This document shows positions 1-64,000 of a DNA stretch of 64,000 nucleotides, in pieces (within the stretch, counting starts at the first letter, position 1; each line of letters begins with the position of its first letter). The stretch covers positions 500,241 to 564,240 of the forward strand of contig DIFF01000012.1 in the NCBI GenBank assembly GCA_002419005.1, in the 5' to 3' direction. This DNA comes from Peptococcaceae bacterium UBA5755 (lineage in GTDB: Bacteria; Bacillota; Dehalobacteriia; UBA4068; UBA5755). The notes beneath the pieces are model-generated. The model was not told the origin of the DNA, did no database searches, and saw only the letters and a list, made by a program, of their open reading frames with translations. A program made the translations under genes and the position numbers.

Positions 1-690
1 TGCTTATTTCCTTTAGACAAATCTTCAATATAATAAGCAGAATCACTCAATGTGGCTTTGCCCCCTGAATAGGAAACCTTTTTTAAGTGAGTAAAACTGC
101 TATAATCAGGCACAACAACTGGCTCGGCTGGTGTATTATTAACACGCCTAACAATATTGTCATCACTTTCCGCTGCTCCGGATAGTAAAATATCTTCGGC
201 ACTTGGCACATCTGCTTCGAGGTTAACCATATCATCCGCGTCATGGTAAATTTCCATTTGTGTAAGATCAAATTCATCCTGATCTTCGCCGGTTTGTCTG
301 ATTCCGGTAAAAACATCATAATAAGTACGTTTGGTCATTTTTAATGATACCGTGCGCTTAACTTGGTCAACCTCTCCTTCGGAACTAATCAAAATGGTCG
401 CTGCATCAGGTTTTTCGAAGGCAGCCTGGAAGGCACCTTTCCCTAAATCACCCGAGATGACACCAGATATGGTAGAGTTGCTGTCAGCAAGAAAATATTG
501 CGCTGTAATATCAGCTCCGGAACGGGCAATATACTCGGCCTGCATTTTTTTCTCACTGTCTGTCGAAAAAGTCCTTTCGGAATTTCCCAAAACCAATGCT
601 GTTTTACCTAATATCATAAGCACAACCATAATTATAATCACAAAAACAAGTGCTGCACCTTTGTTATTGGACATTATTTTCCTTATCATG
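1..690 (-). CDS. PilX_N-like minor pilin / pilus-associated protein, paralog 1. The 5' part of the gene (N-terminal ~230 aa) is shown; the C-terminus runs off the window edge.
   Basis: The reverse complement from ATG 690 reads MIRKIMSNNKGAALVFVIIIMVVLMILGKTALVLGNSE..., a hydrophobic PilX_N-type N-terminus. It is about 90% nt identical and collinear with 1251..1940 (678 nt, no indels), and the RBS is GGGAGGGGTG. Confidence 0.6.
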
Positions 691-806
691 ATATCACCCC
701 TCCTTTGCTCTTATTAAATTATACCTCAATTCTACTAATTTTCATATCTAATCTACTAAAATAATACCAAAAATTAATTTCACCCGCAATACTGCTGAAA
801 TCATAG

Positions 807-1940
807 TTATTTATAATATTCTCTTTTGGTATAGCCCAGGTTAACATTCGTCTCAATATCGTCAGTTAAAGGAACATAATAAAACACTCCGTGTGGTCCG
901 TTAGGATTTCCTCTGTCAATAATTTCGCCAATCATTGCTCCTCGTATGATTGTCTGGTCTGATTGAATTTCCAGCGTGGCATCTGGCCCATATATATATG
1001 CGGTTACATCTGCATTAGACTGAAACCCTAAAATGGCTCCCGCTTCCAAATAGATAAACAATGTACCCCCGCCACCAGCATTTACATAGATAGGATTATC
1101 TATCGTACTTTCAGTACCGCTATTTCGGATATATAAGTGAACAACTCCTCCCCCGGTAATGCTGACCTGACCTTCAGAACCCCCAAAATCAAGCGAGTCA
1201 ACCACCATGGTCATTTCTCCATTTACATCTCCGGTATCAAAGGTCAAATATTCATTATTTACTTTAGACAAATCTTCAATGTAATAAGCAGGGTCACTTA
1301 ATACGGCTACCCCACCCACATAGGAAACCTGCGATAATTGAGTAAAACTGCTATAATCAGGCACAACAACTGGCTCGGCTGGTGTATCGTTGACACGCCT
1401 AACAATATTGTCATCACTTTCCGCTGCTCCGGATAGTAAAATATCTTCGGCACTTGGTAAATTTGCTTCGAGGTTAACCATATCATCTGCGTCATGGTAG
1501 ATTTCCAGTTGCGTAAGATCAAATTCATCCTGATTTTCGCTGGTCTGTCTGATTCCGGTAAAAACATCATAATAAGTACGTTTGGTCAATTTTAATGCTA
1601 CCATGCGCTTAACCTGATCAACTTCTCCTTCGGAACTGATCAAAATGGTCGCTGCATCGGGTTTTTCGAAGGCAGCCTGGAAGGAACCTTTCCCTAAATC
1701 GCCCGAGATTACACCAGATATGGTAGAATTGCTGTCAACAAGAAAATATTGCGCTGTAATATCAGCTCCGGAACGGGCAATATACTCGGCCTGCATTTTT
1801 TTCTCACTGTCTGTCGAAAAAGTCCTTTCGGAATTTCCCAAAACCAATGCTGTTTTACCTAATATCATAAGCACAACCATAATTATAATCACAAAAACAA
1901 ATGCTGCACCTCTGTTATCACACATTAGTTTCTTTATCAT
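807..1940 (-). CDS. PilX N-terminal-domain pilus-associated protein (377 aa), paralog 2
   Basis: The N-terminus MIKKLMCDNRGAAFVFVIIIMVVLMILGKTALVLGNSE is typical of Firmicute PilX_N minor pilin / tip proteins. A GGGAGGGTG RBS precedes ATG 1940. The gene lies at the end of the pilB-pilT operon. Confidence 0.65.
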   Translation of the reverse strand: MIKKLMCDNRGAAFVFVIIIMVVLMILGKTALVLGNSERTFSTDSEKKMQAEYIARSGADITAQYFLVDSNSTISGVISGDLGKGSFQAAFEKPDAATILISSEGEVDQVKRMVALKLTKRTYYDVFTGIRQTSENQDEFDLTQLEIYHDADDMVNLEANLPSAEDILLSGAAESDDNIVRRVNDTPAEPVVVPDYSSFTQLSQVSYVGGVAVLSDPAYYIEDLSKVNNEYLTFDTGDVNGEMTMVVDSLDFGGSEGQVSITGGGVVHLYIRNSGTESTIDNPIYVNAGGGGTLFIYLEAGAILGFQSNADVTAYIYGPDATLEIQSDQTIIRGAMIGEIIDRGNPNGPHGVFYYVPLTDDIETNVNLGYTKREYYK

Positions 1941-2038
1941 GATATCACCCTCCCTTTGCTATTATATTTAAATATTAAAAAGTTAAAATCCCATCTATAA
2001 TGCTTATAGATATTTTATGTATGTAAACAAGTATAAGT

Positions 2039-2743
2039 TTACTCTCCTGTTAATCCCCTCATTTTCTGAAGGCTTTTAAGTTTTATCCTTGATACCTGCT
2101 TCTGTGTCAAACCAAGCTCTTTTGCAACCTCCGCCTGGGTCATTTCTTTATGAAAAAGCCTTTCAATCACGTCTTTTTGAATACCAGTTAAATGGTATAT
2201 TAGTTGGCTTAGCAAAAGCTTATCTTCCACGGAAAGAGTAAAACTTTCTGGTTCTTTTGTTTTGATGCTGGATACCTCTAAACAGCCAAAGTGTATAAGT
2301 CCTGCACTCATCATCGGCAATATCGCTTCTGGTTGAAGGTTTAACATACCTGCCAATTCATCATTAGATACAGGTTCATCACGTTTATCAAGATTTGACA
2401 CTATGATATTATCCAGTTTTTCCTGATAAACTTCCAAATACATAGGATAATAGTATTTCCTTTCCTTCCTCACAAAGTGACGGATCTCCCCAATGATATA
2501 ATGGGAAGAATAGGTGCTGAATTTTATATTTTTTTTTATGTCAAAATTTCTGATTGCTTTTAACAGTCCTTCATAACCAGACTGGCGAATATCTTCAAAG
2601 CAGTATCCGCCACCATAAAGCTTGGCATAATGATATACAAGCCCTTTACATGCATCCATCAACACATTCAGGGATTTTTCATTTGAATCAAAAAAATACT
2701 CCTGATATATTTCATCAATATTATTAATATACTGAGTTCCCAT
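2039..2743 (-). CDS. sigma-70 family RNA polymerase sigma factor (group 3, SigF/SigB/FliA-like)
   Basis: 234 aa. The region 2 signature is FDIKKNIKFSTYSSHYIIGEIRHFVRKE. The C-terminal region 4 HTH is MTQAEVAKELGLTQKQVSRIKLKSLQKMRG. Confidence 0.75.
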   Translation of the reverse strand: MGTQYINNIDEIYQEYFFDSNEKSLNVLMDACKGLVYHYAKLYGGGYCFEDIRQSGYEGLLKAIRNFDIKKNIKFSTYSSHYIIGEIRHFVRKERKYYYPMYLEVYQEKLDNIIVSNLDKRDEPVSNDELAGMLNLQPEAILPMMSAGLIHFGCLEVSSIKTKEPESFTLSVEDKLLLSQLIYHLTGIQKDVIERLFHKEMTQAEVAKELGLTQKQVSRIKLKSLQKMRGLTGE

Positions 2744-2785
2744 TAAGCGACCCCTTACATTATTACATAATTTAGAATATAATTT

Positions 2786-3850
2786 TTACAACATGGTCAT
2801 ATATCTTTTAAAAATTTCCGGATCCACACATCTCACATAGGCTTCTTCACTGGTAATGATCTTTGATTTGGCTAATTGAGCCAGTGAATAGTCCATGGGC
2901 ATCATGCCATTTTTTATATTTGTCTGCAGAACGGTGTCTATCTGGTGGTTTTTCCCTTCACGGATCAGGTTTCTGATAGCATCATTAACTACCAGCACTT
3001 CCATAGCGGGAACAACCATCTTCCCATCCGATGATTTTATAAGCTGTTGGCACACGATACCCTGAAGGATCGCAGAAAGCTGGGTTCGGACTTGCTGCTG
3101 CTGGTGAGGTGGAAATGTATCTATAATTCTGTCAACGGTTTGGGCCGCTGTAGTAGTATGCAAGGTGGACATAACAAAGTGTCCCGTTTCAGCTGCGGAT
3201 ATGGCAGTGGAAATGGTTTCGTAGTCACGCATCTCCCCTACCATAATAACATCAGGGTCCTCACGTAGGGCAGCTCTTAATGCATTAGCAAAGCTTTGAG
3301 AGTCGCTTCCTATTTCTCTTTGATTGATCATGCATTTATTATGCTTGTGCATATATTCTATAGGATCTTCAATGGTAAGTATGTGGCACTGGCGATTACT
3401 ATTGATGTGCCCTACCATGGCGGCCAAAGTTGTTGACTTGCCGGAGCCTGTTGGTCCTGTTACCAAAAACATACCCCTGGGCTTTAAGGCTAGGGTGTTC
3501 AGTATAGGCGGCAATTTAAGTTCCTCAACCGTAGGAATTTTAGTGTTGATCATTCTTAAGGCAGCGGTACAGCTTCCCCTTTGCTTGTAAACGTTAACTC
3601 TGTAACGGCTTGTATTAGGCAATGCCCAGGAAAAATCCACTTCGCCTTTCGTTTCGAAGACTCCCTTTTTTTCCTCATTCATTAGATAATAGCAGATATC
3701 TTTTGTTTCATCTGGTGTAAGTATGCTATCTCCATAAGGAACAAGCTCCCCTCTGATTCGTAATATGGGTGGTTTAGCTACAGTAATATGGATATCGGAT
3801 GCTTTTAATTCGATAGCCCGGAGCAGAATTTCCATAAAATTATATGACAC
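2786..3850 (-). CDS. pilT: type IV pilus retraction ATPase PilT
   Basis: 354 aa with Walker A GPTGSGKST and an Asp box DPIEY. The N-terminus is similar to PilT (ASDIHI). Confidence 0.9.
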   Translation of the reverse strand: MSYNFMEILLRAIELKASDIHITVAKPPILRIRGELVPYGDSILTPDETKDICYYLMNEEKKGVFETKGEVDFSWALPNTSRYRVNVYKQRGSCTAALRMINTKIPTVEELKLPPILNTLALKPRGMFLVTGPTGSGKSTTLAAMVGHINSNRQCHILTIEDPIEYMHKHNKCMINQREIGSDSQSFANALRAALREDPDVIMVGEMRDYETISTAISAAETGHFVMSTLHTTTAAQTVDRIIDTFPPHQQQQVRTQLSAILQGIVCQQLIKSSDGKMVVPAMEVLVVNDAIRNLIREGKNHQIDTVLQTNIKNGMMPMDYSLAQLAKSKIITSEEAYVRCVDPEIFKRYMTML

Positions 3851-3978
3851 AATATCACTTCCTTTTCTATTGTAAAAATTACTATAATAAATTCATTAGT
3901 ACTTAAAAGTTTGTATATTATTTATATCCCAATATAAAATTTAAACTTTTTAATTTATAGATGACAATTATACTATTT

Positions 3979-5658
3979 TTAATCTATACTATATGTAACC
4001 TTAATTAACTCATCCACAGAGGTAATTCCGTTTAAAACTAGTTCAGTGCAGCTCTGCTGTAAAGTAGTGGTGCCCTGCCTGATAGCCATCTGTTCAATCT
4101 GATCTGTAGATGCCCTTCTATTTACGAGCTCCCTGATTTCTTTGGTAACAACAAGCACCTCATGAATACCCGTTCTGCCTTTATACCCGGTAAAATTACA
4201 GGTAGGGCAGCCGGCCCCTTTGTAAAGCGGCACAGGTTCTTTCATTTTCAGCAGGAGCATTTCATCATGGGAAGGCCTGTAAGAGGTTTTACACCTTGGG
4301 CATATATTTCGGACAAGACGCTGGGCTACTACCCCTACAATGGAGGAAGAAACCAGGTAAGGCTCAATACCCATATCCACTAAACGGGCTACTGATGAGG
4401 CTGCGTCATTTGTGTGGATGGTGCTAAGCACCAAGTGGCCTGTTATGGAAGCACGAATAGCAATTTCTGCTGTTTCTGGGTCGCGTATTTCACCGATCAT
4501 GATAATGTCCGGATCCTGCCGTAAAATAGAACGGAGACCACTAGCAAAGGTTAGTCCAGCCTTCACATTTACCTGAACCTGATTAATACCTTCCAGTCTG
4601 TATTCAACAGGATCCTCAACGGTAATAATGTTTACTTCCGGTTTATTCAGTTCTTTTAGTAATGTATATAAAGTGGTGGTTTTGCCGGAACCGGTGGGCC
4701 CTGATACTAGTATTATACCATTAGGGCTTTTGGTTATTTTGTCAAATAATGACATGTTGGATTCAGAAATCCCCAAATGTTTCCTTCCAAGGACAACAGT
4801 TTGACCTCCAAGAACACGAATTACAATTTTTTCACCATATACTGTTGGCAGAAGGGATACCCGAAGATCCACATCCTTTCCATCGACGACGGTTTCAACA
4901 CGACCATCCTGAGGGAGCCTCTTTTCAGCTATGTCCATACCACTCATAATTTTTATTCTTGTTGAAATAGCTGGATGGGCTGACATGGATGAGGTCATAA
5001 CCTCTTGGAGCTGACCATCAATTCTAAAGCGGACCTTCAGTTCTGTGGCTGTGGGTTCTATATGAATATCACTGGCATTGGATTTGATAGCATGCTGCAG
5101 CAGAGAATTAATTAAGCGGACAACAGGTGCATTAGCCACTTCGCTTTCAGAAATCTCATTCAGACCTGCTATGTTCAGCTTCCCATATTCACGCTGCAAA
5201 TCCTCAAAGGCCTTCTCTGCTATTTCACTACCATAGTATCTGTCAATTGCATTAGTAATATCTTTTTTGGGAGAAATAGCCACACTGATTTCCATTCCTG
5301 TAGCATTTCTTATGTCATCCAAAGCATAAAAGTTTAGAGGGTCTGACATGACTACTGTCAGTACCTTCCCTTCCTTTTTAATAGGAATCATGTTGTGCTT
5401 CTTCGCTAAATCACCAGAAATTGTACTGGTTGCTTCTTTATCTATTACAATTGTTGTTATGTCTATATAAGGAATATGAAAGAGATACTCGAGACCTTTG
5501 TAAAGAGTCTTTTCGTCTATATAGCCCAATTGAACAAGCGTCTCTCCTAAAACAGTATTATTCCCTTTAGATACCAGCATGCCTTCTTCAAATTGAGCCT
5601 GCGTAATGGCTCCGGCTTCTATGAGTATTTCCCCTAATTTTTTTTGTTTTGCACCCAT
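3979..5658 (-). CDS. pilB: type IV pilus assembly ATPase PilB (GspE family)
   Basis: 559 aa with an N-terminal T2SSE_N-like domain (LGEILIEAGAITQAQFEEG), Walker A GPTGSGKTTT and a tetracysteine CPRC...CPTC motif. Confidence 0.9.
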   Translation of the reverse strand: MGAKQKKLGEILIEAGAITQAQFEEGMLVSKGNNTVLGETLVQLGYIDEKTLYKGLEYLFHIPYIDITTIVIDKEATSTISGDLAKKHNMIPIKKEGKVLTVVMSDPLNFYALDDIRNATGMEISVAISPKKDITNAIDRYYGSEIAEKAFEDLQREYGKLNIAGLNEISESEVANAPVVRLINSLLQHAIKSNASDIHIEPTATELKVRFRIDGQLQEVMTSSMSAHPAISTRIKIMSGMDIAEKRLPQDGRVETVVDGKDVDLRVSLLPTVYGEKIVIRVLGGQTVVLGRKHLGISESNMSLFDKITKSPNGIILVSGPTGSGKTTTLYTLLKELNKPEVNIITVEDPVEYRLEGINQVQVNVKAGLTFASGLRSILRQDPDIIMIGEIRDPETAEIAIRASITGHLVLSTIHTNDAASSVARLVDMGIEPYLVSSSIVGVVAQRLVRNICPRCKTSYRPSHDEMLLLKMKEPVPLYKGAGCPTCNFTGYKGRTGIHEVLVVTKEIRELVNRRASTDQIEQMAIRQGTTTLQQSCTELVLNGITSVDELIKVTYSID

Positions 5659-5779
5659 ATACTTATCTCCACCTTGAATAATTATAATTTTATGATAATA
5701 ATTAATATAGATTAGCTTAGTTTGTTTCTATTTTAAATTTTTACTGTTAAGTATAAAGTAAAAGCAAAGGTGGTTCATT

Positions 5780-6547
5780 ATGATTATAATAGCAACCCCG
5801 GTTCTGATTTTTATTTTTGGTCTTCTTATTGGCAGTTTTCTCAATGTCTGCATCTTCCGAATCCCTCTTAAGAAAACGATTGTAAAGGGACGTTCTTACT
5901 GTCCTTCCTGTAACTCGCCGATCCCATGGTACTGCAACATACCTTTGTTCAGCTACATATTTTTAAAAGGCCGCTGCCGTAACTGCAAAGAAAAAATATC
6001 TCTGATCTATCCCACAGTGGAGCTTTTAAACGCTGTGCTATATCTTCTGATCTGGAAAGTCTACGGATTGACTGTACCGGCTATATTTTTTGCCGCCCTT
6101 TTTTCTATTTTAGTCATCATATCCTTCATTGATTTTAAATATCAGATCATACCCGATGGACTTGTCCTTACAATTTTAATTTTAGGTGTTGCCAACGGAA
6201 TTTATCAGACCACTGTTTTAAATGTCCCCTGGTATAATTGGGTTGTCGGGTTTTTCGCCGCTTCAGTACCCCTATTGATTCTTGGCTTGATTTTCCCAGA
6301 GGGCATGGGCGGCGGAGATATTAAACTAATGGCGGCTACCGGTCTTTTTATAGGTTGGAAGCTAATTCTCCTCTCTCTATTTATTGGTGCCCTCTACGGC
6401 GGGATCGTATCAATATTTGTCATACTTGTTAAAAAAGGTTCTCTGAAGACAGCCTTACCTTTTGGTCCAATGCTGTCTTTGGGTATCGTTACCTGTGTAC
6501 TTACTGGCAATCAACTGCTATCCTGGTATCTTTCAATCTTCCTTTAA
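5780..6547 (+). CDS. pilD: prepilin peptidase PilD (A24 family)
   Basis: 255 aa polytopic membrane protein. It carries the N-terminal Zn motif CPSCNSP...CRNCKEK and the catalytic Asp-containing segments GGGDIKL. The RBS is GGTGG. Confidence 0.9.
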   Translation: MIIIATPVLIFIFGLLIGSFLNVCIFRIPLKKTIVKGRSYCPSCNSPIPWYCNIPLFSYIFLKGRCRNCKEKISLIYPTVELLNAVLYLLIWKVYGLTVPAIFFAALFSILVIISFIDFKYQIIPDGLVLTILILGVANGIYQTTVLNVPWYNWVVGFFAASVPLLILGLIFPEGMGGGDIKLMAATGLFIGWKLILLSLFIGALYGGIVSIFVILVKKGSLKTALPFGPMLSLGIVTCVLTGNQLLSWYLSIFL

Positions 6548-7854
6548 AGAGCCTTTTTTTTAACTCTTTTTCTGATCTTTGCCAGTTGTTTTGTACGCAT
6601 ATCTGGCTCCAGACCAATTTTAATGTCCAGCATTTCATTTATATACAGAACATCAATGCCTTCATAGCTAAGTTTTACACAGGGCTCCTCTATTTCCTCT
6701 ATGATGAAATCCCTGGCAGTGAGATTCTTTTTATCCAAAAGTATAAAGGATGGCAAATAGGGCTTCGGCTTTTCCTCCCCTGTTTCTAGTGACCAAGCTG
6801 CTTCATTTTCCTTGCTCATCTTCCATTTTACCATTTCCTCTTCAAATGCTGACTTTTCATAAAAAGACGAGTAGGGATTAGTTGAGATATCGGCTATTAC
6901 AATGTCACCAAAATCAATGACTAGCAGGTTTTCTTCCTTGATTTCATAGCTGCTTCTTACCTGATTATAATATTTTCTCAAAACAATAAATTTTTTGGGA
7001 AATTCGCTGGAATGAAGTTTCAGCTGATAAAGGTAGCACCACTGGGCAAATTTATCTCTTAATTCGGTATTATAAAATTCCCAATCAGGTGAAATATATG
7101 GCTGACCTATTTTATGCATAATTGCTAGATTTATCTCATCATTAAATTCAACAATGCTAAAGGATGAAAGATAATTAGCTATAAGCTCATGCAGCCGGTC
7201 TTCAGTGTGGTGCTCTATCGCATTTATTATCCACTTGCGATTGTTCATAAGCCCCTCTTTAGATGTATTTCCTAAATAAGCTATCACCACTTCTTCTGCA
7301 AATGGGCTCTGATTGCTAATACTAAAGGCCCGAAAGGACTCATCAATATCCATTTTGTATTCATTAATGGCTGCACAAGAGGCAGCTATTTTGTTTTTTT
7401 CAGCCCCAAATCTTCTGACAAAAGCAGCTTCCCGTGAGGTGTCATTTTTTTCTTCTGTTTTTTGGGCGACCTCTTTTAATACAAAAATTAGCCCTGCTGA
7501 CATAAAATTATACTGATACAATATTGTCAGCAGTTTTAAAATTCTTGGGGAAATTCTGATGGCCAGGATCTCAGATGCTCTTTGAATTTCATCAGAATCT
7601 GCCGCATTCGGAAGATCCAGTATAAGTCCCTCCAGCTCTTTTCCCTTTAGACTGACAGCGTAACCTTCGATATCAGATTTTGGCAATTTCATTGCCTCCC
7701 TCAGGACATTCAAAGGAAGAATACCCCGCTCTATAAAAGGAAATTCTTCTAGAGTAAAGAACCGGCCTCTTAAACTGTTTATAGTGGCTTTAAGGTCCGC
7801 TGGCTCAAAAGTGTTATGCAGTTGTTCACCTAAGTCGCTCATGAGCATCTCCAT
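6544..7854 (-). CDS. hypothetical soluble protein (436 aa), co-transcribed with the ZorA-like gene
   Basis: A long ORF that begins 5 nt after the stop of the upstream 730-aa gene. There is no TM segment and no recognisable catalytic motif. The start is uncertain: three in-frame ATGs fall within 15 nt. Confidence 0.5.
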   Translation of the reverse strand: MEMLMSDLGEQLHNTFEPADLKATINSLRGRFFTLEEFPFIERGILPLNVLREAMKLPKSDIEGYAVSLKGKELEGLILDLPNAADSDEIQRASEILAIRISPRILKLLTILYQYNFMSAGLIFVLKEVAQKTEEKNDTSREAAFVRRFGAEKNKIAASCAAINEYKMDIDESFRAFSISNQSPFAEEVVIAYLGNTSKEGLMNNRKWIINAIEHHTEDRLHELIANYLSSFSIVEFNDEINLAIMHKIGQPYISPDWEFYNTELRDKFAQWCYLYQLKLHSSEFPKKFIVLRKYYNQVRSSYEIKEENLLVIDFGDIVIADISTNPYSSFYEKSAFEEEMVKWKMSKENEAAWSLETGEEKPKPYLPSFILLDKKNLTARDFIIEEIEEPCVKLSYEGIDVLYINEMLDIKIGLEPDMRTKQLAKIRKRVKKKAL

Positions 7855-7859
7855 TTATT

Positions 7860-10052
7860 TTATCTCTTGCTCAATGCTTCAGGCAAGGACTCAACGGCAT
7901 CGCTGATGCTTTCGACAGTGTTAGCTATCCTCTGCGTCAGTTCCGAAAGACCGCTGTCAAATTCACTGAAGGTTACCCGTAAACCTTCTTGTATTTTGCT
8001 GCTGAATTCACCCACGGAAGCCTGAAGATTGTTTGAAAGATCTGTAATATCCATATTGATTTCCTTAGCATATAAACCAATGCTTCTAGCCTGTTCATCA
8101 AAGGATTGAAGAAGATCAACAGTATTATCCTTATACTTTTCTAATATCTCTGCATTGGCACTTGTATTTTCCTTCATCATAGCACCAATATCTTCTGTGA
8201 TTCTGGCGATGATGCCTTTCATCTGATAATCCATATCATCTAAGGTTTTAAGGGTACTGCCCTCCAAACGGGAGAAATATGTATCGTAGTCACCTCTCAG
8301 ATTCTGCGCCTGCTCTGTCAACATGCTAATGGCTTCTGCATTATCTGCCGTAGCTTCTTTAATACCATGAGCGATCTCTCTACCTGCATTCGTCATAGCT
8401 TCATTCATTCGTTCGGTGATGTTATCCATCATGTCAGAGATCATACTATTCATCTTCGTGTACTGACTCATAGTTTCGTTGACTACGGCTTCCAAATTGG
8501 CCTGGGATAGTTTTATGCCCTCCGACATTCTGATCTGTGTTTCGTTGGTTTCCTTAGTAAATTTGAAAGCATCATTGCTGAAGGTTACGGTCTGTTCCGT
8601 GAGCTTGTCAACCGTATCGGCCATCATCTGTACATGCTGATTTAGGATCTGATTGTTTTCAACAGCTTTGCTTTGGATTTCTTTGGTCTGTGCAATAGTC
8701 ATCTCCTGAACTTCAGCAGAATTGATTAGGATTTTTGCCGATTCCTCAAAAACATTACGCTGTTCATTCAGCATAACTGACAGATTTTCAATATTAGTTG
8801 CAAGTTTTATATTAAGCTCACCCATCAGGGTTTGGATATTCCCGATCTCCTGATTTAAACTAGTTACATTGTTATGCAAGGTACAAGTGAGTGATTCAGT
8901 AAAAGATGTAGTAATAGCTATCATCTGCTGGTTTTGCTGGTCGATTGTATTAGCAATATGCTCATCCTGGAGGGCTATAGAATTGGCTGTTTGCTCTTTT
9001 TGCAGCTCAATACTGCTTTTAGTGGTCTCCATCAGCTCCGCAACATGCTTACCAAGGCTTAAATTAAGCTCTTCCATTTGACCTTGTACATTACTAACGG
9101 TTATAGCAAGGCTAAACATCTTTTGTTCTAAAGCTTCGATTAGCCGGTCTGCAAAAGCTGCTGTCATGCGCTCCATACCATTTTCCTGAAGCTCCAGTGT
9201 CTTGTTCATGGTTTTATCGAGTGTTTTTTCAATATTTTGCAAGGCTGGAACCAGATTGCTGCGCACGATGATCTCAACAGAATTTTCCAAGACAGGAAGC
9301 AAGACATCATCAACAATAGTATCAAACTTTTCTACTATTTTTTGGGTTGCTGCCTGGTATGCTTCCTGATTTTTCTGGGTAGCTTCTAAAAGCATAGCAA
9401 CCTCTGCTTTTGCAACAGGGAGCACTCTGTTAAAGGTATCAATAAACCTATGGTACTCCGTTTTTGTACTAAAATACATTTTTTGGTCCCGCATGGTAAA
9501 AATAAGCTCACCAAGACAAAGGAGTATAAAAAGAACACCTCCAAGGGCTAAAGCATCAAATATAGCTCTTGGCTGAACAAAGTAAGCTAATCCAACCGGC
9601 AAAACAAGGGTAACAAGACTGAGGATCCAAAAGCTTTTCCACAGGGAATTTAACCTGCTTCTGCAGCCCGGGACTTCTACCATAGCATCAAAATCATAAA
9701 AGGACTGGCCATCAGGGATGAATTCCCCTTTATAGTTTTTTTCTAGCTGCATCAGCATCCTCAGCCAAGCTTCCAGAAAATATGGGGGCGCCATTCTAAC
9801 TACCATCTCATCCATAAAAAAGATGTTTTCTCTTTTACAGTCTTTTATTTTTGCTCCATCGTCGGCCAACCTTTTAAACGATTTGCCAATTTTCTTTAGT
9901 TTTCCCGTATCATATTGTGAGTAAAAAACAGCCCACATAATAATGGCAATTAAAACAGGCACCAATGCCGCAATATATACGACCGGTTCAAGTGTTGTAA
10001 TAATAGAAACCAGTGACAGATTCATCTGGCAACTCCTCCCCAAAATTGGCAA
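7860..10052 (-). CDS. membrane protein with a TolQ/ExbB/MotA-like 3-TM N-terminal domain and a ~540-aa coiled-coil tail (ZorA-like architecture)
   Basis: The likely true start is ATG 10025, preceded by GGGGAGGAG. The N-terminal TM helix is followed by a ~95-aa loop and two adjacent TM helices with motifs LPVGLAYFVQP and FDALALGGVLFILLCLGELIF. The remainder is heptad-rich and Q/E/N/T-rich with no catalytic motifs. Confidence 0.55.
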   Translation of the reverse strand: MPILGRSCQMNLSLVSIITTLEPVVYIAALVPVLIAIIMWAVFYSQYDTGKLKKIGKSFKRLADDGAKIKDCKRENIFFMDEMVVRMAPPYFLEAWLRMLMQLEKNYKGEFIPDGQSFYDFDAMVEVPGCRSRLNSLWKSFWILSLVTLVLPVGLAYFVQPRAIFDALALGGVLFILLCLGELIFTMRDQKMYFSTKTEYHRFIDTFNRVLPVAKAEVAMLLEATQKNQEAYQAATQKIVEKFDTIVDDVLLPVLENSVEIIVRSNLVPALQNIEKTLDKTMNKTLELQENGMERMTAAFADRLIEALEQKMFSLAITVSNVQGQMEELNLSLGKHVAELMETTKSSIELQKEQTANSIALQDEHIANTIDQQNQQMIAITTSFTESLTCTLHNNVTSLNQEIGNIQTLMGELNIKLATNIENLSVMLNEQRNVFEESAKILINSAEVQEMTIAQTKEIQSKAVENNQILNQHVQMMADTVDKLTEQTVTFSNDAFKFTKETNETQIRMSEGIKLSQANLEAVVNETMSQYTKMNSMISDMMDNITERMNEAMTNAGREIAHGIKEATADNAEAISMLTEQAQNLRGDYDTYFSRLEGSTLKTLDDMDYQMKGIIARITEDIGAMMKENTSANAEILEKYKDNTVDLLQSFDEQARSIGLYAKEINMDITDLSNNLQASVGEFSSKIQEGLRVTFSEFDSGLSELTQRIANTVESISDAVESLPEALSKR

Positions 10053-10262
10053 AATTTTACTGTATAAAGCGGGTTTATCTTTAAGTTAGTTTTTATTAAA
10101 ATTAGGATACTGTTGTATTTAATAAAAATTTTTAATAAATTTAGAAAAAAATGTCTATTATTTTTTTAATATGGTATAATTTTATTGTTAAATAGTCAAC
10201 TTTCTTTAGTTTTTTAAAAAAAGAATATTGACCCAACATTAATAAAGAATAGGAGGAATTTT

Positions 10263-10673
10263 ATGAACACATTAATTAAAAGAAGCAGAAAGTTAAAAAC
10301 CCGTAAAGGCTTTACATTAATTGAACTAATTGTTGTTATTGTTGTTATTGGCATTTTGGCTGCTATAGCAATCCCGAGATTAGCAGGGTTCACCGACACA
10401 GCTAAATCAGCTGCTGTTGAAGCAGATGCAAAAACAATTACAACTTCAATGTCTGCCTTATATGCAGAAGACCAAACCATAGATCTTACCACTTTTGCAG
10501 GTACATATGATGCAACAGATGCTCTTGGAAAATTGACCGGCCCTTTCTCTGGTACGATATCTAACGTAACAAACAGTAGCGGAAGTATTGGTTTTACTTA
10601 TGCGACAGATAAATTTACAGTAACTGTAGCTGATGGTACTGTTGGTAAAGCAACCGCTGTAGTAGCACCGTAA
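10263..10673 (+). CDS. pilA: type IV (major) pilin / pseudopilin with a class III signal peptide
   Basis: The leader MNTLIKRSRKLKTRKG precedes FTLIELIVVIVVIGILAAIAIP (cleavage G|F, Glu+5). The RBS is AGGAGG. A T/S/A-rich C-terminal domain follows. Confidence 0.85.
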   Translation: MNTLIKRSRKLKTRKGFTLIELIVVIVVIGILAAIAIPRLAGFTDTAKSAAVEADAKTITTSMSALYAEDQTIDLTTFAGTYDATDALGKLTGPFSGTISNVTNSSGSIGFTYATDKFTVTVADGTVGKATAVVAP

Positions 10674-10693
10674 TCAAACTATAAACAAAATAT

Positions 10694-10727
10694 TTTATAT
10701 TTTCTAGAGGCAGATTTTATACTGCCT
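10694..10727 (+). terminator. rho-independent terminator after the pilin gene
   Basis: The sequence CTAGAGGCAG-N9-CTGCCTCTAG forms a hairpin and is followed by TTTTTTATT. Confidence 0.7.
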
Positions 10728-10991
10728 CTAGTTTTTTATTATTTTATGTTGTGGTTATGATATTTCTATGACATGATTCTAACATATATTAAACAAGTTT
10801 TCACTAGTTTTTTTATGGAAGTTTTTGGTAAAAATTTTATTTTAGAATGTCTAAGTAATTTTAAAACAAAAAACAACAGACGCAAGGTTACACCTTGAAC
10901 CTGCTGTTTTTTAAATTCATTTGGCAATATCTAATATTCAAATTTTGCTTCCTAATGCGTTATTACTAAAAGAGGTCCTTGTTCTTTTAAC

Positions 10992-11276
10992 TTATTTTTC
11001 TTGTTGTTGCATTTGTTGATAACATTCTCTGCAATAAACAGGGCGATCATTAACCGGACGGAAAGGTACTTGAGTTTCTTTACCGCAAGACGCACAAACT
11101 ACATTGAACATTTCTCTGTTGTTGTTGCGTTGGCGTTTACGGGCTGCACGGCATTCCGGGCAACGAGCAGGATCATTCTGAAAACCTTTTTCAGTATAAA
11201 ATTCCTGTTCGGCTGCAGAAAAAACAAATTCTGCTCCGCATTCTTTGCAAGTAAGGGTTCTGTCTTCGAAAGTCAT
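10992..11276 (-). CDS. zinc-ribbon domain protein (two CxxC...CxxC pairs)
   Basis: 94 aa with the motifs TCKECGAEF...RCPECR and CASCGKETQ...YCRECY. Confidence 0.6.
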   Translation of the reverse strand: MTFEDRTLTCKECGAEFVFSAAEQEFYTEKGFQNDPARCPECRAARKRQRNNNREMFNVVCASCGKETQVPFRPVNDRPVYCRECYQQMQQQEK

Positions 11277-11664
11277 TTTACTTCACTCCTTCAAATGGTG
11301 TGCCTAATTTTACTTTGCAGGTTAATCCACTTGTTTCCATTAGAAGGAGCAAGGAAATCCTGAGCTGTAAAACAATAGGTTAACCCCATTATATTCTTTG
11401 TTTTGATAAAATGCAACTATTTCTTAGTAACTTTTTAAATTAAAGCCCTCTTAAACATAAAGAAACCCCCAAAACCATATGTGGAAAATATTACAAGTTA
11501 TAATTAAATAGTGCTACTATATATAGCTGGCGGTTTATTGCTTTTGGGTAAATAGATGCCCAGCTTGAAAATGTTTTACTAATAAAATAAAAATATAAAA
11601 GCTTGAAAAATAGAAAATTAGATGATACAATTAACATGATATTTTTATTTCTAGGAGGTTGCAC

Positions 11665-11862
11665 ATGAAAGGTAAAGTAAAATGGTTTAATGCAGAAAAA
11701 GGTTTTGGTTTCATCGAAAGGGAAACTGGTGGTGACGTTTTTGTTCACTTTTCCGCTATTCAAAGCGATGGCTTCAAAACCCTGGATGAAGGTCAAGAAG
11801 TTTCCTTCGACGAAGTGGAAGGCGCTCGTGGCCCTCAAGCCGCTAATGTACAAAGACTGTAA
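11665..11862 (+). CDS. cspA: cold-shock protein (CspA family)
   Basis: [18 protein letters not shown]...VFVHFSAI contains the RNP1/RNP2 motifs. A GGAGG RBS lies 6 nt upstream of ATG 11665. The 5' leader is long. Confidence 0.9.
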
Positions 11863-12005
11863 TATGGCTTAGCTGCATTTCATATAGTCTTTACAAGCAA
11901 AAAAAGCTCCGCAAAAGTGGGGCCCTTTTTTGTTTGCTATTAGGTGGTTAAAAACTATTCTTTTGTGTTATAATTATTATTTAGAAATGACAAGGTGGTG
12001 ATGAT

Positions 12006-13988
12006 GTGGGCCAATTTCAACTTAAAAGCAACTATGTGCTGATGGGTGACCAACCAACCGCTGTAAATGAGCTTGTAAAAAGCATTTTGGCCGGCAACCG
12101 TTACCAAACTTTGCTGGGAGTAACCGGCAGCGGCAAAACCTTTACTATGGCCAATGTGATTGAAAAACTGCAAAGACCCACTCTGGTGATCGCCCACAAC
12201 AAAACCTTAGCTGCTCAGCTGTGTGCGGAATTTAAGGAGTTTTTCCCCAATAATGCCGTAGAATATTTTGTGAGCTATTATGATTATTATCAGCCAGAGG
12301 CTTATATAGCTCATACCGATACTTATATTGCTAAAGATGCTTCCATAAACCAGGAGATTGAAAAACTGCGGCACTCGGCCACTGCTGCTCTGTTTGAAAG
12401 ACGGGATGTGATAATCGTAGCCAGTGTTTCTGCCATTTACGGTTTGGGCGACCCTAGTGAATATTTGGGACTTTCTGTTTCTTTACGGCCTGGACAAGAG
12501 ATGAAAAGAGAAATCCTTTTGCGACGTTTGGTTGATATTCAATATAACCGCAATGAGATGGATTTTGCCCGCGGTTCTTTTCGGGCCAAGGGCGATGTGG
12601 TGGAGATAATCCCTGCCGGCGAAAGTGAACAAGCCCTGCGGGTGGAATTTTTTGGTGATGAGATTGAGCGAATTGCCGAGATCGATACTCTTACCGGCCA
12701 GGTTTTGGGCTGGCAAAAGCATGTGTTGATCTTTCCGGCAAGCCATTATGTGACGGCTCCGGAAAAGCTGGCTTTGGCCATGGCCTCTATTGAAGCAGAG
12801 CTGGCGGAAGAGTTAACCAAACTGCGGGCAAACGGCAAACTTTTGGAAGCGCAAAGGCTAGAGCAACGCACAAAATTTGACTTGGAAATGATGGCCGAGG
12901 TTGGCTATTGCCAGGGCATTGAAAATTATTCTCGGCATCTTTTAGGGCAACCGGCCGGTTCGTCCCCCTTTACTCTTTTGGATTATTTTCCGGAAGATTA
13001 TTTGATTATGATAGATGAATCTCACGCTACTTTGCCCCAGCTTGGCGCCATGTACAAGGGCGACCGGGCCAGAAAAGAGAATTTGGTGGCTTATGGCTTT
13101 CGCCTGCCCTCAGCCATTGACAATCGGCCCCTGAAATTTGCCGAATTTGAAGAAAAAGCTAAACAACTGCTATATGTTTCTGCTACACCCGGCCCGTATG
13201 AGCTGGAGCACTCTAACTGTATTGTTGAACAGGTAGTACGGCCTACCGGGCTTTTAGACCCCCCCATAGAGGTGCGACCAAGCAAAAACCAAATTGATGA
13301 TTTGATTGGCGAGATAAACCAAACCGTAGCAAAGGGTTTTAGGGTTTTGATTACTACCCTTACCAAACGGATGGCAGAAGATCTGACCACCTATTTGAAT
13401 CAGGCCGGCATTAAAGTGCGTTACCTTCACTCGGAAGTAAAAACGCTGGAAAGGATGGCCATTGTACGGGACTTGCGGCTGGGCGAATTTGATGTGCTGG
13501 TTGGCATAAATTTGCTACGCGAAGGTCTAGACCTGCCAGAGGTGGCCTTGGTGGCTATTTTAGATGCGGATAAGGAAGGGTTTTTGCGGTCGGAACGCTC
13601 ACTGATTCAGACTATTGGCCGAGCCGCCAGAAATGTTGCCGGACGGGTGATTATGTATGGAGATCATATCACCGAATCTATGCGGCGAGCCATCCAAGAA
13701 ACCAACCGCCGTCGCACTAAACAAGATATCTACAACCAGAAGCACAACATAACGCCTCAAACTATTCAAAAAGAAGTGCGGGATGTAATTGCAGCAGTGC
13801 TGCCAACAGACAAAAAAACTGGCCCTGACCTGCAGCCGGGGAAAATGAGCAAAAAAGCAAAAGAGCAGCTGTTGCGGTCTTTGGCAAAAGAAATGCAGCA
13901 GGCGGCTAAGCGGCTGGATTTTGAAGAAGCAGCCGAACTGCGGGATTTGATTATGGAAATTCGTCTGGCTGGGGTAAAACAAGGTTAG
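12006..13988 (+). CDS. uvrB: excinuclease ABC subunit B
   Basis: The ORF is collinear over its whole length with E. coli UvrB, matching [19 protein letters not shown], the helicase motifs and the C-terminal UVR domain [10 protein letters not shown]. It starts at GTG. Confidence 0.95.
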
Positions 13989-14035
13989 ATAAATTTAGAT
14001 TTGCTGCTAATTTTAAATAAATCAGGAGATTGTTT

Positions 14036-16954
14036 ATGGCTAATGATAAGTTGATTATCGAAGGAGCAAGACAGCACAATTTAAAAAATATTAATGTGAG
14101 TATTCCCCGCGACAAGCTGGTGGTGCTAACTGGTATTTCTGGCAGCGGCAAAAGTTCCCTAGCCTTTGATACCATTTATGCGGAGGGTCAAAGGCGTTAT
14201 GTGGAATCGCTTTCTGCTTATGCCCGGCAGTTTTTGGGGCAGATGGACAAACCCGACGTGGACCATATTGAGGGACTTTCCCCGGCAATTTCTATTGACC
14301 AAAAAACCACCAACAAAAACCCCCGTTCCACGGTAGGGACCATAACCGAGATTTACGATTATTTGCGGCTTTTGTTTGCGAGGGTTGGGCACCCTCATTG
14401 CCCGGTGTGCGGTGAGCCCATCAGCAGCCAAAGTGTAGACCAAATGATTGATGCTCTTTTGCAATATGCCGAGGGGACACGGTTACAGATTTTGGCCCCC
14501 ATTGTGCGGGGCCGCAAAGGTGAATATGTGAAGCTTTTGGCGGATATTAAAAGCCAGGGCTTTTTGCGCATACGTTTGGATGGTGAAATGCGGGACTTGG
14601 ACGAAGAAATTAGTTTGGACAAGCAAAAAAAACACACCATAGAAATTGTGGTTGACAGGTTGGTTATTAGAGAAGGAATTGAAAGCCGGCTGGCCGATTC
14701 TTTGGAGATTGCCTTGGAACATGCCAATGGGCTGGTTAAGGTTTTGGTGCAAGAACCTGCCGCAAACTCAGAACCGCAAGACAATGCCTTGGACGAGCCG
14801 CAAAAAGATAAAAAACAAGAAACCAAGGAGATTTCCTTTAACCAAAATTTTGCCTGCGCCCAATGCGGCATTAGCCTAGAAGAGATAACCCCCCGCTTGT
14901 TTTCTTTTAACAGCCCTTACGGGGCCTGCCCCACCTGCGGTGGTTTAGGTTACACCATGCACATTGATGAAAAACTTTTGATGCCCCACCCCGAAAAAAG
15001 CATAAAAGAAGGCGGCATTATGCAGTTTAATGATGGGGCGCAGGGTTGGTATTACCGCTTTATTGTAGCTTTGGCGGAACGCTATGGTTTTTCTTTGGAA
15101 GTACCGGTAGAGGATTTACCCCGCTGGGCCTTGGATTATATTTTTTACGGCAGCGGTACAGACAAGCTTACTGTTTCCTACGAAAACCAAAGCGGAGACC
15201 AACGAACGATTACCGAAAGCTGGGAGGGTCTGGCCAACAATTATGCCCGCCGCTACAAAGAAACAGCCTCTCCTTGGGTTAGAAATGAGCTGGAGAAACT
15301 GATGGCCATAAACCTTTGCCCAGATTGCCACGGAGCCCGGCTAAAGCCCATTAGCCTTGGGGTAACAATTGCCGATAAAAACATTCATGAGCTGAGCCAG
15401 CTCTCCATTGAAGATCTGCGGAATTTTATAGATACTTTACAACTTTCTGAAAGGGAAACTTTGATTGCCGAACAAATATTAAAACAAATAAATGAACGGC
15501 TGAGTTTCCTTGTTAATGTTGGGTTAGATTATTTAGCCTTGGGCCGCACGGCCGCCTCATTATCCGGCGGCGAAGCTCAACGTATTCGCCTGGCTACCCA
15601 AATTGGCTCACAGCTTACAGGGGTTTTGTATATTTTAGATGAACCGAGTATTGGCCTTCACCAAAAAGACAATGCTCAGCTGATTAACACCTTGCTGCGG
15701 CTTAAGGATTTGGGCAACACGGTGCTGGTGGTGGAGCATGACGAAAATACCATTTTAGCGGCAGATTTTATTGTAGATATTGGCCCCGGTGCCGGAGCCA
15801 AAGGTGGCCACCTGGTGGTGGCCGGCTCAGTAGAAGATGTGAAGGCCTGCAAAAAATCCATCACCGGTCAATATTTGAACGGCAGTAAAAAAATCCTTCT
15901 ACCGCCAAACCGCAGAATAGGTAACGGCGAATATTTGCGGGTTTTTGGGGCCGCTGCCAACAATCTGCAAGACATAGATGTAGCTATTCCGCTTGGTACT
16001 TTTACCTGTGTTACCGGGGTTTCCGGCAGCGGCAAAAGCTCTTTGGTAAATCATGTCATTTACACCAGTTTAGCCCACTTTTTAAACGGAAGCCAGGTAA
16101 AACCGGGCCCCTGCAAAAAGATAGAAGGCCTGGAAAATTTGGAGAAAGTAATAGCTATTGACCAAAGCCCCATTGGCCGCACCCCCCGCTCTAACCCCGC
16201 AACCTACACCGGGGTATTTAACGATATTAGGGAGCTTTTTGCCATGACCCCCGATGCCAAAGCCAAAGGATACAAATCTGGCCGTTTTAGCTTTAATGTT
16301 CGGGGCGGCCGTTGTGAGGCTTGCCAGGGCGACGGGATTATTAAAATTGAAATGCATTTCCTTGCTGATGTATATGTGCCATGCGAAGTATGTCATGGTA
16401 AAAGGTATAACCGGGAAACACTGGAAATTCGCTATAAAGGTAAAAACATTGCCGATGTGTTGGACATGACGGTAGATGAAGCAGTAGAATTTTTTGCCAA
16501 TATCCCAAAAATTTACAGCAAGCTTTTGGTATTGCAGGATGTAGGCTTGGGTTATGTAAAACTTGGCCAATCCGCCACCACTCTTTCCGGCGGTGAGGCG
16601 CAAAGGGTAAAATTGGCTTCTGAGTTGGCCCGCCGCAGCCACGGCAAAACTTTTTACATTTTGGATGAACCAACCACCGGTCTGCACACGGCAGATATTC
16701 ACAAGCTTTTGCATGTATTTGATAGACTTGTGGAAGCCGGCAACACACTTTTGGTTATTGAGCACAATTTGGACGTGATAAAATCAGCCGACTACATTAT
16801 TGACCTGGGGCCAGACGGCGGGAGAAGAGGCGGCCGGGTAATTTGCTGTGGCACCCCAGAGGAGATCGCCGCCCAAAATGTTGGTTACACCAGCCCATTT
16901 GTGCAACAAGTTTTACAAAAATATGGGCAAGTACCCCTTTTTACCCAGAGATAA
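14036..16954 (+). CDS. uvrA: excinuclease ABC subunit A
   Basis: There are two ABC ATPase modules ([12 protein letters not shown] and [11 protein letters not shown]), zinc-finger Cys clusters and LSGGEAQR signatures. An AGGAG RBS precedes ATG 14036. Confidence 0.95.
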
Positions 16955-16966
16955 GGGGGTGAAAAA

Positions 16967-18874
16967 ATGAGTCAAAACTGGCAAGAAAAATTGCAGGAAC
17001 AGCTAGAAAAGCTGCCGGATGAGCCAGGCGTTTATTTGATGTATGACGAGGCGGACGCAATAATTTATGTGGGGAAAGCCAGCTCTTTAAAGCAACGGGT
17101 CCGCTCTTACTTTGTGAGGGGCAACAAAAACACCCCAAAGACTGCCGCCCTGGTCGAAAAGGTGCGGCGGTTGGAAACGGTTGTTTTAAACTCTCCTGTG
17201 GAAGCACTTGTTTTGGAAAGCAACCTAATAAAAAAGCACCATCCCCGCTACAATGTGCGGTTGCGGGACGACAAGCAATACCCTTACCTTATGCTTACTA
17301 TGGCGGAGGATTTTCCCCGTTTGTTGGTAGTAAGACAACCAAGGGCCGATGCTAATTTGTATTTTGGCCCTTATGTTTCTGCCCAAAACATGCACGAGGT
17401 ACAGAATATTATTAGGCAAATTTGGCCTTTGCGAAGCTGCAGCAACAGCCAGTTTGCCAGTTCTAAACGCCCCTGCCTTAATCATGATATTGGGCATTGT
17501 TTGGCCCCTTGCACAGGCGGCATTGACAAAGCTGCTTACAAAGAAATGGCAGAAGAAGTGAGCCTGTTTTTGGAGGGCCGCACCAAAGAGATTGGCCAAA
17601 ACCTAGAAAAAAAGATGAAAGAAGCTTCTGCTGCCTGGCATTTTGAAGAGGCAGCCCGGTACCGGGATCAGTTGGCAGCAGTAAAGTTTGTTCAGCAAAA
17701 AAACCCCATAAACAAAATTAATGCAGGGGATTATGATATAATTGCTCTGGCAAGCCACCAAAAAGATGCCTTGGCCCAGGTTTTTTTTGTGCGGCAGGGT
17801 AAACTGCTGGGCAAAGAACATCTCTTTTTGGTTAATGAGACGGAAGTAAAAGAAGCTGATTTAATGGGTGCTTTTTTGCCACAATATTATGCCCGTCGCC
17901 AACATATTCCTCCTCTTATTTGCCTTTCAGCTCTGCCGGAAAACACTGAAACCATGGCTCTTTTGCTGCAGCAAATGCGTGGCGGCAGCGTAAAGATAAC
18001 TTTGCCACAAAAAGGAACCAAAAAATCCCTTTTGAAACTGGCCATAAAAAATGCCTGCCTGCTTTTATCCCAAAACCTTGAGGCAAATGAAGAACAGCAA
18101 AAAAGGAGGGCTGCCACCCTTTTGGAATTGGTAGAAATTCTTAACTTGCCAAAAACGCCCTATCGCATCGAATGTTTTGATAACAGCCATATTCAAGGAA
18201 CCAACACTGTTTCTGCCATGGTAGTTTTTGAAGGCGGGCAAGCCAAAAAAAGTGATTATCGTCACTTTCGTCTTAAAGGGGACCACCATGGTGATGATTA
18301 TGCCGCCATGCGAGAAGTTTTGGCCCGGCGTTTTGCTAAAGCCGTGGAAAAATCAGGACCAGATGAGAAAACCCCCGCCCAAACCGAGGCAAAAAACCCA
18401 AAGAAGCCAGCCTGGCAAGAGCTGCCTGATCTTCTTTTGGTGGATGGCGGCAAAGGGCAAGTGAATGTGGCGGTGGAAGTTTTGACCATGCTGGATCTTT
18501 TGGCGGCGGTACCCATTGCCGGCCTGGCCGAAACGGAAGAGTATATATATTTGCCGGGCGAAAGGAACCCTATTGTTTTACCGCAAGAAAGCCCGGCTCT
18601 GCAGCTTTTGCAACAGATAAGGGATGAGGCCCACCGCTTTGCCCTGAGCTATCACCAAAAACTACGCGGCAAAAACATGGCTGCATCCAGCTTGGCGGAG
18701 ATCTCCGGCATTGGTAAAAAACGCCAACAGGCCCTTTGGCAACATTTTGGCTCAAAAGAAAAAATGGCTAAAGCCAGCATTGAAGAACTTTCTTTGCTGC
18801 CTGGCATGAACAAAAAAGCAGCCACAGCAGTATATGAAAAACTCCATGATATACACGACAAAACAAAGGAATGA
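16967..18874 (+). CDS. uvrC: excinuclease ABC subunit C
   Basis: The N-terminal GIY-YIG domain is PGVYLMYDEADAIIYVGKA. A UVR domain and a C-terminal HhH follow. The RBS is GGGGGTG. Confidence 0.95.
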   Translation: MSQNWQEKLQEQLEKLPDEPGVYLMYDEADAIIYVGKASSLKQRVRSYFVRGNKNTPKTAALVEKVRRLETVVLNSPVEALVLESNLIKKHHPRYNVRLRDDKQYPYLMLTMAEDFPRLLVVRQPRADANLYFGPYVSAQNMHEVQNIIRQIWPLRSCSNSQFASSKRPCLNHDIGHCLAPCTGGIDKAAYKEMAEEVSLFLEGRTKEIGQNLEKKMKEASAAWHFEEAARYRDQLAAVKFVQQKNPINKINAGDYDIIALASHQKDALAQVFFVRQGKLLGKEHLFLVNETEVKEADLMGAFLPQYYARRQHIPPLICLSALPENTETMALLLQQMRGGSVKITLPQKGTKKSLLKLAIKNACLLLSQNLEANEEQQKRRAATLLELVEILNLPKTPYRIECFDNSHIQGTNTVSAMVVFEGGQAKKSDYRHFRLKGDHHGDDYAAMREVLARRFAKAVEKSGPDEKTPAQTEAKNPKKPAWQELPDLLLVDGGKGQVNVAVEVLTMLDLLAAVPIAGLAETEEYIYLPGERNPIVLPQESPALQLLQQIRDEAHRFALSYHQKLRGKNMAASSLAEISGIGKKRQQALWQHFGSKEKMAKASIEELSLLPGMNKKAATAVYEKLHDIHDKTKE

Positions 18875-18879
18875 AGAAA

Positions 18880-19683
18880 ATGACAGTAAAATTAGTAGCA
18901 ACCGATTTGGATGGCACTATGCTACAAGATAACAAAGTTGATCCAAAAACAAAGGCAATTGTGCAGAAAATGATTAAAAAAGGCGTAGAACTGGTTATTT
19001 CTACCGGACGCATGCATTGTGCTACCCAAATGACCGTGCGTCAGTTGGGTATTAACCCATATATAGTAAGCTACAACGGGGCCATGGTGCATCAGGGACT
19101 TTATGGCAAAGAATTACAAAACATTACTATGGACAAAGATATAGCCAAGAAACTTATTGCAATTGGCATGGAAAATGGTGTTGTAATGCATGTTTATATA
19201 AATGATGTGCTTTATGTGCAAGAGATGACCAATTGGACGGCAAATTATATGAAGCTGTGTGCCGCCCCAACCCGGCTTTTGGAGGATTTAAAGGAAGCAA
19301 TAGACATTTTTGGCGATCCCACTAAGGTACTTTTTATTTCTACCCCGCAAAATTGCGCCAATATGCAAAAAATGCTCCGCCAGAAATTTGCCGGCGAAAT
19401 ATATATTACCAGCTCCGCCCCATATTTTGTAGAGGCCATTAACCCAAATGTACATAAGGGCAAAGGCGTAAAAATTGTTGCTGATCGGCTGGGGATAAAG
19501 CAATCGGAAATTTTGGTGATTGGCGATAATTATAATGATATGGACCTTTTTGAGGCCGGTGATATTAAAATTGCCATGGGTGATGCGGTGGATGCTTTGA
19601 AAGAATCTGCCACCTGGGTTACTGACACTGTAACAAATGATGGCTGGTATAAAGCAATAAGAAAATTTGTTTTTGAAGAATAA
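18880..19683 (+). CDS. Cof-type HAD-IIB family hydrolase
   Basis: The motifs are VATDLDGT and GDNYNDMDLF. The track ATG at 18871 overlaps the uvrC stop, but ATG 18880 has better RBS spacing. Confidence 0.8.
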   Translation: MTVKLVATDLDGTMLQDNKVDPKTKAIVQKMIKKGVELVISTGRMHCATQMTVRQLGINPYIVSYNGAMVHQGLYGKELQNITMDKDIAKKLIAIGMENGVVMHVYINDVLYVQEMTNWTANYMKLCAAPTRLLEDLKEAIDIFGDPTKVLFISTPQNCANMQKMLRQKFAGEIYITSSAPYFVEAINPNVHKGKGVKIVADRLGIKQSEILVIGDNYNDMDLFEAGDIKIAMGDAVDALKESATWVTDTVTNDGWYKAIRKFVFEE

Positions 19684-19716
19684 TAGCAAAACATACCTAC
19701 GAAGGGGGGAAAACAG

Positions 19717-21087
19717 ATGGCAAAAGCAAAATTTGTTTATGTTTGCCAAGAATGTGGTCACACAAGTGTGAAATGGTATGGCCGCTGCCCAAGCTGCGAG
19801 ACCTGGAACAGCTTGGTTATGGAGCCTCTGGAAAGCAGCCCTGAAAAAAAAGTTGGGCAAAATTCTGCCGGGGCTTTGCCCCTACCCATAAACCAGGTTT
19901 CTTTAAGCCAGGTAGACCGCTTGAAGCTTGGCATAAGCGAGCTGGACGGGGTGCTTGGCGGCGGCCTAGTGCCTGGCTCTTTGGTTTTGCTGGGCGGCGA
20001 ACCCGGCATTGGCAAAAGCACTATTTTGCTGCAGGTGAGCCTGGCTTTAGCCAACAACCACGGACCTGTTCTTTATGTTTCCGGTGAGGAATCGGCTCCT
20101 CAGGTGCGACTAAGAGCTGAAAGACTGGGCACCCTTTCGCCAAATTTGTGGCTTTTGGCAGAAACCGACTTGGAAGCTATTTTGACCAAGGCCAAAGAAA
20201 AGGATTTGAAACTGCTGATTTTGGATTCCATTCAGTCCGTTTATCTGCCAGAATTGACTGCAGCCCCAGGCAGCGTTTCTCAGGTGCGGCAGGGCTGTGC
20301 CGCCCTAATGCAATATGCCAAGGAGACTGGTGTGGCGGTTATTTTGGTAGGACATGTAACCAAAGAGGGGAGCCTGGCTGGGCCACGGGTTTTGGAACAT
20401 ATGGTAGACACGGTACTTTATTTTGAAGGACAAAAAAACAATTCTTTTCGGCTTTTGCGGGCGGCAAAGAACCGTTTTGGCTCCACTAACGAAATTGGTA
20501 TTTTTGAGATGCTGGATACCGGGCTTTCGCCCCTAACCGACCCCTCTTTGCTTTTTTTGAGCCAAAGAAACCAAGAAGTGCCCGGTTCTGTTGTGTGCTG
20601 CGTTATGCAGGGTACAAGGCCTGTTTTGGTAGAGGTGCAAGCACTAACCTCCCCTACCACTTTTGGCAACTCCCGCAGGCTTGCAAGCGGCTTGGATTAT
20701 AACCGTTTGCTTTTGATTGTGGCGGTCTTAGAAAAGAAACTGGGGCTTAAGCTTGGCACCCAAGATATTTATGTGAATGTGGCAGGCGGTCTGAAGGTGG
20801 AAGACCCCGCAGCGGATTTGGCAGTGGCAGCAGCCATTGTTTCTAGCTACAAAGATAGAACGGTACCGGCAAACACACTGGCTATGGGGGAAATTGGCCT
20901 TACGGGAGAAGTTAGGCACATTAGCCAACTGGATAGACGCCTAAAAGAAGCTGAAAAGTTTGCTTTTAAAGAAGCGGTGGTGCCACCGGATGCTAAAACC
21001 ACCCAAAAAAGAGCTCCCGATGATCTGATCACTTGGCCCAGCCAATATGTTGATAAAGCTTTGGGGCTTTTGGGACTCTTGCTGTAA
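19717..21087 (+). CDS. radA: DNA repair protein RadA/Sms
   Basis: It has an N-terminal zinc finger CQECGHTSVKWYGRCPSC, Walker A GEPGIGKST and a Lon-like C-terminal domain. Confidence 0.95.
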   Translation: MAKAKFVYVCQECGHTSVKWYGRCPSCETWNSLVMEPLESSPEKKVGQNSAGALPLPINQVSLSQVDRLKLGISELDGVLGGGLVPGSLVLLGGEPGIGKSTILLQVSLALANNHGPVLYVSGEESAPQVRLRAERLGTLSPNLWLLAETDLEAILTKAKEKDLKLLILDSIQSVYLPELTAAPGSVSQVRQGCAALMQYAKETGVAVILVGHVTKEGSLAGPRVLEHMVDTVLYFEGQKNNSFRLLRAAKNRFGSTNEIGIFEMLDTGLSPLTDPSLLFLSQRNQEVPGSVVCCVMQGTRPVLVEVQALTSPTTFGNSRRLASGLDYNRLLLIVAVLEKKLGLKLGTQDIYVNVAGGLKVEDPAADLAVAAAIVSSYKDRTVPANTLAMGEIGLTGEVRHISQLDRRLKEAEKFAFKEAVVPPDAKTTQKRAPDDLITWPSQYVDKALGLLGLLL

Positions 21088-21091
21088 ATAA

Positions 21092-21119
21092 AAGGGCCCC
21101 GCCTTTTGGCGGGGCCCTT
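21092..21119. terminator. bidirectional rho-independent terminator (radA and rubrerythrin)
   Basis: AAGGGCCCCGCC-TTTT-GGCGGGGCCCTT is followed by a T-run on the plus strand and an A-run on the minus strand. Confidence 0.8.
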
Positions 21120-21142
21120 AATTTTTTTATAAAAACATAAGA

Positions 21143-21679
21143 TTAATAGTTATCAGCAGCCAGCTCATAATAAGCCTGGGGATGGGAGCAAGCAGGACAG
21201 CGTGTAGGAGCTTCTTTACCGGTATGTATATAACCACAGTTGCGGCAACGCCATTCTCTTTCTTCGGTTCTTTTAAAGAGTTTGTCTTCCCTTAAATTGG
21301 CTAAAAGAGCTGCATAACGTTTTTCGTGCTCGGCTTCCACCTCGCCAACTTCTTTAAAAAGATCGGCAATTTTGTTAAAACCTTCGGCACGGGCTACTTC
21401 TTCAAATTCTTTATACATATTAGTCCATTCATAGTTTTCGCCACCCATGGCATCCAGCAGGTTGGCTTCAGTTTTAGGCATGCCATCATGAAGCTGTTTA
21501 AACCACATTTTAGCATGCTCTTTTTCATTGTCAGCAGTCTCCAAAAAGATACCTGCTATTTGTTCAAAACCTTCTTTTTTGGCCTGGCTTGCATAAAAAG
21601 TGTACTTGTTGCGGGCTTGGCTTTCACCGGCAAATGCAGCCTGCAAATTTGCTTCAGTACGGCTTCCTTTTAAATCCAT
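21143..21679 (-). CDS. rbr: rubrerythrin
   Basis: A ferritin-like diiron domain (E..EH motifs) is followed by a C-terminal rubredoxin-like CRNCGY...CPACSHP. Confidence 0.9.
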
Positions 21680-21863
21680 AATTTTACCCCCTTTTTAAAA
21701 TTTATCTTAGTTTAACCAATATTTACTAAAAGGCTTGTCCTATTAGTAATAATTCTATTTTAGACTAACCTTCCCTAATTAGTCAACAAAAAAATGTATC
21801 CGCAAGAAAGACCAACCGTGGTATAATGTAACCATATTTAATGAAATTTAGGAGGAATGATTT

Positions 21864-22967
21864 ATGGCGCTTTCCTGTGGGATTGTTGGCCTGCCCATAA
21901 CAGGCAAAACCACTTTTTTTAATTTGCTTACCCAGGCTGAAGCAGAAACAAGTAATTTTTTCTCCGGCAAAACCAGCACCAACAAAGGAATGGCTTATGT
22001 ACCTGATGCCCGGATTGACTGCTTGAGCAAGGTTTTTAAACCAAAAAAAACCACCTATGCACAAATTGAAATAATTGATATTCCCGGGTTGGTAGAAGGC
22101 TCAAGCCAGGGACAGGGTACCGGCAATGAGTTTTTGGCCTCGGTGCGGGATGTAGATATTTTGGCCCATATTTTGCGAGCTTTTAATAACCCGGACATTA
22201 TGCATGTAGCCGGAGATATTAACCTTAAGCGAGATGTGCAAATTATTCAAAACGAGCTATTGCTGGCCGATCTGCAGCTGATAGAAACAAGATTGAACCG
22301 TATTTTAGAAGCAAAAGGGAAAAAAAGAAAACTAGAAAATATGCTGGAAGAACCGGTGCTTTTGAAATGCCAAGCCGCCCTGGAAGAAGAAAAACCGATA
22401 GAAACACTGAACCTTTCCCAAGAGGAAAAAGATGCGATTAGCCATATTACCCTGTTAACCCAAAAACCAGTAATTTTGGTAATAAATGTGGATGACAAGC
22501 AATTGGCGGAAGAGAGCTTCCCTGGCAAGGATGAGCTATACGACTATTGCAAAAGCCAAGGGATGACACCGCCGCTTATAATTTGTGCTCAAATTGAAGA
22601 AGAAATCAACCAACTGGAATCGGAAGAAAGAGCGACCTTTTTGACCGATTTGGGCATTAGAACCCCCGGTATAAACCGGCTTGCCCAAGCTCTTTACGCC
22701 AAACTTGGTCTGATTTCTTTTTTGACAGCAGGCGAAGATGAGGTGCGGGCCTGGACCATAAAAGACGGCCTCTCGGCCAAAGCAGCTGCCGGCAAGATCC
22801 ACTCCGACATTGAGCGTGGATTTATTCGGGCCGAAACTGTTGCCTTTGCCGATTTTTTGGCAGCCGGTAGCATGGCAGGAGCCCGAGAAAAAGGTTGCTT
22901 TCGTTTGGAAGGGAAGGAATATATTGTGGCCGATGGAGATATTATCAATTTTCGCTTTAATGTATAA
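21864..22967 (+). CDS. ychF: redox-regulated ribosome-binding ATPase YchF
   Basis: The ORF is collinear with E. coli YchF (GIVGLPITGKTTFFN, the TGS domain, and DGDIINFRFNV at the C-terminus). The RBS is AGGAGG. Confidence 0.95.
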   Translation: MALSCGIVGLPITGKTTFFNLLTQAEAETSNFFSGKTSTNKGMAYVPDARIDCLSKVFKPKKTTYAQIEIIDIPGLVEGSSQGQGTGNEFLASVRDVDILAHILRAFNNPDIMHVAGDINLKRDVQIIQNELLLADLQLIETRLNRILEAKGKKRKLENMLEEPVLLKCQAALEEEKPIETLNLSQEEKDAISHITLLTQKPVILVINVDDKQLAEESFPGKDELYDYCKSQGMTPPLIICAQIEEEINQLESEERATFLTDLGIRTPGINRLAQALYAKLGLISFLTAGEDEVRAWTIKDGLSAKAAAGKIHSDIERGFIRAETVAFADFLAAGSMAGAREKGCFRLEGKEYIVADGDIINFRFNV

Positions 22968-22995
22968 ATTGGCTGGATAATTAAAGATATAATTT

Positions 22996-23026
22996 TGGGG
23001 GCTCGGCGATCGCCGAGCCCCTTTTT
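22996..23026. terminator. bidirectional rho-independent terminator
   Basis: GGGGGCTCGGCGATCGCCGAGCCCC is followed by TTTTTT. Confidence 0.8.
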
Positions 23027-23029
23027 TAT

Positions 23030-24955
23030 TTATAGTTTGTTTTGTTTTTGGATAAAAGCTACAAACTCTTCAGCAGGCATGGGGTTGGCATAGAAAAACC
23101 CTTGGACATAATCTGCTTCCAGCTTGATGACTATTCCTGCCTGGTTGTTGTTCTCTACACCTTCCACCACTATCACTAAACCAAGCCGCCTAAACATTCT
23201 TAAAGTATCTTCAAAAACAATAGAGATATTTTCTTTGCCTATTTCCGGAACCAGAAGACTGCGATCCAGCTTTACGGCAAAAAATGGTAAATTTACTACC
23301 TGAGCAATGTTGGCATAGCCTGTACCAAAATCATCCAAAGCAAAACGAAAACCTTTTTCTATTAGGTCATTCATACATTTAGCAAGAACATTATAAGAGT
23401 CTATAGCAGCAGTTTCTGTGACCTCAAAAATAATGCCGGATGGGTCTACCCCATGTTTTTCTACAATACTCCTCAACCGCTCTGGCAAATGCTGGTACAA
23501 AAAATCGGCTGCTGAAAGATTAATTTGAAGACTTTTTATGCCAAGCTCTTTTTGAGGCTGATATTTTTTTATGAACTGACAGGCTAAATTTATTACTGTT
23601 TCGTCTATCCGCAGGATTAGCCCTTTTTCTTCTGCAATTGGAATGAACTCGGCGGGAGAAATGTCACCCATAACCGGATGAGAAAATCTGAGTAAAGCCT
23701 CCGCAGAAACAATTCGTTTTTCTTTTACCGAATAAATTGGTTGAAAATAAAGCGAATAACCTTTTTGGTTTTCCAATGCTTCCTTTAGGGCAGTTTCTAT
23801 TGCAACGCGCCTTTGAATATTTAACATAAGATGGCTTTTTATCTCTTCTGTGGAACCTAGACCACCACTACCTAAATCGAAAAAGGACATATCTATAAGA
23901 TTTATCACATCTTCCGGCTTTTTAAAATAATCTGTTCTGGGAAAATGACGCACAGTAGCTGAAAGCATGAGCTCCATACCATTCATTTCCCAGGGAATTT
24001 TAAAACCTTCTTCTATTTTAGAAAGCATTTTTTGGTAAGTTGCTTGGTCATAAGTTATGATGACAAAACGTGTGCCAACCATGCGAAAAACCCAGGTGTT
24101 CTCCTTTTCGGAAAACAAAAAATCGCCCACTTTTATCATAACTTGGTTGCCAATGACCATACCAAAAAGGTTGTTGATGCGCCGCATGCCGCCGATATCG
24201 ATGGCAATAAGCTGAAACTGTTTTTTTTCTTCCAGCTTGTCCTTAAGAAAAATTAGCATAGCCTCATAATTAAAAACACCGGTCATAACATCCAACATGT
24301 CTTTGGGGTTTTGTATGGTAAAGTACATTGTAGTGATGGCAAGAGCAATCGCCACACCGGTAAGCAAGTATCTCGGATTATAAAATTGAAACATTATAGC
24401 TATTGCTATAATTATAATAAAAATAAAAATGGTTTTATACTGATTTTCCTGAAGTTTTCTTCTGTATATGTTGATGAAAATAAAAATAAAAGACATGTAA
24501 AAAGCTACAATATAATAAAGATACTTAAACCATGGCCCATGGATATAGTTCATGGATGCGTCAATATAGAAGAAAAGATTAGTTAGGGGGTTTAAAAGCA
24601 ACATGATCTCAAAAACTATGCCCGGCAAAAGCAAAAGCACAATAATAACAGCATTTTTTGCCTTAAAAATCCCCGCCATTAGCATTGCATATATCATAGC
24701 AAGGACGGAGAAAATGAGCTGCAAAGAATAAAAAGCGGCGTTTGTGACCAAATTGACCCAAATAGGCAAAAACGCCGCTTTTTCAATAGTAAAGGCACTA
24801 ATAATATCCAAGGCCAGATCAGCAATCGCACATACCAAAATAAACCCAAATAGCTTATTTGCCATATTAGGGAAAGGTCTTTTTTCAAAAAATTGCTGTG
24901 TTAATATTAAAAGAAAGACCAGGGCGCATATTTCAAATTCTACAACATATTGCAT
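23030..24955 (-). CDS. membrane sensor with a degenerate GGDEF domain and a c-di-GMP phosphodiesterase (EAL) domain
   Basis: 641 aa. The N-terminus has about 8 TM helices. The GGDEF-like domain has a GTRF degenerate motif. The EAL domain carries EALLRF...DDFGTGY. Confidence 0.85.
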   Translation of the reverse strand: MQYVVEFEICALVFLLILTQQFFEKRPFPNMANKLFGFILVCAIADLALDIISAFTIEKAAFLPIWVNLVTNAAFYSLQLIFSVLAMIYAMLMAGIFKAKNAVIIVLLLLPGIVFEIMLLLNPLTNLFFYIDASMNYIHGPWFKYLYYIVAFYMSFIFIFINIYRRKLQENQYKTIFIFIIIIAIAIMFQFYNPRYLLTGVAIALAITTMYFTIQNPKDMLDVMTGVFNYEAMLIFLKDKLEEKKQFQLIAIDIGGMRRINNLFGMVIGNQVMIKVGDFLFSEKENTWVFRMVGTRFVIITYDQATYQKMLSKIEEGFKIPWEMNGMELMLSATVRHFPRTDYFKKPEDVINLIDMSFFDLGSGGLGSTEEIKSHLMLNIQRRVAIETALKEALENQKGYSLYFQPIYSVKEKRIVSAEALLRFSHPVMGDISPAEFIPIAEEKGLILRIDETVINLACQFIKKYQPQKELGIKSLQINLSAADFLYQHLPERLRSIVEKHGVDPSGIIFEVTETAAIDSYNVLAKCMNDLIEKGFRFALDDFGTGYANIAQVVNLPFFAVKLDRSLLVPEIGKENISIVFEDTLRMFRRLGLVIVVEGVENNNQAGIVIKLEADYVQGFFYANPMPAEEFVAFIQKQNKL

Positions 24956-24967
24956 ATCTTCTCCAAT

Positions 24968-25015
24968 ATACTATGTTTATGGTATGGTATGGTATGGTAT
25001 GGTATGGTATGGTAT
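24968..25015. repeat. pentanucleotide tandem repeat (TATGG)9, also readable as (GGTAT)9, in the promoter region of the EAL gene
   Basis: Nine or more perfect 5-bp units lie immediately upstream (20-65 nt) of the EAL gene start codon on the minus strand. A TATAAT hexamer abuts the repeat. Confidence 0.9.
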
Positions 25016-25095
25016 AATATAGTTATTAATCTAACATTATATTACATATTTTCCCATAAAATGACAAGCTTTTTTAAAAAAAATTATTAATAATA

Positions 25096-25136
25096 AAAGG
25101 AAGCACCCTTTTTTGCAGTTTGCTTCCTTTTTTATT
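25096..25136. terminator. terminator downstream of the ubiX / small-protein operon
   Basis: The AGGAAGCA...TGCTTCCT hairpin is flanked by T-runs. Confidence 0.5.
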
Positions 25137-25186
25137 TTCTTTAATATTAATTCTGCGACTTGCTACCAAATTTAAAAAGACCTCTT

Positions 25187-25552
25187 CTATAAATCGGCAA
25201 TTATATCATTCAGCAATCTTTCTGCTAAGGACTTAACTAAAACCATCTGATCTTCCGAAATGTTGTTTACATGGATACCGCAAGTTACGACAATTTTTTT
25301 ATTTAAGAATGCAGCAAGTTTTTCGGCAAACAAATTACCAATTTTGTCATCCATGTGGCCCACAAAGTTGTAGGTACTGGTGGTGGCACTGATTTTTGCC
25401 GGATCACTTAAGCTAGGACGTGGCACAGCAATGCTGACACTGCCGATATGGGGCGCATCACCGCCCGAAACAACCAAGCAAAGCTCATCCCCCACAACCA
25501 AAACTTGTGCCTTAAGAGCAAGGCCATTTTCAGTTTTAGTATAGCATTTCAT
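25187..25552 (-). CDS. small conserved protein encoded 3' of ubiX (possible UbiD/UbiX accessory or prFMN-handling protein)
   Basis: 121 aa, with a 4-nt gap to the ubiX stop and on the same strand. It has no Cys zinc-ribbon of the BsdD/VdcD type. The GDAPHIGS motif is present. Confidence 0.45.
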   Translation of the reverse strand: MKCYTKTENGLALKAQVLVVGDELCLVVSGGDAPHIGSVSIAVPRPSLSDPAKISATTSTYNFVGHMDDKIGNLFAEKLAAFLNKKIVVTCGIHVNNISEDQMVLVKSLAERLLNDIIADL

Positions 25553-25556
25553 ATTA

Positions 25557-26135
25557 TCAGTCCCTTGGTTTGATTTGTTCTATCATATCTTCCCATCTTT
25601 GGATCTTCATGTTTAAATTAAACTGATCTAAAACCCGCGCGATGGTATTGTTGATTATGTCCGCTAAATTTTGCGGTTTAGAATAAAAAGCCGGTACCGG
25701 CGGCATGACAACTGCACCAAGCTGGGAAGCTTTTAGCATATTTTCCAGGTAAACAGTGCTCAAAGGCGATTCTCTGGTTAAAAGAACCAACTTTCTTTTT
25801 TCTTTTAAGGCTACGCTTGCTGCCCTAATAATCAAATCATTATCAAAACCATTGGTAATTCCCGACAAGGTTTTCATGCTGCAGGGTGCCACTATCATTC
25901 CATCATTTTTATAAGAACCACTGGAAATAACAGCTGCCATATTATCTTCGTCATAGCAAAAATCGGCCATGGCTTTTATTTCTTCAAGAGAATATCTTGT
26001 TTCATTCGCTATGGTATATTCGCCCCATTTACTAATTATTAAATGGGTTTCGACTCCCAAATTTTTTAATTCTTCTAATAATCTAATGCCATAGATGGCC
26101 CCGGAAGCTCCGGTAATTCCCACAATTATTTTCAA
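25557..26135 (-). CDS. ubiX: flavin prenyltransferase UbiX (prFMN synthase)
   Basis: MKIIVGITGASGAIYGIRLLE...the ORF is collinear with UbiX/Pad1 family flavoproteins. Confidence 0.9.
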   Translation of the reverse strand: MKIIVGITGASGAIYGIRLLEELKNLGVETHLIISKWGEYTIANETRYSLEEIKAMADFCYDEDNMAAVISSGSYKNDGMIVAPCSMKTLSGITNGFDNDLIIRAASVALKEKRKLVLLTRESPLSTVYLENMLKASQLGAVVMPPVPAFYSKPQNLADIINNTIARVLDQFNLNMKIQRWEDMIEQIKPRD

Positions 26136-26261
26136 TTTTTCCCCTCCCGCTATTTGGTGGAAGATGATTTTGTTTAAAAAGCCATACCACTATGAGCGGC
26201 ATTAAATGCCGCTCATAGCAAGTATTTACTATAGGTAATTTTTCCTAATTGTTAAGATAAA

Positions 26262-27263
26262 TTATTTCAGCAGACCTTTTTCTTTCAGATATTTGATAGC
26301 GCCATCATGTAAAGGCATGGAAGTTTGATCCCAAGCTGCCAATGCTTCAGGAGTAAACGCAGCAGTGCCAGCGTGAACGGCTTTCCAGTCTTCGATATGG
26401 GAGTACATAACATCCAAAATTTCATAAGCATCAGCCTCGGAAACAAAAGTATTAGAAACGATAGTGGTTGCTACGCCCAACACAGTGGTGTCGGTATCAA
26501 CTTTGTTGTAAGTGCCAGCCGGAATAGTACTAGTAACGAAGAAAGGCATGGTCTCAATAACTTTTGCAACTGCTTCATCGGTAACGTTGAGCAGCTTGAT
26601 GTTTTGAGACAAGGCAACCTCAGATACGCCGGAAGCGGGGAAAGCAGCAAAGTATACGCCAACGTCAATGGTGCCATCCAAGAGAGCAGTGGTGGTTTCA
26701 GCCATGCTCAGATAGTACATGTCAACATCAGCCACATCTATGCCGTAAGCTGCCAAAACACCAGGAACTGCCAGGGTGGAGATGGAGGAACCAGGAGAAC
26801 CAGCACCAAGTCTTTTGCCTTTAACCTGTTCGATGGAATCAATGCCAGAGTCAGCTCTGGTTACCCAGTGCAGATAAGAATAAGAGCCAACCATCAGGAT
26901 ACGCAGATTGGTTTGAGCACCAGCTTCTACAAATTGCTCTTCACCATGATAAGCATATTTAGCTATATCAGCAAGAACGAAAGACATTTGGCAGGTGTTG
27001 GCATTAACCAATTTAGCATTTTCTACAGAACCAGTGGTTGCTTCTACAGAAGCAGTAGTGTTTTCCATGTTTTCTTCCAAAATTTTGCCCAAGCCCCCAG
27101 CTTGAATGTAGCTAGTACCACCTTGTTGGGAACCGCCGATTGCCAACCGCAGGGTTTCAGTTCTGCCGGCTGGTTCTTCCTCTTTAGTGCAACCAAATGC
27201 AAACAACATTACAAAACATAACATAATAGCACAGAATACCATAAGCTTAGATTTTTTTACCAT
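26262..27263 (-). CDS. TRAP transporter TAXI-family substrate-binding lipoprotein
   Basis: The lipobox is LFAFGC. TAXI signatures are present: LAIGGSQQGGTSY and TGSVENAKLV. Confidence 0.85.
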   Translation of the reverse strand: MVKKSKLMVFCAIMLCFVMLFAFGCTKEEEPAGRTETLRLAIGGSQQGGTSYIQAGGLGKILEENMENTTASVEATTGSVENAKLVNANTCQMSFVLADIAKYAYHGEEQFVEAGAQTNLRILMVGSYSYLHWVTRADSGIDSIEQVKGKRLGAGSPGSSISTLAVPGVLAAYGIDVADVDMYYLSMAETTTALLDGTIDVGVYFAAFPASGVSEVALSQNIKLLNVTDEAVAKVIETMPFFVTSTIPAGTYNKVDTDTTVLGVATTIVSNTFVSEADAYEILDVMYSHIEDWKAVHAGTAAFTPEALAAWDQTSMPLHDGAIKYLKEKGLLK

Positions 27264-27365
27264 TGTTTTCCCTCCTAAATTAATTTAATTTTTTGGATCT
27301 CCACAAATTGGTTTTCCGCTAACCTTTTGCCTCCTTCCCCTCTAAAAAAAATATTGCAATGATTC

Positions 27366-29342
27366 TTATGCCTGTAGATCCGGTTCGGACACCAAACTAG
27401 AACCTTGTTTGTTCTTTTTAGCTATTCGCTTACGAAGGATAAAGATTACTACCAGCACAACTATGCCAATAATGTCGGTATAAAAACCCGGAATAACCAT
27501 CAGCAAGCTACCGGCAAAAATAACAATTCTTATAATAATATTCAATTTGCCATGTAAATATCCTTCGAGGGCTGTTACCATGAAGTACACGCCAACTATT
27601 GCGGTTAGGCAAGACCAAATTACTTGAATTGCAGAACCTTGCATTAAGAGGACCGGGTTATAAACAAAGATGTAGGGAACCAACAAACCGGGAAGAGCCA
27701 TCCTAAATGCTGTATAACCTGTTTTTGTTGGGTCAGAATCGGCAATTGCCGCCGCCGCATAGGCACCCACCGCAACTGGAGGAGTGATGTTTGCATATAC
27801 TGCAAAGTAAAGGATAAAAAGATGAGCAGCTAAAGGATAAACGCCCATTTGAATGAGAGCTGGAGCAACCAAAACAGCCAGTACAATATATGCCGCGGTG
27901 GTGGTTACGCCCATGCCCAAAAGGATACAGCAGAGCATGGTTAAAATAAGCAGAAGCAGCAGATTGCCGCCGGAAAGAGTAATCAAAAAAGAGGAAAGTT
28001 TGAGGCCCAGGCCTGTAAGGGAAAAAACACCAACAATTACACCAGCACAAGCACAGGCCATAGCTACATCAACAAGACCCCTGGCCCCTGCTACCAAAAC
28101 CATTAGGTATTTTTTTACACTGAGTCTGGTAGTTTTACGAAATAAAGAAATAATAAAGCATGCTATTGCGGCATATAAACCGGCTTTGATAGCACTAGTT
28201 TTAAAAACGCCCAGCATCAGTAATAAAAGAATAATGGGAATCAAAAATGCCCCCCCATCTTTTAAGACAACAAGAGAAGATTCCAAATTTTTTCTGCTGG
28301 TACCCAGCAAACCAAGTTTTTGAGCACGGATGTCAGCTGTTATAAAAAGTGCCGTGTAGTACAAAATAGCCGGGATGACTGCTGCCATAGCAACAGACCA
28401 ATAGGAGATGCCTAGCATTTCGCCGATGATGAAGGCTGCAGCACCCATAACAGGCGGCATAATCATGCCGCCTGCGGAAGCAACTGCTTCAACAGCCCCG
28501 GCAAATTGAGGGGTAAAACCTTCTCTTTTCATCATAGGAATGGTAAGAGAACCTGCGGTTGCCACGTTGGCAATAACACTACCAGAAATGGTGCCGAACA
28601 AACCGCTTACAACAACACCAATTTTGGCAGAGGAACCTCTCACATTGCCCAAAAGAGAATTGGCAATGCGAAAAATAAAGTCACCGCCGCCGGTTCTTTG
28701 CAGGATTACGCCGAAGATAACGAAAACTGCAACATAGGTTGCGGATACGCCCAAAGGAGTACCGAAAATACCTTCGGTAGAAAGATACATGGCGTTGACA
28801 ATACGAGAAAGACTATAGCCACCGTGCCCCACGCGCCCAGGAATAAATTGGCCAAGAAAAGCATAAAGCAAGAATATCCCGGCAATGAGCGGCATGGGAA
28901 AACCCATGACCCTTCTCGTGCCTTCAAGTACTGCAAGAGTCATTATGCAACCAAATACCACGTCTATAGTATATAGGGTACCAGCTCGAAAGGCTATGTC
29001 AAAATAGTTGGTTGCAAGATAAATACAGGCTGATACGGCTGCAGCAAAGAAGATCACGTTAAAGATCATTCTTGCTATGTTTAACGGTGTTCCTGCTTTA
29101 TCACCTTTTAATTTAAAAGGATTAAGCAAAAACACCAATGCAATCGCAAAACCCAGGTGGATAGACCTTTGTATTACAGCCGGCAACGGCACAGTAGCTG
29201 CCGTATAAAGTTGAAATACGGAAAACCCAAAAGCAATTACGATTATGGCATATTTAATAAATTTGCTAAGCTGTGTTTCCTGTTTTTTAGCCTCAAGAAC
29301 TGCACTGCCGTCTTTGTTTACTACAGTTTCTTTTTTTGTCAT
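27366..29342 (-). CDS. TRAP transporter fused permease (TAXI-associated DctQM-like)
   Basis: 658 aa with about 16 TM helices, typical of TAXI-TRAP fused permeases. Confidence 0.85.
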   Translation of the reverse strand: MTKKETVVNKDGSAVLEAKKQETQLSKFIKYAIIVIAFGFSVFQLYTAATVPLPAVIQRSIHLGFAIALVFLLNPFKLKGDKAGTPLNIARMIFNVIFFAAAVSACIYLATNYFDIAFRAGTLYTIDVVFGCIMTLAVLEGTRRVMGFPMPLIAGIFLLYAFLGQFIPGRVGHGGYSLSRIVNAMYLSTEGIFGTPLGVSATYVAVFVIFGVILQRTGGGDFIFRIANSLLGNVRGSSAKIGVVVSGLFGTISGSVIANVATAGSLTIPMMKREGFTPQFAGAVEAVASAGGMIMPPVMGAAAFIIGEMLGISYWSVAMAAVIPAILYYTALFITADIRAQKLGLLGTSRKNLESSLVVLKDGGAFLIPIILLLLMLGVFKTSAIKAGLYAAIACFIISLFRKTTRLSVKKYLMVLVAGARGLVDVAMACACAGVIVGVFSLTGLGLKLSSFLITLSGGNLLLLLILTMLCCILLGMGVTTTAAYIVLAVLVAPALIQMGVYPLAAHLFILYFAVYANITPPVAVGAYAAAAIADSDPTKTGYTAFRMALPGLLVPYIFVYNPVLLMQGSAIQVIWSCLTAIVGVYFMVTALEGYLHGKLNIIIRIVIFAGSLLMVIPGFYTDIIGIVVLVVIFILRKRIAKKNKQGSSLVSEPDLQA

Positions 29343-29366
29343 TTTTACACTCCTTTCCCTTAAATT

Positions 29367-30764
29367 TTATAAATTCAGCATTTTGCTCACTTTGTCGCTA
29401 ACCTCTTGAGGAACTTTAACAACCTTTGGAAATTCGGTATGGAAAGGTTTTGTAGCATCGATGATGACCCTGGTGGTCAACTTGCCTTTGCCGGCTCTGT
29501 TGTCTTCAGCATAAGAGCTGGGATCAAGTTGGGCACCAAAGGTGTAGGGGATCATAGAGATGTCGATATCACCTTGTACGCGAGTTGCCACTGCCCAAAG
29601 CACTTGTTCATTATCATAGATGTTGATGTCTTCATCAAAAACAAAAACGTGCTTCAAGTCATAGTTCACACCAAGAGCAGCTAAAGCTGCAAACTTGCCA
29701 TAACCTTCTACGGTTTTTTTGATGGACATGTAAAGATGATAGAAGGACGCACCAGAAGGCGGCAGATGGAGCGCTTTGAGAGTAGGAATAATCTCTTTAA
29801 CTTTTTTGTACATATGGGCTTCACGGCCTAAAACGCCGGCCAAGGTATGCTCTCTGAAGCTTGGGCGAATGTCATGATAGATGGGGTCTTTTCTCATAGT
29901 GATGGCAGTTACATGCAAAACAGCAACTTCTTTTTCAGGGCCATAATAGCCAGCATATTCGCCAAAAGGACCATCTTGAGTCATTTCACCAGGATCCAAA
30001 TAACCTTCGATAACAATCTCGGCATAAGCGGGAACATTGATATTAACGGTTTCAGCTTTAACAACCTGCAAAGGCTCGTTTAAAAGACCGCCCATGGTCT
30101 CAAGTTCATTATGTTCATCCAATTTACCACGCGAAGAAGAACCAAGGACTACTGCGGGGTGGTGGCCGATAAAGATGGCAACTTCCATACGTTTTTTCAG
30201 CTCGCAATGACGTCTATAAATGTATGCGGCGTGGGAAGCAGGGTTAACCATCCAGCTTAATGTATTTTTATTTTTAACTTCCATGCGATAGATACCAACA
30301 TTGGGCACACCGCTGTCGGGGTCAATGCAAATCAGGTTGCCGCTGGAAATGTATCTGCCGGAGTCTAGCTCATTATGAATACTGATAGGAACTTGATCTA
30401 AATCAATTTTGTCACCAGTAAAAATTTGTGCTTTCACAGGGGCATCTGCTTTGGCAATTTCTTGCATGGGCAGAGGATTAGATTCACGTTTAATGTAGGT
30501 TTGCAGAATTTCTTCATGCTCATTGCCGTCAACATCCAAAGCATGACCCAAAAGTTCATAGCTTGCAAAAAGGCTGGAAACCATTGGCATGGGAGATTTT
30601 TCTACGTTTTTATAGAAAACTACGGGGTATTTACCTTTAGCAGCTAAAAGCTCTTGGACAGCACCTATCTCATAGTCGCGATCCAATTTTTCTTCTACTT
30701 CAAAATATTTTTCCGGATATTGGGTTTTGATTTTGTTTAAAAAAGTGCGCAGATCTTTTTGCAT
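29367..30764 (-). CDS. UbiD-family (prFMN-dependent) reversible decarboxylase
   Basis: 465 aa. UbiD-family motifs are present from the N-terminus through the C-terminal region. The first gene of the operon. Confidence 0.9.
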   Translation of the reverse strand: MQKDLRTFLNKIKTQYPEKYFEVEEKLDRDYEIGAVQELLAAKGKYPVVFYKNVEKSPMPMVSSLFASYELLGHALDVDGNEHEEILQTYIKRESNPLPMQEIAKADAPVKAQIFTGDKIDLDQVPISIHNELDSGRYISSGNLICIDPDSGVPNVGIYRMEVKNKNTLSWMVNPASHAAYIYRRHCELKKRMEVAIFIGHHPAVVLGSSSRGKLDEHNELETMGGLLNEPLQVVKAETVNINVPAYAEIVIEGYLDPGEMTQDGPFGEYAGYYGPEKEVAVLHVTAITMRKDPIYHDIRPSFREHTLAGVLGREAHMYKKVKEIIPTLKALHLPPSGASFYHLYMSIKKTVEGYGKFAALAALGVNYDLKHVFVFDEDINIYDNEQVLWAVATRVQGDIDISMIPYTFGAQLDPSSYAEDNRAGKGKLTTRVIIDATKPFHTEFPKVVKVPQEVSDKVSKMLNL

Positions 30765-30940
30765 GTTATTCCTCCTTAAAATAAATTACTTACTTAAAAG
30801 TAATTAAAAACATATTTAAATTTTTTTTGCCCCCCTCTTTGATTTAGTTTACTTTCTTTTAAAAACCTGGCCCAGGTAAAATAACTTTATTTAACGTTTT
30901 TAACAAACAAAAATATCCTTGCACACAAGAATTTTTTTGG

Positions 30941-32101
30941 CTATTTTAAGCCAATTTCTTTAAGATATTTGATTGCTCCGGCATGAAGCGGCATAATATA
31001 TTCGCCAAAATTAGCTAGCCTTTCCGGAGTGAATTCGGCTGTGCCGGGGTGAATATTCATCCAGTCTTTTTGGTGGGTAAACATGGTTTTAACGATTTGA
31101 TATATAGTGTCCTCTGAAACCTGGTCGTTGGTTAAAATACAGGTTCTGACAGCCACCACGGGCACATCTTCTTCATTGCTTTTATATGTTCCGCCTTTGA
31201 TGACCCTGTTATAAAGGATGGGCATATCTTCGATGATCTTTTGCATATATTTTGGCCCGATGGAAATTAGTTTTGCTTTTTCTGCCTGAGCAAGCTCTGT
31301 TACGCCCCCGGCCGGAATGCCAGCCAGGTATATGCCCACATCTACCGTGCCATTAGACAAAGCTTCCGTGGTTTCTTTCATATTCAAAAAATATTCGTCA
31401 ATATCATCATAGCTCATGTCATAAGCCTTTAAAATACCAGGCACAGCTACCATGGAGGTGTAGGAACCGGAAGAACCGACCCCCACTCTTTTGCCTTTTA
31501 AATCTCCTATGGAATTGATGCCAACATCTGTTCTAGCCACAACATGCACGAAGGATTTTTGGCCAACCATCATCATCCGCAAGCTGGTAAGTTTTCTATC
31601 AAATGGGTTTTGGCCAAGATAGGCATACTTAGCAATATCAGCAAGCACAAAACCCATTTGGCATCTGTTGCTGGCCACCAGCTTGGCATTTTCTACCGAG
31701 CCGGAGGTAGTTTCAACCGAGGCACTTGCGTTGTCCATATATTGCTCGATGATCTTCCGCATGCCGCGGGCATGGATATAGCTTGTGCCGCCTTCCTGAG
31801 AACCAGCAATTTTTTGGGCTTTGGTATATTCCGCTATCAGTATTCTTGCCGCATCAAAATCAACTTTTTCATTTGCAGCAAGCCTTTTAATTAAAGCAAT
31901 GTATGGCTCGTTTACCGCATCTTCGGTAATTTGGATTTTTTGAATCAATTTGTCTAAACGCAACCTGACTGTTGGATAGGTCACACCATATTGGGTTGCA
32001 ACCTCCTTTAGGGAACCGGATGCCATGATAAAATTTTTAATAAAGGACATATCTTTATCATCTAAATTTACCATCCAATCCGGAATTATTTCTACAGCCA
32101 T
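30941..32101 (-). CDS. cytoplasmic fusion protein: N-terminal DUF2089-like HTH plus a TAXI-family solute-binding domain (putative ligand-sensing transcriptional regulator)
   Basis: 386 aa with no signal peptide and no TM. The N-terminus has LKEVATQYGVTYPTVRLRLDKLIQKI (HTH). Residues ~100-386 are roughly 50% identical to the adjacent TAXI SBP (GGTSYI, SVETTSGSVENAKLV, CQMGFVLADIAKYAY). Confidence 0.6.
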   Translation of the reverse strand: MAVEIIPDWMVNLDDKDMSFIKNFIMASGSLKEVATQYGVTYPTVRLRLDKLIQKIQITEDAVNEPYIALIKRLAANEKVDFDAARILIAEYTKAQKIAGSQEGGTSYIHARGMRKIIEQYMDNASASVETTSGSVENAKLVASNRCQMGFVLADIAKYAYLGQNPFDRKLTSLRMMMVGQKSFVHVVARTDVGINSIGDLKGKRVGVGSSGSYTSMVAVPGILKAYDMSYDDIDEYFLNMKETTEALSNGTVDVGIYLAGIPAGGVTELAQAEKAKLISIGPKYMQKIIEDMPILYNRVIKGGTYKSNEEDVPVVAVRTCILTNDQVSEDTIYQIVKTMFTHQKDWMNIHPGTAEFTPERLANFGEYIMPLHAGAIKYLKEIGLK

Positions 32102-32520
32102 TTTATTGCCTCCTTTAATATTATTAATTATAGCCTTTAATTATGTTAAAGTCAATATTAAATTTTATTTTAAAATTATTAAAATTTTTGTATTATTTTG
32201 TTTTACAAGCTAAAAGCTTATATTAGTTGTATTTTTTAACAATAAAATTTTTTATTTTAATCAGTTTTTGTAAAATTTTAAACACTTTTGTTGAATATGC
32301 CCTAATTTTTATTACAAAATTCCAGCATAATATTTATATTATCCCAAAAAAAATATAAATATTATTATCACGTTTTTAAATATTTTATAACACCCCCTCC
32401 TTATAAATATTATTCAATAAAGCCACAAAGGCTGTAGATTCCTTTCACCGGAAATCGCCAGCCTTTGTAGTTTTCTGACCAGAAAAGTAAATTTATTCAC
32501 ATATTTGCATAAGCTCTGAT

Positions 32521-32823
32521 CTACTGAATAAGCTCTATTTTTGTGGCAGTAATCTGAACTGGGTAGCTCTCTCTAATTTCCGGCAGAATCGTTATTTTTA
32601 CGGTTTGCCCAATGACAAAGTTAAAGTCGTACTTTAGCTCTTTTGCATAACTCACACTTGCTATATCAAAGCCCACATCGTCTAATGTTGAGACAAGCAG
32701 CGAGTTATCATATACTTCTTCAATCGTTGCGGTAAAAGTGATCCTGCCTTCCGTAGTTTTGCCGCAGCCGGCAAAAACACATAAAAACAAAATGCAAATT
32801 AAAAAAATTGCCGTCTTTTTCAT
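32521..32823 (-). CDS. small lipoprotein of unknown function
   Basis: The signal and lipobox are LCVFAGCG. 100 aa. Confidence 0.5.
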   Translation of the reverse strand: MKKTAIFLICILFLCVFAGCGKTTEGRITFTATIEEVYDNSLLVSTLDDVGFDIASVSYAKELKYDFNFVIGQTVKITILPEIRESYPVQITATKIELIQ

Positions 32824-33094
32824 TTTGGCACCTCCTTGAGATATTATGCATTCAGTTTCTTAGACAATTTTTAATAATCTTTTATTTTTTTTGCCAAAAG
32901 CAAAAAAATAAAAGATTGCTTATTTTTAATTTTAATAAAATTATTAATAATTTTATTAAAATTAATATTTGACAAGCCCTCTGCCAAATCCTTCTTAAAT
33001 AAAATAAAGACCCACCCCAAAAAGAATGAATCTTTATTTTACCTAAAAAACATGAAATTAACCTAATTACACGATAGGCTTTTTAATTGTTAGG

Positions 33095-34246
33095 TCAAAA
33101 AGATGCCTCAAATGACTTATTATGTTTTTTCCGTTTTTTATCTTCGTACATCAATCTGTCTACTTGTTTAAAAAGCTCCTCTGCTTTCATGTGGGCATGA
33201 TAATCATATACAGCATAGCCCATACTAAAGAAAAGCTTATAAGGCTGAAAATAAGATTTGTTGTATTCATCAACACAGCTATTTATTCTGTCAACGGCAG
33301 CCTCCAGTTTGGTTTTGTTTGATATATCCAGAATAAAACAAAATTCGTCACCACCAATGCGGGCAATAAAATCATTTGCCCGCATGCATTTTTTAAACAG
33401 TTCGGCAGCAGTTTTAAGTGCCCCGTCCCCCATTTCGTGACCCAAAGTATCATTAATATTTTTAAAGTTATCAAAGTCCAACATAATAAGTGAAAAGGTT
33501 TTATTTTCGGTGCTTGCATTAATTTTTTCTCTTAATTTTGCTTCAAACTTCTCACGGTTGCTAATTTCTGTCAGATAATCGGTGTATATACTATAGTTCT
33601 GAATATTCAAATGTATAATAAGCAAAGACAAAACAATGATGTTTAATACAAATGAAAACCCGTAGATAGAAAGCTGCAGTACTGTACCTATACATGGAGG
33701 TATGCTAAAAAATATTAATGAATAAAAATGTTTTTTTTCGATTTTGTTTTGATTTTTAAAAACCAAAACAAAGGATGCAAGAAGCAAGGCAATTACCAGG
33801 ATTGCCGAAAATAAAAAATGCGGCCCTCTATGATAAATATTATTAGAATCTATATAATATATCCATCCGTTAAACTGAGATAATATAATTAGACCAGAAT
33901 TTATTATATTAAGGATACACAACGGATAAAACAAACGCTTAGTTTTCTCCTCATCATTATAAACTTGGTAATGAACATATGAAAACCAAAATGATGGCAG
34001 AATGGGATTTACAATAAAAAGAAATAAATTTGCCACATGATTAATAACAGGATAAATTGTATTAGGGTTACCGTCAAACCTGCCTAATATATCCAAAACC
34101 AATGCCAAAATAGTAAGTTTTACAAGATTTATATAAAGCTTATGCTGAAAAAAATTATTTTTGGCACCCTTTTGAGAATGGATAAGAATGACTATCAACA
34201 ATACTATGGAATAACTATTGATAACTATGTTATACGCTAAATTCAT
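33095..34246 (-). CDS. membrane diguanylate cyclase (GGDEF)
   Basis: An N-terminal domain with ~6 TM helices is followed by a C-terminal GGDEF domain with an intact RIGGDEF motif. Confidence 0.85.
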   Translation of the reverse strand: MNLAYNIVINSYSIVLLIVILIHSQKGAKNNFFQHKLYINLVKLTILALVLDILGRFDGNPNTIYPVINHVANLFLFIVNPILPSFWFSYVHYQVYNDEEKTKRLFYPLCILNIINSGLIILSQFNGWIYYIDSNNIYHRGPHFLFSAILVIALLLASFVLVFKNQNKIEKKHFYSLIFFSIPPCIGTVLQLSIYGFSFVLNIIVLSLLIIHLNIQNYSIYTDYLTEISNREKFEAKLREKINASTENKTFSLIMLDFDNFKNINDTLGHEMGDGALKTAAELFKKCMRANDFIARIGGDEFCFILDISNKTKLEAAVDRINSCVDEYNKSYFQPYKLFFSMGYAVYDYHAHMKAEELFKQVDRLMYEDKKRKKHNKSFEASF

Positions 34247-34812
34247 TTACTGCCTCCTTAAAAAATCCCGTTCTACCTTTCCACATGACTTGTTTTAAAT
34301 AATAAGCACTAAAAACAGTACTTATCCCCACCAGTTAGCAAAAAATAAATTTTTGTCCCCTTTTAATAGTATTACATAAAGATTTATTAAATTATAATTT
34401 AACCTATTAATTTATTATACAACATACTTTATACGAAAATAATACTTTACACAAAGATAATACATAAAAGCCACAAAAATATCAAGACCAAATGCAATTT
34501 TGATTCAAAAATGAAGCAAAGCTGTAATAAAAAGCATATATAACAGCAAGTTTTATTATATTAACTACATAGCTGAAGCCTCGTAAGAGGCAGTAAACGC
34601 ATAGGCGGCGTTCTGAAAAAGAAGCTGTTTTTTTATGCCTGGATATTATGCAATAGAGCCGAAAGCACCACAAAGGAAAGGCGTAATTAACGTATGGCAG
34701 TGTTTTGCGGGGAAAGTAACGATTTTGGCAACTTGACTCTACCCTTTTAATAACGTATAATAAATCATACAAATCATACTTTCTGAACTAAATTAGAAAA
34801 GAGGTTATATAT

Positions 34813-35073
34813 ATGAAGGGTCCGAAAGGAAAGCATGCTTGGACAGCAAAGGTTGGAGAAAAGGGTCAAATTGTTATTCCTAAAGAAGCACGAGATATTT
34901 TCGACATTAATCCGGGAGATACTCTGTTGCTTCTTGGAGACGAAAAAAGAGGACTTGCAATTGTCAAAGGAGATAAGTTTGCCGAACTGTTTTCACTGGT
35001 TTTAGATACGCAAGATATGGAGGGAAGAAATGATAACAGCGATACAAACGATCAATCTGACAAAAAAGTATAG
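34813..35073 (+). CDS. AbrB/MazE/SpoVT-family DNA-binding domain protein
   Basis: KGQIVIPKEARDIFDINPGDTLLLLGDE is a swapped-hairpin AbrB motif. The gene overlaps the downstream ABC ATPase gene. Confidence 0.7.
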   Translation: MKGPKGKHAWTAKVGEKGQIVIPKEARDIFDINPGDTLLLLGDEKRGLAIVKGDKFAELFSLVLDTQDMEGRNDNSDTNDQSDKKV

Positions 35074-35761
35074 AACCCGAACAGCCGTAAACGCCCTGAA
35101 TATGACTGTTTTTCAGGGTGAGCTTTTTTCTTTACTTGGAGTAAACGGTGCTGGAAAAACCACTACAATCAAAATGCTGTCCTGTGTATTATCTCCTACT
35201 TCCGGAAATGCAGTTTTGCTTGGCGACAGCATTATTTCAAACCCTCATAGTGTGAAGAATAAAATAAATATTTCCCCCCAGGAAACTGCGGTCGCCCGCA
35301 ATTTATCGGTGCGAGAGAATCTTGAAATGATTGCAGGGATATATGGAAACGACAAAACAACAGCACAAAGCAAGGCTGACACATTGATGTCTCTGTTTGG
35401 GCTTACCAAGGCAGCAAAAGATAAAACGAAAATACTATCTGGTGGAATGCAGCGACGGCTAAGTATTGCGATGGCACTCATCACCGAACCAAAAATATTG
35501 TTTTTGGATGAACCTACGCTCGGCCTTGATGTTCTAGCGAGACGTGAATTATGGGCAGTTATTGAAAAACTAAAGGGGAAAACCACAATAATTCTCACGA
35601 CCCACTATATGGAAGAAGCTGAAGCACTTTCAGACAGAATTGGGATTATGTCAAATGGCGAACTAAAAGCGGTTGGCACTGTTACGGAACTTATGCTGCA
35701 AACAAATACAAATTCTTTAGAAAATGCCTTTATAGCATTAGCAGCGGAAATGGGGGAGTAA
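35030..35761 (+). CDS. ABC transporter ATP-binding protein
   Basis: It has Walker A GVNGAGKTT, an LSGGMQRR signature and Walker B ILFLDEPT. Confidence 0.9.
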   Translation: MITAIQTINLTKKYRTRTAVNALNMTVFQGELFSLLGVNGAGKTTTIKMLSCVLSPTSGNAVLLGDSIISNPHSVKNKINISPQETAVARNLSVRENLEMIAGIYGNDKTTAQSKADTLMSLFGLTKAAKDKTKILSGGMQRRLSIAMALITEPKILFLDEPTLGLDVLARRELWAVIEKLKGKTTIILTTHYMEEAEALSDRIGIMSNGELKAVGTVTELMLQTNTNSLENAFIALAAEMGE

Positions 35762-35762
35762 A

Positions 35763-36500
35763 ATGAAAACAAGGGCTTTTGCGGTGCGGAACCGAAAAGA
35801 ACTTTTGAGAGACCCTTTGAATTTGGCTTTTGCACTTGGTTTTCCGCTCGTCGTACTGTTTTTGCTGTCTGCACTTCAAGCCAATATTCCTGAACCCATT
35901 TTCCCCATTACAACTCTCGCTCCGGGCATAACGGTCTTTGGCCTCTCTTTCATTTCACTGTTTTCAGGTATGCTGATTGCGAAAGACAGAAGTACATTAT
36001 TTTTGGTTAGGCTTATGGCTTCTCCTCTTACAGCTACAGGCTTTATAATCGGATATATTATGCCAATTATTCCAATGGCAATAGGCCAAAGTGCTATTTG
36101 TCTTATAGCGGCACTTTTTCTTGGGCTTAATTTAAGTATAAATGTTTTACTTGTACTTATCGTGTTTCTCCCCGCCGTCTTACTTTTTATAGGCATAGGA
36201 TTATTGGCAGGAACATTATTGAATGATAAACTAGTGGGAGGCATCTGCGGCGCTTTGCTTACCAATCTCAGCGCATGGCTTTCCGGTACTTGGTTCGATT
36301 TGGATCTTGTTGGAGGTACTTTTAAGTCGGTAGCATATCTTCTCCCCTTTGTTCATGCTGTGGATGCAGGGAAAGCAACGCTTGCAGGAAATTATGCACT
36401 GATTTTTCCACATTTGCTGTGGGTAACAGGTTATGCCATTGTTATATTGACAATTGCTATTACCGTATTTAGGTTAAAAATGAAAAACGCAACCATATAA
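35763..36500 (+). CDS. ABC-2 family transporter permease
   Basis: A membrane protein with 6 TM helices. It starts 2 nt after the ATPase stop. Confidence 0.8.
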   Translation: MKTRAFAVRNRKELLRDPLNLAFALGFPLVVLFLLSALQANIPEPIFPITTLAPGITVFGLSFISLFSGMLIAKDRSTLFLVRLMASPLTATGFIIGYIMPIIPMAIGQSAICLIAALFLGLNLSINVLLVLIVFLPAVLLFIGIGLLAGTLLNDKLVGGICGALLTNLSAWLSGTWFDLDLVGGTFKSVAYLLPFVHAVDAGKATLAGNYALIFPHLLWVTGYAIVILTIAITVFRLKMKNATI

Positions 36501-36528
36501 AAAATAATTAAATGAAAAATAATTAAAA

Positions 36529-36565
36529 ACAGGGCTTAAACTGTTAGTTTAAGCCCTGTTTTGCT
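36529..36565. terminator. bidirectional terminator (ABC permease and hsp20)
   Basis: ACAGGGCTTAAAC-TGTTA-GTTTAAGCCCTGT is followed by a T-run. Confidence 0.8.
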
Positions 36566-36578
36566 TTTTGTTTTAACT

Positions 36579-37007
36579 TTATTGGACATCAATTCTATGG
36601 CCTTTGATATCTCGAGGTTCTGTTTTTGGTACGGTTACTGATAATATGCCATCTTTATATTCTGCGGTGGCTTGGTCGGCTATCACATCTGCCGGCAGGG
36701 ATATGGTGCGGGAAAAACTGCCATAAGATCTTTCCGTTTTATAAACGTTATTTTCCTCGTATTCCTCGTTTTTCCGCGTCATCCCGCTTAATCGGATGGA
36801 GTCTTTGTCGATATAAACATTAAGATCCTCTTTTAAAACACCGGGGATTTCCGCCTTTAATATAACATCACCTTCTGTTTGATAAATATCGATTTTGGGG
36901 GAAGAAAAATGCGAAAAGGCTCTGAAGGGGTAAATATCAAACAAACTGTTTGTACCGTGTTCTATATTATCCAAACCCCTAAACTGGTTCCCTGGCACAA
37001 GATCCAT
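36579..37007 (-). CDS. Hsp20/alpha-crystallin family small heat-shock protein
   Basis: An alpha-crystallin domain is present with a GILSVTVPK-type C-terminus. Confidence 0.9.
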   Translation of the reverse strand: MDLVPGNQFRGLDNIEHGTNSLFDIYPFRAFSHFSSPKIDIYQTEGDVILKAEIPGVLKEDLNVYIDKDSIRLSGMTRKNEEYEENNVYKTERSYGSFSRTISLPADVIADQATAEYKDGILSVTVPKTEPRDIKGHRIDVQ

Positions 37008-37196
37008 TATGATTCCTCCTTAAAAATTTACTAATATTATTTTTTTATTATTCTCTGTTAAAAAAATAATATGCAAACTTTTATTTCTTCCCTCAAACAA
37101 AGTCAACTATCAAAAATAATTCCCTCCCCTAATGTAACATCCCGGGGTTTTACCGCATAGTTTTCAGTATATTTTCATATCAAAGAGGGACAAAGC

Positions 37197-38177
37197 ATGG
37201 GTAAATATCCCCCATGGGTATTACTCGCCTATCTTAACGGCAACAACGAATTGGCGCCGGAAATAAGCGCCGCCCAATATGATATAGAGGAAACAGCCCC
37301 GGGTATAGATACGGAAATATTGTTGCAGATCGGACGGCTGGATAAAAATATAGTAAAGATATTGAGGCCGAACGAAAAAACAGATGAAAAAGACTCCTGG
37401 CATGGTGTAAGGCTTTATCATATCAGCCAGGCCGCCTCCTCCTTAAAGGGAGAGCTAGCGAATCTAAATATGGCGGACCCAAAAAGTTTATATGGTTTTA
37501 TCGAATGGGGTATGCAAAATTATCCGGCTGAGCATTATATGCTCATTTTAAGTGGGCATTCCTGCGAGTATATTGGCATGATGAACGATTATAGCCAGGA
37601 TAAACCCTATATTATGGGTATTCCTGAAATTGCGCTGGTTCTGGAATATATCAAAAAAAACTTGGGCAAGAGTATTGATCTTTTGATTTTTGACACCTGC
37701 TTTTTTAATAATATTGAATTGCTGTATGAATTCGGCCAGTCTCCCGATTCTGCCGTAAAAACAATTTTAACATATCGGGACAATGCTCCCGCCGGCGGTC
37801 TTTCTTATAATGAAATCTTAAAATCTATGGATTATGAAGGGGAAAATTTAAATTCCTTTATCCAAAATTTGATCAATAATTCATCAAAAAACCTGATCGC
37901 ATACAATATAAATCAAACCTCTCTTGATAATATTAAAAAACTAGGAAACGCTGACGACACCGACAGCGAAGCTGTCGGGATTTTCGTCTGGGGCAACGAT
38001 AATGTGGAATCAGCCGTAAATATTAATATTCATGACAACCAAGTATATAATATCATTAACCCCACCGACGATAACAGCGGCATTAGAACCGTTGGCTACA
38101 CCTCCGACGTGAATATTGAAAGCAATACGATCAGTCCTATCATTAAAGAGGGAATACTCAAACGATTTTACCCATAG
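37197..38177 (+). CDS. clostripain-like (peptidase C11 family) cysteine protease domain protein
   Basis: A candidate His/Cys dyad is found at LILSGHSCEY / LLIFDTCFFNN. There is no signal peptide. Confidence 0.55.
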   Translation: MGKYPPWVLLAYLNGNNELAPEISAAQYDIEETAPGIDTEILLQIGRLDKNIVKILRPNEKTDEKDSWHGVRLYHISQAASSLKGELANLNMADPKSLYGFIEWGMQNYPAEHYMLILSGHSCEYIGMMNDYSQDKPYIMGIPEIALVLEYIKKNLGKSIDLLIFDTCFFNNIELLYEFGQSPDSAVKTILTYRDNAPAGGLSYNEILKSMDYEGENLNSFIQNLINNSSKNLIAYNINQTSLDNIKKLGNADDTDSEAVGIFVWGNDNVESAVNINIHDNQVYNIINPTDDNSGIRTVGYTSDVNIESNTISPIIKEGILKRFYP

Positions 38178-38242
38178 AGGTCAACAAGTTTTGGCTGATT
38201 GAAGATGGTATTGTTTATCAGGAATATACCAGCGGAAAACTA

Positions 38243-38596
38243 ATGAAGTCAGACTTTGCCGGGAATAACACCAAGGTTTTGGTGGATCAAAACCTTGGTA
38301 TGATCAATGTTTATGGCAACGATATTTATTATACGGTTACGGGCGAAGCGGGGCTCTTTTATATCGAAGCGCTAACGGGAACTGTAAAAAGGCCGAGCGA
38401 TATAGTAACGGACGATATTTTGATCAATCAGTCCGGCGTTTATTTTATCAACAAATCTTATGATGCAGGCATCTTTAAAATCAGCGGGGATAAGGTCTCT
38501 AAAATAGCCGACGGATTTATTCAAGAATATATTAATACTGACGGAGGGATTTTATATAACAAGCGGGGTTTTGCCGAGGTTTATTTAGCTAAGTAA
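38243..38596 (+). CDS. DUF5050-like beta-propeller repeat fragment. It may be the C-terminal part of the upstream peptidase gene, which would then be frameshifted.
   Basis: The reading frame extends upstream of its ATG as ...LIEDGIVYQEYTSGKL. The YYT / YFI repeat motifs are present. Confidence 0.4.
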   Translation: MKSDFAGNNTKVLVDQNLGMINVYGNDIYYTVTGEAGLFYIEALTGTVKRPSDIVTDDILINQSGVYFINKSYDAGIFKISGDKVSKIADGFIQEYINTDGGILYNKRGFAEVYLAK

Positions 38597-38832
38597 TATG
38601 TTATGAAAACTATTTAATTGTTTCCTCCCAACAACTTATCGCAATTGTAATCGCTTTTATTTGAATACCCCTCTACACTTAAACATAAAAATAATGCACA
38701 GCCTTTTTAGCTGTGTATTATTTGTTACCAAAATTATAATATATCCATAACCTTTTAAACGTGTAATTGTAATAATATGAAAGTAAAAAAGGTTATAATA
38801 TCCGCATAAAAGGGCAAAAAAGAAGCGCTTAG

Positions 38833-39190
38833 TTTCTGTAACAGTAATAATATCGGCAGTATTGAATATTGCACTGAAGAACATCTTCGTGAGGGAGCAC
38901 CCCGACATTCTGCGGCTGATTAGTGAGACAAGCTACAGCTTCCCCAGTGGTCACGCCATGATTAATGCCACCCTTTATACAATGCTCATCCTTTTATTTT
39001 TAAATATATCCGGAACAAACCCCTAAAAATCACCCTGGCCTCCGTCTGCACGGCACTTAACATTGTTATTGGCTTCAGCCGCATTTATTTGGGCGTACAT
39101 TATGCCGGGAACGTTTTGGGCGGCTGGCTGGTTGGTTTTGCAGTAGCGGTTTTTGCTTATTATATATGGAATAGTAAATTGTCAAAATAA
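38833..39190 (+). pseudogene. PAP2-family phosphatase remnant (C-terminal half, interrupted by a stop/frameshift)
   Basis: Translation gives ...ALKNIFVRERP...SFPSGHAMI...*, then in another frame ...GFSRIYLGVHYAGNVLGGW... These are PAP2 motifs 1-3 with no start codon and no N-terminal half. Confidence 0.6.
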
Positions 39191-39295
39191 TGAAAACCCT
39201 AAATCATTTTAAGCTCTGTTTTAAGTTTATCTCTTAATTTAAATACATAAATTACAAAGCAAGCTTTTTGAATTAATAATTTTGAGGAAATTATA

Positions 39296-40351
39296 ATGGG
39301 AAAAGAAGTAGAAATTTTTGCACTGATTCCGGCATATAAACCTGGAGATATGCTTATAAACCTGGCGAGGCAGATGTATGAGGCTGGGCTCAGGGTAGTT
39401 ATTGTGGATGATGGAAGCGGAAGCGGCTACGAATCGGTTTTCAGCAAGACGGAACCGTACGCTACCGTTCTCTCCTATTCTGAAAACCACGGCAAAGGAT
39501 ATGCCTTAAAAACAGGGCTGTCTTATATTGCTGAGCAAAAACTTACGTACTGCGTAATCGTGACGCTCGATGCAGACGGACAGCACCGTTTGGAAGATGT
39601 GTTACGCGTAAAGGATGAAGCTCTGAAGAACAAGGACAGTTTTGTGCTGGGCAGCCGCCGCCTTAGGGAAAATACACCTGCTAGGAGTCAGTTCGGAAAT
39701 ACAATCACAAGGTTTGTATTCAGGCTTTCTACTGGAAAAAAGATTCATGACACGCAGACCGGTCTGAGAGCATTTGGTTCAGATATGATCCCCTTTCTTT
39801 GTGGCATTGAAGGTGACAGGTATGAGTTCGAGATGAACGTTCTGCTCATGTGTGCCAAACATGATATTCCAATACATGAGATAGAAATCGAAACAATTTA
39901 CTTTGATAATAACGCAGGTTCTCACTTCAATACCATATCCGACTCATACCGCGTCTACGGTGAGATTCTAAAATTTGCCGCCTCGTCCTTTACCGGTTTT
40001 TTGGTGGATTACGGTATGTACAGTTTGCTTGTCATCCTGACCGCCGGACTCGGCACCGCTGTCAGTGTGCCGCTCTCTAATATTTGCGCCCGGGTGACAA
40101 GCGCAACGGTCAATTATTACATTAACCGCAGGTTTATATTTAAAAACAGAGACCGTGTCGCAAAAACAGCTACCTTGTATTTCACGCTGGCCGCGTGTAT
40201 TTTGGCCTTTAATACGTTACTGCTGGGCTTTCTGGTTGAAAAACTTTATATCAATAAATTTTTTGCCAAAATTATCACAGAAATTACTTTTTTTACATTA
40301 AGCTGGCTGGTGCAAAGATTTATTATTTTCCGCAAACACAAACGTAACTGA
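39296..40351 (+). CDS. family 2 glycosyltransferase fused to a GtrA-like membrane domain
   Basis: The N-terminal GT-A domain carries a VDDGS (DXD) motif. The C-terminus has 4 TM helices of the GtrA family. Confidence 0.85.
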   Translation: MGKEVEIFALIPAYKPGDMLINLARQMYEAGLRVVIVDDGSGSGYESVFSKTEPYATVLSYSENHGKGYALKTGLSYIAEQKLTYCVIVTLDADGQHRLEDVLRVKDEALKNKDSFVLGSRRLRENTPARSQFGNTITRFVFRLSTGKKIHDTQTGLRAFGSDMIPFLCGIEGDRYEFEMNVLLMCAKHDIPIHEIEIETIYFDNNAGSHFNTISDSYRVYGEILKFAASSFTGFLVDYGMYSLLVILTAGLGTAVSVPLSNICARVTSATVNYYINRRFIFKNRDRVAKTATLYFTLAACILAFNTLLLGFLVEKLYINKFFAKIITEITFFTLSWLVQRFIIFRKHKRN

Positions 40352-40384
40352 ATCTTCAAATATAAAACCGAAAGCAGGGTTGTT

Positions 40385-41323
40385 ATGAAATTTTTAAAAA
40401 AACCTAAAACCTGGGCGTTTGTATACTCAATTATTTTGGTTTTGTTTACACTCTTTGTAGTTTTGGACGTATTTGTCATACCGAGGACCTATGAATTGAT
40501 TGACACAAAAACCCCCGACGCTTTGGACGGGGGAAAAATGACAACGGAAGATCCCCCAACTGAATCCAATAAAAACAGTGAAGACGCTGTCGTTTCCAAA
40601 TCCAGCTATTCTGACGAAAACATTAATATTACAATCACGCAATACCGGAAATATGAAACCGACATCTATGTTGCCGACATACATATTTCCAGCACGGAAT
40701 ATCTAAAAACAGCATTTGCTAACAACATATACGGACGAAATGTGACAGAAGTAACCTCTGTGATTGCGCAAAGCAACGGCGCCATTCTGGCGATAAACGG
40801 CGATGATTATGGTGCACAGACAAATGGTTATGTGATCCGCAACGGGACTCTTTACCGCGAAACCAAATCGGATGAGGATCAGGAAGACTTGGTAATTTGG
40901 TCTGACGGTTCATTTAGCATTGTTTCTGAAGACTCTGTTTCGGCGGCGAAACTGATGAAAAAAGGGGCCCTCCAGGTTTTCTCTTTTGGCCCCGGCCTTG
41001 TGAAAAATGCTGAGATTACGGTTTTAGAAAACGAAGAGGTTGATAAGTCAAAAACAAGTAACCCTCGTACCGCCATCGGCATTGTCGACGACCTTCATTA
41101 TGTGGTGGTGGTTTCTGACGGCCGTACCAATAAAAGCAAGGGTTTGTCGCTGTATCAATTGGCAACATTTATGCAAGGGCTCGGCGTCAAAACAGCATAT
41201 AATCTTGATGGCGGCGGTTCCTCTACCATGTATTTTAACGGTGAAATCATCAATAATCCAACCACCAACGGTAAAACAATCCAGGAAAGAAAGGTGAGCG
41301 ACATTGTCTATATCGGATATTGA
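40385..41323 (+). CDS. phosphodiester glycosidase (NAGPA-like, DUF2233) family protein with an N-terminal membrane anchor
   Basis: It has an N-terminal TM helix. The C-terminal motifs are AINGDDYG...NLDGGGSST. Confidence 0.7.
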   Translation: MKFLKKPKTWAFVYSIILVLFTLFVVLDVFVIPRTYELIDTKTPDALDGGKMTTEDPPTESNKNSEDAVVSKSSYSDENINITITQYRKYETDIYVADIHISSTEYLKTAFANNIYGRNVTEVTSVIAQSNGAILAINGDDYGAQTNGYVIRNGTLYRETKSDEDQEDLVIWSDGSFSIVSEDSVSAAKLMKKGALQVFSFGPGLVKNAEITVLENEEVDKSKTSNPRTAIGIVDDLHYVVVVSDGRTNKSKGLSLYQLATFMQGLGVKTAYNLDGGGSSTMYFNGEIINNPTTNGKTIQERKVSDIVYIGY

Positions 41324-41702
41324 CGGCGGCAGGAGAATTCGCAAAACTATTTTGATTTATACAGCCTTCACTTTGTTTTGTGTATTGTTTAGTATCGCCT
41401 ATGAGCACTTTAGCCATGGGGTATATTCAAACTATATGATATATCTTTTTGCCTTCCCGCTTGCCGGGGGTGTTGTGCCCGCTTTTTTAGTCCTTGCTTT
41501 CCGTCGGATTCCATACCCTACTCAAACTTCATGCGTCCTTTACAATTGCGGGCTTACCACACTGACCGTAGGCAGCTGTTTAAAAGGGGTTTTGGAAATA
41601 TACGGAACAATCTCTCATTATATTTTGTTTTATTGGTTTGCAGGTTTTCTGCTCATCGCCTTTGCTTTAATTAAATACCTAAACTCCATCTGCAAAGCAT
41701 AA
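41304..41702 (+). CDS. hypothetical membrane protein
   Basis: 132 aa with 4 predicted TM helices. It overlaps the upstream gene by 20 nt. Confidence 0.4.
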   Translation: MSISDIDGGRRIRKTILIYTAFTLFCVLFSIAYEHFSHGVYSNYMIYLFAFPLAGGVVPAFLVLAFRRIPYPTQTSCVLYNCGLTTLTVGSCLKGVLEIYGTISHYILFYWFAGFLLIAFALIKYLNSICKA

Positions 41703-41894
41703 ACAATATTCTCCATATAAGAACGCTCTTTCCAATATTTATATTTTTATAAAAAAAATATAAAATATAATGTATTTTTTTATTTACAAAACTATTATTT
41801 TAAAATATAATGTTGAGAAAATAATATGTAGAAAGAACATTCTTCTAAATCTCAACAAAAGCCTCATGAAAGGATGCGTGTTCCAACAAAGTAA

Positions 41895-43295
<1,401 letters not shown>

Positions 43296-43333
43296 GTTCA
43301 GCATTGAGTATTACTAAAGAACAAAGAGAATAG

Positions 43334-43380
43334 ACATGCAAAAAGCCCTGCATTGCAGGGCTTTTTGCATGTCTGCGTTT
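43334..43380. terminator. rho-independent terminator after gdhA
   Basis: The 19-bp palindrome CATGCAAAAAGCCCTGCA / TGCAGGGCTTTTTGCATG is followed by a T-run. Confidence 0.8.
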
Positions 43381-43454
43381 TTCATAAAGGTTTGGGACTA
43401 TCCCAATCGGAGTCCCCGTAAAGTTAAAGAACAGTTACTATTATATATATATTA

Positions 43455-43835
43455 TTATTGTTTTGCTTCTTCCACATGTTTTTTCATTGCTTCAAAGCTC
43501 TCCGGGCTTATCACATGCTCTATCCGGCAGGCATCCTCCACAGCAATAGTCTTATCAACACCCAGATAGATTAGCCAATCGGAGATGAGTGTATGTCTCT
43601 CGAGCATGGTTTCGGCGATTCCCCTTCCTTTTTTAGTCAATGTAATATACCCTTCGCCGTCCATTTCAATATATCCGTTCTCGCGCAGTTTTTTCATAGC
43701 TACGCTGACGCTCGACTTTTTAAAGTTAAGCGCATCTACAATATCTATGGATCGAACCTGCGCATTTTTATGACTTAAAACAAGAATCGTTTCGAGATAC
43801 ATTTCGGAAGACTCCTGCATTTTCACGGTCTTCAT
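43455..43835 (-). CDS. DtxR/MntR-family metal-dependent transcriptional regulator
   Basis: The N-terminal wHTH is MYLETILVL...VRSIDIVDALN. A dimerisation/metal-binding domain follows. The exact start codon is uncertain. Confidence 0.8.
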   Translation of the reverse strand: MKTVKMQESSEMYLETILVLSHKNAQVRSIDIVDALNFKKSSVSVAMKKLRENGYIEMDGEGYITLTKKGRGIAETMLERHTLISDWLIYLGVDKTIAVEDACRIEHVISPESFEAMKKHVEEAKQ

Positions 43836-43964
43836 CCCCTTTCTACCGATTATACGCAACTGACCATAGAATAGCATATTATTTTTCAGAAATCAAACAA
43901 AACAACATAAATAAATTCGATAAAATACGTATTGACAATGTGGTTAGTTTATGCTAACATACTA

Positions 43965-43986
43965 TTAGTTAGGCAAGCCTAACTAA
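43965..43986. promoter_or_regulatory. DtxR/IdeR-type iron-box operator in the feo promoter
   Basis: TTAGTTAGGC-AA-GCCTAACTAA has perfect 10-bp inverted arms and resembles the iron box TTAGGTTAGGCTAACCTAA. A second half-palindrome, GTTAGTTTATGCTAAC, overlaps the putative promoter TTGACA-N17-TAACAT (43932..43960). Confidence 0.7.
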
Positions 43987-44038
43987 TAGTAAAAACCATG
44001 GATTATTTTATCTAACCATAATACACAGGGGAGGAATT

Positions 44039-44251
44039 ATGATGCCCTTAACAATGGCAAAGGTGGGAGAGGAAAACCTCATCAAAAGGATCAGCGGCAA
44101 GGTGGAGACCAAGCAGCATCTGGAAAATCTCGGGTTTCTTGTCGGCGGTACCGTTACCGTGATTACCAAGATCGGTGGAAACGTAATCGTCAACGTCAAG
44201 GATTCACGGGTTGCCGTCAGCCGTGAGATGGCAAATAAAATCATGGTGTAA
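44039..44251 (+). CDS. feoA: ferrous iron transport protein FeoA
   Basis: A 70-aa SH3-like FeoA domain. The RBS is GGGGAGG. Confidence 0.85.
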   Translation: MMPLTMAKVGEENLIKRISGKVETKQHLENLGFLVGGTVTVITKIGGNVIVNVKDSRVAVSREMANKIMV

Positions 44252-44276
44252 ACAATTTCGAAAGGGGTTACAGGAT

Positions 44277-44498
44277 ATGCAGACACTAAAAGAGATTAAG
44301 TGTGGTGAGACTGTTACGGTTACAAAAATTAATGGTACGGGAGCCGTCAAACGCAGAATTATGGATATGGGGATTACAAAAGGAACTGAAATCTATATGC
44401 GCAAGGTGGCTCCACTGGGAGACCCGGTGGAAATTATGGTACGGGGCTATGAGCTTTCCCTGCGCAAAGCAGACGCGGAGATGATATCGGTACAATAA
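44277..44498 (+). CDS. feoA: ferrous iron transport protein FeoA (second copy)
   Basis: A 73-aa FeoA domain, MQTLKEIKCGETVTVTKI. Confidence 0.85.
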   Translation: MQTLKEIKCGETVTVTKINGTGAVKRRIMDMGITKGTEIYMRKVAPLGDPVEIMVRGYELSLRKADAEMISVQ

Positions 44499-44625
44499 CA
44501 GCGGGGTTCACGGTACAACCGGATCCCGCAATTTTAAGGCCAATAGGTTAGATGCAACTAACTGGCATGTTAGATTAACAAGTCAGTATGAGAAATTTTA
44601 TAGATTTTTATAGGAGGATAAAGTA

Positions 44626-46782
44626 ATGCCCATCAAAATAGCACTTGCCGGCAATCCAAACAGCGGCAAGACTACACTTTTCAATGCGCTTACCGGTTCG
44701 AACCAGTTTGTTGGAAACTGGCCAGGCGTTACGGTGGAAAAAAAAGAAGGGAAACTCAAGAATCATAAAGACGTCATCATCATAGATCTACCTGGAATTT
44801 ACTCACTTTCTCCGTACACGCTGGAAGAGGTAGTCGCAAGAAACTATCTCATAATGGAACGCCCCGACGCTATTCTAAACATCGTTGACGGTACCAATCT
44901 CGAGCGTAATCTGTATCTCACCACGCAGCTGACGGAACTTGGTATTCCTATGGTGATTGCGGTCAACATGATGGATGCTGTTCATAAATCCGGCGACAAA
45001 ATCTACATAGACCGGCTTTTCAAGGAACTTGGCTGTCCTGTTGTGGAAATTTCCGCGCTCAAAGGAACCGGTATTAACGATGCGGCTGAAAAGGCGGTGC
45101 AACTTGCAGAGAGCAAGATACCTATGGTACCGCAACATACGTTTTCTGGCAGCGTCGAACATGCTGTTGCCCACATTGAAGAAGCTACGGAAGGTAAGGT
45201 TGAGAAAAACCAGCAGCGCTGGTTTGCCATCAAAATCTTTGAACGCGATACAAAAGTCATGGAGAAACTTGCACTTTCCAACGAACTCAAACTACATATC
45301 GAGGCGGACATAAAAAGCTGCGAAAAAGAAATGGATGATGACGCCGAAAGCATTATCACCAATGAGCGCTATCTCTATATTGCATCAATTATCAAGGGCT
45401 GCTGCCAGAAAAAAAACAAAGGAAGCCTCTCCGTCTCCGACAAAATCGACAAGGTTGTTACCAACCGATGGCTGGCGCTGCCGATTTTTGCCCTTGTAAT
45501 GTTTATCGTCTATTATATTTCCGTAACTACCATTGGCGCATGGGTCACCGACTGGACAAACGATGTATTCTTCGGTGAAATCATCCCTCCGGCGGTGAAA
45601 AGCCTCCTAGTTTTTGTCGGAACAGCTGGTTGGCTGCAAAGCTTGATTTTGGACGGCATTATTGGCGGCGTTGGCGCAGTGCTTGGCTTTGTACCGCAAA
45701 TGCTGGTGCTCTTTGCTTTTCTCGCCTTTTTGGAAGCTTGCGGCTACATGGCCCGTATTGCCTTTATTATGGACCGCATTTTCCGCAGATTCGGTCTGTC
45801 GGGAAAATCCTTCATACCAATGCTCATCAGCACCGGCTGTGGCGTCCCTGGCATTATGGCCTCGCGGACGATTGAAAACGACCGCGATCGTAAAATGACG
45901 ATCATGACAACCACATTTATTCCCTGCGGGGCAAAGCTTCCCATTATCGCATTGATTGCCGGGGCTTTGTTCAATGGCGCGTGGTGGGTGGCGCCAAGCG
46001 CTTATTTCGTGGGCATCGCCGCCATCATCTGCTCCGGGATTGTCCTAAAGAAAACCCGGGTGTTTGCTGGCGACCCTGCACCCTTCGTAATGGAGTTGCC
46101 CCCCTACCACTGGCCAACTACCGGCAACGTCCTGCGTAGTATGTGGGAACGTGGCTGGTCTTTCATTAAAAAAGCTGGCACGATAATACTTCTTTCTGCT
46201 ATCGTAATTTGGTTCCTGCAGAGCTTTGGCGTCACCAATGGAACCTTCGGCATGGTGGACAACATGAGCGACAGCTTGCTGGCCGTGATCGGAGGTGCGA
46301 TTGCCTGGATTTTTGAGCCGCTCGGCTGGGGACACTGGGAGGCCGCCGTGGCCGCTATTACAGGCCTTGTGGCCAAAGAAAACGTGGTTGGGACATTCGG
46401 AGTACTATACGGATACGCAGAGGTAGCCGAGGATGGCGCAGAGTATTGGGGCACTCTTGCTTCAAGCTTTACGGCTTTGTCAGCTTATTCGTTCCTGGTT
46501 TTCAACCTGCTTTGCGCCCCCTGCTTTGCAGCTATCGGTGCCATTCGCCGAGAAATGAACAACAAAAAGTGGACCTGGTTTGCCATCGGATACCAGACCA
46601 TCTTCGCTTATGCGGTTTCCCTGTGCATTTATCAGTTTGGGAACCTGATTTCCGGAAACGGGTTTGGAATCGGCACGGCAACAGCTCTGATTGTCGCAGC
46701 TGTAGCCCTGTATCTGCTGTTTCGGCCATATAAGGAAAGCGGGACCCTAAATCCCATGATATCGGTAAAAGCGAAGGGTTAG
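44626..46782 (+). CDS. feoB: ferrous iron transporter FeoB
   Basis: The N-terminal G-domain motifs are GNPNSGKTTLFN, DLPG and NMMD. A polytopic membrane domain follows. Confidence 0.95.
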   Translation: MPIKIALAGNPNSGKTTLFNALTGSNQFVGNWPGVTVEKKEGKLKNHKDVIIIDLPGIYSLSPYTLEEVVARNYLIMERPDAILNIVDGTNLERNLYLTTQLTELGIPMVIAVNMMDAVHKSGDKIYIDRLFKELGCPVVEISALKGTGINDAAEKAVQLAESKIPMVPQHTFSGSVEHAVAHIEEATEGKVEKNQQRWFAIKIFERDTKVMEKLALSNELKLHIEADIKSCEKEMDDDAESIITNERYLYIASIIKGCCQKKNKGSLSVSDKIDKVVTNRWLALPIFALVMFIVYYISVTTIGAWVTDWTNDVFFGEIIPPAVKSLLVFVGTAGWLQSLILDGIIGGVGAVLGFVPQMLVLFAFLAFLEACGYMARIAFIMDRIFRRFGLSGKSFIPMLISTGCGVPGIMASRTIENDRDRKMTIMTTTFIPCGAKLPIIALIAGALFNGAWWVAPSAYFVGIAAIICSGIVLKKTRVFAGDPAPFVMELPPYHWPTTGNVLRSMWERGWSFIKKAGTIILLSAIVIWFLQSFGVTNGTFGMVDNMSDSLLAVIGGAIAWIFEPLGWGHWEAAVAAITGLVAKENVVGTFGVLYGYAEVAEDGAEYWGTLASSFTALSAYSFLVFNLLCAPCFAAIGAIRREMNNKKWTWFAIGYQTIFAYAVSLCIYQFGNLISGNGFGIGTATALIVAAVALYLLFRPYKESGTLNPMISVKAKG

Positions 46783-46803
46783 CATAGAAAGGAGAATGAC
46801 ATT

Positions 46804-46989
46804 ATGATAGCCTTCATAGTCGACAATTTAGCGACACTTATTATAAGCGTGGCATTACTGGCTGTTGTCGTACAGATTTCAGTAAATCTGATCAAAAAGA
46901 AAAAAAGCGGTAAAGCTGTAGGCTGCAGCTACAGCTACAGCTACGGCTGCAACACTTGCCCAAGTGCTTCCCTATGCCACAAGCATTAA
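46804..46989 (+). CDS. FeoB-associated Cys-rich membrane peptide
   Basis: A single TM helix is followed by GCSYSYSYGCNTCPSASLCHKH. It lies immediately 3' of feoB. Confidence 0.75.
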   Translation: MIAFIVDNLATLIISVALLAVVVQISVNLIKKKKSGKAVGCSYSYSYGCNTCPSASLCHKH

Positions 46990-47036
46990 GAATACCGCAG
47001 TAGATAAAAATCCTGGTATTAGCCATGATGCACCAA

Positions 47037-47076
47037 ATATGGAGTACGGACCCGATATCCGTACTCCATATTTTAT
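47037..47076 (+). terminator. rho-independent terminator of the feo operon
   Basis: ATATGGAGTACGG-N9-CCGTACTCCATAT is followed by a T-run. Confidence 0.8.
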
Positions 47077-47223
47077 AAAGGTAAAAAATGAGCAATAATA
47101 AGATGCTTCGCTGTCGCCGGGGTTTGAGTCCTACAGAACAGATGACAAAAATACCGACGTTTTTATTCCGATCTTTCTGGAAACCTTTTTCTATGCAGTT
47201 ATTACTGCCGTGGGTAAATCGGA

Positions 47224-48279
47224 TCACTGTTCATGATTATAGACATAGGCCGAATAACGCCCGCCGCCGATCTTTAGGACGGTACCTTTATTAATAAGCG
47301 CATTCAGTGACTTGGTTATTGTTGAGTAACTGATGTCAGGGCATAAACCCTGAATCTCCACCATTGTCATTTTACCAAGGTGCGTTTTAAGAATTTCCTC
47401 TATACGCTGCGCTTTTGTTATGGATTTATTTGTGAGATATTCGATACGCAAGGAAAATTCTTTATATGCATTTAGGATAACGCCAAGATAATACCGGGCA
47501 AACGGCTGATAGCTGTTCTTATTATCATGCCAGCCTTCGGAACCATCCTGCAGCGCCTCGTAATAGGTGTTCTTACTCTTTTCTATCAACATTTCAATAC
47601 TTATATATTTACCAACGATGTATCCGCTTCGATAAAGCAGCAGCAAGGTAAGCAGCCGGCTCATTCTCCCATTGCCGGCATTAAAGGGGTGAATACAGAG
47701 AAAGTCAAAAATAAATACTGCAATTAAAAGAAGAGCGTCGGCTTCACCTTTATCCAGTTCGCGTAAAAAGCTATCGCAAAGCGCGTCCATTGCCGCCGGT
47801 GTTTCAAAAGCTGGCATAGTCTTGAAGCGGATAAATTTATGCCCCTCTATATCCTGTTCTTCAATAAAATTATCTACATTTTTATATCTGCCGCCAATGG
47901 ATGACGGACTATATTTATAGAGATCGCGATGAAGTTGCAAGATCACCTTGGAGCGAGGCGCCATATAGTCGTAATTTTCATGTATTAATGCAAGGACGTC
48001 CCTGTATCCCGCGATTTCGCTTTCGTTCCGGTCGTGAGGCTCCGCTTTGTCCCTTACGAGCTCTCCTATACGTTTATCCGAGGTGAAAATACCTTCAATC
48101 AGGTTTGAAGATTCTGTACTCTGGATCTTTGCTACTTTAAGAAGGCTTGACAGAATATCGGCTTTTGATTCGATAAACAAATTTTGCCGGCCCTTATATT
48201 CATAAATAGCTGAAAGTAGATTGACGATATCTGTTGTCAAAAGTGCATCGGTAATATTTGTATAATCAAAAGAGTGCAT
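47224..48279 (-). CDS. Fic-family protein (AMPylation/adenylyltransferase fold)
   Basis: The Fic motif HPFNAGNGRMSR is present. The C-terminus is winged-helix-like. Confidence 0.85.
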   Translation of the reverse strand: MHSFDYTNITDALLTTDIVNLLSAIYEYKGRQNLFIESKADILSSLLKVAKIQSTESSNLIEGIFTSDKRIGELVRDKAEPHDRNESEIAGYRDVLALIHENYDYMAPRSKVILQLHRDLYKYSPSSIGGRYKNVDNFIEEQDIEGHKFIRFKTMPAFETPAAMDALCDSFLRELDKGEADALLLIAVFIFDFLCIHPFNAGNGRMSRLLTLLLLYRSGYIVGKYISIEMLIEKSKNTYYEALQDGSEGWHDNKNSYQPFARYYLGVILNAYKEFSLRIEYLTNKSITKAQRIEEILKTHLGKMTMVEIQGLCPDISYSTITKSLNALINKGTVLKIGGGRYSAYVYNHEQ

Positions 48280-48604
48280 GATACAACCTCCATTCTATCA
48301 TAGTATACCCTTTAATTTATCAATTATATACTGAAAATGATAAATTGGCAAGCTCGAATGTAAAATTGGCAAGTTGTCAGCATTAATATTAATTTATCAT
48401 TCTGTAAACAAAATTGTTAAATTAAATGATTTATTCTTTCACTCATTGTGTTACTCTTAGTGAAAGAATGAAAGAATAAACCACATGTTGCACTCCCCAA
48501 AAAGTTTGGCCATAGTTGATTTCAGATATCATTAGCGCATTGCAGCATGAAATTAAAGACCGGCATTTTCTCATTCAACTGCCGGCCAACATGTTATATC
48601 TCAA

Positions 48605-49036
48605 TCATAATGATTTCGCTAATTCCGTAATTTTACCCTCAATTGTACGGATTACGGAAAGAAATTCCGCATTGCTTTTGCCGGTCGGGTCGGGCAGTCC
48701 CCAGTCTTCGCGGCACTTGCATGGCAGATAGGGGCATTCCACGTTGCAGCCCATCGTTACGACCACATCAACGAGCGGAAGCTCCGCGAGCAACCTTGAA
48801 CGCTGGCTTTCTTCCATATCAATTCCGTGAATCTGCTTCATCAGACGCACCGCATCCGAATTGATGCGGTCTTTTAGTTCCGTACCCGCAGAATAGCTTT
48901 CAAAAATATCGGCGGCAAGCCGTTTTCCTAATGCTTCGGCGATCTGGCTACGGCAGGAGTTATGGACGCAGATAAAAGCCCCCTTTGGTTTACTTATACT
49001 TGAACCATCCTTTCGTATTGTTTGCGATCCTGACAA
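48605..49036 (-). CDS. arsC: arsenate reductase ArsC (LMW-PTP / thioredoxin-coupled type)
   Basis: The CX5R P-loop is CVHNSCRSQ, and the downstream Cys pair is CPYLPCKC. The start is uncertain. No ATG lies near the P-loop. The TTG at 49036 overlaps the ACR3 3' end. An AAAGGGGG RBS lies inside the ORF. Confidence 0.75.
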   Translation of the reverse strand: MSGSQTIRKDGSSISKPKGAFICVHNSCRSQIAEALGKRLAADIFESYSAGTELKDRINSDAVRLMKQIHGIDMEESQRSRLLAELPLVDVVVTMGCNVECPYLPCKCREDWGLPDPTGKSNAEFLSVIRTIEGKITELAKSL

Positions 49037-50037
49037 GGATCAGCATCACCGGCACCTCAGTTAGAACGCCGACTATGGTAGCAAGCGCAGCAGGTGACGT
49101 CGTGCCGAAAAGTGAAATCGCCACCGCGACGGCCAGTTCAAAGAAGTTTGATGCGCTGATCATCCCGGCGGGCGCTGCTATATCGTGCGGCAGTTTTAAT
49201 GCTCTGCTTGTAAGGTAGGCAATGAAGAAAATTAGGAAGGTCTGGATAATCAGCGGTATCGCAATCAACACGATGTGCAGCGGGTTATTCAGAATGACGT
49301 CGCCTTGGAAAGAGAATATAATGACGAGGGTAAGCAGCAGTCCAGTAATGGTAATGTTCTCAAACTTGGGGATAAAGCTCTTTTTAAAGTAATCGAGTCC
49401 ACGATTTCTGATGACGACGTTTCGCGTGACCGTCCCGCCGACCAGAGGAATGACAACGAACAGAACCACCGAGAGAATCAGTGTATCCCAGGGGATCGTC
49501 ACACCGCCTATGCCGAGAAGGAACGCCACAATAGGAGTGAAGGCAACGAGTATAATGAGATCGTTCGTCGCTACCTGCACCACCGCGTAGGCGGCGTTCC
49601 CCTTTGTCAGATGGCTCCAGACAAACACCATGGCGGTGCAGGGAGCAGCGCCCAGCAGAATCGCACCGGCAAGATAACTACGCGCGAGGTCTTCCGGAAT
49701 CAGCGCCTTAAAAATCACAAAGAAAAACAGCCAGGCGTGCCGAACATGGTAAAGGGTTTGATCAGCCAGTTGGTTACCCAGGTGACAAATAAGCCCTTCG
49801 GATTTTTACCCACGTTTTTTATGCTATAAAAATCAACCTTCAGCATCATGGGATAGATCATCAGCCAAATAAGTATGGCAATGGGTATCGAAACATTTGC
49901 GTACTCGAAACGTCCCAGAAAAGCAGGAATGCCCGGCAAAAATTTGCTGACCAGCACGCCTGCGGCCATGCACAAGATGACCCAGAGCTAGAGATATTTT
50001 TCAAAAAAGCCGATCCCCGTATTTTTGCTCTTTGCCA
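48990..50037 (-). pseudogene. ACR3-family arsenite efflux permease, disrupted by an in-frame TAG and a frameshift
   Basis: The minus-strand N-terminus reads MAKSKNTGIGFFEKYL*LWVILCMAAGVL, with a TAG at 49988..49990 where ACR3 proteins have Thr/Ser. The frame switches near 49735..49745: KPFTMF|GTPGCFSL* changes to ...AWLFFFVIFKALIPEDL...LGAAPCTAMVF. The product is otherwise collinear with ACR3/ArsB(YqcL). Confidence 0.75.
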
Positions 50038-50053
50038 TAACTTCGCCTCTTCG

Positions 50054-50584
50054 CTATTGGTTAAGTTCATATATCTTTTTTTGCTGTTCCAGATTAAGAG
50101 CTTTTTCAGCAGTTACCGCAATAATCAAGATACCGATGATACTCAGCGCCAGTCGGGTTAACGTGAAAGTAAGACCTAAACTTGCCGCTTCGAAGGTCAG
50201 CATCGGTATTTTGGTTGTTGACCATGCCCCGATGAATATAAAAACATTAAACAGACTGCTGCCCTTTTTTAACATTATACCGGCGATGGGAAATGCCGCA
50301 TACAGAGGGCCAGCGGCGACAGAACCAAGCAAGAAAGCAATCAAAACCCCTTTTAAGCCGGAACCCTTGCCGGTATATTTCATCATTGTTGCTCGGTCTA
50401 CCCATACGTCCAGTAATCCCAGAAGGATAAAAATCGGCGGGATTACCGATATCATCTCAATGAAGTTCTGCTTTGTGAGGCTGAGTGATTTAAGCCCAAT
50501 ATCCGGTAATGCTAGACCTATCACAATGTTAATAAAAATCAGAAGCAAAAACACCCTATAACGTTTGAAAAAAGCTTTCATCAC
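50054..50584 (-). CDS. half-size permease subunit (COG0701 / ArsP-like permease family, no Cys motif)
   Basis: 176 aa with 5 TM helices. It is similar to the C-terminal half of the 345-aa permease at 53517..54554. Confidence 0.6.
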   Translation of the reverse strand: MMKAFFKRYRVFLLLIFINIVIGLALPDIGLKSLSLTKQNFIEMISVIPPIFILLGLLDVWVDRATMMKYTGKGSGLKGVLIAFLLGSVAAGPLYAAFPIAGIMLKKGSSLFNVFIFIGAWSTTKIPMLTFEAASLGLTFTLTRLALSIIGILIIAVTAEKALNLEQQKKIYELNQ

Positions 50585-51096
50585 AGTAGCACCCCAATCA
50601 CAAATGCGACAATCAGTGAAAATAAAAACGCCGAAATATTACGGATAATTGTGGCGCGCTTCCCGAAGGTTTTTATTTCCAGCGGCAACGTTACAATGCC
50701 GACCATCATAAGCGTGGAAACAAATGCTGCGATCTGCATATATCCCGCGCCGTTTTTTAAAAGCGCCGCCGCAAGCGGAAACGCGACAAATCCTGGAATC
50801 AGTGTAACAGACCCGATAATTGCCGCCCCGAGTACGCCCCAGATTCCTGAGCGTGTTCCGAGAATATTTGTAATCATATCCGGACTCAATATAGCTAGTA
50901 CAAGGCCGATAATGATCAATATGGACAAAAATTGCGGAAGGATGTTCTCAAATGACTTCCATGCTTTTTTTAACGCCATTTTAGTCTTGTTCCGGTCCTT
51001 ATAAAATGATATCACAAGGCCCGTTCCGGCAAGCACATATAAAATATAGATAAACATAGCTGCACCCCAATATTTATTAACTGACCGGTAAGGCAA
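50581..51096 (-). CDS. half-size permease subunit (COG0701 / ArsP-like permease family)
   Basis: 171 aa with 5 TM helices. The GSVTLIPGF segment aligns with GTVTPFCSC of the full-length permease. It overlaps the partner gene by 4 nt. Confidence 0.6.
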   Translation of the reverse strand: MPYRSVNKYWGAAMFIYILYVLAGTGLVISFYKDRNKTKMALKKAWKSFENILPQFLSILIIIGLVLAILSPDMITNILGTRSGIWGVLGAAIIGSVTLIPGFVAFPLAAALLKNGAGYMQIAAFVSTLMMVGIVTLPLEIKTFGKRATIIRNISAFLFSLIVAFVIGVLL

Positions 51097-51117
51097 AAGC
51101 TTATTCCAGATGATTTG

Positions 51118-51504
51118 TCATCTGACCTTTTGCAGGATTTTTACAACCTCTTCTGTCTTGAGCACCTTGCCGTAAGAGACCACTTTCCCGTCCACGACAA
51201 GGGCGGGCGTGGTCATGACGCCGTAAGCCGCGATTTGTGAGAAATCGGTGACATGGTCGATCGTCGTATCCATGCCAAGCTGTTCCAGCGCCGCTTTTGT
51301 TGCCGCTTCCAGTTGATTGCATTTCGCGCAGCCGCTGCCAAGGATTTTTATAGACGCGCCTTCAGTTTTCGCCGTTTCAGCTTTCGACATGCTTTCGGCA
51401 TCGCAGCTGCCGCCGCAGCAGCATGAAGAATCCTCAACTTTTTTGTTTTTATTACTAAACAATGCCATAATAAATATCTCCTTTTCAGAATTATTAGAAT
51501 CCAA
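51118..51504 (-). CDS. thioredoxin-family redox-active disulfide protein 2
   Basis: The motifs are KILGSGCAKCNQLE and VMTTPALVVDGKVV. An N-terminal Cys-rich tail (SSCCCGGSCD) may begin at the internal Met (MALFSN). Confidence 0.8.
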   Translation of the reverse strand: MDSNNSEKEIFIMALFSNKNKKVEDSSCCCGGSCDAESMSKAETAKTEGASIKILGSGCAKCNQLEAATKAALEQLGMDTTIDHVTDFSQIAAYGVMTTPALVVDGKVVSYGKVLKTEEVVKILQKVR

Positions 51505-52123
51505 GATAGAACATATAAAAGCCTATAAGCAGAATAAGAGCGCCCATTGCGATTTTTAAAATAGTGCTTGCTTTTCCATATTTTTCGCCAGAAGAAAGCT
51601 TTTGCACAAAACCAATTGATGTTCCGGCAATTATGGCAAGCATTCCGTGCCCGATTGAATACAGCAGCAACAACAGTATGCCCCAAAGGATGCTTCCTTT
51701 TCCGGCTACGATGGCAAGCAGCGCGATGAGGACCGGCGTCGAGCACGGCGAAGAAAAGATGCCGCCGAGAATCCCTGCGATAAACGCTCCGACAAACCCC
51801 TTTCTTGTGTTCTTTAAAATAAGATAGCTCGATGGAATGATTTCGAAAATGCCCCAGGTCTGTAAGGCCATAAGAATCATGAGGATACCCAGGATGATAT
51901 ACCACCAAGATGCCGAAGTACCAATTAATTTACCGGCCAGCGAAGCAATAACCCCTAGTGTCGTAAAGGTAGCCGCGGCTCCTGCCACAAAAGTTACGGA
52001 AAGCAAAAACGCTTTTTTTGTATCCCGCTGGCCTACACCGCCAACATAACCGATAACCAAAGGAATACTGGAAAGCGAACAGGGCGTAAAGGACGTAAGT
52101 ACTCCAGCCAAAAGCGCAAGCAA
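51494..52123 (-). CDS. ccdA: cytochrome c-type biogenesis / thiol-disulfide electron transfer membrane protein CcdA (DsbD family)
   Basis: There are 6 TM helices. The two conserved Cys sit in TM1 (SFTPCS) and TM4 (SSPCSTP). The start is TTG. Confidence 0.8.
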   Translation of the reverse strand: MLALLAGVLTSFTPCSLSSIPLVIGYVGGVGQRDTKKAFLLSVTFVAGAAATFTTLGVIASLAGKLIGTSASWWYIILGILMILMALQTWGIFEIIPSSYLILKNTRKGFVGAFIAGILGGIFSSPCSTPVLIALLAIVAGKGSILWGILLLLLYSIGHGMLAIIAGTSIGFVQKLSSGEKYGKASTILKIAMGALILLIGFYMFYLGF

Positions 52124-52179
52124 AGGCGCAAACTAGCCGCTCTTCGTTATAAGCTCAGATAAACTCTCCAGTATGGCAG

Positions 52180-52740
52180 TCACTCGGCCACCCCCATGTC
52201 GGCAAGGATATCCCGCATCTGATCTTCGGTCAGGCCGCCCTGATGCACGGTGAAAGCATGTTCTCCGGTTTCTTTATAGCTGTACATAGTAAACTCCACA
52301 TCAATATCGTCACTGGGAACATAGGGTGTTCCATCGGCTTCAATGAAAATCTGTGTGGGAATAACCTGTATCGGGAAACCGTCGGCTGCAGATGAATTCT
52401 TCCACACATCGACAAACTTGATAATGGCTTTCCCCTGCATTTCGGCGTTCATGGTTTCAAGAACGGGAGCCATCTCCTTGCAAGGAATGCAGGAGTCTGA
52501 GCCAAAGTCAATGATAATCGGCAGTCCGTAAGCTGTTAGCGTGTTAAGATCAACAGATTCGGTCTCCAAAACAAAATCTCCTTCATGATCAGGCGTTACA
52601 AGGTTTTCTGAGCCTTTGTCCTCCAAGGGAGCCTCCGGTGCTTCCAAACCTTTGTCAGTATTCTTAAAAAACCATATACCAACAATCACAAGGAGAATAC
52701 AGGCTGGAACGATAATTCTTATTAGTTTTTTCTTATCCAT
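52180..52740 (-). CDS. membrane-anchored thioredoxin-like (TlpA/ResA-like) thiol-disulfide oxidoreductase
   Basis: An N-terminal TM anchor and a thioredoxin-fold active site CIPC are present. Confidence 0.7.
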   Translation of the reverse strand: MDKKKLIRIIVPACILLVIVGIWFFKNTDKGLEAPEAPLEDKGSENLVTPDHEGDFVLETESVDLNTLTAYGLPIIIDFGSDSCIPCKEMAPVLETMNAEMQGKAIIKFVDVWKNSSAADGFPIQVIPTQIFIEADGTPYVPSDDIDVEFTMYSYKETGEHAFTVHQGGLTEDQMRDILADMGVAE

Positions 52741-53504
52741 CAGCAGCAGCCACCCCCGCAGGAGCAGCCGGACTTGCTGTTTTTGCCCTCGTAAAAAGCT
52801 CTTAAATTATCCGGCAGTTTATAGCCGTCGCAGGTACAGCCAAATTCAGACGGACCAAATACGGTTTTCAGAATGGCTGCGGCAAGCATTTCTTTGGGAG
52901 GTACTTCATAGTTTTCCCCATTATATTCAAATACCCGGCAGTCAACATCGGTTCCGCTGATGTCACTGCAGCAGCCGCAGCTGTTTTCCGCGACTGATTG
53001 ACAAATATCCTGACCGTTCACGCGGATTGTCGGAGAAGAAAGAAACTTAAACTGTTCGGCAAGCTCCGCTGTTTTCACCTCAATTTTGTGATACCCGACT
53101 TCGTAACCGGCAAGCCGCAACGCGGGGGTAAGTGTCATCATCACTTCATCAAGCACAGCATCCGTCCCAATGCATCTGTCACAGGTCTGCAAATCGAGAT
53201 AGAGATACTCAACGTCAATTTTCTTTTCAGAAGATGCTTCACAGCCGCAGGAACAGCAGGGTTCCTCGTTTTCCTGTGTGTCATTCGGCGGCGACCAGCC
53301 GGTGCCTTCGCCAACATAAGTGATCGCTCCAACCGGACAGCGGTTGCCGCAGCCGTGGCAATGGTCGATACAGGCTTCCGGATTCGTTACAACGGGTGAC
53401 GGGGCTTTCACGGTATCATAAACGCCATGGGGACACTTTGAAATGCAGGTGCCGCACTCTGTACAGGTCAAATAGTCTATAACGGGATACCATGTCTTTG
53501 CCAT
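52740..53504 (-). CDS. 4Fe-4S ferredoxin domain fused to a Cys-rich DUF2703-like domain
   Basis: The N-terminus has CTECGTCISKCP...CHGCGNRCP. The C-terminus has several CxC/CC clusters, ending in GCSCGGGCC. Confidence 0.65.
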   Translation of the reverse strand: MAKTWYPVIDYLTCTECGTCISKCPHGVYDTVKAPSPVVTNPEACIDHCHGCGNRCPVGAITYVGEGTGWSPPNDTQENEEPCCSCGCEASSEKKIDVEYLYLDLQTCDRCIGTDAVLDEVMMTLTPALRLAGYEVGYHKIEVKTAELAEQFKFLSSPTIRVNGQDICQSVAENSCGCCSDISGTDVDCRVFEYNGENYEVPPKEMLAAAILKTVFGPSEFGCTCDGYKLPDNLRAFYEGKNSKSGCSCGGGCC

Positions 53505-53516
53505 AATATTTTCCTC

Positions 53517-54554
53517 CTATATGATGAATCCCTGAATAGCATTGAAAAAGTAACCTACAGTGATAATGCCGACGGTACAGATGGCAATAAACAGCGTCAG
53601 CAGCTTTGGTTTGACCGCTTTGCGGAGCATGATCATGGACGGCAGGGACAACGTGGTGACGGCCATCATAAATGACAGTATGGAGCCAAGCTGCGCCCCT
53701 TTGTATAACAGAGCTTCCGCAATCGGGATCGTACCAAAGATGTCGGCATACATCGGAACTCCCACCAGCGTTGCCAACATGACCCCAAAGGGATTTTTGC
53801 TGCCGAGCACCGTTGCCACCCATTCCTCTGGGATCCAGTTGTGGATAACAGCGCCGATACCCACGCCGAACAAAATATAGGGGAACACTTTTTTAAAGGT
53901 GGAGAGCATCTGCTCCTTGGCGTAAATCAGCCGGTCTTTCTTCGTCAGGTCCGGCGATTCAATATCCACACTGCCGGCTGTCAGAATGAAGCTTTCAACG
54001 TGTTTTTCCATGTGCAGCTTCTCAATGAGCGTGCCGCCGATTACCGCGATGATCAGGCCGACAATCACATAGACGACGGCTACCTTTGCACCAAAAATGC
54101 TCATCAGCAGGAGCAGTGAACCGAGATCCACCATCGGCGAGGAAATCAGGAATGAGAACGTCACGCCGACGGGAAGTCCTGCTGATGTGAAGCCGATGAA
54201 CAACGGTATGGACGAACAAGAACAAAAAGGCGTGACCGTGCCGAGCAAAGCCGCCACACTGTTCGCTCTAATCCCATGGAAACGCCCAAGTATTCTCTTG
54301 CTGCGTTCCGGCGGAAAGTAGCTTTGAATGTAACTGATGAGAAAGATTAGGAAGCACAGCAGTACCGTTATCTTAATCACATCGTATAGAAAAAACTCAA
54401 TGCTTCCGACCAGGCGGGTGGACGTATCAAACCTCATAGCGGCAAGAGCGCTTCCGATCAGCCCATCCAGCCATTTCATGCCGAGAATCTGATACTGGAA
54501 AAAATCCCAGATTACTTTTAATATTTGCATTGCAGGAAGACCCTCTCTTTCCAT
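53517..54554 (-). CDS. ArsP-like permease (COG0701, TPFCSCSS motif)
   Basis: 345 aa with 8-10 TM helices. The VTPFCSCSSIP motif is characteristic of the organoarsenical / predicted permease family. Confidence 0.75.
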   Translation of the reverse strand: MEREGLPAMQILKVIWDFFQYQILGMKWLDGLIGSALAAMRFDTSTRLVGSIEFFLYDVIKITVLLCFLIFLISYIQSYFPPERSKRILGRFHGIRANSVAALLGTVTPFCSCSSIPLFIGFTSAGLPVGVTFSFLISSPMVDLGSLLLLMSIFGAKVAVVYVIVGLIIAVIGGTLIEKLHMEKHVESFILTAGSVDIESPDLTKKDRLIYAKEQMLSTFKKVFPYILFGVGIGAVIHNWIPEEWVATVLGSKNPFGVMLATLVGVPMYADIFGTIPIAEALLYKGAQLGSILSFMMAVTTLSLPSMIMLRKAVKPKLLTLFIAICTVGIITVGYFFNAIQGFII

Positions 54555-54620
54555 AAAGGGGAATTATAGCAAATAAATTTGATGTATGGTGCTTTTTAAA
54601 AGCCATCGTCTGGATAGCTT

Positions 54621-55001
54621 TTATTTTTTACAGCAATTGTTTTTTTCAATCACCGTGTTTGGCTTTGTCAGTTCCTTCAGTAGGGTACCGGCATAGGCGC
54701 TGCCTTTTTCGCTGATTTTATAGTGCGTCCATTTGCCTTCCTGGCAGCTCTCCACAACGCCCGACTCAACCAAAATCTTCATGTGGTAGGAAAGCCCCGA
54801 CTGCCCCAAGTCCAGTTGTTCCAGTAAAACACAGGCGCATTTTTCGCCGCCGCGCAACAATTCAAGAATCCTCAGACGCTTTTCATCGCAGAAGGCCTTA
54901 AACACTTTCGCATGTTCTTCGTAAATTGTTGCCAAGTTATCACCCCATATCAAAATTATTTGATATGTTTTTAGTATATGCTTCAAATCAAATTTTGTCA
55001 A
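54621..55001 (-). CDS. arsR: ArsR/SmtB-family metalloregulator
   Basis: The HTH is FCDEKRLRILELL. The metal-site Cys pair EKCACVLLEQL is present. It is the first gene of the minus-strand island. Confidence 0.85.
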   Translation of the reverse strand: MTKFDLKHILKTYQIILIWGDNLATIYEEHAKVFKAFCDEKRLRILELLRGGEKCACVLLEQLDLGQSGLSYHMKILVESGVVESCQEGKWTHYKISEKGSAYAGTLLKELTKPNTVIEKNNCCKK

Positions 55002-55095
55002 TATGATCTGCTTTCATCAAAAAATTATTCTCTATATGATTTTATACATTAATCACCGATCAAAAATCGGTTGCTTTACTAGTAAATGCGCATAA

Positions 55096-55133
55096 GAAAA
55101 AAGCCTGCAAAACCGCATGGCTACAGGCTTTTA
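55096..55133 (-). terminator. terminator downstream of tRNA-Ser
   Basis: On the minus strand an AGCCTG...CAGGCT hairpin is followed by TTTTTTC. Confidence 0.5.
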
Positions 55134-55136
55134 GAT

Positions 55137-55230
55137 TGGCGGAGTGGGTGGGATTCGAACCCACGGACCGGCTCATCACCGATCAAACGATTTCGAGTCG
55201 TTCTCGTTATGACCTCTTCGATACCACTCC
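55137..55230 (-). tRNA. tRNA-Ser (anticodon CGA)
   Basis: The minus-strand sequence GGAGTGGTATCGAAG...ACGACTCGAAATCGTT...GTGGGTTCGAATCCCACCCACTCCGCCA folds as a cloverleaf with a long variable arm. The anticodon loop is CTCGAAA, the discriminator is G, and CCA is encoded. Confidence 0.9.
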
Positions 55231-55707
55231 ATGTTTGTTTTGCTGGGGTTGGTCTCGGCGGCTCCGAAAAAAATCTTGCAGAATAGCGGCACACTCCGCT
55301 TCCATTATACCACCCAAAACCTGTACTCGATGATTAAAGGAAGGGTTGTTGACAATGTTAACCCAGGTACCTGCCGCCCCCATTTTGGGATCCATAGCCC
55401 CATACACCAACTGAGAAAGCCGAGCCAAAACCATGGCCCCCGCACACATGGGGCAAGGCTCCAGGGTAACATACAAAGTGCAACCCAGAAGCTTTTCACT
55501 ACCCAAATTTTTGCTGGCCTCGGCCAGGGCAATCATTTCTGCATGACACATGGCATTATTGTTGCTGCGGGTTAGGTTGTGGCCAGAACCTATAACCTTA
55601 TCTTTATATACTACCACAGCCCCCACAGGCACCTCGTCTTTTGCTTTGGCCAAAGCAGCCTGGGCTAAAGCCAGCTCCATATATTGATTATGCTGTATTA
55701 TGGTCAT
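55207..55707 (-). CDS. tadA: tRNA-specific adenosine deaminase TadA
   Basis: The CDA zinc motifs are HAEMIAL and PCPMCAGA. An in-frame stop is only reached 24 nt inside the tRNA-Ser gene. The start is ATG 55707 (MTIIQ), preceded by GGGA. Confidence 0.85.
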   Translation of the reverse strand: MTIIQHNQYMELALAQAALAKAKDEVPVGAVVVYKDKVIGSGHNLTRSNNNAMCHAEMIALAEASKNLGSEKLLGCTLYVTLEPCPMCAGAMVLARLSQLVYGAMDPKMGAAGTWVNIVNNPSFNHRVQVLGGIMEAECAAILQDFFRSRRDQPQQNKHGVVSKRS

Positions 55708-55723
55708 TTTTATCCCAACTTTT

Positions 55724-56191
55724 TTATAGTTTTGGGGGGTTATCCGCAATTGTAGGCGATTTTAGGATATTTAAATATTCCCGAGCAACATTTTTGCCGG
55801 CCGCTAAATTTAGAGTACGGTTGTTACCGCACATGGCTTTTTTGTCACCCGGCATTTTGGTTGCCTCACAAATCAGCTCGCAGGCCTGCATTAAATTTTG
55901 ATGGATGCTCTCATAATCCAGGCAACATGTTATCACATAAAAGCCGGTTAAGCAACCCATGGGGCCAACATAAATTATTTTTTTGGCTTCCGGTAATTGT
56001 CTTAAATAATAAGCCAAAAGATGCTCAAAGCTGTGGCCTTCTTCTACGGTTAAAGTAGGGTCTTTGTACGGACGACGTATCCTTAAATCGTAGGTGGTGA
56101 TGCTAGCCGGGCCAAAAACATCTGCCCTAGAGGTATAAAGCCCTGGCAGCAACAAATCATGATCGATTTCAAAGCTTGGTAAATTGGTCAT
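55724..56191 (-). CDS. luxS: S-ribosylhomocysteine lyase LuxS
   Basis: The metal-binding motif is HSFEHLLA. The ORF is collinear with LuxS. Confidence 0.9.
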   Translation of the reverse strand: MTNLPSFEIDHDLLLPGLYTSRADVFGPASITTYDLRIRRPYKDPTLTVEEGHSFEHLLAYYLRQLPEAKKIIYVGPMGCLTGFYVITCCLDYESIHQNLMQACELICEATKMPGDKKAMCGNNRTLNLAAGKNVAREYLNILKSPTIADNPPKL

Positions 56192-56213
56192 AGGAACTCC
56201 CTTCTTTTTTTAA

Positions 56214-56879
56214 TTAACCGGTTATTTTGGCTAAAACTTGCAAGCCAAGTTCCCCGTTGGCCAGGCTGCTTTCTTTGGCAGCAATGGCAATTATCTCTTT
56301 TATGGCGGCCGGACTAAGGTTAAGCACTAGGCCAGCACCCATGTGAAACTCCAGTTGGCCAAAGCTGTTCCCCAAAGTTACAATGCTGGCAATTATGCCA
56401 ACCTCGCGGTAGATTTTGCCAAGATGCGGCCGCCCATATAAATCACCATAGGCAAAATCTATAATAAAATCTACCAGTTCGGGGCTAAAACTTTGATACT
56501 TTTGCCGCAAGGATGCCTCTTGAACCGGGTTGACAAGAGCCAGCTCCTGACTGCCCAAAGCGGCTCTTTTTGGGGCTTCGGTGGCGGGGGTAGTTGGCAT
56601 GAGCGGCATATTTTCACCATATTTTTTCACCAGCACTTCTTGCAAGATATCAAGGGCATTGATAGCCCGAGGAAAACCCACATAAGCCAGAAGTTGCAAA
56701 AAAAGTTCTTTTAGGCAAGCAGCACTACAACCGGCTTCCAGAGCTTGGCACAGGGTTTCCTCTAACTTTGTTTTGTTGTTGCCCAGGGTGGCAAAAACAG
56801 AAAGAATAGCAATATATCGGGCTATTGTGTCAAGCTGAGGCAAAGAACCATATATTTTTTCATCCACTCTATATTCCAT
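56214..56879 (-). CDS. carboxymuconolactone decarboxylase (CMD/AhpD-like) family protein
   Basis: The AhpD-like fold is present twice. Confidence 0.65.
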   Translation of the reverse strand: MEYRVDEKIYGSLPQLDTIARYIAILSVFATLGNNKTKLEETLCQALEAGCSAACLKELFLQLLAYVGFPRAINALDILQEVLVKKYGENMPLMPTTPATEAPKRAALGSQELALVNPVQEASLRQKYQSFSPELVDFIIDFAYGDLYGRPHLGKIYREVGIIASIVTLGNSFGQLEFHMGAGLVLNLSPAAIKEIIAIAAKESSLANGELGLQVLAKITG

Positions 56880-57058
56880 ACCTTGCCCTTCTTGAACGCA
56901 ACAGCAAAAATATTTTAATAATTTAATAATATTATATCAATTTTTGTTTTTTATTAAAAGAGGCTTTTCGCAAAGGGTGTCATTATTTGCAATGCTTCTG
57001 CTAAAATAATGTAAAAATAAATTCCTTTTGGCAAAAATAAGTCGTTTAAAAGAAAAAT

Positions 57059-58174
57059 TTGGTTGGTGGACAAAATTTACTTTATAGGATATACTTTGAG
57101 CAGATTATCTTTATTTGTTTGGGGTTAAAAATATTTGCTACAAAAGGGGTTTTTGGGGTGCTCGCCAAACCTTGCTTCAAAAAACACATTTCTATTTTTC
57201 TTTTTGCTTTGTTATTAGGACCTTTATTTTGGTTCCTTTCTTTTGAGTTAGGTAACAGCAGCGCCTTTACCTTAACAACCCCTGCCGAGCAGGAAGATTA
57301 TGTCAGGCCTGGTTTAGCTTTTTTTTACCTGCAGCAGGATTGGCCGTCCACTTTGCCGGCAGAAAACAATGTTTTATTTTTGGTTAACAAATCTAACTCT
57401 TTAGAAACAACATATATGCCGGAAAATTTAGTGTCTTTATCGGCCTATGTGCCGGTAGCCAGAAATGATGTTTTGTTTAAAGATGTAGCCGCCGAAGCCA
57501 TAAAAAAGATATATCTGGATATGCAAAAAGCAGGCATAAGCGACCTTAAGTCAACAAGTGCTTATCGGAATTATACATATCAAGCCACTCTTTACAAAAA
57601 CAAGATAGCTGAATACAGAAAAAAGGGCTATTCTTTAGCTAGTGCCACCACCTTGGCAGAGCAAATTGTGGTGCCGGCCGGAACCTCGGAACATCAGACA
57701 GGTTTGGCCTTAGATTTAACCACTAGTGCTTTAAACGGTCGGTTGGTGGAGGCCTTTAGCGAAACCCCCGCCGGAGAATGGTTGGCTGAAAATTGCTGGA
57801 AATATGGTTTTATTATTCGCTACGGAGCCGACAAAACAACTTTGACCGGTTGTGTTTGGGAACCGTGGCATTTGCGCTTTGTGGGGCTTCCTCACAGCCT
57901 TTACATGAAGGAAAACTCTTTGTGCTATGAGGAATATTTAGCTTGGTTGCAAAGCAGCGGACAATATACTTATGAGGCAGAAACAGGCAATGTTTATGCC
58001 GTATATTATACAAAAAACCTTGATGAATTTTCTACAACAAACTTAGTTACTGAGGTTTCCAGTGATAACCTTGGCGGGTATATAATAACCACCCAAATAA
58101 TACCCCAAATTTTACCCGGTATCTCTTTGATGGATTGGCAGATGCTTATAACTTATACTGTTTTGGGATTATAA
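57059..58174 (+). CDS. D-alanyl-D-alanine carboxypeptidase (VanY / peptidase M15B family), membrane-anchored
   Basis: It has an N-terminal TM helix. The SxHxxGxAxD-like zinc ligand is EHQTGLALDL and a WHLRF motif is present. The true start is probably an internal GTG/ATG. Confidence 0.75.
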   Translation: MVGGQNLLYRIYFEQIIFICLGLKIFATKGVFGVLAKPCFKKHISIFLFALLLGPLFWFLSFELGNSSAFTLTTPAEQEDYVRPGLAFFYLQQDWPSTLPAENNVLFLVNKSNSLETTYMPENLVSLSAYVPVARNDVLFKDVAAEAIKKIYLDMQKAGISDLKSTSAYRNYTYQATLYKNKIAEYRKKGYSLASATTLAEQIVVPAGTSEHQTGLALDLTTSALNGRLVEAFSETPAGEWLAENCWKYGFIIRYGADKTTLTGCVWEPWHLRFVGLPHSLYMKENSLCYEEYLAWLQSSGQYTYEAETGNVYAVYYTKNLDEFSTTNLVTEVSSDNLGGYIITTQIIPQILPGISLMDWQMLITYTVLGL

Positions 58175-58206
58175 TTAGTTAGTTTGTGGAATTTTACAGT
58201 TTAACA

Positions 58207-58240
58207 GGGACTCCCTTTAAAAAAGGGAGTCCCTTTATGT
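58207..58240. terminator. bidirectional terminator (VanY and metH)
   Basis: GGGACTCCCTTT-AAAAAA-GGGAGTCCC is followed by T's. Confidence 0.8.
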
Positions 58241-58253
58241 TTTATGTGTTTTA

Positions 58254-60659
58254 TTACTTAGTAAACAAACTTTCGGCATACCGCACAGCGCCCATAGCAT
58301 CTTTGGAGTAAAAATCGGCCCCTATCATATCTGCGTATTTTTGAGTCAAAACTGCTCCGCCTACCATTACCCGGCAGCCTGGAGCTACTTTTTTTAATAA
58401 TTTTATTGTTTCTTCCATGCTAACCACTGTGGTGGTCATTAAAGCACTTAGGCCCACCACAGCAATGTTGTTGGCCAGCACAGTTTCCGCCACCAAATGC
58501 GGGTCTACATCCTTACCTAGGTCAATCACATTGAAACCATAGTTTTCTAAAAGCACTTTAACAATATTTTTGCCAATATCATGCACATCGCCTTTAACCG
58601 TGGCCAAAACTATTGTGCCTTTTGCTTCTCTTTTGCTGCCTTTTTTGCTCAAGGCGGTTTTTATTTTTTCGAAGGCCGCCTTAGCAGCTTCCGCACTCAT
58701 TAAAAGCTGAGGCAAAAAGATGGTTTTTGCCTCAAAACCTTTGCCTATGTAATCTAAAGCGGAAATTATATCTTCATCGACAATGGCGAGAGCATCTTTT
58801 GTTTGTAGCAATTTTTCTGTTGCCTGAGCTGCATTTTGCGCAAGCCCTTTTACTACTGCATTAAACAGTCTATCTTCTTGGGTGGGGGATGGCTGGCCCG
58901 GGGCATTTTGTCCGACCCCGGCTGCAGAAGCATCTTGAACAGAATATTTGGCTATGTAATTTCGGCATTGCTCATCGTGGGCCGCAAGCACGCAAAAACT
59001 ATCATATACTTGCATCATCTGTTTGCTTAAAGGATTAATGATCCCGGCACTTAAGCCATCTGCCAAGGCCATGGCAAAAAAGGCGGCATTTACGTTTTCC
59101 CTTTGGGGTAGGCCAAAAGATATGTTAGAAACACCCAGCACCGTGTGGGCACGAAGCACATTTTTAACATGTTGCATAGCTTTCAACGTTACCAACCCGT
59201 TTTGGCTGCCGGTACTGATGGTCATAGTTAGAGTATCAAAAATTAAGTCCTTTTTTTCGATGCCGTATTCGTCAGCCTTTTTTATTATCTTTTCCGCAAT
59301 TTTTATTCTTTCAGCTGCTGTTTCCGGAATGCCGTTTTCATCCAAGGTAAGACAAATAACAACACCACCATATTTTTGCACTAGCGGGAAAATTTCTTCC
59401 ATTGATTCTTTTTTGCCGTTTACCGAATTAATGAGGGGTTTGCCATTATATATCCGCATAGCCCGCTCCATTGCCCGCGCGCTGGAGGTATCTATTTGTA
59501 ACGGCAAATCGGTTATGCCTTGCAAACCCAAAATAACTTTTTCAAGCATTTTTGTTTCGTTAATTTCCGGCAACCCAACATTCACATCCAAAATGTGGGC
59601 TCCGCCTTCCTGCTGGGCCAGAGCCTCTTTAAAAATGTAGGTCATGTCATCTTCCCGCAGGGCTTGTTTGAGCATTGGTTTGCCGGTGGGGTTTATTCTC
59701 TCCCCAATTATTAAGGGTTTTTCTTTAAAACATACAGCCCGTCCATAAGAAGAAACCACTGTGAGGTCTTTTTTGACTTGTTTTGGTGTAACCTCGCCTA
59801 AACACAATTCTATGGTTTGTTTTAAGTGTTCCGGCGTGGTGCCACAACAACCGCCTAGCACCATTGCCCCGCCCTTTGCCAGCTGCAAAGCAGCCTGAGC
59901 AAATTCTGCCGGGGTCGCGGCAAAAATTGTTTTGCCATTTACCACTGCCGGCAAACCAGCATTGGGATTGATAACAATGGGAAGCGAGGTACAGGCAACC
60001 AAATCGGGCAAAATATTTAGCATTTGTTGGGGGCCAAAACCACAGTTGAAACCAAGAGCGTCTACCCGCAAACCTTCCAGCATGGCAACAGCGGCGGCAA
60101 TGTCGCCGCCTGTTAAAAGACGGCCCTCTTCATCAAAAATCATGGTTACGATGACGGGGAGGTCGCTATTTTCTTTGGCAGCCAGCACTGCAGCCTTTGT
60201 TTCATAGGTGTCACTCATAGTTTCGATCAGGATTAGTTCGGCTCCTGCAGTTACCCCAGCACAAACCATCTCTTTAAAGGCTTTATAGGCCTCATCAAAA
60301 GACAGCTCACCCAAAGGCTGCATGAGTTTGCCCAAAGCTCCAATATCTAAAGCCACATAGGCCTCTTTATTTGTTTCTTTGATGGCTCTTTTGGCTATGT
60401 TTACCCCCTGCTCGATTGTTTCCTTTACACCATAGGAAGCTTGCGCCAGCTTGTACTTGTTGGCTCCGAAGGTGTTGGTCTTTATTATGTGGCAACCGGC
60501 AGCAAGATAACCTTTGTGAATATCAAGTACCGCTTGCGCGTGGGTAAAGTTCCATTGTTCGGGCATTTCGGTGGTAGACAGGCCTTTATCTTGCAACATG
60601 GTGCCCATTGCTCCATCGAAGAACAATATTTTTTTACCCAGCACATCTTTAAAATTCAT
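58254..60659 (-). CDS. metH: cobalamin-dependent methionine synthase MetH (Hcy, pterin and B12-binding modules, with no activation domain)
   Basis: It has an N-terminal homocysteine-binding domain (ILFFDGAMGT), a pterin-binding domain and a C-terminal B12-binding domain (DxHxxG-like DVHDIGKN). The probable start is Met42 (MNFKDV) of the track ORF. Confidence 0.85.
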   Translation of the reverse strand: MNFKDVLGKKILFFDGAMGTMLQDKGLSTTEMPEQWNFTHAQAVLDIHKGYLAAGCHIIKTNTFGANKYKLAQASYGVKETIEQGVNIAKRAIKETNKEAYVALDIGALGKLMQPLGELSFDEAYKAFKEMVCAGVTAGAELILIETMSDTYETKAAVLAAKENSDLPVIVTMIFDEEGRLLTGGDIAAAVAMLEGLRVDALGFNCGFGPQQMLNILPDLVACTSLPIVINPNAGLPAVVNGKTIFAATPAEFAQAALQLAKGGAMVLGGCCGTTPEHLKQTIELCLGEVTPKQVKKDLTVVSSYGRAVCFKEKPLIIGERINPTGKPMLKQALREDDMTYIFKEALAQQEGGAHILDVNVGLPEINETKMLEKVILGLQGITDLPLQIDTSSARAMERAMRIYNGKPLINSVNGKKESMEEIFPLVQKYGGVVICLTLDENGIPETAAERIKIAEKIIKKADEYGIEKKDLIFDTLTMTISTGSQNGLVTLKAMQHVKNVLRAHTVLGVSNISFGLPQRENVNAAFFAMALADGLSAGIINPLSKQMMQVYDSFCVLAAHDEQCRNYIAKYSVQDASAAGVGQNAPGQPSPTQEDRLFNAVVKGLAQNAAQATEKLLQTKDALAIVDEDIISALDYIGKGFEAKTIFLPQLLMSAEAAKAAFEKIKTALSKKGSKREAKGTIVLATVKGDVHDIGKNIVKVLLENYGFNVIDLGKDVDPHLVAETVLANNIAVVGLSALMTTTVVSMEETIKLLKKVAPGCRVMVGGAVLTQKYADMIGADFYSKDAMGAVRYAESLFTK

Positions 60660-60690
60660 CAACTTCTCCCCCGTTTTCTTTTTTGTTGCT

Positions 60691-61365
60691 TTAATTAATG
60701 GTTTTGCCTCTGTCCCCACCAAAAATACACTGCTCTTGGGTGCAGCCATTGCAATTTTGCTGCTGTTTTTTTTCTTTCTCATCAGCTATGCCAATTATGG
60801 CTGTTATGCTTTTGGCAGGTACCATCATGTAGCCTTCCGTTAAAGAAAGCCCTATTCTTTTCTCGCACTCTAGTATTTTAAAAATATCTTTTTGATATTT
60901 CAGACTAAAATCACCATAACCCGGGCTAAAACGAGGCCGCAATTTTTGCCAAAAAAAACCGTGCTCTTTTTTTATTTGCTCTTCTAGGTCATCACAAACC
61001 TGTTCTATTGTAGCAGCCCCAACAGCCTGAAAAATTGCCGCCTTAGCCAGGTTGGTGATAGCATACCGCCGGGCAAGCTTGTCCCATTTTTGGCCCAAAG
61101 TAACCGCCATAAGGATGGCTTTTTTGCAACCCGTCAGATTTTTGTACAAATCATCACTTACTATTTTCATATCGCCCAGCAAAATAATATTGCCGGCTTG
61201 TAAGATACAGGGAAAAACTTGATAAATGCTCTTTGAATCAAAAACCTCCGCCGCCTCAAGCAAAACTTCTTCCATTAGCTTTTGGGTCGCAGTATCTGCC
61301 GCTTTGCCGCCATAGCCTAAATATCGCAACACCTCTTCTTTTTTTATATTTATTTTCGTTGTCAT
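60691..61365 (-). CDS. methionine synthase reactivation (AdoMet-binding) domain protein encoded separately from MetH
   Basis: 224 aa, collinear with the C-terminal activation domain of MetH. It lies immediately upstream of metH on the same strand. Confidence 0.7.
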   Translation of the reverse strand: MTTKINIKKEEVLRYLGYGGKAADTATQKLMEEVLLEAAEVFDSKSIYQVFPCILQAGNIILLGDMKIVSDDLYKNLTGCKKAILMAVTLGQKWDKLARRYAITNLAKAAIFQAVGAATIEQVCDDLEEQIKKEHGFFWQKLRPRFSPGYGDFSLKYQKDIFKILECEKRIGLSLTEGYMMVPAKSITAIIGIADEKEKKQQQNCNGCTQEQCIFGGDRGKTIN

Positions 61366-61382
61366 AATTTTTACCCCAATTA

Positions 61383-62255
61383 TTACTCTTTTATATGTAT
61401 GTGAGACAAATTGGCAAAAATTTTGCCCGCCACATCCGGCTTGTTCATAGTGTATATGTGGATGTTTTTTACCCCTTGCCGCAGCAGGTCCAAAATTTGC
61501 TCTGTAGCATAGGCAATGCCGGCATCCCGCATGGAATCGTCATCGTGGCCAAATTTTTCTACCAACGCCATGAGCTTCGGCGGCAAAGCCATGCCGGAAA
61601 GCTCACACGTTCTTTTTATTTGTTTGCTGTTGGTAACCGGCATTATGCCGGCCACGATCGGGATATCTACACCTCTTTTTTGGGCTTTTTCTAAAAAGTT
61701 GTAAAGAACTTCATTTTCAAAAAACATTTGGGTAGTTAAAAACTCGCAACCAGCCGCCATTTTACGAAGCAGATTGTCAATATCATGTTTTAACGAGGGG
61801 CTTTCCGGGTGCCCCTGAGGATAACAAGCTCCACCAATGCAAAAGCCGTATTCGGCAGATATTTTAGACATCAGGTCTGAGGCATGAACATATTGGTTTA
61901 CCAAAGGAAAAACCTCACCCCGGGTAATATCACCTCTTAAGGCCAAAATATTAACTATATTTTTTTCTTTCAGCCGCTCCAGCTGATCTTCAATGCTATT
62001 TTTGTTGGCCGAAACACAAGTAAGATGAGCTAAGGCCAAAATACCATTGGTATTTTGCACCTCGTCGGCGATATCTATGGTGTGCTGGGCAGTACTGCCG
62101 CCTGCTCCATAGGTTACACTTATGAAGGATGGTTTTAAAAGTGCTATCTCTTTTACTATTTTTTTGGCATTCACAAGCTGAGTTCTTTCCTTGGGGGGAA
62201 AAAGTTCACAAGAAATGCTAGGTTTTTCTGACAACAAAAGTTGGGTTATTTTCAT
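61383..62255 (-). CDS. metF: 5,10-methylenetetrahydrofolate reductase
   Basis: The MetF motifs are ISVTYGAGGST and LAHLTCV. The RBS is AGAGGT. Confidence 0.9.
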   Translation of the reverse strand: MKITQLLLSEKPSISCELFPPKERTQLVNAKKIVKEIALLKPSFISVTYGAGGSTAQHTIDIADEVQNTNGILALAHLTCVSANKNSIEDQLERLKEKNIVNILALRGDITRGEVFPLVNQYVHASDLMSKISAEYGFCIGGACYPQGHPESPSLKHDIDNLLRKMAAGCEFLTTQMFFENEVLYNFLEKAQKRGVDIPIVAGIMPVTNSKQIKRTCELSGMALPPKLMALVEKFGHDDDSMRDAGIAYATEQILDLLRQGVKNIHIYTMNKPDVAGKIFANLSHIHIKE

Positions 62256-62690
62256 GGAATTTTACCTCTTTAGTTTGTAAGTTAAAAAGCCTTTTAAATT
62301 AAAAAGCCTTTTTACTCAAGAACATTATAGCACATTTTATGCATGAAATGGTTCTAAATAATACTAGAACACATATGTAAACAAATTAATTTGCCTCAAC
62401 CCAAGGCAACATCAAGAATCATCATTAAAACAAAGCCCATGGCTGCCCCAATTGCGCCAATATTAGAATGCCCCTCTGTTTGAGCATCAGGAATCAGCTC
62501 ACCATCTCTGTTGATGTTCTTACAAAATAATTATATATTATGCTTGTGTTACCTACAACAAAATATTAAAAAGATATTTTGTTTACCATATCCTCTCTAA
62601 AAAAAATTTTGCCAATTTTTGGCCGGGCTGTTCTTTTTTTTGGTTAAAGCCATATATATTTTGTAAAAGCCTGTTAGGAGAGGACGAAGG

Positions 62691-62963
62691 ATGCAGGATT
62701 ATATTCAAAAAAGAGTGTTGGAAATCAGCCACTACATCATCGAAAGCTCGGCCACAGTGCGCCAAACTGCCAGTGTTTTTGGCATTAGCAAGAGTACCGT
62801 ACATAAAGATGTCACAGAACGTTTACCCATGATTAATGAGGTAATAGCAGCCAGAGTAAGGGATATTTTAGAAAACAATAAAGCTCAGCGGCACCTTCGA
62901 GGAGGCGAAGCAACCCGGCAAAAATACCGTCATCAAAGGGAAGAAACTCGCAATCAATTATAA
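62691..62963 (+). CDS. spoIIID: stage III sporulation protein D
   Basis: ISKSTVHKDVTERLP...HLRGGEATR is near-identical in pattern to B. subtilis SpoIIID. The RBS is AGGAGAGGA. Confidence 0.9.
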   Translation: MQDYIQKRVLEISHYIIESSATVRQTASVFGISKSTVHKDVTERLPMINEVIAARVRDILENNKAQRHLRGGEATRQKYRHQREETRNQL

Positions 62964-62980
62964 ATATTTCTAAAATAAAT

Positions 62981-63012
62981 AAAAGCGCCTTAAACATAAG
63001 GCGCTTTTATTT
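62981..63012. terminator. bidirectional terminator (spoIIID and ACP)
   Basis: AAAAGCGCCTTA-AACAT-AAGGCGCTTTT is flanked by T-runs. Confidence 0.8.
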
Positions 63013-63015
63013 ATT

Positions 63016-63246
63016 TTAGAGGGCAATTTTTTTTACTTCTGTTAAATACTCTATTAAATCATTTACTGTATTAATATGCCAAATATCTCGGGTGGGAATT
63101 TCAATATTAAAGCGGATTTCTAAGGCACAAATTATGTTCACCACATCAAAAGAGTTTAAATGTAAGTCCTTTATAAAATCAGTTTCCAAACTAACGTAGG
63201 AAACACCTATCACCTCTTTTAATATTTCTTTTATTATTTCTAACAT
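63016..63246 (-). CDS. acyl/peptidyl carrier protein
   Basis: 76 aa. The phosphopantetheine site is DLHLNSFD. Confidence 0.75.
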   Translation of the reverse strand: MLEIIKEILKEVIGVSYVSLETDFIKDLHLNSFDVVNIICALEIRFNIEIPTRDIWHINTVNDLIEYLTEVKKIAL

Positions 63247-63258
63247 ATTTTTGCTCCT

Positions 63259-64000
63259 TCACTGATTATAGCGTTTTATTTTATGAGTACTTGTTTTGGC
63301 AAATTCACTCTTTTTCAGTTTAACCTGATTTATTTTTTTATAAGTGGGCAAATTTCGGTTTATGATTTCTATATCCCTTTTTATTTGTGAAAGCACTTGA
63401 TAATCCGAAAGACCTTCTGTTTTTTCTGGGTCAGGGTAAACTAAAACCGCTATTACTGTATCCCCTTTTTGCTGCCCCGTTTCGGAGCCATAAACCATGC
63501 ACTCCTTTACCCAAGGTATGCCCAACACATATTCTTCTATTTCTTCAGGTGAAACTTTTTTACCGGTGTTAAAAACTACTAAATCTTTGATGCGGCCGGT
63601 GATGAACAAAAAACCTTCTTTATCTATGTAACCCATATCACCTGTTTTAAACCACCCGTCTTCAAAGGCCTCCTCTGTTAATTTCGGTTCTTTATAATAA
63701 CCAAGCATCACATTGTCACCTTTCACCAAAATCTCATCATTTTCTATTTTTACCTGGCAGTAGGATACGGGTAAACCTATGGAGCCAAATTTTGATAGTT
63801 CATTACGGTTTACTGAGACCAAAGGTGAGCATTCTGTTATGCCATAGCCCTGTATAATTTGAATGCCGATAGCATTAAAATTTTCTATTATGTTGTTGTT
63901 TAAAAAAGCTCCACCGCTAACTATTTTTTTAAGATTGTGACCTGCCAGAGTAAAATTTATATCTTTTAAAAAACTTGGTTGGCTCGCTCGGCCAAGTTTA
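63259..64000 (-). CDS. AMP-dependent synthetase/ligase (acyl-CoA / acyl-carrier ligase). The 3' part of the gene (C-terminal portion of the protein) is shown; the N-terminus and start codon lie beyond the window end.
   Basis: The C-terminal AMP-binding motifs are GWFKTGDMGYIDKEGFLFITGRIKD...K. The frame is open to the end of the window. Confidence 0.75.
   Translation of the reverse strand, partial: KLGRASQPSFLKDINFTLAGHNLKKIVSGGAFLNNNIIENFNAIGIQIIQGYGITECSPLVSVNRNELSKFGSIGLPVSYCQVKIENDEILVKGDNVMLGYYKEPKLTEEAFEDGWFKTGDMGYIDKEGFLFITGRIKDLVVFNTGKKVSPEEIEEYVLGIPWVKECMVYGSETGQQKGDTVIAVLVYPDPEKTEGLSDYQVLSQIKRDIEIINRNLPTYKKINQVKLKKSEFAKTSTHKIKRYNQ

What the first reader, a model, noticed from the sequence alone, without database searches (positions are those of the whole stretch)
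6544..10052. ZorA-like stator-plus-tail protein and an unknown soluble partner sit where pilC/pilMNO normally are in the pilus locus
The 730-aa protein has the 3-TM topology of TolQ/ExbB/MotA proton-channel subunits. It has an N-terminal TM, a ~95-aa loop, and TM2/TM3 with P-x-G-L and (D/E)AL..GG..L patterns resembling ExbB TM2/TM3. It then continues into ~540 residues of uninterrupted heptad-rich coiled coil. This head-plus-long-tail architecture is what is described for ZorA of Zorya anti-phage systems. No MotB/ZorB-like partner (TM Asp plus a peptidoglycan-binding domain) is adjacent. The only co-operonic gene is a soluble 436-aa protein with no recognisable motif. The pair is wedged between pilD and the divergently transcribed major pilin gene. 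This is exactly where a canonical Gram-positive T4P cluster would carry pilC and pilM/N/O, and none of those are in the window. The pair could be a novel inner-membrane platform or motor for this pilus. It could also be an orphan ion-driven defence or signalling module hitch-hiking in the locus.
Basis: partly seen in the sequence, partly recalled or inferred. Interest (0 to 1): 0.8.

Follow-up and report, generated by a model that had tools for sequence, protein, structure and literature searches.

The report
Zorya-derived ZorA/ZorC pair in pilus locus
Two neighbouring genes in a clostridial type IV pilus locus are diverged relatives of ZorA and ZorC of the Zorya anti-phage system, inherited together with the pilus genes but lacking the ZorB and ZorD partners, which suggests that a phage-defence motor was rebuilt into a pilus accessory, or the reverse.

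Summary
Both genes are real. Gene A is 7860-10025(-), 721 aa from the ATG behind a strong RBS. Gene B is 6544-7842(-), 432 aa.

The idea that the pair replaces pilC/pilMNO is refuted. Those genes lie 1.9-5.6 kb beyond the window's left edge on the same contig.

In about 25 loci across Clostridia the order pilin(-)-A-B is fixed and flanked by pilD/pilB/pilT. No locus of this clade has ZorB or ZorD, and the GxxGT channel motif is gone. A sister clade in another pilus locus keeps ZorA-ZorB-ZorC.

My reading is a Zorya-derived accessory of the pilus machine that has probably lost ion-driven rotation. Its function is untested. I found nothing on this in the searchable literature.

The parts
7860..10025 (-). 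Gene A: ZorA-like membrane protein, 721 aa (stop codon included).
   Evidence: ORF. Start at the ATG behind the GGGGAGGAG RBS. An identical 721-aa product is called on 6 contigs.
9927..9983 (-). A, TM1 (residues 15-33).
   Evidence: Kyte-Doolittle 19-residue window scores 2.73. AF2 predicts a helix at 13-58.
9633..9926 (-). A, cytoplasmic loop between TM1 and TM2 (residues 34-131). It carries the family-wide motif N67 ... W87 ... (I/V)P(E/D)xxxYF ... P119xxR122.
   Evidence: Conservation. The YF...P stretch also aligns with E. coli ZorA residues 114 onward through the sister clade.
9576..9632 (-). A, TM2 (residues 132-150). The sequence FWILSLVTLVLPVGLAYFV occupies the place of the canonical PGILTxxGILGTFLGL.
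   Evidence: Hydropathy. Column-by-column alignment with the canonical clade. P143 is invariant.
9498..9554 (-). A, TM3 (residues 158-176). The invariant F176-T177-x-x-D180 follows at its cytoplasmic end.
   Evidence: D180 aligns with the sister clade's invariant D187.
7863..9413 (-). A, cytoplasmic helical tail (residues 205-721, about 517 aa). It would span about 77 nm as one helix, has pI 4.5 and an 11/3 hydrophobic periodicity.
   Evidence: Weak 'Apolipoprotein' Pfam hits and PADLOC ZorA tail hits at E=3.5e-7.
7863..8108 (-). A, conserved tail tip (residues 640-721): QSFDEQARSIGLYAKEIN...F(S)EFDSGLSEL..RIANTVESI.DAVE.LP.
   Evidence: This is the most conserved part of the tail across 29 distant relatives. 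It ends co-linearly with the C-terminus of ZorA1 profiles. The direct match to E. coli ZorA is not significant (E=5.6).
6544..7842 (-). Gene B: ZorC-like (EH-domain fold) soluble protein, 432 aa (stop codon included).
6595..6735 (-). B, most conserved segment (residues about 370-416): TARDFIIEE.EE.C.KLSYEGID.LYI.EMLDIKMGLEPDMR.
   Evidence: Alignment of 28 homologues. Its function is unknown.
6547..6594 (-). B, basic C-terminal tail (residues 417-432, KQLAKIRKRVKKKAL).
   Evidence: The last 25 residues carry net charge +4 to +8 in most homologues, but not in the four most distant ones.
10026..10262 (.). Divergent intergenic region shared by gene A and the major pilin gene. It holds a sigma-70-like site at 10199-10171(-) and the RBS at 10033-10041(-).
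   Evidence: consensus matches only. The divergent pilin-A arrangement is conserved in nearly all loci.
10263..10673 (+). Major type IV pilin gene (136 aa).
   Evidence: Pfam N_methyl at E=1.5e-8 and NCBIfam pilin models. A terminator-like hairpin lies at 10704-10731.
5780..6547 (+). pilD prepilin peptidase, convergent with B.
   Evidence: Pfam A24_N_bact at 1e-32 and Peptidase_A24 at 9e-19.
3979..5658 (-). pilB extension ATPase.
   Evidence: MshEN plus T2SSE.
2786..3850 (-). pilT retraction ATPase.
   Evidence: T2SSE, 354 aa.
2039..2743 (-). Sigma-70-family factor inside the pilus locus.
   Evidence: Pfam Sigma70_r2 and r4. Homologues recur in 6 other loci.
807..1940 (-). DUF7305 large minor-pilin-like protein. 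A second copy, two minor pilins, then pilO-pilN-pilM-pilC follow beyond the window's left edge.

Best explanation
The pair is a Zorya type I derivative that has become a resident accessory module of a clostridial type IV pilus (T4P) locus.

Shown by tool results:
- Gene A encodes a ZorA-family protein. It has a three-TM MotA/ExbB-type head and a cytoplasmic tail of about 517 residues (about 75 nm) with the 11/3 periodicity expected for a right-handed ZorA-like bundle.
- Gene B encodes a ZorC-fold protein.
- The pair is encoded beside the major pilin gene and next to pilD/pilB/pilT in every locus examined, alongside a complete pilC/pilM/pilN/pilO platform.
- This clade has neither ZorB nor ZorD.
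- The TM2 GxxGT channel motif has been replaced.
- A sister clade in another pilus locus still has ZorA-ZorB-ZorC.

Inferred:
- By analogy with ZorA5B2, A assembles as an oligomer (probably a pentamer) in the cytoplasmic membrane close to the pilus machine.
- Without a peptidoglycan-anchored ZorB dimer and its Asp, A no longer turns as a proton-driven rotor. It acts instead as a static or mechanically gated stalk.
- The conserved tail tip docks B. In E. coli the ZorA tail tip is needed to recruit ZorD, and truncating it abolishes defence.
- B, like ZorC, binds DNA.
- The module therefore couples events at the pilus base to a DNA-binding protein held tens of nanometres inside the cell. Candidate events are retraction, envelope perturbation, or entry of phage or transforming DNA.

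I cannot decide whether the output is defence against pilus-dependent phages, handling of incoming DNA, or regulation.
For: A is ZorA-like:
- The profile of the A head finds only 67 clusters in 1.84 billion proteins, all 500-890 aa.
- Its distant members carry PGILTxxGILGTFLGL.
- Those members match PADLOC ZorA1 over the head (P0093: E=8e-33, residues 19-357 against profile 24-364).
- They match solved ZorA directly (P0095 against 8vvn_C at E=1.6e-17 and 8qyd_A at 2e-12).
- P0095 passes NCBIfam ZorA_2 (105.2 bits against a cut-off of 100).
- hhalign of the window clade against that clade gives 99.4% probability, E=4.5e-21, over 219 columns.
- Tail periodicity is 3.65. Hu et al. 2024 (PMC11946911) describe a right-handed ZorA tail of about 70 nm.

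B is ZorC-like:
- A source names the orthologue 'EH_Signature domain-containing protein'.
- PADLOC ZorC1 hits reach 1.2e-5 to 5e-5 for relatives and 3e-3 for P0037, and all are co-linear.
- hhalign to the protein downstream of a ZorA-ZorB pair gives 99.5%.

The pair is resident in the pilus locus:
- Gene order is identical in loci from Parasporobacterium, Anaerovoracaceae, Oscillospiraceae, Christensenella, Eubacteriaceae, Peptostreptococcales and metagenomes.
- Divergence of A and B correlates with that of PilD, PilB and PilT (Spearman 0.75-0.97).
- There are no homologues on plasmids or phages.

Loss of ZorB and ZorD:
-.
- The sister locus L028 carries ZorA, ZorB1 (PADLOC E=3e-61) and a ZorC-like gene among pilM/N/O, pilB and pilC.
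Against: - No direct profile hit links the window's own A head or B to ZorA, MotA_ExbB or EH_Signature models. The sequence link is transitive, through one intermediate clade.
- Foldseek against the PDB found nothing for B.
- B is acidic overall (median pI 5.7), and its basic C-terminal tail is missing in the most distant homologues. DNA binding is therefore not evident from composition.
- I could not map the EH Glu/His pair.
- Oligomeric state, contact with the pilus machine, and A-B binding are all untested.
- TM2/TM3 keep invariant residues (P143, G162, F176, T177, D180). That is odd for a pure anchor and leaves room for an unknown central partner.
- Only 64 kb of window plus 10 kb to its left were inspected. 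A zorB or zorD elsewhere in the genome is not excluded.
- One relative pair (L010) has no pilus genes within 8 kb upstream.
Confidence: 0.55

Rival explanations
1. The pair is a working anti-phage guard. It would be a cut-down Zorya stationed at the pilus base because pilus-dependent phages deliver DNA there. A senses the perturbation, and B binds the incoming phage DNA and blocks it or hands it to a nuclease encoded elsewhere.
For: - Both proteins descend from a proven defence system (PMC11946911).
- ZorC binds dsDNA, and in E. coli ZorA tail truncations abolish defence and the tip is needed for ZorD co-localisation.
- Type IV pili are common phage receptors (general knowledge).
- A and B evolve faster than PilB and PilT, at 28-62% against 71-87% identity.
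Against: - There is no ZorD or other nuclease in any of about 25 loci. ZorC alone gives no protection in E. coli.
- The distribution is syntenic and vertical, not patchy or island-like.
- The pair is absent from plasmids and phages.
- Hu et al. report that Zorya is under-represented in single-membrane bacteria.
Confidence: 0.2
2. The pair is a pilus-state sensor and regulator. A would detect pilin load or retraction force in the membrane, much as the MCP PilJ does in Pseudomonas. It would then sequester or release B, which acts on DNA to control the divergent pilin promoter or other genes.
For: - The major pilin gene and gene A are divergent neighbours sharing one intergenic region in nearly all loci.
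- A sigma-factor gene lies in many of these loci.
- Hu et al. note that part of the ZorA tail resembles the chemoreceptor signalling unit.
- B has the fold of a DNA-binding protein.
Against: - ZorC binds DNA without sequence specificity.
- B has no recognisable HTH or other specific DNA-binding domain.
- In locus L028 gene A is not next to a divergent pilin gene.
- There is no direct evidence for any regulatory role.
Confidence: 0.15
3. A is still an ion-driven 5:2-type motor. Its central helices would be supplied by pilus proteins (for example the single-pass PilN/PilO pair) instead of ZorB, and it would add torque or force to pilus assembly or retraction.
For: - The ZorA fold is retained, and TM2/TM3 keep invariant residues.
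- PilN and PilO are bitopic and always co-encoded.
- PilO has an acidic residue just before its TM helix in 11 of 11 loci: R-D-K-x-L-L, or E in two of them.
Against:
- The PilO acidic residue is juxtamembrane and followed by Lys, unlike the buried Asp of MotB and ZorB.
- In the one pilus-linked ZorB found, that Asp is already Asn. This hints that ion flow was dispensable even before ZorB was lost.
Confidence: 0.07
4. The pair is a replacement inner-membrane platform for a pilus that lacks PilC/PilMNO.
For: No pilC or pilMNO lies inside the 64-kb window.
Against: pilO, pilN, pilM and pilC lie 1.9-5.6 kb left of the window on the same contig. They accompany the pair in every locus with enough flank.
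Confidence: 0.01
5. A is a generic membrane-anchored coiled-coil protein (MCP-, SMC-, EzrA- or apolipoprotein-like) with no real relation to ZorA, and the resemblance is compositional.
For: The window protein's direct database hits all fall in the low-complexity helical tail: Apolipoprotein at 3e-7, SMC at 0.016, and ZorA tails at 3.5e-7.
Against: - The head, which has no coiled coil, carries the homology signal (hhalign 99.4% over residues 31-249).
- The head also has the structural match to ZorA, ExbB and TolQ.
- The neighbouring gene independently matches ZorC.
Confidence: 0.02

Closest known systems
ZorA of type I Zorya (E. coli NCTC 9026 ZorA, PDB 8QYD; Shewanella ZorA, PDB 8VVN)
   Same: - Three-TM head with a cytoplasmic loop of about 100 residues between TM1 and TM2.
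- TM2-TM3 hairpin.
- Almost the same size (721 against 729 aa).
- The tail starts about 25-30 residues after TM3, and tail length is similar (about 517 against about 507 residues).
- Non-heptad periodicity, consistent with a right-handed bundle.
- Co-linear, conserved tail tip.
   Different: - No direct sequence match to ZorA profiles over the head.
- The TM2 GILGTFxGL motif is replaced by LVTLVLPVGL.
- No ZorB partner.
- Encoded in a type IV pilus locus of a monoderm, not in a defence island of a Gram-negative bacterium.
ZorC (EH-signature protein) of type I Zorya, PDB 8R68
   Same: - Encoded immediately after the ZorA(-ZorB) genes.
- Relatives hit ZorC1 EH-signature profiles.
- One orthologue is named an EH_Signature protein by UniRef.
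   Different: - 432 aa, and the window protein itself hits no EH_Signature or ZorC model.
- I could not place the Glu/His signature pair.
- The C-terminal part (small beta-sheet, conserved LDIKMGLEPDMR motif, basic tail) has no assigned counterpart.
- The protein is acidic overall.
- No ZorD partner.
ExbB/TolQ/MotA ion-channel subunits of 5:2 motors (Pfam PF01618)
   Different: - No PF01618 hit, and no conserved TM2 Gly-Thr.
- No ExbD/TolR/MotB-type partner with a TM Asp.
- A 517-residue tail is present.
Pilus-embedded ZorA-ZorB-ZorC triad (locus L028, Logan SRR35521932; proteins P0095, a 273-aa ZorB1-like protein and a 393-aa protein)
   Same: - Same protein family for A (hhalign 99.4%) and B (99.5%).
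- It also sits among pilM/N/O, DUF7305, pilins, pilB and pilC.
- It also lacks ZorD.
   Different: - It keeps a ZorB1-like OmpA-domain protein and the canonical GILGTFLGL motif.
- The tail is shorter (567 aa in total).
- Its position in the locus is different.
- Its ZorB-like protein has Asn where ZorB has the proton-binding Asp.
Canonical Gram-positive type IV pilus loci (Clostridium perfringens and C. difficile pilA-pilB-pilC-pilMNO-pilT-pilD)
   Same: The full core set is present here as well: pilin, pilD, pilB, pilT, pilC, pilM, pilN, pilO and minor pilins.
   Different: As far as I recall (not tested here), those model loci have no ZorA- or ZorC-like genes. Here the pair is a fixed member of the locus.

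Membership tests
ZorA family (Zorya A subunit) | MotA/ExbB-type three-TM head detectable by ZorA profiles | tested here: inconclusive
   Direct tests failed. PADLOC, NCBIfam and Pfam hits of the window protein touch only the tail, and a PDB profile search of the head found no ZorA. The indirect link is strong: hhalign gives 99.4% to a clade that matches ZorA at E=1.6e-17 and passes the NCBIfam ZorA_2 cut-off.
ZorA family (Zorya A subunit) | ZorA fold of the membrane head | tested here: met
   [not shown]
ZorA family (Zorya A subunit) | Long cytoplasmic alpha-helical tail of several hundred residues with a conserved tip | tested here: met
   The tail is 517 residues, Pro/Gly-poor, with periodicity 3.65. 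The tip is conserved across the family. ZorA tail profiles hit at E=3.5e-7 and end co-linearly.
MotA/TolQ/ExbB proton channel family (Pfam PF01618) | Score above the Pfam gathering threshold, with the conserved TM2 G-x-x-G-T and TM3 motifs | tested here: not met
   No PF01618 hit at E<=1. TM2 reads LVTLVLPVGL where relatives read GILGTFLGL. Even the sister clade reaches only 20.8 bits against a cut-off of 22.9.
MotA/TolQ/ExbB proton channel family (Pfam PF01618) | Partner B subunit (MotB/ExbD/TolR/ZorB) with a TM Asp, encoded adjacently | tested here: not met
   No such gene lies in the window, in 10 kb to its left, or in about 25 related loci. The rest of the genome was not available.
Type I Zorya anti-phage system (ZorABCD) | ZorB with a plug/TM Asp and an OmpA-like peptidoglycan-binding domain | tested here: not met
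   Absent from the window clade. Present only in sister locus L028 (PADLOC ZorB1 E=3e-61), where the Asp is Asn.
Type I Zorya anti-phage system (ZorABCD) | ZorC with an EH-signature domain | tested here: inconclusive
   [not shown]
Type I Zorya anti-phage system (ZorABCD) | ZorD Snf2-type helicase/nuclease | tested here: not met
   No SNF2, helicase or nuclease gene sits next to the pair in any locus table.
Type I Zorya anti-phage system (ZorABCD) | Confers phage resistance | not testable with these tools
   This needs plaque assays.
Type IV pilus machinery (accessory component) | Conserved co-location and co-inheritance with pilB/pilC/pilD/pilM/pilN/pilO/pilT and pilins | tested here: met
   The order pilin(-)-A-B next to pilD/pilB/pilT is fixed in about 25 loci from at least 6 clostridial families. 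Identity of A and B correlates with that of PilD, PilB and PilT. One relative pair (L010) has no pilus genes within 8 kb upstream.
Type IV pilus machinery (accessory component) | Physical or functional interaction with the pilus machine | not testable with these tools
   This needs pull-downs, two-hybrid assays, cryo-ET and mutant phenotypes.

The most novel reading that the evidence does not exclude
The ZorA-type head-and-tail device is not only an immune sensor. It would also be an ancient accessory of type IV pili in monoderm bacteria, a membrane-embedded oligomer mechanically coupled to the pilus platform. The coupling might use PilN/PilO or pilin helices in place of ZorB. The device would report pilus retraction or DNA entry down a 75-nm stalk to a ZorC-like DNA-binding protein. 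Zorya defence and this pilus module would then be two branches of one envelope-event-to-DNA signalling machine, and one would have been exapted from the other.
Probability: 0.2. Interest if true: 0.9.

Novelty: new variant of a known kind. Interest (0 to 1): 0.75.

Why it matters
- Zorya is one of the most widespread defence systems, and its ZorA tail is an unusual long-range signalling device.
- Hu et al. (PMC11946911) report type I Zorya as a Gram-negative system that is under-represented in single-membrane bacteria.
- Here the ZorA and ZorC parts, without ZorB and ZorD, are fixed members of type IV pilus loci across Clostridia. A sister form still keeps ZorB.
- That gives a natural dissection of the system. 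It asks what the head-plus-tail and the EH protein do when there is no peptidoglycan anchor, no proton Asp and no nuclease.
- It adds two conserved, uncharacterised components to the Gram-positive pilus parts list.
- It offers a concrete route to test how Zorya evolved (pilus accessory to immune sensor, or the reverse), and whether pili have a dedicated cytoplasmic device for handling DNA or sensing phage.
- One host, Parasporobacterium paucivorans DSM 15970, is in culture, so the question is experimentally approachable.

Tried and rejected
- Direct Pfam, NCBIfam and PADLOC scans of both window proteins gave only tail-type coiled-coil hits for A and nothing for B.
- PDB profile searches with the A head and the B family found no ZorA or ZorC.
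- The afdb50 fold library was not available.
- A Pfam scan of 28 B homologues found no EH_Signature hit. A PADLOC scan of 10 further B homologues found no ZorC hit.
- A profile re-search of the 5.8-billion-protein set with an extended B alignment found no new relatives beyond P0120, the L010 partner that was already in the query.
- Metagenome scans:
  - Alignments A7 and A4 had no usable conserved stretch.
  - A8 matched nothing.
  - A9 gave 9 loci.
- The window tail tip against the PDB gave E. coli ZorA only at E=5.6, which is not significant.
- The context of the P0093/P0120 pair could not be extended because the contig ends.
- I considered and rejected the PilC/PilMNO-replacement idea and the 'generic coiled-coil protein' idea.
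- I considered a mobile or defence-island origin. There are no plasmid or phage homologues, and the synteny is strict.
- The rest of the window holds no motB-, ompA- or SNF2-type gene.

Full report
**What is in the sequence**

On the minus strand there are two tightly packed ORFs at 7860-10052 and 6544-7854.

- The upstream ORF's TTG at 10052 is not the likely start. An ATG at 10025 sits 7-8 nt behind GGGGAGGAG. The resulting 721-aa protein is the product called on six public contigs. I call it A.
- The second gene most likely starts at 7842, with GGAG 6-7 nt upstream. It gives the 432-aa product called elsewhere. I call it B.
  - a divergent major pilin gene at 10263-10673(+);
  - pilD at 5780-6547(+), convergent with B and overlapping it by 4 nt;
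  - then, on the minus strand, pilB, pilT, a sigma-70-family gene and a DUF7305 minor-pilin-like gene.
- The window is part of a 654-kb contig from a JGI methanogenic-culture metagenome.

**Anatomy of A**

- Hydropathy gives three TM segments at residues 15-33, 132-150 and 158-176. A K/R-rich loop of 98 residues separates TM1 from TM2, and a 7-residue loop separates TM2 from TM3. The topology is therefore N-out/C-in, as in ExbB and TolQ.
- Residues 205-721 are Pro/Gly-poor, acidic (pI 4.5) and helical. As one helix they would span about 77 nm.
The hydrophobic periodicity peaks at 3.63-3.65 residues, close to 11/3, in A and in nine relatives. This explains the weak 'Apolipoprotein' Pfam hits. 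It also fits a straight or right-handed bundle, which is what Hu et al. 2024 describe for the ZorA tail (PMC11946911).
- In 15 close homologues the first 300 or so residues and the last 250 or so are conserved. The middle varies in length through repeat insertions.

**Is A related to ZorA and MotA/ExbB?**

Direct tests were negative.

- Pfam, NCBIfam and PADLOC matched only the tail (ZorA models at E=3.5e-7 and weaker).
- A profile of the head found no ZorA, ExbB, TolQ or MotA chain among PDB sequences.

An exhaustive hmmsearch with the head profile against 1.84 billion representative proteins returned just 67 clusters, all 500-890 aa long. When aligned, the most distant of these show the canonical stator motif PG(I/V)LTxxGILGTFLGL in TM2.

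Those proteins are bona fide ZorA relatives.

- P0093 matches PADLOC ZorA1 at E=8e-33 over residues 19-357 (profile 24-364), which is the head. It also matches Pfam MotA_ExbB at 20.8 bits.
- P0095 matches solved Shewanella and E. coli ZorA at E=1.6e-17 and 2e-12 across TM2-TM3 and beyond.
- P0095 passes NCBIfam's ZorA_2 cut-off.

Profile-profile comparison of the window clade's head with this clade gives 99.4% probability and E=4.5e-21 over 219 columns, residues 31-249. This region overlaps the part that matches ZorA.

The caveats are that the sequence link is transitive and that the model has moderate confidence.

The window clade has lost the motif. TM2 reads LVTLVLPVGL where the relatives read GILGTFLGL. 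P143, G162, F176, T177 and D180 remain invariant.

**What is B?**

- B has 38 homologues and no Pfam domain.
- UniRef names the Parasporobacterium paucivorans orthologue 'EH_Signature domain-containing protein'. EH signature is the hallmark of ZorC.
- An AlphaFold model built on 28 sequences is confident (pLDDT 86, pTM 0.77).
- Foldseek against the PDB found only generic helical repeats.
- Sequence support is weak but consistent. PADLOC ZorC1 EH-signature models hit relatives at 1.2e-5 to 5e-5 and P0037 at 3e-3, always co-linearly.
- I could not map the Glu/His signature pair.
- B is acidic overall and has a basic C-terminal tail in most members.

**Genomic context**

The claim that the pair sits where pilC/pilMNO should be fails. 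Extending the contig leftward shows, in order, a second DUF7305 gene, two minor pilins, then pilO, pilN, pilM and pilC, lying 1.9-5.6 kb beyond window position 1.

I then mapped pilus genes onto loci fetched through homologues.

- The order is invariant: pilin(-), A, B, pilD(-), pilB, pilT. A second layout has pilT(-), pilB(-), pilD instead.
- pilC-pilM-pilN-pilO-DUF7305-minor pilins appear wherever the contig is long enough.
- The loci come from:
  - P. paucivorans;
  - three distant B homologues;
  - 14 GTDB species, including Anaerovoracaceae, Oscillospiraceae, Christensenella, Eubacteriaceae and Peptostreptococcales;
  - an 888-aa relative;
  - nine JGI metagenome loci.
- Identity of A and B to the window proteins tracks that of PilD, PilB and PilT across 15 loci (Spearman 0.75-0.97).
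- B has no homologue on plasmids or phages.
- None of these loci has a ZorB-like or Snf2-like gene. tblastn with a ZorB-like query against all loci and the whole window gave only noise.
- The rest of the window is housekeeping: uvrBAC, radA, GGDEF/EAL, UbiD, TRAP, Feo, MetH and ars.

**A sister form with ZorB**

Locus L028 carries P0095, from the canonical-motif clade. Its gene order is:

- pilM, pilN, pilO, DUF7305, a pilin and a large Ig-domain pilin;
- then ZorA-like (567 aa), a 273-aa OmpA-domain protein and a 393-aa protein;
- then a GGDEF/HD protein, pilB, pilC and a pilin.

The 273-aa protein is a full-length ZorB1 match (PADLOC E=3e-61). The 393-aa protein is homologous to B (hhalign 99.5%) and hits ZorC1 at 2e-5.

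So a ZorA-ZorB-ZorC triad, again without ZorD, exists inside a pilus locus. The window clade is the ZorB-less version.

This ZorB-like protein reads WMSFTNVM where E. coli, Shewanella and Sulfuricurvum ZorB read W(I/M)SxxD(L/M)M. The proton-binding Asp is therefore Asn. The paper's figure legend uses ZorB(D26N) as a mutant in the ZorC and ZorD co-localisation assays; from memory, this mutation also inactivates Zorya defence. This rests on one sequence.

Another relative pair (P0093 and P0120, locus L010) has the canonical motif and a B-like partner. It has no ZorB between them and no pilus genes in 8 kb upstream, and its contig ends just after B.

**How it most likely works**

Shown:
- A has a ZorA-family head and tail.
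- B has a ZorC fold.
- The pair has a fixed place in a complete type IV pilus locus.
- ZorB, ZorD and the channel motif are absent.

Inferred:
- A forms a ZorA-like oligomer in the membrane near the pilus platform.
- Lacking the peptidoglycan-anchored ZorB dimer and its Asp, A is no longer a proton-driven rotor. It is a stalk projecting about 75 nm into the cytoplasm.
- Its conserved tip (F-x-E-F-D-x-G-L-x-E-L...L-P) docks B. In E. coli, ZorA tail truncations abolish defence and the tail tip is needed for ZorD co-localisation.
- B binds DNA, as ZorC does.

The biological output is open. I rank a pilus-linked accessory or sensor role first, because the pair behaves as a vertically inherited core member of the locus. 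A true anti-phage guard for pilus-dependent phages comes second. It is attractive, but there is no nuclease, and ZorC alone is inert in E. coli. A regulator of the divergent pilin gene comes third. A re-partnered motor using PilN/PilO helices is a long shot. PilO does keep a juxtamembrane acidic residue in 11 of 11 loci, but this is weak evidence.

**Comparison with the known, and novelty**

- A works like ZorA and is a diverged member of its family by fold and transitive homology. It is not a member of Pfam MotA_ExbB by that family's own threshold or motif.
- The pair is not a Zorya system. Two of the four defining components are missing, and the EH signature is unverified.
- Hu et al. state that type I Zorya is distributed across Gram-negative phyla and under-represented in single-membrane bacteria.
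- Full-text searches found nothing on this arrangement. The queries combined ZorA with type IV pili, tried 'ZorA-like', 'ZorC-like' and 'Zorya-like', combined Zorya with pilus and Clostridia, and searched EH_Signature.
- A recent Pfam family named 'ZorA-like_t1' (PF28082) is on record for some relatives. Database curators have therefore seen ZorA-like proteins, but not, as far as I can tell, the pilus link.
- I rate this a new variant of a known kind.

**Limits**

- The head model is of moderate confidence.
- The sequence link for both proteins goes through one intermediate clade.
- Only 74 kb of the genome was inspected for zorB and zorD.
- No multimer modelling or experiment was possible.
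- The number of independent loci (about 25) is modest, and some may be the same species.

Noticed in passing
window 1-1971; L006 10001-12385: The DUF7305 minor-pilin-like gene (807-1940, -) is tandemly duplicated, and the second 377-aa copy is cut by the window's left end. The plus-strand ORFs 331-717 and 1645-1971 have nearly identical translations and are antisense shadows of that duplication, not genes.
   Followed up: partly
window 2039-2743 (-): A sigma-70-family gene (regions 2 and 4) sits inside the pilus locus between pilT and DUF7305. Homologues recur in pilus loci L013, L014, L031, L036, L038 and L039, which suggests a locus-specific sigma factor.
   Followed up: partly
L028 7569-8390: This is a ZorB1-like OmpA-domain protein inside a type IV pilus locus. 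Its TM helix has Asn (WMSFTNVM) at the position of the proton-binding Asp that is conserved in the three solved ZorB proteins. Only one sequence was seen.
   Followed up: partly
L010 8001-10957 (also L040, L011): A ZorA-like protein with the canonical GILGTFLGL motif is followed by a B-like (ZorC-like) partner. There is no ZorB between them and no pilus gene in 8 kb upstream. The contig ends 166 nt after the partner, so the context is unresolved.
   Followed up: partly
L004 6780-8929; L009 6007-7428: The junction between the minor-pilin genes and the major pilin gene carries mobile-element insertions in two species: an integrase plus an IS66 fragment in P. paucivorans, and a group II intron reverse transcriptase in L009. 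This looks like an insertion hotspot.
   Followed up: no
window 6544-6547: The stop codons of B (minus strand) and pilD (plus strand) overlap convergently by 4 nt. Locus L007 shows a similar 8-nt overlap. Transcription of A-B would therefore run antisense into pilD and on towards pilB-pilT.
   Followed up: no
window 10700-12000: This is an ORF-poor, AT-rich stretch (GC 33%) between the pilin gene and uvrB. It holds only a 94-aa zf_Tbcl-type small protein gene and a 65-aa cold-shock protein gene. GC content rises to 47% in the uvrBAC block that follows.
   Followed up: no
window 32000-34000: This is the lowest-GC segment of the window (29.7%). It surrounds a HisKA_7TM/GGDEF gene (33095-34246, -) and a 100-aa ORF with no domain.
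   Followed up: no
L006 13868-14635 and PilO homologues in 10 other loci: PilO proteins of these loci keep an acidic residue two to three positions before the TM helix (R-D-K-x-L-L, or E in two loci) in 11 of 11 cases. The significance is unknown. I noted it only because a ZorB-less ZorA-like head might need another central partner.
   Followed up: partly

Follow-up and report, generated by a model that had tools for sequence, protein, structure and literature searches.

A strain-variable (CCATA)7 microsatellite in the predicted 5′ leader of a probable c-di-GMP phosphodiesterase gene

Gene content and organization of the locus

The window, that is, the whole stretch of 64 kb of DNA that was analyzed, contains a gene for an EAL-domain protein on the minus strand. 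It is preceded by an intergenic region with a pentanucleotide tandem repeat and, further upstream, by an operon on the same strand. The GC content varies from 33% to 47% along the window. The features of the locus are listed below in the order of transcription, with coordinates referring to positions in the window.

29367..30764, minus strand: UbiD-family decarboxylase (profile search)
27366..29342, minus strand: fused TRAP permease, DctQM (profile search)
26262..27263, minus strand: TAXI-type solute-binding protein (profile search)
25557..26135, minus strand: UbiX prenyl-FMN synthase (profile search)
25187..25552, minus strand: LpdD/PAC_bac-like small subunit, last gene of the operon (Pfam PF21758, E-value 1.1e-31)
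25089..25136, minus strand: intrinsic-terminator-like hairpin with a U-run, ending the ubiD/TRAP/ubiX/lpdD operon (RNA folding)
25036..25067, minus strand: best promoter-like site, TTGTCA-17-TAATAT (consensus scan, predicted)
24978..25015, minus strand: microsatellite with a pentanucleotide unit, reading (CCATA)7 along the gene strand, (TATGG)7 along the plus strand
24961..24964, minus strand: Shine-Dalgarno sequence GGAG, in uuGGAGaag, 6-9 nt before the ATG (read from the sequence)
23030..24955, minus strand: 641-aa polytopic membrane protein, GGDEF (degenerate) and EAL domains (Pfam, motifs)

The operon at 25187..30764 (minus strand) looks like one for an aromatic-acid decarboxylase of the gallate or protocatechuate type together with a dedicated transporter, and this is consistent with a hydrocarbon-degrading community. 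The hairpin at its end has a predicted RNA minimum free energy (MFE) of -18.8 kcal/mol (z -5.2), was equaled in 0 of 200 shuffles, and is followed directly by UUUUAUUAUU. Because this terminator closes the upstream operon, the EAL gene needs a promoter of its own, roughly within 25090..24956.

The EAL domain of the 641-aa protein was recognized by Pfam with an E-value of 2.3e-59 and with the profile covered at full length, and all of the EAL motifs were found: EAL (as EALLR), NLS, EVTE, DDFGTG, KLD, EGVE, and QGF. The match to the GGDEF domain is weak (E-value 5.4e-09, 36.5 bits). VGTRF occupies the position of the GGDEF motif, in place of the GG(D/E)EF that marks an active diguanylate cyclase, and judged from this motif the GGDEF domain is degenerate. 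About six to seven hydrophobic segments lie within residues 1-214. The NCBIfam models gave only partial matches to phosphodiesterase equivalogs, all of them under the respective cut-offs. With its complete set of catalytic EAL motifs, the protein is a probable c-di-GMP phosphodiesterase. An earlier reading made from the sequence alone (hereafter, the sequence-only reading) had described the gene as coding for a membrane protein of the c-di-GMP-degrading type in which an EAL domain accompanies a degenerate GGDEF domain, and the Pfam matches, the motifs, and the hydrophobic segments agree with that description.

Two further hairpins were recognized at the EAL gene. One lies inside the gene, at 24730..24783 on the minus strand (codons about 58-76). 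It consists of AAAAAGCGGCGUUU...AAACGCCGCUUUUU and is followed by UUUUUAUUC; its folding energy is -24.4 kcal/mol (z -4.0), equaled in 0 of 200 shuffles. Its arms encode KAAF and NAAF by reverse-complementary codons, and the sister strain described below has this sequence unchanged. Terminator-like in appearance and situated about 170-225 nt into the ORF, it is either a candidate attenuator or terminator, or a coincidence. The other is the GC-rich hairpin GGGGCTCGGCGATCGCCGAGCCCC, which has A/T runs on both sides and lies in the 62-bp spacer (22968..23029) between the convergent EAL and ychF genes. It resembles a bidirectional terminator. This spacer differs by 6 substitutions in 62 positions (9.7%) between the two strains, versus about 1% in the genes around it.

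Elsewhere in the window, uvrB, uvrA, and uvrC are consecutive at 12006..18874 on the plus strand, and radA (19717..21087) follows after one ORF (18871..19683). Rubrerythrin (21143..21679) and then ychF are found beyond radA. A 730-aa ORF at 7860..10052 on the minus strand has no NCBIfam match at E ≤ 0.001.

The pentanucleotide tract

The repeat was delimited by TRF at 24978..25015, with a period of 5, 7.6 copies, 100% matches, and a score of 76. Counting with a regular expression gave exactly seven perfect TATGG units, which occupy 24978..25012 (35 bp), and a partial unit ATA extends the tract to 25015 (38 bp). The minus-strand sequence of the region is tattata(CCATA)7aacatagtatattGGAGaagatATG. 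The tract spans -60 to -23 relative to the ATG of the EAL gene (24955). The sequence-only reading had reported a perfect (TATGG)9 repeat of more than 45 bp, placed 20-65 bp before the start of the gene. The perfect period-5 repeat is present where it was reported and its placement was about right, while the count falls to seven units.

Period-5 runs of at least three units occurred 0.065 times per window in 200 shuffles, and runs of at least four units did not occur in these shuffles. The (CCATA)7 tract is real and non-random, far above chance expectation. It is also solitary; the SSR count revealed no second SSR of this class in the 64 kb, and the remaining SSRs of the window are AT x5, TA x5, T9, and one hexamer x3. 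The second-longest SSR of the window is a hexanucleotide repeat, GCTACA/CAGCTA, at 46922..46948, about 140 nt 3′ of feoB (4.5 copies at 90%, three of them perfect). No other CCATA array was found in the 64 kb window; three matches outside the locus carry three mismatches each, with about 1.7 such matches expected. Because the window has no further CCATA array, the tract does not represent a regulon motif.

In Haemophilus influenzae, potential phase variability is assumed for pentanucleotide tracts from 3-4 units upward, and a high switching rate is known for (GACGA)4 (PMC2651432). The seven uninterrupted units found here compare with a three-unit threshold for pentanucleotides in that species (PMC2651432).

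Length polymorphism between two strains

A search of 5.8 billion proteins with the EAL protein as a query returned a single close relative, P0001, with 98% identity; the next match was at 52%. The protein cluster holds two full-length alleles, P0124 (the protein of the window) and P0001. The contig encoding P0001 (ENA ERZ27315034, 547 kb, locus L016) shows synteny to the window, and the DNA identity is 98.57% across 7.9 kb. At the tract, the sister allele reads tattata ACATA CCATA aacatag, that is, two units (one of them imperfect) versus seven. The alignment of the 231-bp intergenic region between the two strains contains a 25-bp in-register gap in the tract and one substitution, and nothing else, while the flanking genes differ by 0.35-1.6%.

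This alignment directly shows that five whole units were gained or lost since the two strains of one species diverged. Gain or loss of units had been anticipated in the sequence-only reading, which proposed counting repeats across strains as a check, and the exact in-register indel bears this out for the two strains compared. A whole-unit length difference between strains is also a property by which contingency loci are recognized. Two small plus-strand ORFs that run over the tract (24950..25090 and 24744..25022) were dismissed as spurious, and the 25-bp difference breaks their frame in the sister strain.

The EAL gene is intact in both strains. It shows 16 synonymous and 11 non-synonymous differences, with a dN/dS of 0.18, a value similar to or below that of its neighbors, and it is under purifying selection in both strains. 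No more close relatives were found in a scan of one genome per species, in which the relatives had at most 29% identity, or in the JGI metagenome contigs; the comparison of alleles consists of two strains from all of the collections searched. FeoB (44626..46782) and RadA belong to single-member 90% clusters, and the copies of the sister strain thus fall outside those clusters.

The upstream regions of five orthologues with 45-52% identity contain no SSR and show no synteny with the window. The tract is therefore no conserved regulatory element of this gene family.

The sample of the window is a hydrocarbon metagenome (SRR636559/JGI 3300000568), and the organism is uncultured. The nearest named homologues of its UvrB belong to Clostridia, Clostridiales, and Bacillota MAGs and to genera such as Dehalobacterium and Zhaonella, with about 70% identity (about 70-75% for the closest matches), a placement no finer than uncultured Clostridia/Bacillota. 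Three independent assemblies of the sample, namely the one containing the window, the ENA k127 assembly, and the JGI assembly, have seven units each, as counted in their consensus sequences. Tandem repeats can be miscounted by short-read assemblers, and a Logan contig built with k=31 stops within the tract, so the possibility was considered that the tract or the strain difference is an artefact of repeat collapse or expansion. Against this stand the agreement of the three assemblies and the length of the tract, which at 38 bp does not reach that of a read, nor the k=127 and k=141 of the long contigs that cross it. The sister allele moreover carries the distinguishing variant unit ACATA, which simple collapse would not yield. 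The end of the Logan contig was also considered as a sign of heterogeneity in unit number and was rejected as such, because a de Bruijn graph at k=31 must break at a longer period-5 repeat. An assembly artefact is scarcely credible.

Position of the promoter

The best promoter-like site in the intergenic region consists of a -35 hexamer TTGTCA (25067..25062), a 17-nt spacer, and a -10 hexamer TAATAT (25044..25039), the latter overlapped by a perfect TATAAT (25041..25036). It matches the consensus at 9 of 12 positions in the allele of the window and likewise in the sister allele. This is the sole good sigma-A-like site between the terminator and the gene, and in both alleles it lies wholly upstream of the tract. 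Consensus promoter matches as a class are not in excess in this AT-rich stretch, with 4 observed versus 5.2 expected from shuffles.

The 14-nt block ATATGTAATATAAT that contains the -10 region (25049..25036) recurs upstream of the closest orthologue, which is 52% identical (locus L023; Logan SRR28268099, 691..785). There it lies 40 nt before the ATG, among neighboring genes different from those of the window. Such a recurrence was obtained in 0 of 500 dinucleotide shuffles. The upstream regions of the four remaining orthologues have nothing in common with the window beyond chance. The exact 14-mer at L023 hints that this phosphodiesterase family has either a conserved -10 region or a site for a regulator.

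The upstream terminator, the promoter-like site, and the block shared with L023 together favor a predicted transcription start near 25029-25032. With that start, the tract would most likely lie in the 5′ UTR, between about +15 and +55 of the transcript.

The sequence-only reading had instead placed the tract in the promoter itself, over the -35 region and upstream of it, so that changes in unit number would shift the promoter spacing or phasing and switch transcription ON or OFF. With a very short leader, a promoter would indeed fall at the distance of the tract from the ATG, 23-60 bp. Two -10-like hexamers, TAGTAT (-18..-13) and TATATT (-15..-10), lie directly 3′ of the tract, and each 5-bp step would rotate the DNA further upstream by about one half-turn of the helix, which could matter with an upstream activator. 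But with either hexamer as the -10 element, the transcription start would fall inside the GGAG at -9..-6 or beyond it. The would-be -35 hexamers for them, including those in the repeat, have at most 3 of 6 matches to TTGACA in either allele, as judged by eye, and the consensus scan found no promoter-like hexamer pair that uses or spans the tract in the 7-unit or the 2-unit allele. The better site lies upstream (25067..25039) and its -10 block is conserved in an orthologue. Its predicted -35/-10 spacing is the same with seven and with two units, contrary to the proposed change in spacing. In addition, a 25-bp change within a core promoter should ruin the promoter of one strain, whereas purifying selection acts on the gene in each of the two. 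Among the models considered, promoter spacing is least consistent with this anatomy, and we regard it as improbable.

Structure of the leader and other types of switch

The 115-nt leader has a predicted MFE of -9.5 kcal/mol (z +0.9), which 163 of 200 shuffles reached, and most of the repeat is left unpaired. A small hairpin, identical in both alleles, is the sole element that forms consistently; its loop contains the Shine-Dalgarno sequence and its stem the AUG. In modelled leaders with 0-20 units, the Shine-Dalgarno sequence is at least 0.89 unpaired, the pairing of the AUG is constant, and the MFE reaches a plateau at -12.6 kcal/mol. An RNA structural switch was rejected, since the folded repeat pairs with neither the Shine-Dalgarno sequence nor the AUG at any unit number from 0 to 20. 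Folding of the leader did not reveal a long stable hairpin between the repeat RNA and a complementary region, of the type known for hmw1A. Predictions of secondary structure are blind to RNA-binding proteins, mRNA decay, and effects on transcription elongation.

At the DNA level, folding indicated no hairpin in the tract on either strand, and slippage would thus be a simple out-of-register realignment.

Known cis-regulatory RNAs, such as a c-di-GMP riboswitch, were searched for with Rfam and rejected at both thresholds used. At the gathering score, the window gave tRNA only; a permissive scan of 24850..25300 had a best E-value of 0.11, with matches far below gathering that fall on the terminator hairpin.

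An imperfect inverted repeat (24890..24916/25135..25161, 20 of 27 matches) surrounds the promoter, the tract, and the first EAL codons. It is built on the palindrome TTAATATTAA, and one of its arms lies within the ORF. An invertible switch like that of Clostridioides difficile PdcB was rejected here, as the inverted repeat is within chance (11 of 60 shuffles equal it) and the two strains do not differ in orientation.

Comparison with known repeat-controlled systems

Phase variation by SSRs and the contingency loci of Haemophilus, Neisseria, Campylobacter, and Moraxella have been reviewed (PMC11868660, PMC2651432). The tract resembles such loci as a perfect short repeat beside a gene with whole-unit differences between strains, and its pentanucleotide unit, lying in non-coding DNA, is free of frame constraints. 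It differs in being one SSR in 64 kb instead of one of many, and in its host, an uncultured free-living anaerobe from a hydrocarbon metagenome, whereas the bacteria with contingency loci are host-adapted pathogens. Unlike those loci, the tract lies neither in an ORF nor between a predicted -35 and -10 hexamer.

The closest parallels in position are transcribed repeats. The (ATCTTTC)n repeat of H. influenzae hmw1A/2A is located in the 5′ UTR and grades expression (PMC12721329). It acts via a long hairpin that is cut by RNase III, and it requires at least 10-11 repeats (PMC12721329). The (AGAT)n repeat of Moraxella catarrhalis uspA2 is likewise transcribed and changes expression (Attia & Hansen 2006, as cited in PMC4679880). 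The tract shares with both its predicted position, 3′ of the promoter and 5′ of the ribosome-binding site, and a strain-dependent copy number. It differs from hmw in that the CCAUA repeat is predicted to be unstructured and to pair with nothing.

Intergenic heptamer repeats, TAACTGA, are known from marine Beggiatoaceae, where about 169 loci per genome share the unit and a post-transcriptional role was proposed (PMC4679880). The likeness lies in short direct repeats in the 5′ regions of genes of environmental non-pathogens. The number of loci in Beggiatoaceae implies a dedicated system, in contrast to the single locus found here, with no other CCATA array in 64 kb.

With respect to the regulated gene, the nearest counterpart is C. 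difficile PdcB, a phase-variable EAL phosphodiesterase that is controlled by site-specific inversion of a promoter-bearing element with flanking inverted repeats (PMC9286219). The two cases have in common an EAL phosphodiesterase gene in a member of Clostridia and the idea of stochastic c-di-GMP heterogeneity. They differ in the variable element, which is an SSR at the present locus, and the inverted repeat flanking it is within chance.

SSRs in promoter spacers form another class. The TA repeats of H. influenzae hif and the poly-G/C tracts of Neisseria meningitidis porA and opc lie between the -35 and -10 hexamers. Like the tract, they are intergenic repeats in which a change of length could alter transcription, but the present tract is 3′ of the best -10 hexamer and is bracketed by no hexamer pair. 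Promoter-spacer SSRs are also touched on in PMC3639595.

Origin and possible effects of the tract

The explanation that we consider fairly probable is a recent microsatellite, made by slippage, in a transcribed leader, whose effect on the gene would be neutral or at most mildly graded. Replication slippage would have created and resized the strain-specific (CCATA)7 tract. Situated between the gene's own promoter, which we infer to be the TTGTCA-17-TAATAT/TATAAT site upstream, and the ribosome-binding site, the tract would be transcribed as a part of the 5′ leader of the phosphodiesterase mRNA. Changes in unit number would move the length of the leader in 5-nt steps, to about 73 nt in the strain of the window and about 48 nt in the sister strain, and would leave the -35/-10 spacing constant. 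The C/A-rich repeat RNA, away from the hairpin with the Shine-Dalgarno sequence and AUG, would then have no effect or would cause a mild graded change in expression. This outcome appears the likeliest because the repeat RNA is predicted to be unstructured and to make no contact with that hairpin. The expectation of a neutral or mild effect is a prior and not a result, because transcribed upstream SSRs alter expression elsewhere (hmw1A, uspA2). By analogy with other bacteria, a pentanucleotide tract of seven units may be long enough for hypermutability, and the locus may be heterogeneous in populations. ON/OFF phase variation through the tract would be less likely.

Two functional alternatives to a near-neutral leader microsatellite were weighed. 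The tract could be a rheostat in the 5′ UTR, or a contingency locus, in which frequent slippage of CCAUA units tunes the stability or translation of the phosphodiesterase mRNA and produces subpopulations that differ in c-di-GMP. The polymorphism in exact units between strains and the predicted 5′ UTR position are in line with such a role, as is a tract length well over that of the pentanucleotide that switches in H. influenzae. Transcribed SSRs that modulate expression are known from hmw (PMC12721329) and, as cited in PMC4679880, from the AGAT repeats of uspA2; PdcB, in another member of Clostridia, exemplifies a c-di-GMP phosphodiesterase whose phase variation is adaptive (PMC9286219). On the other side, the hmw mechanism needs a long hairpin, while this repeat has no structure and the predicted accessibility of the ribosome-binding site is flat from 0 to 20 units. 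With a lone SSR in the 64 kb window, nothing points to contingency loci as a genome-wide strategy. Neither the sister strain nor any of the five orthologues has the tract, and the unit count is the same in the three assemblies of the sample. We hold tuning of this kind to be unlikely. The fuller proposition, a true contingency locus at which frequent slippage in the leader tunes or switches the phosphodiesterase and thereby generates sessile and motile c-di-GMP subpopulations in a free-living Clostridia-like anaerobe, is quite doubtful.

The tract could also be an array of binding sites, either half-turn repeats read on DNA or an RNA array for a TRAP- or HutP-like multimer, with the number of units setting the occupancy. 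A single-stranded RNA with a 5-nt period does resemble the arrays that are read by ring-shaped RNA-binding proteins. These proteins read periodic triplet arrays, and the (G/U)AG motif that TRAP and HutP need is not contained in the tract. In the sister strain, where the gene is the same and the flanks are identical, the site consists of one perfect and one imperfect unit, and the 64 kb window holds no second CCATA array. The perfect identity of the units points to recent slippage, not to an array maintained by selection. A role as a binding array is very improbable.

Implications

The anatomy of the locus is corrected to seven units instead of nine, and to a predicted leader instead of a promoter. 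On the present evidence, the tract is a candidate slippage locus and not evidence of a switch. What the two near-identical strains display is a clean, recent, in-register expansion or contraction of a microsatellite, which is useful as a strain marker.

If the tract modulates expression, the stochastic control of c-di-GMP would widen from DNA inversion, as in PdcB, to simple-sequence slippage, and contingency loci would widen from host-adapted pathogens to an environmental anaerobe. If it is a true contingency locus, it would represent the first case of a c-di-GMP enzyme controlled by an SSR, the control of PdcB being driven by inversion. It would also be a rare case of SSR-based bet-hedging beyond host-adapted pathogens, acting through an unstructured C/A-rich leader, unlike the hairpin and RNase III route of hmw.

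Follow-up and report, generated by a model that had tools for sequence, protein, structure and literature searches.

A UbiD/UbiX decarboxylase operon linked to a TAXI-TRAP importer, an LpdD homologue and a candidate HTH-TAXI regulator in Peptococcaceae bacterium UBA5755

Transcription factors of the LacI/GalR and LysR types are built on periplasmic-binding-protein folds, and AioX and ArrX are solute-binding proteins (SBPs) recruited for signaling; in each, a binding-protein fold serves as a ligand sensor tied to gene control. Among UbiD-family decarboxylases, HmfF/HmfG of Cupriavidus basilensis and Pelotomaculum thermopropionicum (PtHmfF; 6H6V) is a prenylated-FMN (prFMN)-dependent, UbiX-paired 2,5-furandicarboxylate decarboxylase, and its proposed substrate site features the triad H296-R304-R331 (PtHmfF numbering), attributed to Payne et al. 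2019. In the gallate decarboxylase system of Lactobacillus plantarum, LpdB, LpdC and LpdD pair a decarboxylase and a flavin prenyltransferase with a prFMNH2 chaperone, LpdD, whose activity has been published (PMC10865409). Genes for a TAXI-TRAP importer and for UbiD/UbiX decarboxylation of an aromatic acid already occur together in the anaerobic o-phthalate clusters of Aromatoleum, Azoarcus and Thauera, which comprise TAXI-TRAP genes, a CoA transferase, a UbiD-like phthaloyl-CoA decarboxylase (PCD) and UbiX (PMC13040137; Sanz et al. 2020, via a citing paper). Because TAXI-TRAP with UbiD/UbiX has been published for o-phthalate, the core of the operon described here is an already known kind of cluster; the regulator architecture is the new element of the locus.

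The locus lies on contig DIFF01000012.1 (GCA_002419005.1), in a stretch of 64,000 nucleotides that was analysed as a whole (hereafter the window). Its genes are:

30941..32101, minus strand: candidate one-component regulator, 386 aa, DUF2089 HTH plus TAXI fold (Pfam and AlphaFold model)
29367..30764, minus strand: UbiD-family prFMN-dependent decarboxylase of the HmfF branch, 'H-R-F' subclade, 465 aa (curated models and alignments)
27366..29342, minus strand: TAXI-TRAP fused permease, 658 aa (TIGR02123, 1e-196, 655 bits, cut-off 321)
26262..27263, minus strand: TAXI solute-binding lipoprotein, 333 aa (TIGR02122, 7e-69, 232 bits, cut-off 84)
25557..26135, minus strand: UbiX flavin prenyltransferase, 192 aa, TTG start with GGGAGGGG ahead (TIGR00421, 5e-75)
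25187..25552, minus strand: LpdD-family homologue, predicted prFMNH2-binding chaperone, 121 aa (PF21758, 1e-31, 109 bits, cut-off 27)

The open reading frame listing places ubiD, the fused permease, the TAXI SBP, ubiX and the 121-aa gene on the minus strand with gaps of 24, 102, 126 and 4 nt, in exact agreement with the coordinates, strand and spacing given by a sequence-only reading of this DNA, whose family calls for UbiD, TRAP permease, TAXI lipoprotein and UbiX also score above curated cut-offs. That reading called the 121-aa gene correctly and left its product unnamed; the protein is an LpdD homologue. Besides this identity, it had overlooked the upstream HTH-TAXI gene and the o-phthalate precedent. 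The locus is identical in three assemblies from one hydrocarbon metagenome, and a ~99% identical variant with all six genes intact is found on a second large contig. The host is an anaerobe of a hydrocarbon-degrading community. Within the window the operon is flanked by uvrBAC, a radA-like gene, ychF, feoB and c-di-GMP genes, and gene and domain annotation of the window detected no downstream catabolic pathway genes.

We propose, with a probability of roughly 0.6, that the locus forms a self-contained unit that imports a (hetero)aromatic carboxylic acid from outside the cell and decarboxylates it, with its own cofactor supply and probably run by the HTH-TAXI protein. The tethered TAXI lipoprotein would bind the acid outside the cell, and an ion gradient would drive its import through the fused permease. 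The HmfF-branch UbiD would then use prenylated FMN to release the ring carboxyl group as CO2, with UbiX supplying prFMNH2 from within the operon. The LpdD homologue may keep the oxygen-labile reduced cofactor and pass prFMNH2 to apo-UbiD, while the cytoplasmic HTH-TAXI protein would sense the imported (or a closely related) ligand inside the cell.

UbiD contains all three domains of its family (PF20695, PF01977 and PF20696) and scores 317.5 bits against TIGR00148 (cut-off 244.85). Its best solved relative is PtHmfF (6H6V; 8e-81, 275 bits), followed by AnInD, VdcC, AroY and EcUbiD; PCD, at 78 bits, is the weakest among the UbiD matches listed. Identity as a ubiquinone-biosynthesis UbiD or as the menaquinone enzyme MqnL was rejected, the scores of 154 bits against PRK10922 (cut-off 788) and 202 bits against TIGR03701 (cut-off 496) lying far under both equivalog thresholds. 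The sequence-only reading held that its substrate-coupling argument would fail if this protein clustered with ubiquinone UbiD; it groups with the HmfF branch. Its E(D)-R-E catalytic network and the family's leucine are intact, with R160, D264, E269 and L413 aligning with PtHmfF R152, E254, E259 and L403. Among the 120 closest proteins the first three never vary, and 115 have Leu at the position of L413. At the substrate site, H306 and R314 match the first two residues of the HmfF triad, but F341 takes the place of R331. This 'H-R-F' signature is common to the subclade of this UbiD, which is distinct from the H-R-R enzymes. The histidine equivalent to H296/H297, which is reported to be key to furan-type specificity in HmfF (PMC7976604), is kept here and found in 119/120 of the closest proteins. 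Positions 304 and 331 (PtHmfF numbering) are highly variable across the clade. Given this variability and the phenylalanine at the second arginine, it is unsafe to transfer the HmfF substrate to this enzyme. The locus shares with HmfF/HmfG the prFMN dependence, the paired UbiX, the histidine and first arginine, and the catalytic residues; it differs in its ~40% identity, its separate subclade, and in having genes for a TAXI-TRAP importer, an LpdD homologue and the candidate HTH-TAXI regulator in place of the hmf catabolic genes.

UbiX exceeds the family cut-offs of both TIGR00421 (251 bits, cut-off 108.9) and NF004685 (246 bits, cut-off 188). The 121-aa protein matches the LpdD structure 8P4W at 4e-10, and the L. 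plantarum metal ligands H35, H61 and D63 are conserved as H35, H66 and D68; from this sequence homology we predict that it acts as a prFMNH2 chaperone. The parts and conserved metal ligands resemble those of the L. plantarum system, but the decarboxylase belongs to another UbiD branch, and here all genes are gathered with a transporter and a regulator in one locus.

The transporter has the features that define TAXI-TRAP systems: a TAXI-type SBP, predicted to be extracytoplasmic, and a single fused membrane component. The SBP N-terminus, MVKKSKLMVFCAIMLCFVMLFAFGC, is consistent with a lipoprotein signal, which has a lipobox and ends FAFGC. Good ribosome-binding sites precede both genes, that of the permease, which starts 24 nt after ubiD, being AAGGAG. 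When the SBP pocket was mapped on VcGluP (8S4J), Leu and Ser were found in place of Q93 and E125, the amino-group ligands of the glutamate-binding TAXI protein, which makes an amino acid an unlikely ligand. The nearest TAXI system elsewhere is surrounded by a TPP enzyme, a CoA ligase and beta-oxidation genes. Related UbiDs adjoin binding-protein-dependent importers that fall into three unrelated classes (TAXI, TTT and ABC), with TAXI adjacency in 7/80 representative genomes that carry such UbiDs, and other H-R-F members adjoin TctC or ABC binding-protein importers, xanthine-dehydrogenase-type Mo hydroxylases and RidA. Gene anatomy and these recurrent importers support the coupling of decarboxylase to uptake that the sequence-only reading had put forward. 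Compared with the o-phthalate clusters, the CoA transferase is absent (none was found in or beside the locus), and LpdD and the fusion regulator are additional. The weak PCD match makes it likely that the substrate is a free acid and not a CoA thioester. Most likely this is a heteroaromatic acid, possibly an N-heteroaromatic or a dicarboxylate; the direction of the reaction and the fate of its product are likewise inferred.

The upstream gene encodes a protein with a DUF2089 HTH (residues 13-58; PF09862, 5e-17, 61.7 bits, cut-off 33.4) showing weak sigma-70 region-4 similarity, followed by a SHOCT-like helical segment (~66-96) and, at 98-384, a full TAXI SBP fold (PF16868, 1e-66). No signal peptide was found in it. 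These features place an HTH and a ligand-binding domain on one, predictedly cytoplasmic, polypeptide, the layout of a one-component regulator. Depending on the alignment, its TAXI domain shares 49-53% identity with the operon SBP, its closest paralogue. Identity at pocket positions (8/13, 62%; three differ) is only modestly above that of the whole domain (~50%). The AlphaFold model has a mean pLDDT of 84.8, with disorder at the junction (96-104) and a low-confidence region there that takes in the TAXI fold's first strand. The C-terminal domain superposes on closed, glutamate-bound TAXI SBPs (TM 0.87-0.89, normalised by target length; rmsd ~2 A), and Foldseek places AioX and ArrX among its distant structural neighbors. 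Unlike LacI/GalR, LysR, AioX and ArrX, the sensor here is a recent paralogue (~50% identity) of the cognate TAXI SBP, mounted on a DUF2089 HTH. Single-sequence and profile searches found no second protein with both domains, and among 5.8 billion protein clusters only its own cluster showed them. The protein probably controls expression of the operon, with DNA binding and ligand sensing both predicted. We suggest tentatively, at somewhat less than even odds, that this is the first example of a one-component transcription factor that senses through a cytoplasmic copy of the TAXI SBP of its cognate transporter. If so, it and the transporter would form a matched sensor/importer pair for a heteroaromatic acid, and the H-R-F UbiD may define a new specificity within the HmfF branch that naturally depends on LpdD.

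Candidate transcription signals in and around the operon are:

32127..32155, minus strand: promoter-like site TTGACT-17-TATAAT, 11/12, ~25 nt upstream of the regulator start (consensus match only; putative function)
30908..30939, minus strand: weak A-tract/hairpin/U-tract right after the regulator stop, tentatively a leaky terminator
30784..30805, minus strand: perfect 8-bp inverted repeat AATTACTT-N6-AAGTAATT just upstream of the ubiD RBS, candidate operator
26228-26255, minus strand: promoter-like site just upstream of the post-SBP stem-loop
26187..26221, minus strand: strong stem-loop 3' of the SBP gene, 16 pairs including a perfect 14-bp core, 3-nt loop
25091..25130, minus strand: intrinsic-terminator-like hairpin GGAAGCA...TGCTTCC then TTTTATTATT, likely operon end

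The spacer between regulator and ubiD contains no promoter-like site, its overall fold z-score is not significant, and the candidate operator sits in AT-rich DNA where such a repeat could arise by chance. The ubiD-permease gap of 24 nt and the lack of a terminator in it or in the permease-SBP gap indicate, by anatomy, that ubiD, permease and SBP are co-transcribed. The SBP-ubiX spacer folds far more stably than expected (MFE -40 kcal/mol, z = -6.1, 0/200 shuffles as stable); its stem-loop could act as a terminator that attenuates transcription or could stabilise the mRNA, and it could split ubiX-lpdD off transcriptionally. Transcriptional independence of the transporter, which the sequence-only reading named as fatal to its coupling argument, is therefore countered by anatomy for ubiD, permease and SBP; given the hairpin, ubiX-lpdD may be co-transcribed with them only in part.

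The same enzyme could be a true HmfF orthologue, with 2,5-furandicarboxylate (FDCA) imported and converted to 2-furoate, and furan catabolism encoded elsewhere in the genome. HmfF is its closest characterized and solved relative, the His296 and Arg304 equivalents are kept, and many clade members carry the JGI label 'FDCA decarboxylase 1'. FDCA, as a dicarboxylate, would also suit a TAXI system, and two loci from anaerobes with the full H-R-R triad (L071 and L078) are likewise TAXI-linked. However, PtHmfF is only ~40% identical, Phe341 at the Arg331 position of the triad sets the H-R-F enzymes apart from H-R-R ones, the operon SBP is only 23-33% identical to the SBPs at the H-R-R loci, and the window holds no furoyl-CoA synthetase, dehydrogenase or hydrolase, which together make this distinctly unlikely. 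Slightly less probable again is decarboxylation of a hydroxyarylic acid (gallate, protocatechuate, 4-hydroxybenzoate or vanillate) for detoxification, the phenol being excreted, as in an L. plantarum LpdBCD system with added transporter and regulator. The parts list fits (UbiD as C, UbiX as B, LpdD as D, transporter and regulator), LpdD was first defined in that system, and the operon stands alone without downstream catabolism. Against this, UbiD scores 270 bits with the VdcC model NF041204 (cut-off 650), is far nearer to HmfF (275 bits) than to the VdcC/AroY structures 7AE4 and 5O3M (~147 bits each), and a VdcD-type zinc-ribbon subunit is absent. That UbiD is instead a carboxylase activating an unsubstituted aromatic hydrocarbon or heterocycle, or a quinone-biosynthesis decarboxylase, we find barely credible. 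In its favor, the DNA comes from a hydrocarbon metagenome, and UbiD enzymes can run in reverse, HmfF carboxylating furoate when CO2 is high. Against it, a binding-protein-dependent importer argues for an incoming acid substrate, phenylphosphate-carboxylase-type models give low scores (114-142 bits, with cut-offs of 469-565), the protein falls far short of the UbiD and MqnL equivalogs, and the neighboring genes offer no pulling step of the ATP-dependent or CoA-ligase kind.

Regulation by the HTH-TAXI protein, as we prefer, has its own competitor: the protein may be a recent, lineage-restricted fusion that lacks a role, buffers ligand in the cytoplasm or acts on unrelated genes, with the operon under another signal. 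In favor of this, the architecture is found in this lineage only, the model is poor at the junction, the gene is followed by a weak terminator-like element, the pocket departs from that of the SBP at three residues, and for the uncharacterised DUF2089 we found no experimentally shown function. We nevertheless regard this as unlikely, if the least so of these alternatives, in view of the confidently folded TAXI domain that superposes on closed, ligand-bound TAXI SBPs, its paralogy with the neighboring transporter's SBP and the gene's own strong promoter-like site. Moreover, the fusion gene is intact in two strain variants that differ by only two substitutions, and its HTH module is joined in another protein to a GyrI-like domain, a known effector-binding domain.

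Five minus-strand genes between 25187 and 30764 make up the operon, and their coordinates and intergenic gaps (24, 102, 126 and 4 nt) match exactly those of the sequence-only reading, which had described a UbiD/UbiX decarboxylase operon tied to TAXI-TRAP uptake. Family membership was judged by curated thresholds; all five products score above theirs, and the family-level functions are near certain. That reading had the gene order right but left the 121-residue product unnamed, here recognized as an LpdD homologue, and overlooked the next gene upstream, an HTH-TAXI fusion.

The operon and its upstream neighbor (bit scores against family cut-offs)
30941-32101, minus strand: HTH-TAXI fusion of 386 residues, 176 nt before ubiD on the same strand
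29367-30764, minus strand: UbiD decarboxylase (TIGR00148, 317 against 245)
27366-29342, minus strand: fused TAXI-TRAP permease (TIGR02123, 655 against 321)
26262-27263, minus strand: TAXI solute-binding protein, SBP (TIGR02122, 232 against 84)
25557-26135, minus strand: UbiX (TIGR00421, 251 against 109)
25187-25552, minus strand: 121-residue LpdD homologue (PF21758, 109 against 27)

Ribosome-binding sites precede the permease gene (AAGGAG) and the SBP gene (AGGAGG), no terminator was found in the gap before either, and the SBP carries a lipoprotein signal ending FAFGC. A 298-residue ORF lying antisense inside the SBP gene (26325-27221, plus strand) was dismissed as a shadow ORF. The window derives from a hydrocarbon metagenome (SRR636559, PRJNA183510); three assemblies contain this locus, and in a strain variant that is about 99% identical every gene is intact, with two to three substitutions apiece. 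The flanks hold c-di-GMP enzymes, ychF, uvrBAC, a radA-like gene, feoB and pilus genes, and no downstream catabolic gene was found near the operon within the window.

The UbiD falls outside the quinone-biosynthesis enzymes, a placement on which the proposed substrate coupling had been made to depend: it scores 154 bits against the ubiquinone UbiD equivalog (cut-off 788), 202 against the menaquinone MqnL model (cut-off 496) and 270 against the VdcC model (cut-off 650). Its best match among solved structures, by a wide margin, is HmfF from P. thermopropionicum (PtHmfF, 6H6V; 275 bits, 8e-81, approximately 40% identity across 389 residues), a 2,5-furandicarboxylate (FDCA) decarboxylase. Next come indole-3-carboxylate decarboxylase (173 bits), VdcC and AroY (both about 147), E. 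coli UbiD (136), Fdc1 (about 90) and phthaloyl-CoA decarboxylase (PCD; 78). The catalytic Arg, the Asp/Glu-Glu pair and the family-wide Leu are all kept.

The substrate site of HmfF is reportedly a triad, H296-R304-R331, as attributed to the 2019 work of Payne et al.; neither a text search nor two HMF papers yielded a mention of the triad residues. His296/297 is described as key for furan-type specificity (PMC7976604). At the triad positions the window UbiD has H306, R314 and F341 (H-R-F, as opposed to the H-R-R of PtHmfF). The His is kept in 119 of the 120 closest database proteins and the other two positions are very variable, with more than 20 combinations, which suggests that this HmfF-branch clade probably covers many substrates sharing a common feature recognized by the His. 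The closest database protein is only 57% identical. A neighbor-joining tree places the window UbiD within a 10-sequence subclade; H-R-F was found in every member checked for the triad, and also in other proteins just outside.

The 121-residue protein is homologous to LpdD (PDB 8P4W, E = 4e-10), and its H35, H66 and D68 align with LpdD H35, H61 and D63, which form a metal and probable cofactor-phosphate site (PMC10865409). LpdD was reported in 2024 to bind reduced prFMN specifically and to aid the activation of apo-UbiD enzymes, and is said to occur only rarely beside UbiD genes (PMC10865409).

Of 80 representative genomes with related UbiDs, seven have a TAXI permease adjoining the UbiD, whether or not a TAXI SBP is recognizable (loci L008, L009, L013, L016, L019, L071 and L078); these span Thermodesulfobacteriota, Betaproteobacteria, Lachnospiraceae, Dethiobacter and Moorellales. 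Other H-R-F members lack TAXI and adjoin TctC-type (TTT) or branched-chain-type ABC importers; their neighborhoods usually add three-subunit Mo hydroxylases, RidA, an AurF-like protein and GntR regulators, and sometimes family-III CoA transferases, an isochorismatase or a cyclase. The pattern recurs in the nearest non-H-R-F relatives. Binding-protein-dependent importers of three unrelated classes thus attach to one enzyme clade, which gives good comparative support to the claimed coupling of uptake and decarboxylation, a coupling we regard as likely. The presence of Mo hydroxylases and RidA nearby is a hint that the acids are heteroaromatic, possibly N-heteroaromatic, and a heteroaromatic substrate class is slightly favored. 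Dipicolinate and other pyridine-dicarboxylates are isosteric with FDCA, and were weighed as substrates because of this isostery and the Mo-hydroxylase and RidA neighbors of H-R-F relatives; the idea was left as speculation, and a literature search found no link between these acids and UbiD among its top-ranked papers.

A Lachnospiraceae MAG from goat omasum (L016, 4677-19337) encodes, in order, an AstE/AspA-like protein, a TAXI SBP, a TAXI permease, an octopine-dehydrogenase-like protein, two UbiDs, the Mo and FAD subunits of a xanthine-dehydrogenase-type enzyme, a UbiX (60% identical), an LpdD-family protein, RidA and an MFS transporter; this cluster looks like an anaerobic heteroaromatic-acid pathway also using LpdD. 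In a Moorellales MAG (L078), CoA transferases and a sigma-54 activator are followed by UbiD, TAXI SBP, permease and UbiX; the UbiDs of this locus and of L071 carry the full H-R-R triad. Adjoining this set is a second TAXI-like ORF (5286-6185), which may lack a signal peptide, because its Pfam match begins only at model position 30, and may be another cytoplasmic TAXI paralogue. Four H-R-F loci (L093, L095, L088 and L094) repeat a three-subunit Mo hydroxylase, RidA, an unannotated 302-residue protein, an AurF-like protein and a TctC or ABC SBP, an arrangement suggesting that the same acid has an aerobic pathway yet to be described.

TAXI substrates on record are few, namely glutamate/glutamine, 2-oxoglutarate and o-phthalate. 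In the glutamate-specific TAXI protein of V. cholerae (8S4J), the side chains of Q93 and E125 hold the substrate amino group (PMC11574862), and we mapped its pocket onto the window SBP. Here Q93 is replaced by Leu97, E125 by Ser129, Y45 by Ser51 and M201 by Phe205; more distant TAXI homologues retain Y, Q and E. The replacements in the window SBP make an amino-acid ligand unlikely; a plausible ligand is a less polar carboxylate. Only the domain of the upstream fusion, one fragment and a further protein (P0131) are closely related to this SBP subfamily; the P0131 transporter has a permease 56% identical to that of the window and adjoins a TPP-dependent enzyme, a molybdopterin oxidoreductase, a CoA ligase and beta-oxidation-type genes.

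The HTH-TAXI fusion comprises a DUF2089 HTH (residues 13-58), a helical SHOCT-like segment and a complete TAXI domain (98-384), and has no signal peptide. Its TAXI domain is 49-53% identical, depending on the alignment, to the operon SBP, which is its best full-length database match. Of 13 pocket positions, eight are identical, two are conservatively exchanged and three differ (S127/Q181, S160/Y214 and I161/T215). The AlphaFold model is confident for the TAXI domain (pLDDT ~90), moderately so for the HTH (~80) and disordered at the junction (residues 96-104), and the C-terminal domain superposes on closed glutamate-bound TAXI structures with TM 0.87-0.89 (target-length normalized) and rmsd ~2 Å. 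Residues 1-97 match mostly stand-alone proteins of approximately 100-145 residues at 55-72% identity, and one relative joins the same module to a GyrI-like effector-binding domain, which fits a DNA-binding output module that couples to different sensors. The HTH is weakly similar to sigma-70 region 4, and a literature search found no paper describing a function for DUF2089.

Single-sequence and profile searches of 5.8 billion protein clusters found both domains together, among the matches listed, only in the fusion's own two-member cluster, with the proviso that candidates were retrieved by a word-based method that could miss very divergent fusions. In the profile search the fusion scored 534 bits, and the next matches (at most 405 bits) were plain SBPs of about 320 residues. 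A short TAXI fragment (L092 and P0130), which is 57-60% identical to the sensor domain, was rejected as a second fusion, being an ordinary signal-bearing SBP split by a frameshift; likewise P0190, seemingly DUF2089 with a 240-residue domain of no known type, has a nonsense-like C-terminus and is probably a gene-calling artefact.

Overall, we favor, at a probability of roughly 0.6, a model in which the lipoprotein SBP would bind an extracellular (hetero)aromatic acid, the permease would bring it into the cell, and UbiD would decarboxylate it with prFMN made by UbiX and delivered by LpdD, with the cytoplasmic HTH-TAXI paralogue sensing the imported ligand. A regulatory role for the paralogue is evenly balanced. 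That the fusion is non-regulatory or accidental, which the disordered junction and its confinement to one small cluster would allow, is improbable beside its confidently modeled TAXI domain, which superposes on ligand-bound TAXI structures, and would be compatible with the main model. A true FDCA system is somewhat less probable again: the HmfF match and the retained His and Arg speak for it, the Phe at the third triad position against it. Slightly more doubtful still is an LpdBCD-like hydroxybenzoate system, which would account for the LpdD homologue, set against a UbiD far closer to HmfF than to VdcC. A carboxylase or quinone role for the UbiD is very improbable given its tie to a binding-protein-dependent importer and its low scores against the quinone models. 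Electrogenic precursor/product exchange for energy conservation was set aside, as a binding-protein-dependent symporter would be no exchanger.

An aromatic-acid importer linked to UbiD/UbiX is already known. For anaerobic o-phthalate degradation, gene clusters have been described in which TAXI-TRAP genes adjoin those of a UbiD-like decarboxylase and UbiX (PMC13040137; Sanz et al. 2020 through a citing paper); the window locus shares these components. A CoA transferase and a PCD-type UbiD are also required in that system, and the window locus has neither. This core is extended by an LpdD encoded together with an HmfF-branch enzyme, by the distinct H-R-F signature and, above all, by the HTH-TAXI fusion, which is apparently unique and a paralogue of its own transporter's SBP. 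If the fusion works as a regulator, it represents a transporter binding protein recruited very recently to sensing inside the cell, and offers a testable function for DUF2089 and a possible biosensor scaffold. HmfF-type UbiDs, which are oxygen-sensitive and hard to activate, attract practical interest as a route from CO2 to FDCA and other heteroaromatic acids; a natural operon that brings one together with UbiX and an LpdD chaperone amounts to a ready-made expression set, and tests whether LpdD-type chaperones serve branches beyond LpdC. TAXI-TRAP systems have very few known substrates, and the SBP without amino-group ligands and its soluble paralogue are two easily purified proteins for a new ligand search.

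A near-consensus promoter-like site (11/12) lies directly upstream of the fusion gene, which is followed by a weak A-tract/hairpin/U-tract. The spacer between this gene and ubiD holds no sigma-70-like promoter and folds no better than shuffles; a perfect 8-bp inverted repeat, AATTACTT-N6-AAGTAATT, just before the ubiD ribosome-binding site is a candidate operator only, because the region is AT-rich. The hairpin after the SBP gene is very stable (perfect 14-bp core stem; spacer MFE -40 kcal/mol, z = -6.1) and is not a dispersed repeat within the window. Its U-run does not directly adjoin the stem. The hairpin may attenuate or stabilize rather than fully terminate, so that expression of ubiX-lpdD may differ in level or start in part at a promoter-like site of their own. 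Downstream of lpdD lies a terminator-like hairpin with a T-tract, and Rfam identified no riboswitch or leader in the locus.

Beyond the operon, a plus-strand block (12006-21087) with GC of 0.45-0.47, against 0.33-0.40 in its flanks, holds uvrB-uvrA-uvrC, then a HAD hydrolase and a RadA/Sms-like gene; it has no rRNA and is a housekeeping region rather than an island. Membrane-anchored c-di-GMP enzymes flank the locus on both sides, a GGDEF-EAL protein (23030-24955, minus strand) and a 7TM-GGDEF protein (33095-34246, minus strand); no link was found between them and the operon. A perfect TATGG tandem repeat of 7.6 copies (24978-25015, plus strand) lies 23-60 nt upstream of the GGDEF-EAL start codon, and may act there as a slipped-strand, phase-variable element of the promoter or 5'UTR.

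Follow-up and report, generated by a model that had tools for sequence, protein, structure and literature searches.

The minus-strand gene cluster described here, part of a 64,000-nt stretch of DNA (the window), probably forms one ArsR-repressed operon for arsenical handling, built from exchangeable cassettes that would circulate among anaerobic Clostridia. Judged by gene content and order, it is a genuine arsenic-resistance gene cluster behind a single strong promoter, and modular clusters of its kind are found in many of these bacteria. Its invariant partners are ArsR, ArsP, a fusion of a ferredoxin domain to DUF2703 (Fd-DUF2703), and ArsE; three cassettes are optional, namely a membrane thioredoxin plus CcdA, a split pair of PF03773 permeases (halfA and halfB), and acr3-arsC.

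ORF, Pfam and NCBIfam analysis found all ten genes, spanning positions 48605-54935, where the earlier note had placed them (Table 1). They are packed behind one promoter with intergenic gaps of -6 to 66 nt, in agreement with the proposed co-directional, ArsR-headed unit with short or overlapping junctions. For example, the start of the membrane thioredoxin gene overlaps the stop of the fusion gene, halfB and halfA overlap by 4 nt, and halfB is separated by 15 nt from acr3, with the ACR3 ATG at 50038. The GC content is indeed raised, albeit mildly (47.3% versus a window mean of 41.6%), and is the maximum among all 6.4-kb windows of the stretch (top 0.3%).

Upstream of arsR, the -35 and -10 elements and their spacer are kept in ~70 related loci, despite a gene Ks of ~1. 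The putative ArsR-type palindrome sits between the -10 element and the RBS, with a degenerate second copy overlying the -35 element and spacer. It is conserved across related loci and constitutes the sole match in the window, with 0.08 expected by chance; 8 of 100 shuffles matched. ArsR itself carries conserved cysteines at C16, C33xC35 and a C-terminal pair, C101-C102 (conservation 0.92-1.00 in 74 homologues).

Table 1. Features of the predicted arsenical-handling operon and its flanks (window coordinates).
Feature	Coordinates	Strand	Evidence
Sigma-70-type cluster promoter, TTGACA-17-TATACT	54973..55001	-	Promoter scan, 11/12 matches
Putative ArsR-type operator, perfect 9-bp inverted repeat CATATCAAA-N4-TTTGATATG	54946..54967	.	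Sequence
arsR, 104 aa, TTG start after GGGGTGATAAC	54621..54935	-	HTH_5 1e-12; NF033788 75.7 bits vs cut-off 55
arsP, full-length PF03773 permease, TPFCSCSS motif	53517..54554	-	ArsP_1 2.9e-62
Fer4+DUF2703 fusion gene	52740..53504	-	Pfam, DUF2703 1.8e-34
Membrane-anchored thioredoxin, predicted outward-facing	52180..52740	-	PF00085 2.7e-10; hydropathy, positive-inside rule
ccdA (DsbD_TM)	51494..52123	-	PF02683 2.2e-24
arsE-type thioredoxin-like protein, 116 aa	51118..51468	-	TIGR00412 'MTH895/ArsE' 99.3 bits vs cut-off 62; PF13192 (Thioredoxin_3) 1e-27
halfA, single-repeat PF03773 permease, ~5 hydrophobic segments, without Cys	50581..51096	-	ArsP_1 24.8 bits, below GA
halfB, paralogous single-repeat PF03773 permease, without Cys	50054..50584	-	ArsP_1 47.9 bits vs GA 32.3; hhalign
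acr3 pseudogene	48990..50038	-	Lesions; TIGR00832 261 bits, C-terminal fragment
arsC, thioredoxin-coupled LMW-PTPase type, start ATG->ATA	48605..48997	-	LMWPc 1.1e-15; codon comparison
Terminator-like hairpin 3' of arsC, 8-bp GC-rich stem, then UUUAAUUU	48550..48587	-	RNA fold -15.6 kcal/mol, z -1.5; weak by itself

The core arsR-arsP-(ferredoxin-DUF2703)-arsE was found in 52-53 of the 56 well-flanked genomic loci compared (ArsR and ArsP in 52 each, ArsE in 53). The membrane thioredoxin plus CcdA cassette was found in 19-20 of the 56, with both proteins together in 19/20 loci and always placed between the fusion gene and arsE; the split permease pair occurs in 6-7. acr3 and/or arsC lie beside the core in 35/56 loci, such that comparative genomics bears out the suspected link to arsenic. 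The suggested comparison with other anaerobes revealed dozens of genomes with this same order of genes, which puts the arrangement far beyond chance; the cluster is not idiosyncratic but of a modular type that recurs among the loci compared. [quoted passage not shown] Their set of eight instances, however, is without ferredoxin-DUF2703 and without the split permease, both of which are present here.

One cassette, acr3-arsC, is in the process of being lost in this strain. The suspected decay of ACR3 is real: a TAG at 49990-49988 stands in place of a codon that reads TCG in a sister strain, and one nucleotide is deleted between 49738 and 49737, both lesions being identical in separate assemblies. 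The gene is intact in ~40 other loci, and a sister strain has a larger acr3 deletion still. Arsenical efflux via ACR3 is dead in this strain. Although arsC had been listed without damage, it carries ATA in place of the ATG start seen in ~40 homologous loci, plus a V-to-G change ahead of the P-loop. The acr3 nonsense codon and deletion and the loss of the arsC ATG in this lineage are new observations. All other genes are intact and under strong purifying selection: the eight genes upstream of acr3 are full length and keep all their catalytic cysteines, with Ka/Ks values of 0.03-0.16 versus distant homologues, near synonymous saturation (Ks 0.85-2.5).

The fusion protein consists of a 2x[4Fe-4S] ferredoxin domain (residues 1-66), a Cys-rich linker, a DUF2703 thioredoxin-fold domain, and a Cys-rich tail. 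Its eight Fe-S cysteines are all at least 99% conserved, and the cysteines of the DUF2703 part, judged by Cys conservation, comprise CDRC at 108-111, C176, C178, C179 and C189. In an AF2 model, the DUF2703 part reached a pLDDT of >95, and all top Foldseek matches to it were thioredoxins; it has an S-P-T loop at the place of the cis-Pro loop. We confidently predict from this model, as a new assignment, that DUF2703 adopts a thioredoxin fold with its CxxC at the canonical active-site position. In P. acidaminophilum, arsR and acr3 flank a stand-alone DUF2703 gene, and As(V) induces a DUF2703 gene that belongs to an ars cluster of Rhodococcus (PMC6514093).

The ferredoxin domain of the fusion, recognizable by the shared pattern WYPVIDY...CxxCxxCxxxCP...CxxxCHGCxxxCP.GAI.Y, is also encoded by itself, immediately 5' of arsE or arsC, and as part of fusions with ArsC, this Fd-ArsC family comprising >100 clusters; both types of occurrence are new here. 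An illustrative example is the Ruminococcus operon arsR-arsP-(Fd-ArsC), in which the fusion occupies the exact slot of Fd-DUF2703. Similarly, a genomic remark on Fusibacter sp. [quoted passage not shown] As in these cases, the same ferredoxin domain is here joined to a thiol-based arsenic redox protein; unlike in the Fd-ArsC fusions, the partner domain is DUF2703, both fusions being known from sequence. The domain is thus a dedicated ars-linked module. Its occurrences, combined with the DUF2703 fold, argue for Fd-DUF2703 as a ferredoxin-driven thiol reductase or hand-off module serving ArsP, which narrows a role previously regarded as unknown. Ferredoxin:thioredoxin reductase (FTR) and the ferredoxin-dependent thioredoxin reductases of anaerobes follow the same logic, using low-potential Fe-S electrons to generate a dithiol on a protein with a thioredoxin fold. 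In FTR this depends on a special [4Fe-4S] cluster adjacent to a disulfide, in the clostridial enzymes on a flavin, whereas the protein described here carries a plain 2x[4Fe-4S] domain as the fusion partner of its thioredoxin fold; we know of no sequence relationship between Fd-DUF2703 and FTR. HgcB is likewise a 2x[4Fe-4S] ferredoxin, ending in two vicinal Cys for a soft metal, yet membership of Fd-DUF2703 in this family was rejected (HgcB model, 24 bits versus a cut-off of 99).

The membrane thioredoxin has an N-terminal KKK, a TM segment at 9-25, and CIPC at 84-87, its CxxC being 100% conserved. The catalytic C15 and C127 of CcdA are likewise both 100% conserved (34 homologues), and ArsE combines an N-terminal CCCGGSC with a CAKC active site. 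With a CcdA Cys pair, an outward CxxC thioredoxin and two cytoplasmic CxxC proteins, the trans-membrane thiol relay postulated earlier is complete by sequence. The label "TlpA-like" did not hold, however, since PF00085 identifies the protein as a classical thioredoxin, here equipped with a signal anchor, and a TlpA/ResA-type redoxin was rejected (ResA, 16.6 bits versus a cut-off of 170). The pairing of CcdA with a membrane-anchored CxxC partner on the outer face resembles the CcdA-ResA, CcdA-StoA and TlpA pathways; unlike in these, the partner is a classical thioredoxin and no cytochrome c maturation genes lie near the cluster. The cytoplasmic donor of CcdA is probably the operon's own ArsE, not TrxA. 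Being present in 19-20 loci only, the relay is an optional cassette and is unlikely to be the defining function, serving more probably as an accessory.

As for the permeases, the CxC of the ArsP motif (C111xC113) is invariant in 75 homologues, and the likely start at 54530 yields a protein of 337 aa. The split permease, whose role had been left open, can be narrowed to a widespread paralogous single-repeat pair, usually adjoining arsE: hhalign matched halfA to halfB with 98.4% probability and to the C-half of ArsP with 94%, halfA lies immediately 5' of halfB in every locus with enough upstream sequence, and the 6091 halfB homologues are all ~175 aa.

By family and gene content, the closest known systems are the arsR-arsP(-arsE) organoarsenical cassettes (Campylobacter jejuni ArsP, "operon C" of Pseudodesulfovibrio mercurii ND132, Shewanella ArsE of ArsEFG), which also combine ArsR, a PF03773 permease and a PF13192/TIGR00412 protein in one unit, but have not been described with a ferredoxin-DUF2703 fusion between arsP and arsE. 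ArsP exports trivalent organoarsenicals, MAs(III) and Rox(III) (PMC6205960), and the arsenic-induced arsR-arsP-arsE operon of ND132 has ArsE cited as an organoarsenical resistance protein (bioRxiv 10.1101/2022.10.17.512643).

In the operon function that we favor, As(III) or methylarsenite would bind the ArsR cysteine sites and derepress the operon. The ferredoxin domain would accept low-potential electrons via its two [4Fe-4S] clusters and deliver them to ArsE and/or to the CxxC in the DUF2703 domain of the same protein. The Cys-rich cytoplasmic Fd-DUF2703 and ArsE might then reduce arsenicals and/or keep them as thiol complexes, passing trivalent species to ArsP for export, in parallel to ArsC feeding Acr3. 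Where present, CcdA would supply the outward-facing thioredoxin with reducing equivalents, for which ArsE is the most likely source. This may keep exofacial thiols reduced or resolve arsenical-thiol adducts, and the Cys-free halfA/halfB heterodimer could be a second exporter with a different, putative thiol- or sulfur-linked substrate. Several points count against this proposal. acr3 and arsC are both absent nearby in 21/56 loci. PF03773 also includes families named Cu/Zn exporters and selenium-associated exporters, and the closest NCBIfam models to the window ArsP are of these kinds (SO_0444/SaoE), although it scores under their cut-offs. The half-permease pair also occurs beside DsrE, rhodanese, Fe-S and thioredoxin genes without ars genes; ArsR mixes features of several ArsR site types, and its metal selectivity is not readable from sequence. 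The ferredoxin part was modeled with a pLDDT of ~50, such that the cluster-to-CxxC geometry is not given, and direct Fe-S-to-disulfide electron transfer normally requires special chemistry, as in FTR.

It is somewhat unlikely that Fd-DUF2703 and ArsE instead act as ArsD-like, Cys-rich metalloid chaperones or buffers delivering trivalent arsenicals to ArsP, with the Fe-S domain structural or regulatory. Cys-rich linkers and tails (CCSCGC, CSCGGGCC, CCCGGSC) would suit such a role, and the conserved C176/C179/C189 could make an S3 As(III) site. ArsD is likewise a thioredoxin-fold protein of ars operons, with As(III)-binding Cys; DUF2703 has been found fused to it (PMC3091736), and the lone DUF2703 gene of P. 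acidaminophilum occupies a frequent place of arsD. Yet the search with Fd-DUF2703 gave no Pfam ArsD match, and the conservation of the Fe-S cysteines and fusion of the ferredoxin domain to a redox enzyme, ArsC, point to electron transfer, as does the canonical redox position of the CxxC. We consider it unlikely that a flow from thioredoxin through CcdA to the membrane thioredoxin reduces or handles arsenicals outside the cell, as the earlier note proposed. While all parts of the relay are present with catalytic cysteines, predicted orientation and fixed position in its favor, the core persists without it in most loci, protein disulfides are the normal targets of CcdA partners, and the cluster encodes no extracytoplasmic arsenical-binding or arsenical-reducing protein. 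Extracytoplasmic arsenical reduction would be pure conjecture, and trans-membrane electron flow for arsenate reduction was rated less likely by Castillo & Saier, ArsC being cytoplasmic (PMC2963123).

A function in soft-metal or thiol stress (Cd, Hg, Sb, Cu/Zn, Se/Te, reactive sulfur species), with arsenic not a substrate and ars genes only sometimes nearby, strikes us as quite improbable. The NCBIfam models nearest to the permeases and the thioredoxin-like proteins are indeed Cu/Zn-efflux and selenium-associated (SO_0444, SaoE, SaoT, DF (seleno)protein, TsoB/TsoR), the company of the half-permeases and the 21 loci fit, and here acr3 and arsC decay with the rest kept; however, all these matches fall far under cut-off, and the adjoining acr3 or arsC, the physical fusion to ArsC and the arsenic induction in P. 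mercurii speak against it. Finally, the lesions in acr3 and arsC, together with the larger deletion in a sister strain, could mean that the whole island is decaying and its intact frames are non-functional, but with eight constrained, full-length genes and a perfect promoter and operator, this is hardly credible.

In this lineage, selection for resistance to inorganic arsenic appears to have been relaxed, to judge from the loss of acr3 and arsC, and this itself counts against the proposed arsenical-handling operon. Across the modular clusters of this type, the ferredoxin-thioredoxin-fold fusion probably supplies electrons to arsenic handling.

Reading from 55001 down to 48605, ORF calls combined with Pfam and NCBIfam assignments give ten co-directional genes on the minus strand, opening with the repressor gene arsR and closing with arsC. 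From arsR to arsC the intergenic gaps as annotated are 66, 12, -1, 56, 25, 21, -4, 15 and -6 nt; that between arsR and arsP grows to 90 nt if arsP starts at 54530, and the halfB-acr3 gap is 15 nt with the ACR3 ATG at 50038 and 17 nt if taken from 50036. The short or overlapping junctions and the raised GC content that the earlier note had described thus both hold, the latter at 47.3% for the cluster versus 41.6% for the window, the highest value among all 6.4-kb windows. Searching the minus strand of the cluster, we found no convincing internal terminator; a weak terminator-like hairpin lies 3′ of arsC.

Features of the ars cluster and of related loci. Plain coordinates are window positions; L-numbers denote homologous loci from other genomes or metagenomes.
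Feature	Position	Strand	Match or remark	Loci with gene (of 56)
Near-consensus promoter, TTGACA-17-TATACT	55001-54973		best-scoring site in 10 kb	
Palindrome, perfect 9-bp inverted repeat	54946-54967		between -10 and GGGGTG ribosome-binding site	
arsR, ArsR/SmtB repressor		minus	NF033788, 75.7 bits (cut-off 55)	52
arsP, full-length PF03773 "ArsP_1" permease		minus	2.9e-62; 211 bits (GA 32.3); profile 6-293 of 294	52
Fd-DUF2703, 254-aa 4Fe-4S dicluster + DUF2703 fusion		minus	DUF2703 1.8e-34, 118.8 bits (cut-off 23.6)	
Membrane thioredoxin, N-terminal hydrophobic anchor		minus	PF00085	20
ccdA, DsbD_TM/CcdA protein		minus	PF02683, 2.2e-24	19
arsE, Thioredoxin_3 protein, "MTH895/ArsE"		minus	TIGR00412, 99.3 bits (cut-off 62)	53
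halfA, ~175 aa	50581-51096	minus	one half of PF03773	6-7 (as pair)
halfB, ~175 aa	50054-50584	minus	one half of PF03773	6-7 (as pair)
acr3, ACR3 fragments	48990-50038	minus		27
arsC, LMW-phosphatase type	48605-48997	minus		29
acr3 or arsC				35
tRNA-Ser(CGA)	55137-55230	minus		
Fic-domain gene	47224-48279	minus	PADLOC "SoFic", 2e-33	
FeoB-associated, FeoB, FeoA, FeoA	43455-46989			
Ferredoxin domain, alone or ArsC-fused	L155/L156 (L156 6566-7237); L175/L176 6001-6654; L007 16764-16994; L100 10353-10583; L152 6537-6800			
Half pair outside ars contexts	L090 3468-5528; L099 4109-6531; L127; L153; L154			

Transcription of the run appears to be governed by a single promoter-operator region. Its palindrome (CATATCAAA-N4-TTTGATATG) occurs once in the window, against a chance expectation of 0.08 copies and with a match in 8 of 100 shuffles, and a degenerate second copy overlaps the -35 element and spacer. 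Given the positions of promoter, palindrome and ribosome-binding site, we take the TTG at 54935 as the arsR start, which yields a product of 104 aa. When the arsR upstream regions of loci L006 to L085 were compared, the stretch corresponding to 54933-55001, with promoter, both operator boxes, ribosome-binding site and even the TTG start, proved nearly identical in ∼70 related loci, across bacterial families. Since synonymous sites in the cluster genes are saturated or almost so (Ks 0.85-2.5), this near-identity reflects selection, not recent shared ancestry, and we predict the palindrome, kept across loci, to be an ArsR-type operator.

What the repressor senses is less easily read. ArsR homologues keep C16, C33xC35 and a C-terminal C101-C102 pair, a set that mixes the positions separating As(III)-type from MAs(III)-type ArsR in the literature, so the inducer is not assignable from sequence. 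In five loci, including L007, L009, L024 and L085, a second arsR of another type (EMCVCEIEDC, with three cysteines around helix 3) sits directly before acr3, marking acr3-arsC as a separable, separately regulated module. The CxC and C-terminal CC of the core ArsR, set against the motif of this second one, suggest two sensors with different inducers.

Modularity is equally evident from comparison across genomes. Homologues of the fusion protein number 1741. With each species represented by a single genome, relatives turned up in 230 stretches; 80 loci were retrieved, belonging to Oscillospiraceae, Lachnospiraceae, Peptococcaceae, Christensenellaceae and others. Flanking sequence sufficed at 56 of these loci, and the table gives the number of them in which each window protein was located. 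Nineteen loci carry both the membrane thioredoxin and CcdA, always in a slot between the fusion gene and arsE, and two loci (L012 and L050) have the complete architecture of the window. While the earlier note had stressed an unusual membership and proposed comparing gene order with other anaerobes, that comparison finds the same core in most of the 56 loci: the cluster joins the fullest set of exchangeable cassettes to a fixed core and is not unique. By kind, the cluster is an ars operon, and CcdA, thioredoxin and ArsE as extras of such operons are already in the literature. The eight genes upstream of acr3 are full length, with Ka/Ks of 0.03 to 0.16 against L012.

As for the surroundings, the tRNA-Ser gene, which is the sole match of an Rfam search, carries its own strong terminator hairpin and lies immediately 5′ of the ars promoter. 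No direct repeat derived from it, such as might mark an island boundary, was found downstream. Sister strains have the cluster at an identical chromosomal location, with no detectable integration scars. Just downstream, the Fic-domain gene, which matches a defence model, together with the Feo genes forms a strain-variable segment; the block is absent from sister-strain contigs L002 and L004, which have an Fe-dependent repressor gene directly after arsC. The window organism is present in metagenomes of methanogenic alkane- and naphtha-degrading enrichments (L001-L005; records SCADC, NAPDC and SRR636559).

The downstream end of the operon is decaying. The acr3 gene opens normally (MAKSKNTGIGFFEKYL) and then meets a TAG at 49990-49988, where a sister strain reads TCG and other loci read ACG; in addition, a T has been lost between 49738 and 49737, shifting the frame. 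What is left are pieces of 17, 86 and 242 codons versus the uninterrupted frame of ∼350 aa expected of ACR3, confirming the earlier suspicion of a decayed gene and depriving the operon of a functional arsenite efflux pump (ArsB/Acr3). Decoding of the TAG as pyrrolysine was ruled out, given the additional frameshift and the TCG of the sister strain. The arsC gene, previously listed as intact, is also damaged: at 48995-48997 it has ATA in place of the ATG (MSKPKVAFIC) of ∼40 homologous loci, and a V-to-G change falls just before the P-loop. An upstream TTG might serve as an alternative start, and ArsC keeps its thioredoxin-coupled catalytic cysteines C11, C85 and C89. Taken together, the lesions in both genes indicate that the whole downstream cassette is decaying, and their identity in separate assemblies argues against read errors. 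A sister-strain contig has instead an acr3 deletion of ∼0.7 kb. Elsewhere, acr3 is intact in ∼40 other loci, including several with the half pair; it is broken only in the window and in Anaerotignum neopropionicum (L088/L089), both with halfA/halfB directly upstream. The split permease may make Acr3 dispensable, although the pattern, from two lineages only, is no more than suggestive.

In the full-length permease ArsP, C111xC113 of the TPFCSCSS motif is invariant in 75 homologues; a PDB sequence search with this protein gave no match. Cysteine is absent from both half permeases. Profile comparison identifies halfA and halfB as paralogues (98.4% probability, E 5e-15), each matching the C-terminal repeat of ArsP (94 to 95.5%), and finds the N- and C-halves of ArsP only weakly alike (E 0.016). 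The 6091 homologues of halfB are all ∼175 aa long, and in 80 metagenome loci the gene immediately before halfB is halfA in every case with sequence on that side. Ars-type neighbours accompany the pair in 12 of 19 well-flanked loci (arsE in 10, arsP in 9); the remaining seven have neighbours such as polyferredoxin plus DsrE, thioredoxin plus Crp, an ArsR-type regulator or CcsA beside it, and one further locus combines HxlR/ArsR, rhodanese and ferredoxin. The adjacency and these neighbours together point to a widespread heterodimer-type family member, consistently tied to thiol/sulfur redox proteins, and the gene neighbourhoods hint at a sulfur- or thiol-linked substrate. Among the pairs outside ars contexts (see the table), rhodanese, DsrE-like, polyferredoxin, thioredoxin, CcsA and ArsR/HxlR-type regulators are found nearby. 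Database labels read only "permease" or "YraQ (UPF0718 family)", and we know of no published description of such a split pair, which offers a clean natural case of a two-repeat transporter family present as separate single-repeat subunits.

The N-terminal part of the Fd-DUF2703 fusion, with the motifs CxxCxxCxxxCP and CxxxCxxCxxxCP and eight cysteines each kept in 99% or more of 85 sequences, is a predicted 2x[4Fe-4S] ferredoxin. C108xxC111 and C168/C176/C178/C179/C189 are likewise kept across homologues. For the DUF2703 part, an AF2 model built from 98 diverse sequences reached a pLDDT >95; a run with 15 close homologues (pLDDT 45) was discarded. All top Foldseek matches of the model in the PDB are thioredoxins (probability ∼1, target TM 0.5 to 0.67). 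In the model, C108xxC111 lies after strand 1, where helix 1 begins, and the invariant S157-P158-T159 takes the cis-Pro-loop place of thioredoxins. DUF2703 is thus modelled as a thioredoxin fold with its CxxC at the canonical place, in agreement with its earlier placement in the thioredoxin clan (PMC3091736).

A link between DUF2703 and arsenic extends beyond this cassette: a stand-alone DUF2703 gene lies between arsR and acr3 on a megaplasmid of Peptoclostridium acidaminophilum, and one in a Rhodococcus ars cluster is induced by As(V) (PMC6514093). Full-length fusions form a narrow clade, with only 76 clusters at 1e-30 in a library clustered at 50% identity, where most relatives are without the ferredoxin part. 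A plasmid search returned one distant DUF2703 match only, and a PDB sequence search with the fusion only generic ferredoxins; neither the fusion nor halfA had a match in PADLOC. In the full-text literature searched, where DUF2703 is mentioned in two papers only, we found no description of ferredoxin-DUF2703 as a core ars component, nor of a link between it and Fd-ArsC fusions.

Such Fd-ArsC fusions came to light through the most informative result, the other settings in which the ferredoxin domain (fusion residues 1-66) occurs. Among the 28 invariant positions of the domain are those of WYP.I.Y..C..C..C...C.H.VY and C...CHGC...CP.GAI.Y.G. It stands alone directly upstream of arsE in L152, L155 and L156 and directly upstream of arsC in L007 and L100; L155 and L156 also encode it joined to ArsC in a 217-aa protein. 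Fd-ArsC fusions of this kind (Fer4 plus LMWPc) are common, filling over 100 clusters at 90% identity, with full-length cover and 60 to 96% identity. On a Ruminococcus contig, Fd-ArsC fills the slot of Fd-DUF2703 in a minimal arsR-arsP-(Fd-ArsC) operon, whose ArsP and ArsR are 69% and 54% identical to the window proteins. Fusion, fission and positional replacement thus tie the domain both to ArsP and to arsenic redox proteins that work through thiols, and its distribution across the loci compared is ars-specific.

Combining these observations, we propose that arsenicals derepress the operon through ArsR, and that electrons would enter via the two clusters and pass to the DUF2703 CxxC and/or ArsE. 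Arsenicals would then be reduced and/or passed thiol-bound to ArsP, ArsE would hand reducing equivalents through CcdA to the outward-facing thioredoxin, and halfA/halfB would provide a second, cysteine-independent export route. One main rival is that the cysteine-rich proteins are purely ArsD-like chaperones. Another is a broader soft-metal or sulfur-stress role, to be weighed between the company that the half pair keeps and the arsenic-bound distribution of the ferredoxin domain.

The remaining main rival, extracytoplasmic reduction, was the model of the earlier note. The parts of a relay across the membrane are present, namely, a DsbD_TM protein with two catalytic cysteines (C15 and C127 of CcdA, 100% conserved) and a predicted extracytoplasmic CxxC acceptor. 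In this acceptor, the membrane thioredoxin, four K/R precede one TM segment and the catalytic domain, which keeps C84xxC87 (CIPC) and is predicted to face outward by the positive-inside rule. Candidate cytoplasmic electron donors are co-encoded in ArsE, which keeps CCC-x3-C and C59xxC62 (the latter 100% conserved), and in DUF2703, which also has a CxxC. The label "TlpA-like" once given to it does not fit: it has no AhpC-TSA/Redoxin-type domain, matches only PF00085 and PF13098, and scores 16.6 bits for ResA versus a cut-off of 170. Thioredoxin and CcdA form one of the optional cassettes.

A more specific version of our proposal, which we rate as rather improbable at present, is that Fd-DUF2703 and ArsE form a ferredoxin-dependent reductase of pentavalent arsenicals in strict anaerobes, making the trivalent export substrate of ArsP, and that Fd-DUF2703 and Fd-ArsC are two versions of one new class, independent of NADPH-thioredoxin reductase. 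Under this ferredoxin-dependent reading, methylated or aromatic As(V) species may be among the substrates; for these, to our knowledge, no bacterial reductase has been identified.

Textbook arsenic detoxification is that of aerobes and facultative bacteria, with ArsR, ArsB or Acr3, and an ArsC that draws on NADPH-dependent thioredoxin or glutaredoxin. The cluster points to another standard solution in Clostridia of gut, digester and sediment, in which the core is built around ArsP and a dedicated ferredoxin domain is coupled to proteins of the thioredoxin fold. Should this ferredoxin module drive the thiol chemistry, the source of power for arsenic reduction in low-potential anaerobes would be explained, a candidate would be at hand for the missing organoarsenical reductase, and there would be consequences for arsenic speciation in the gut and in methanogenic settings. 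The finding points to a testable, possibly general, ferredoxin-driven handling of arsenic in strict anaerobes.
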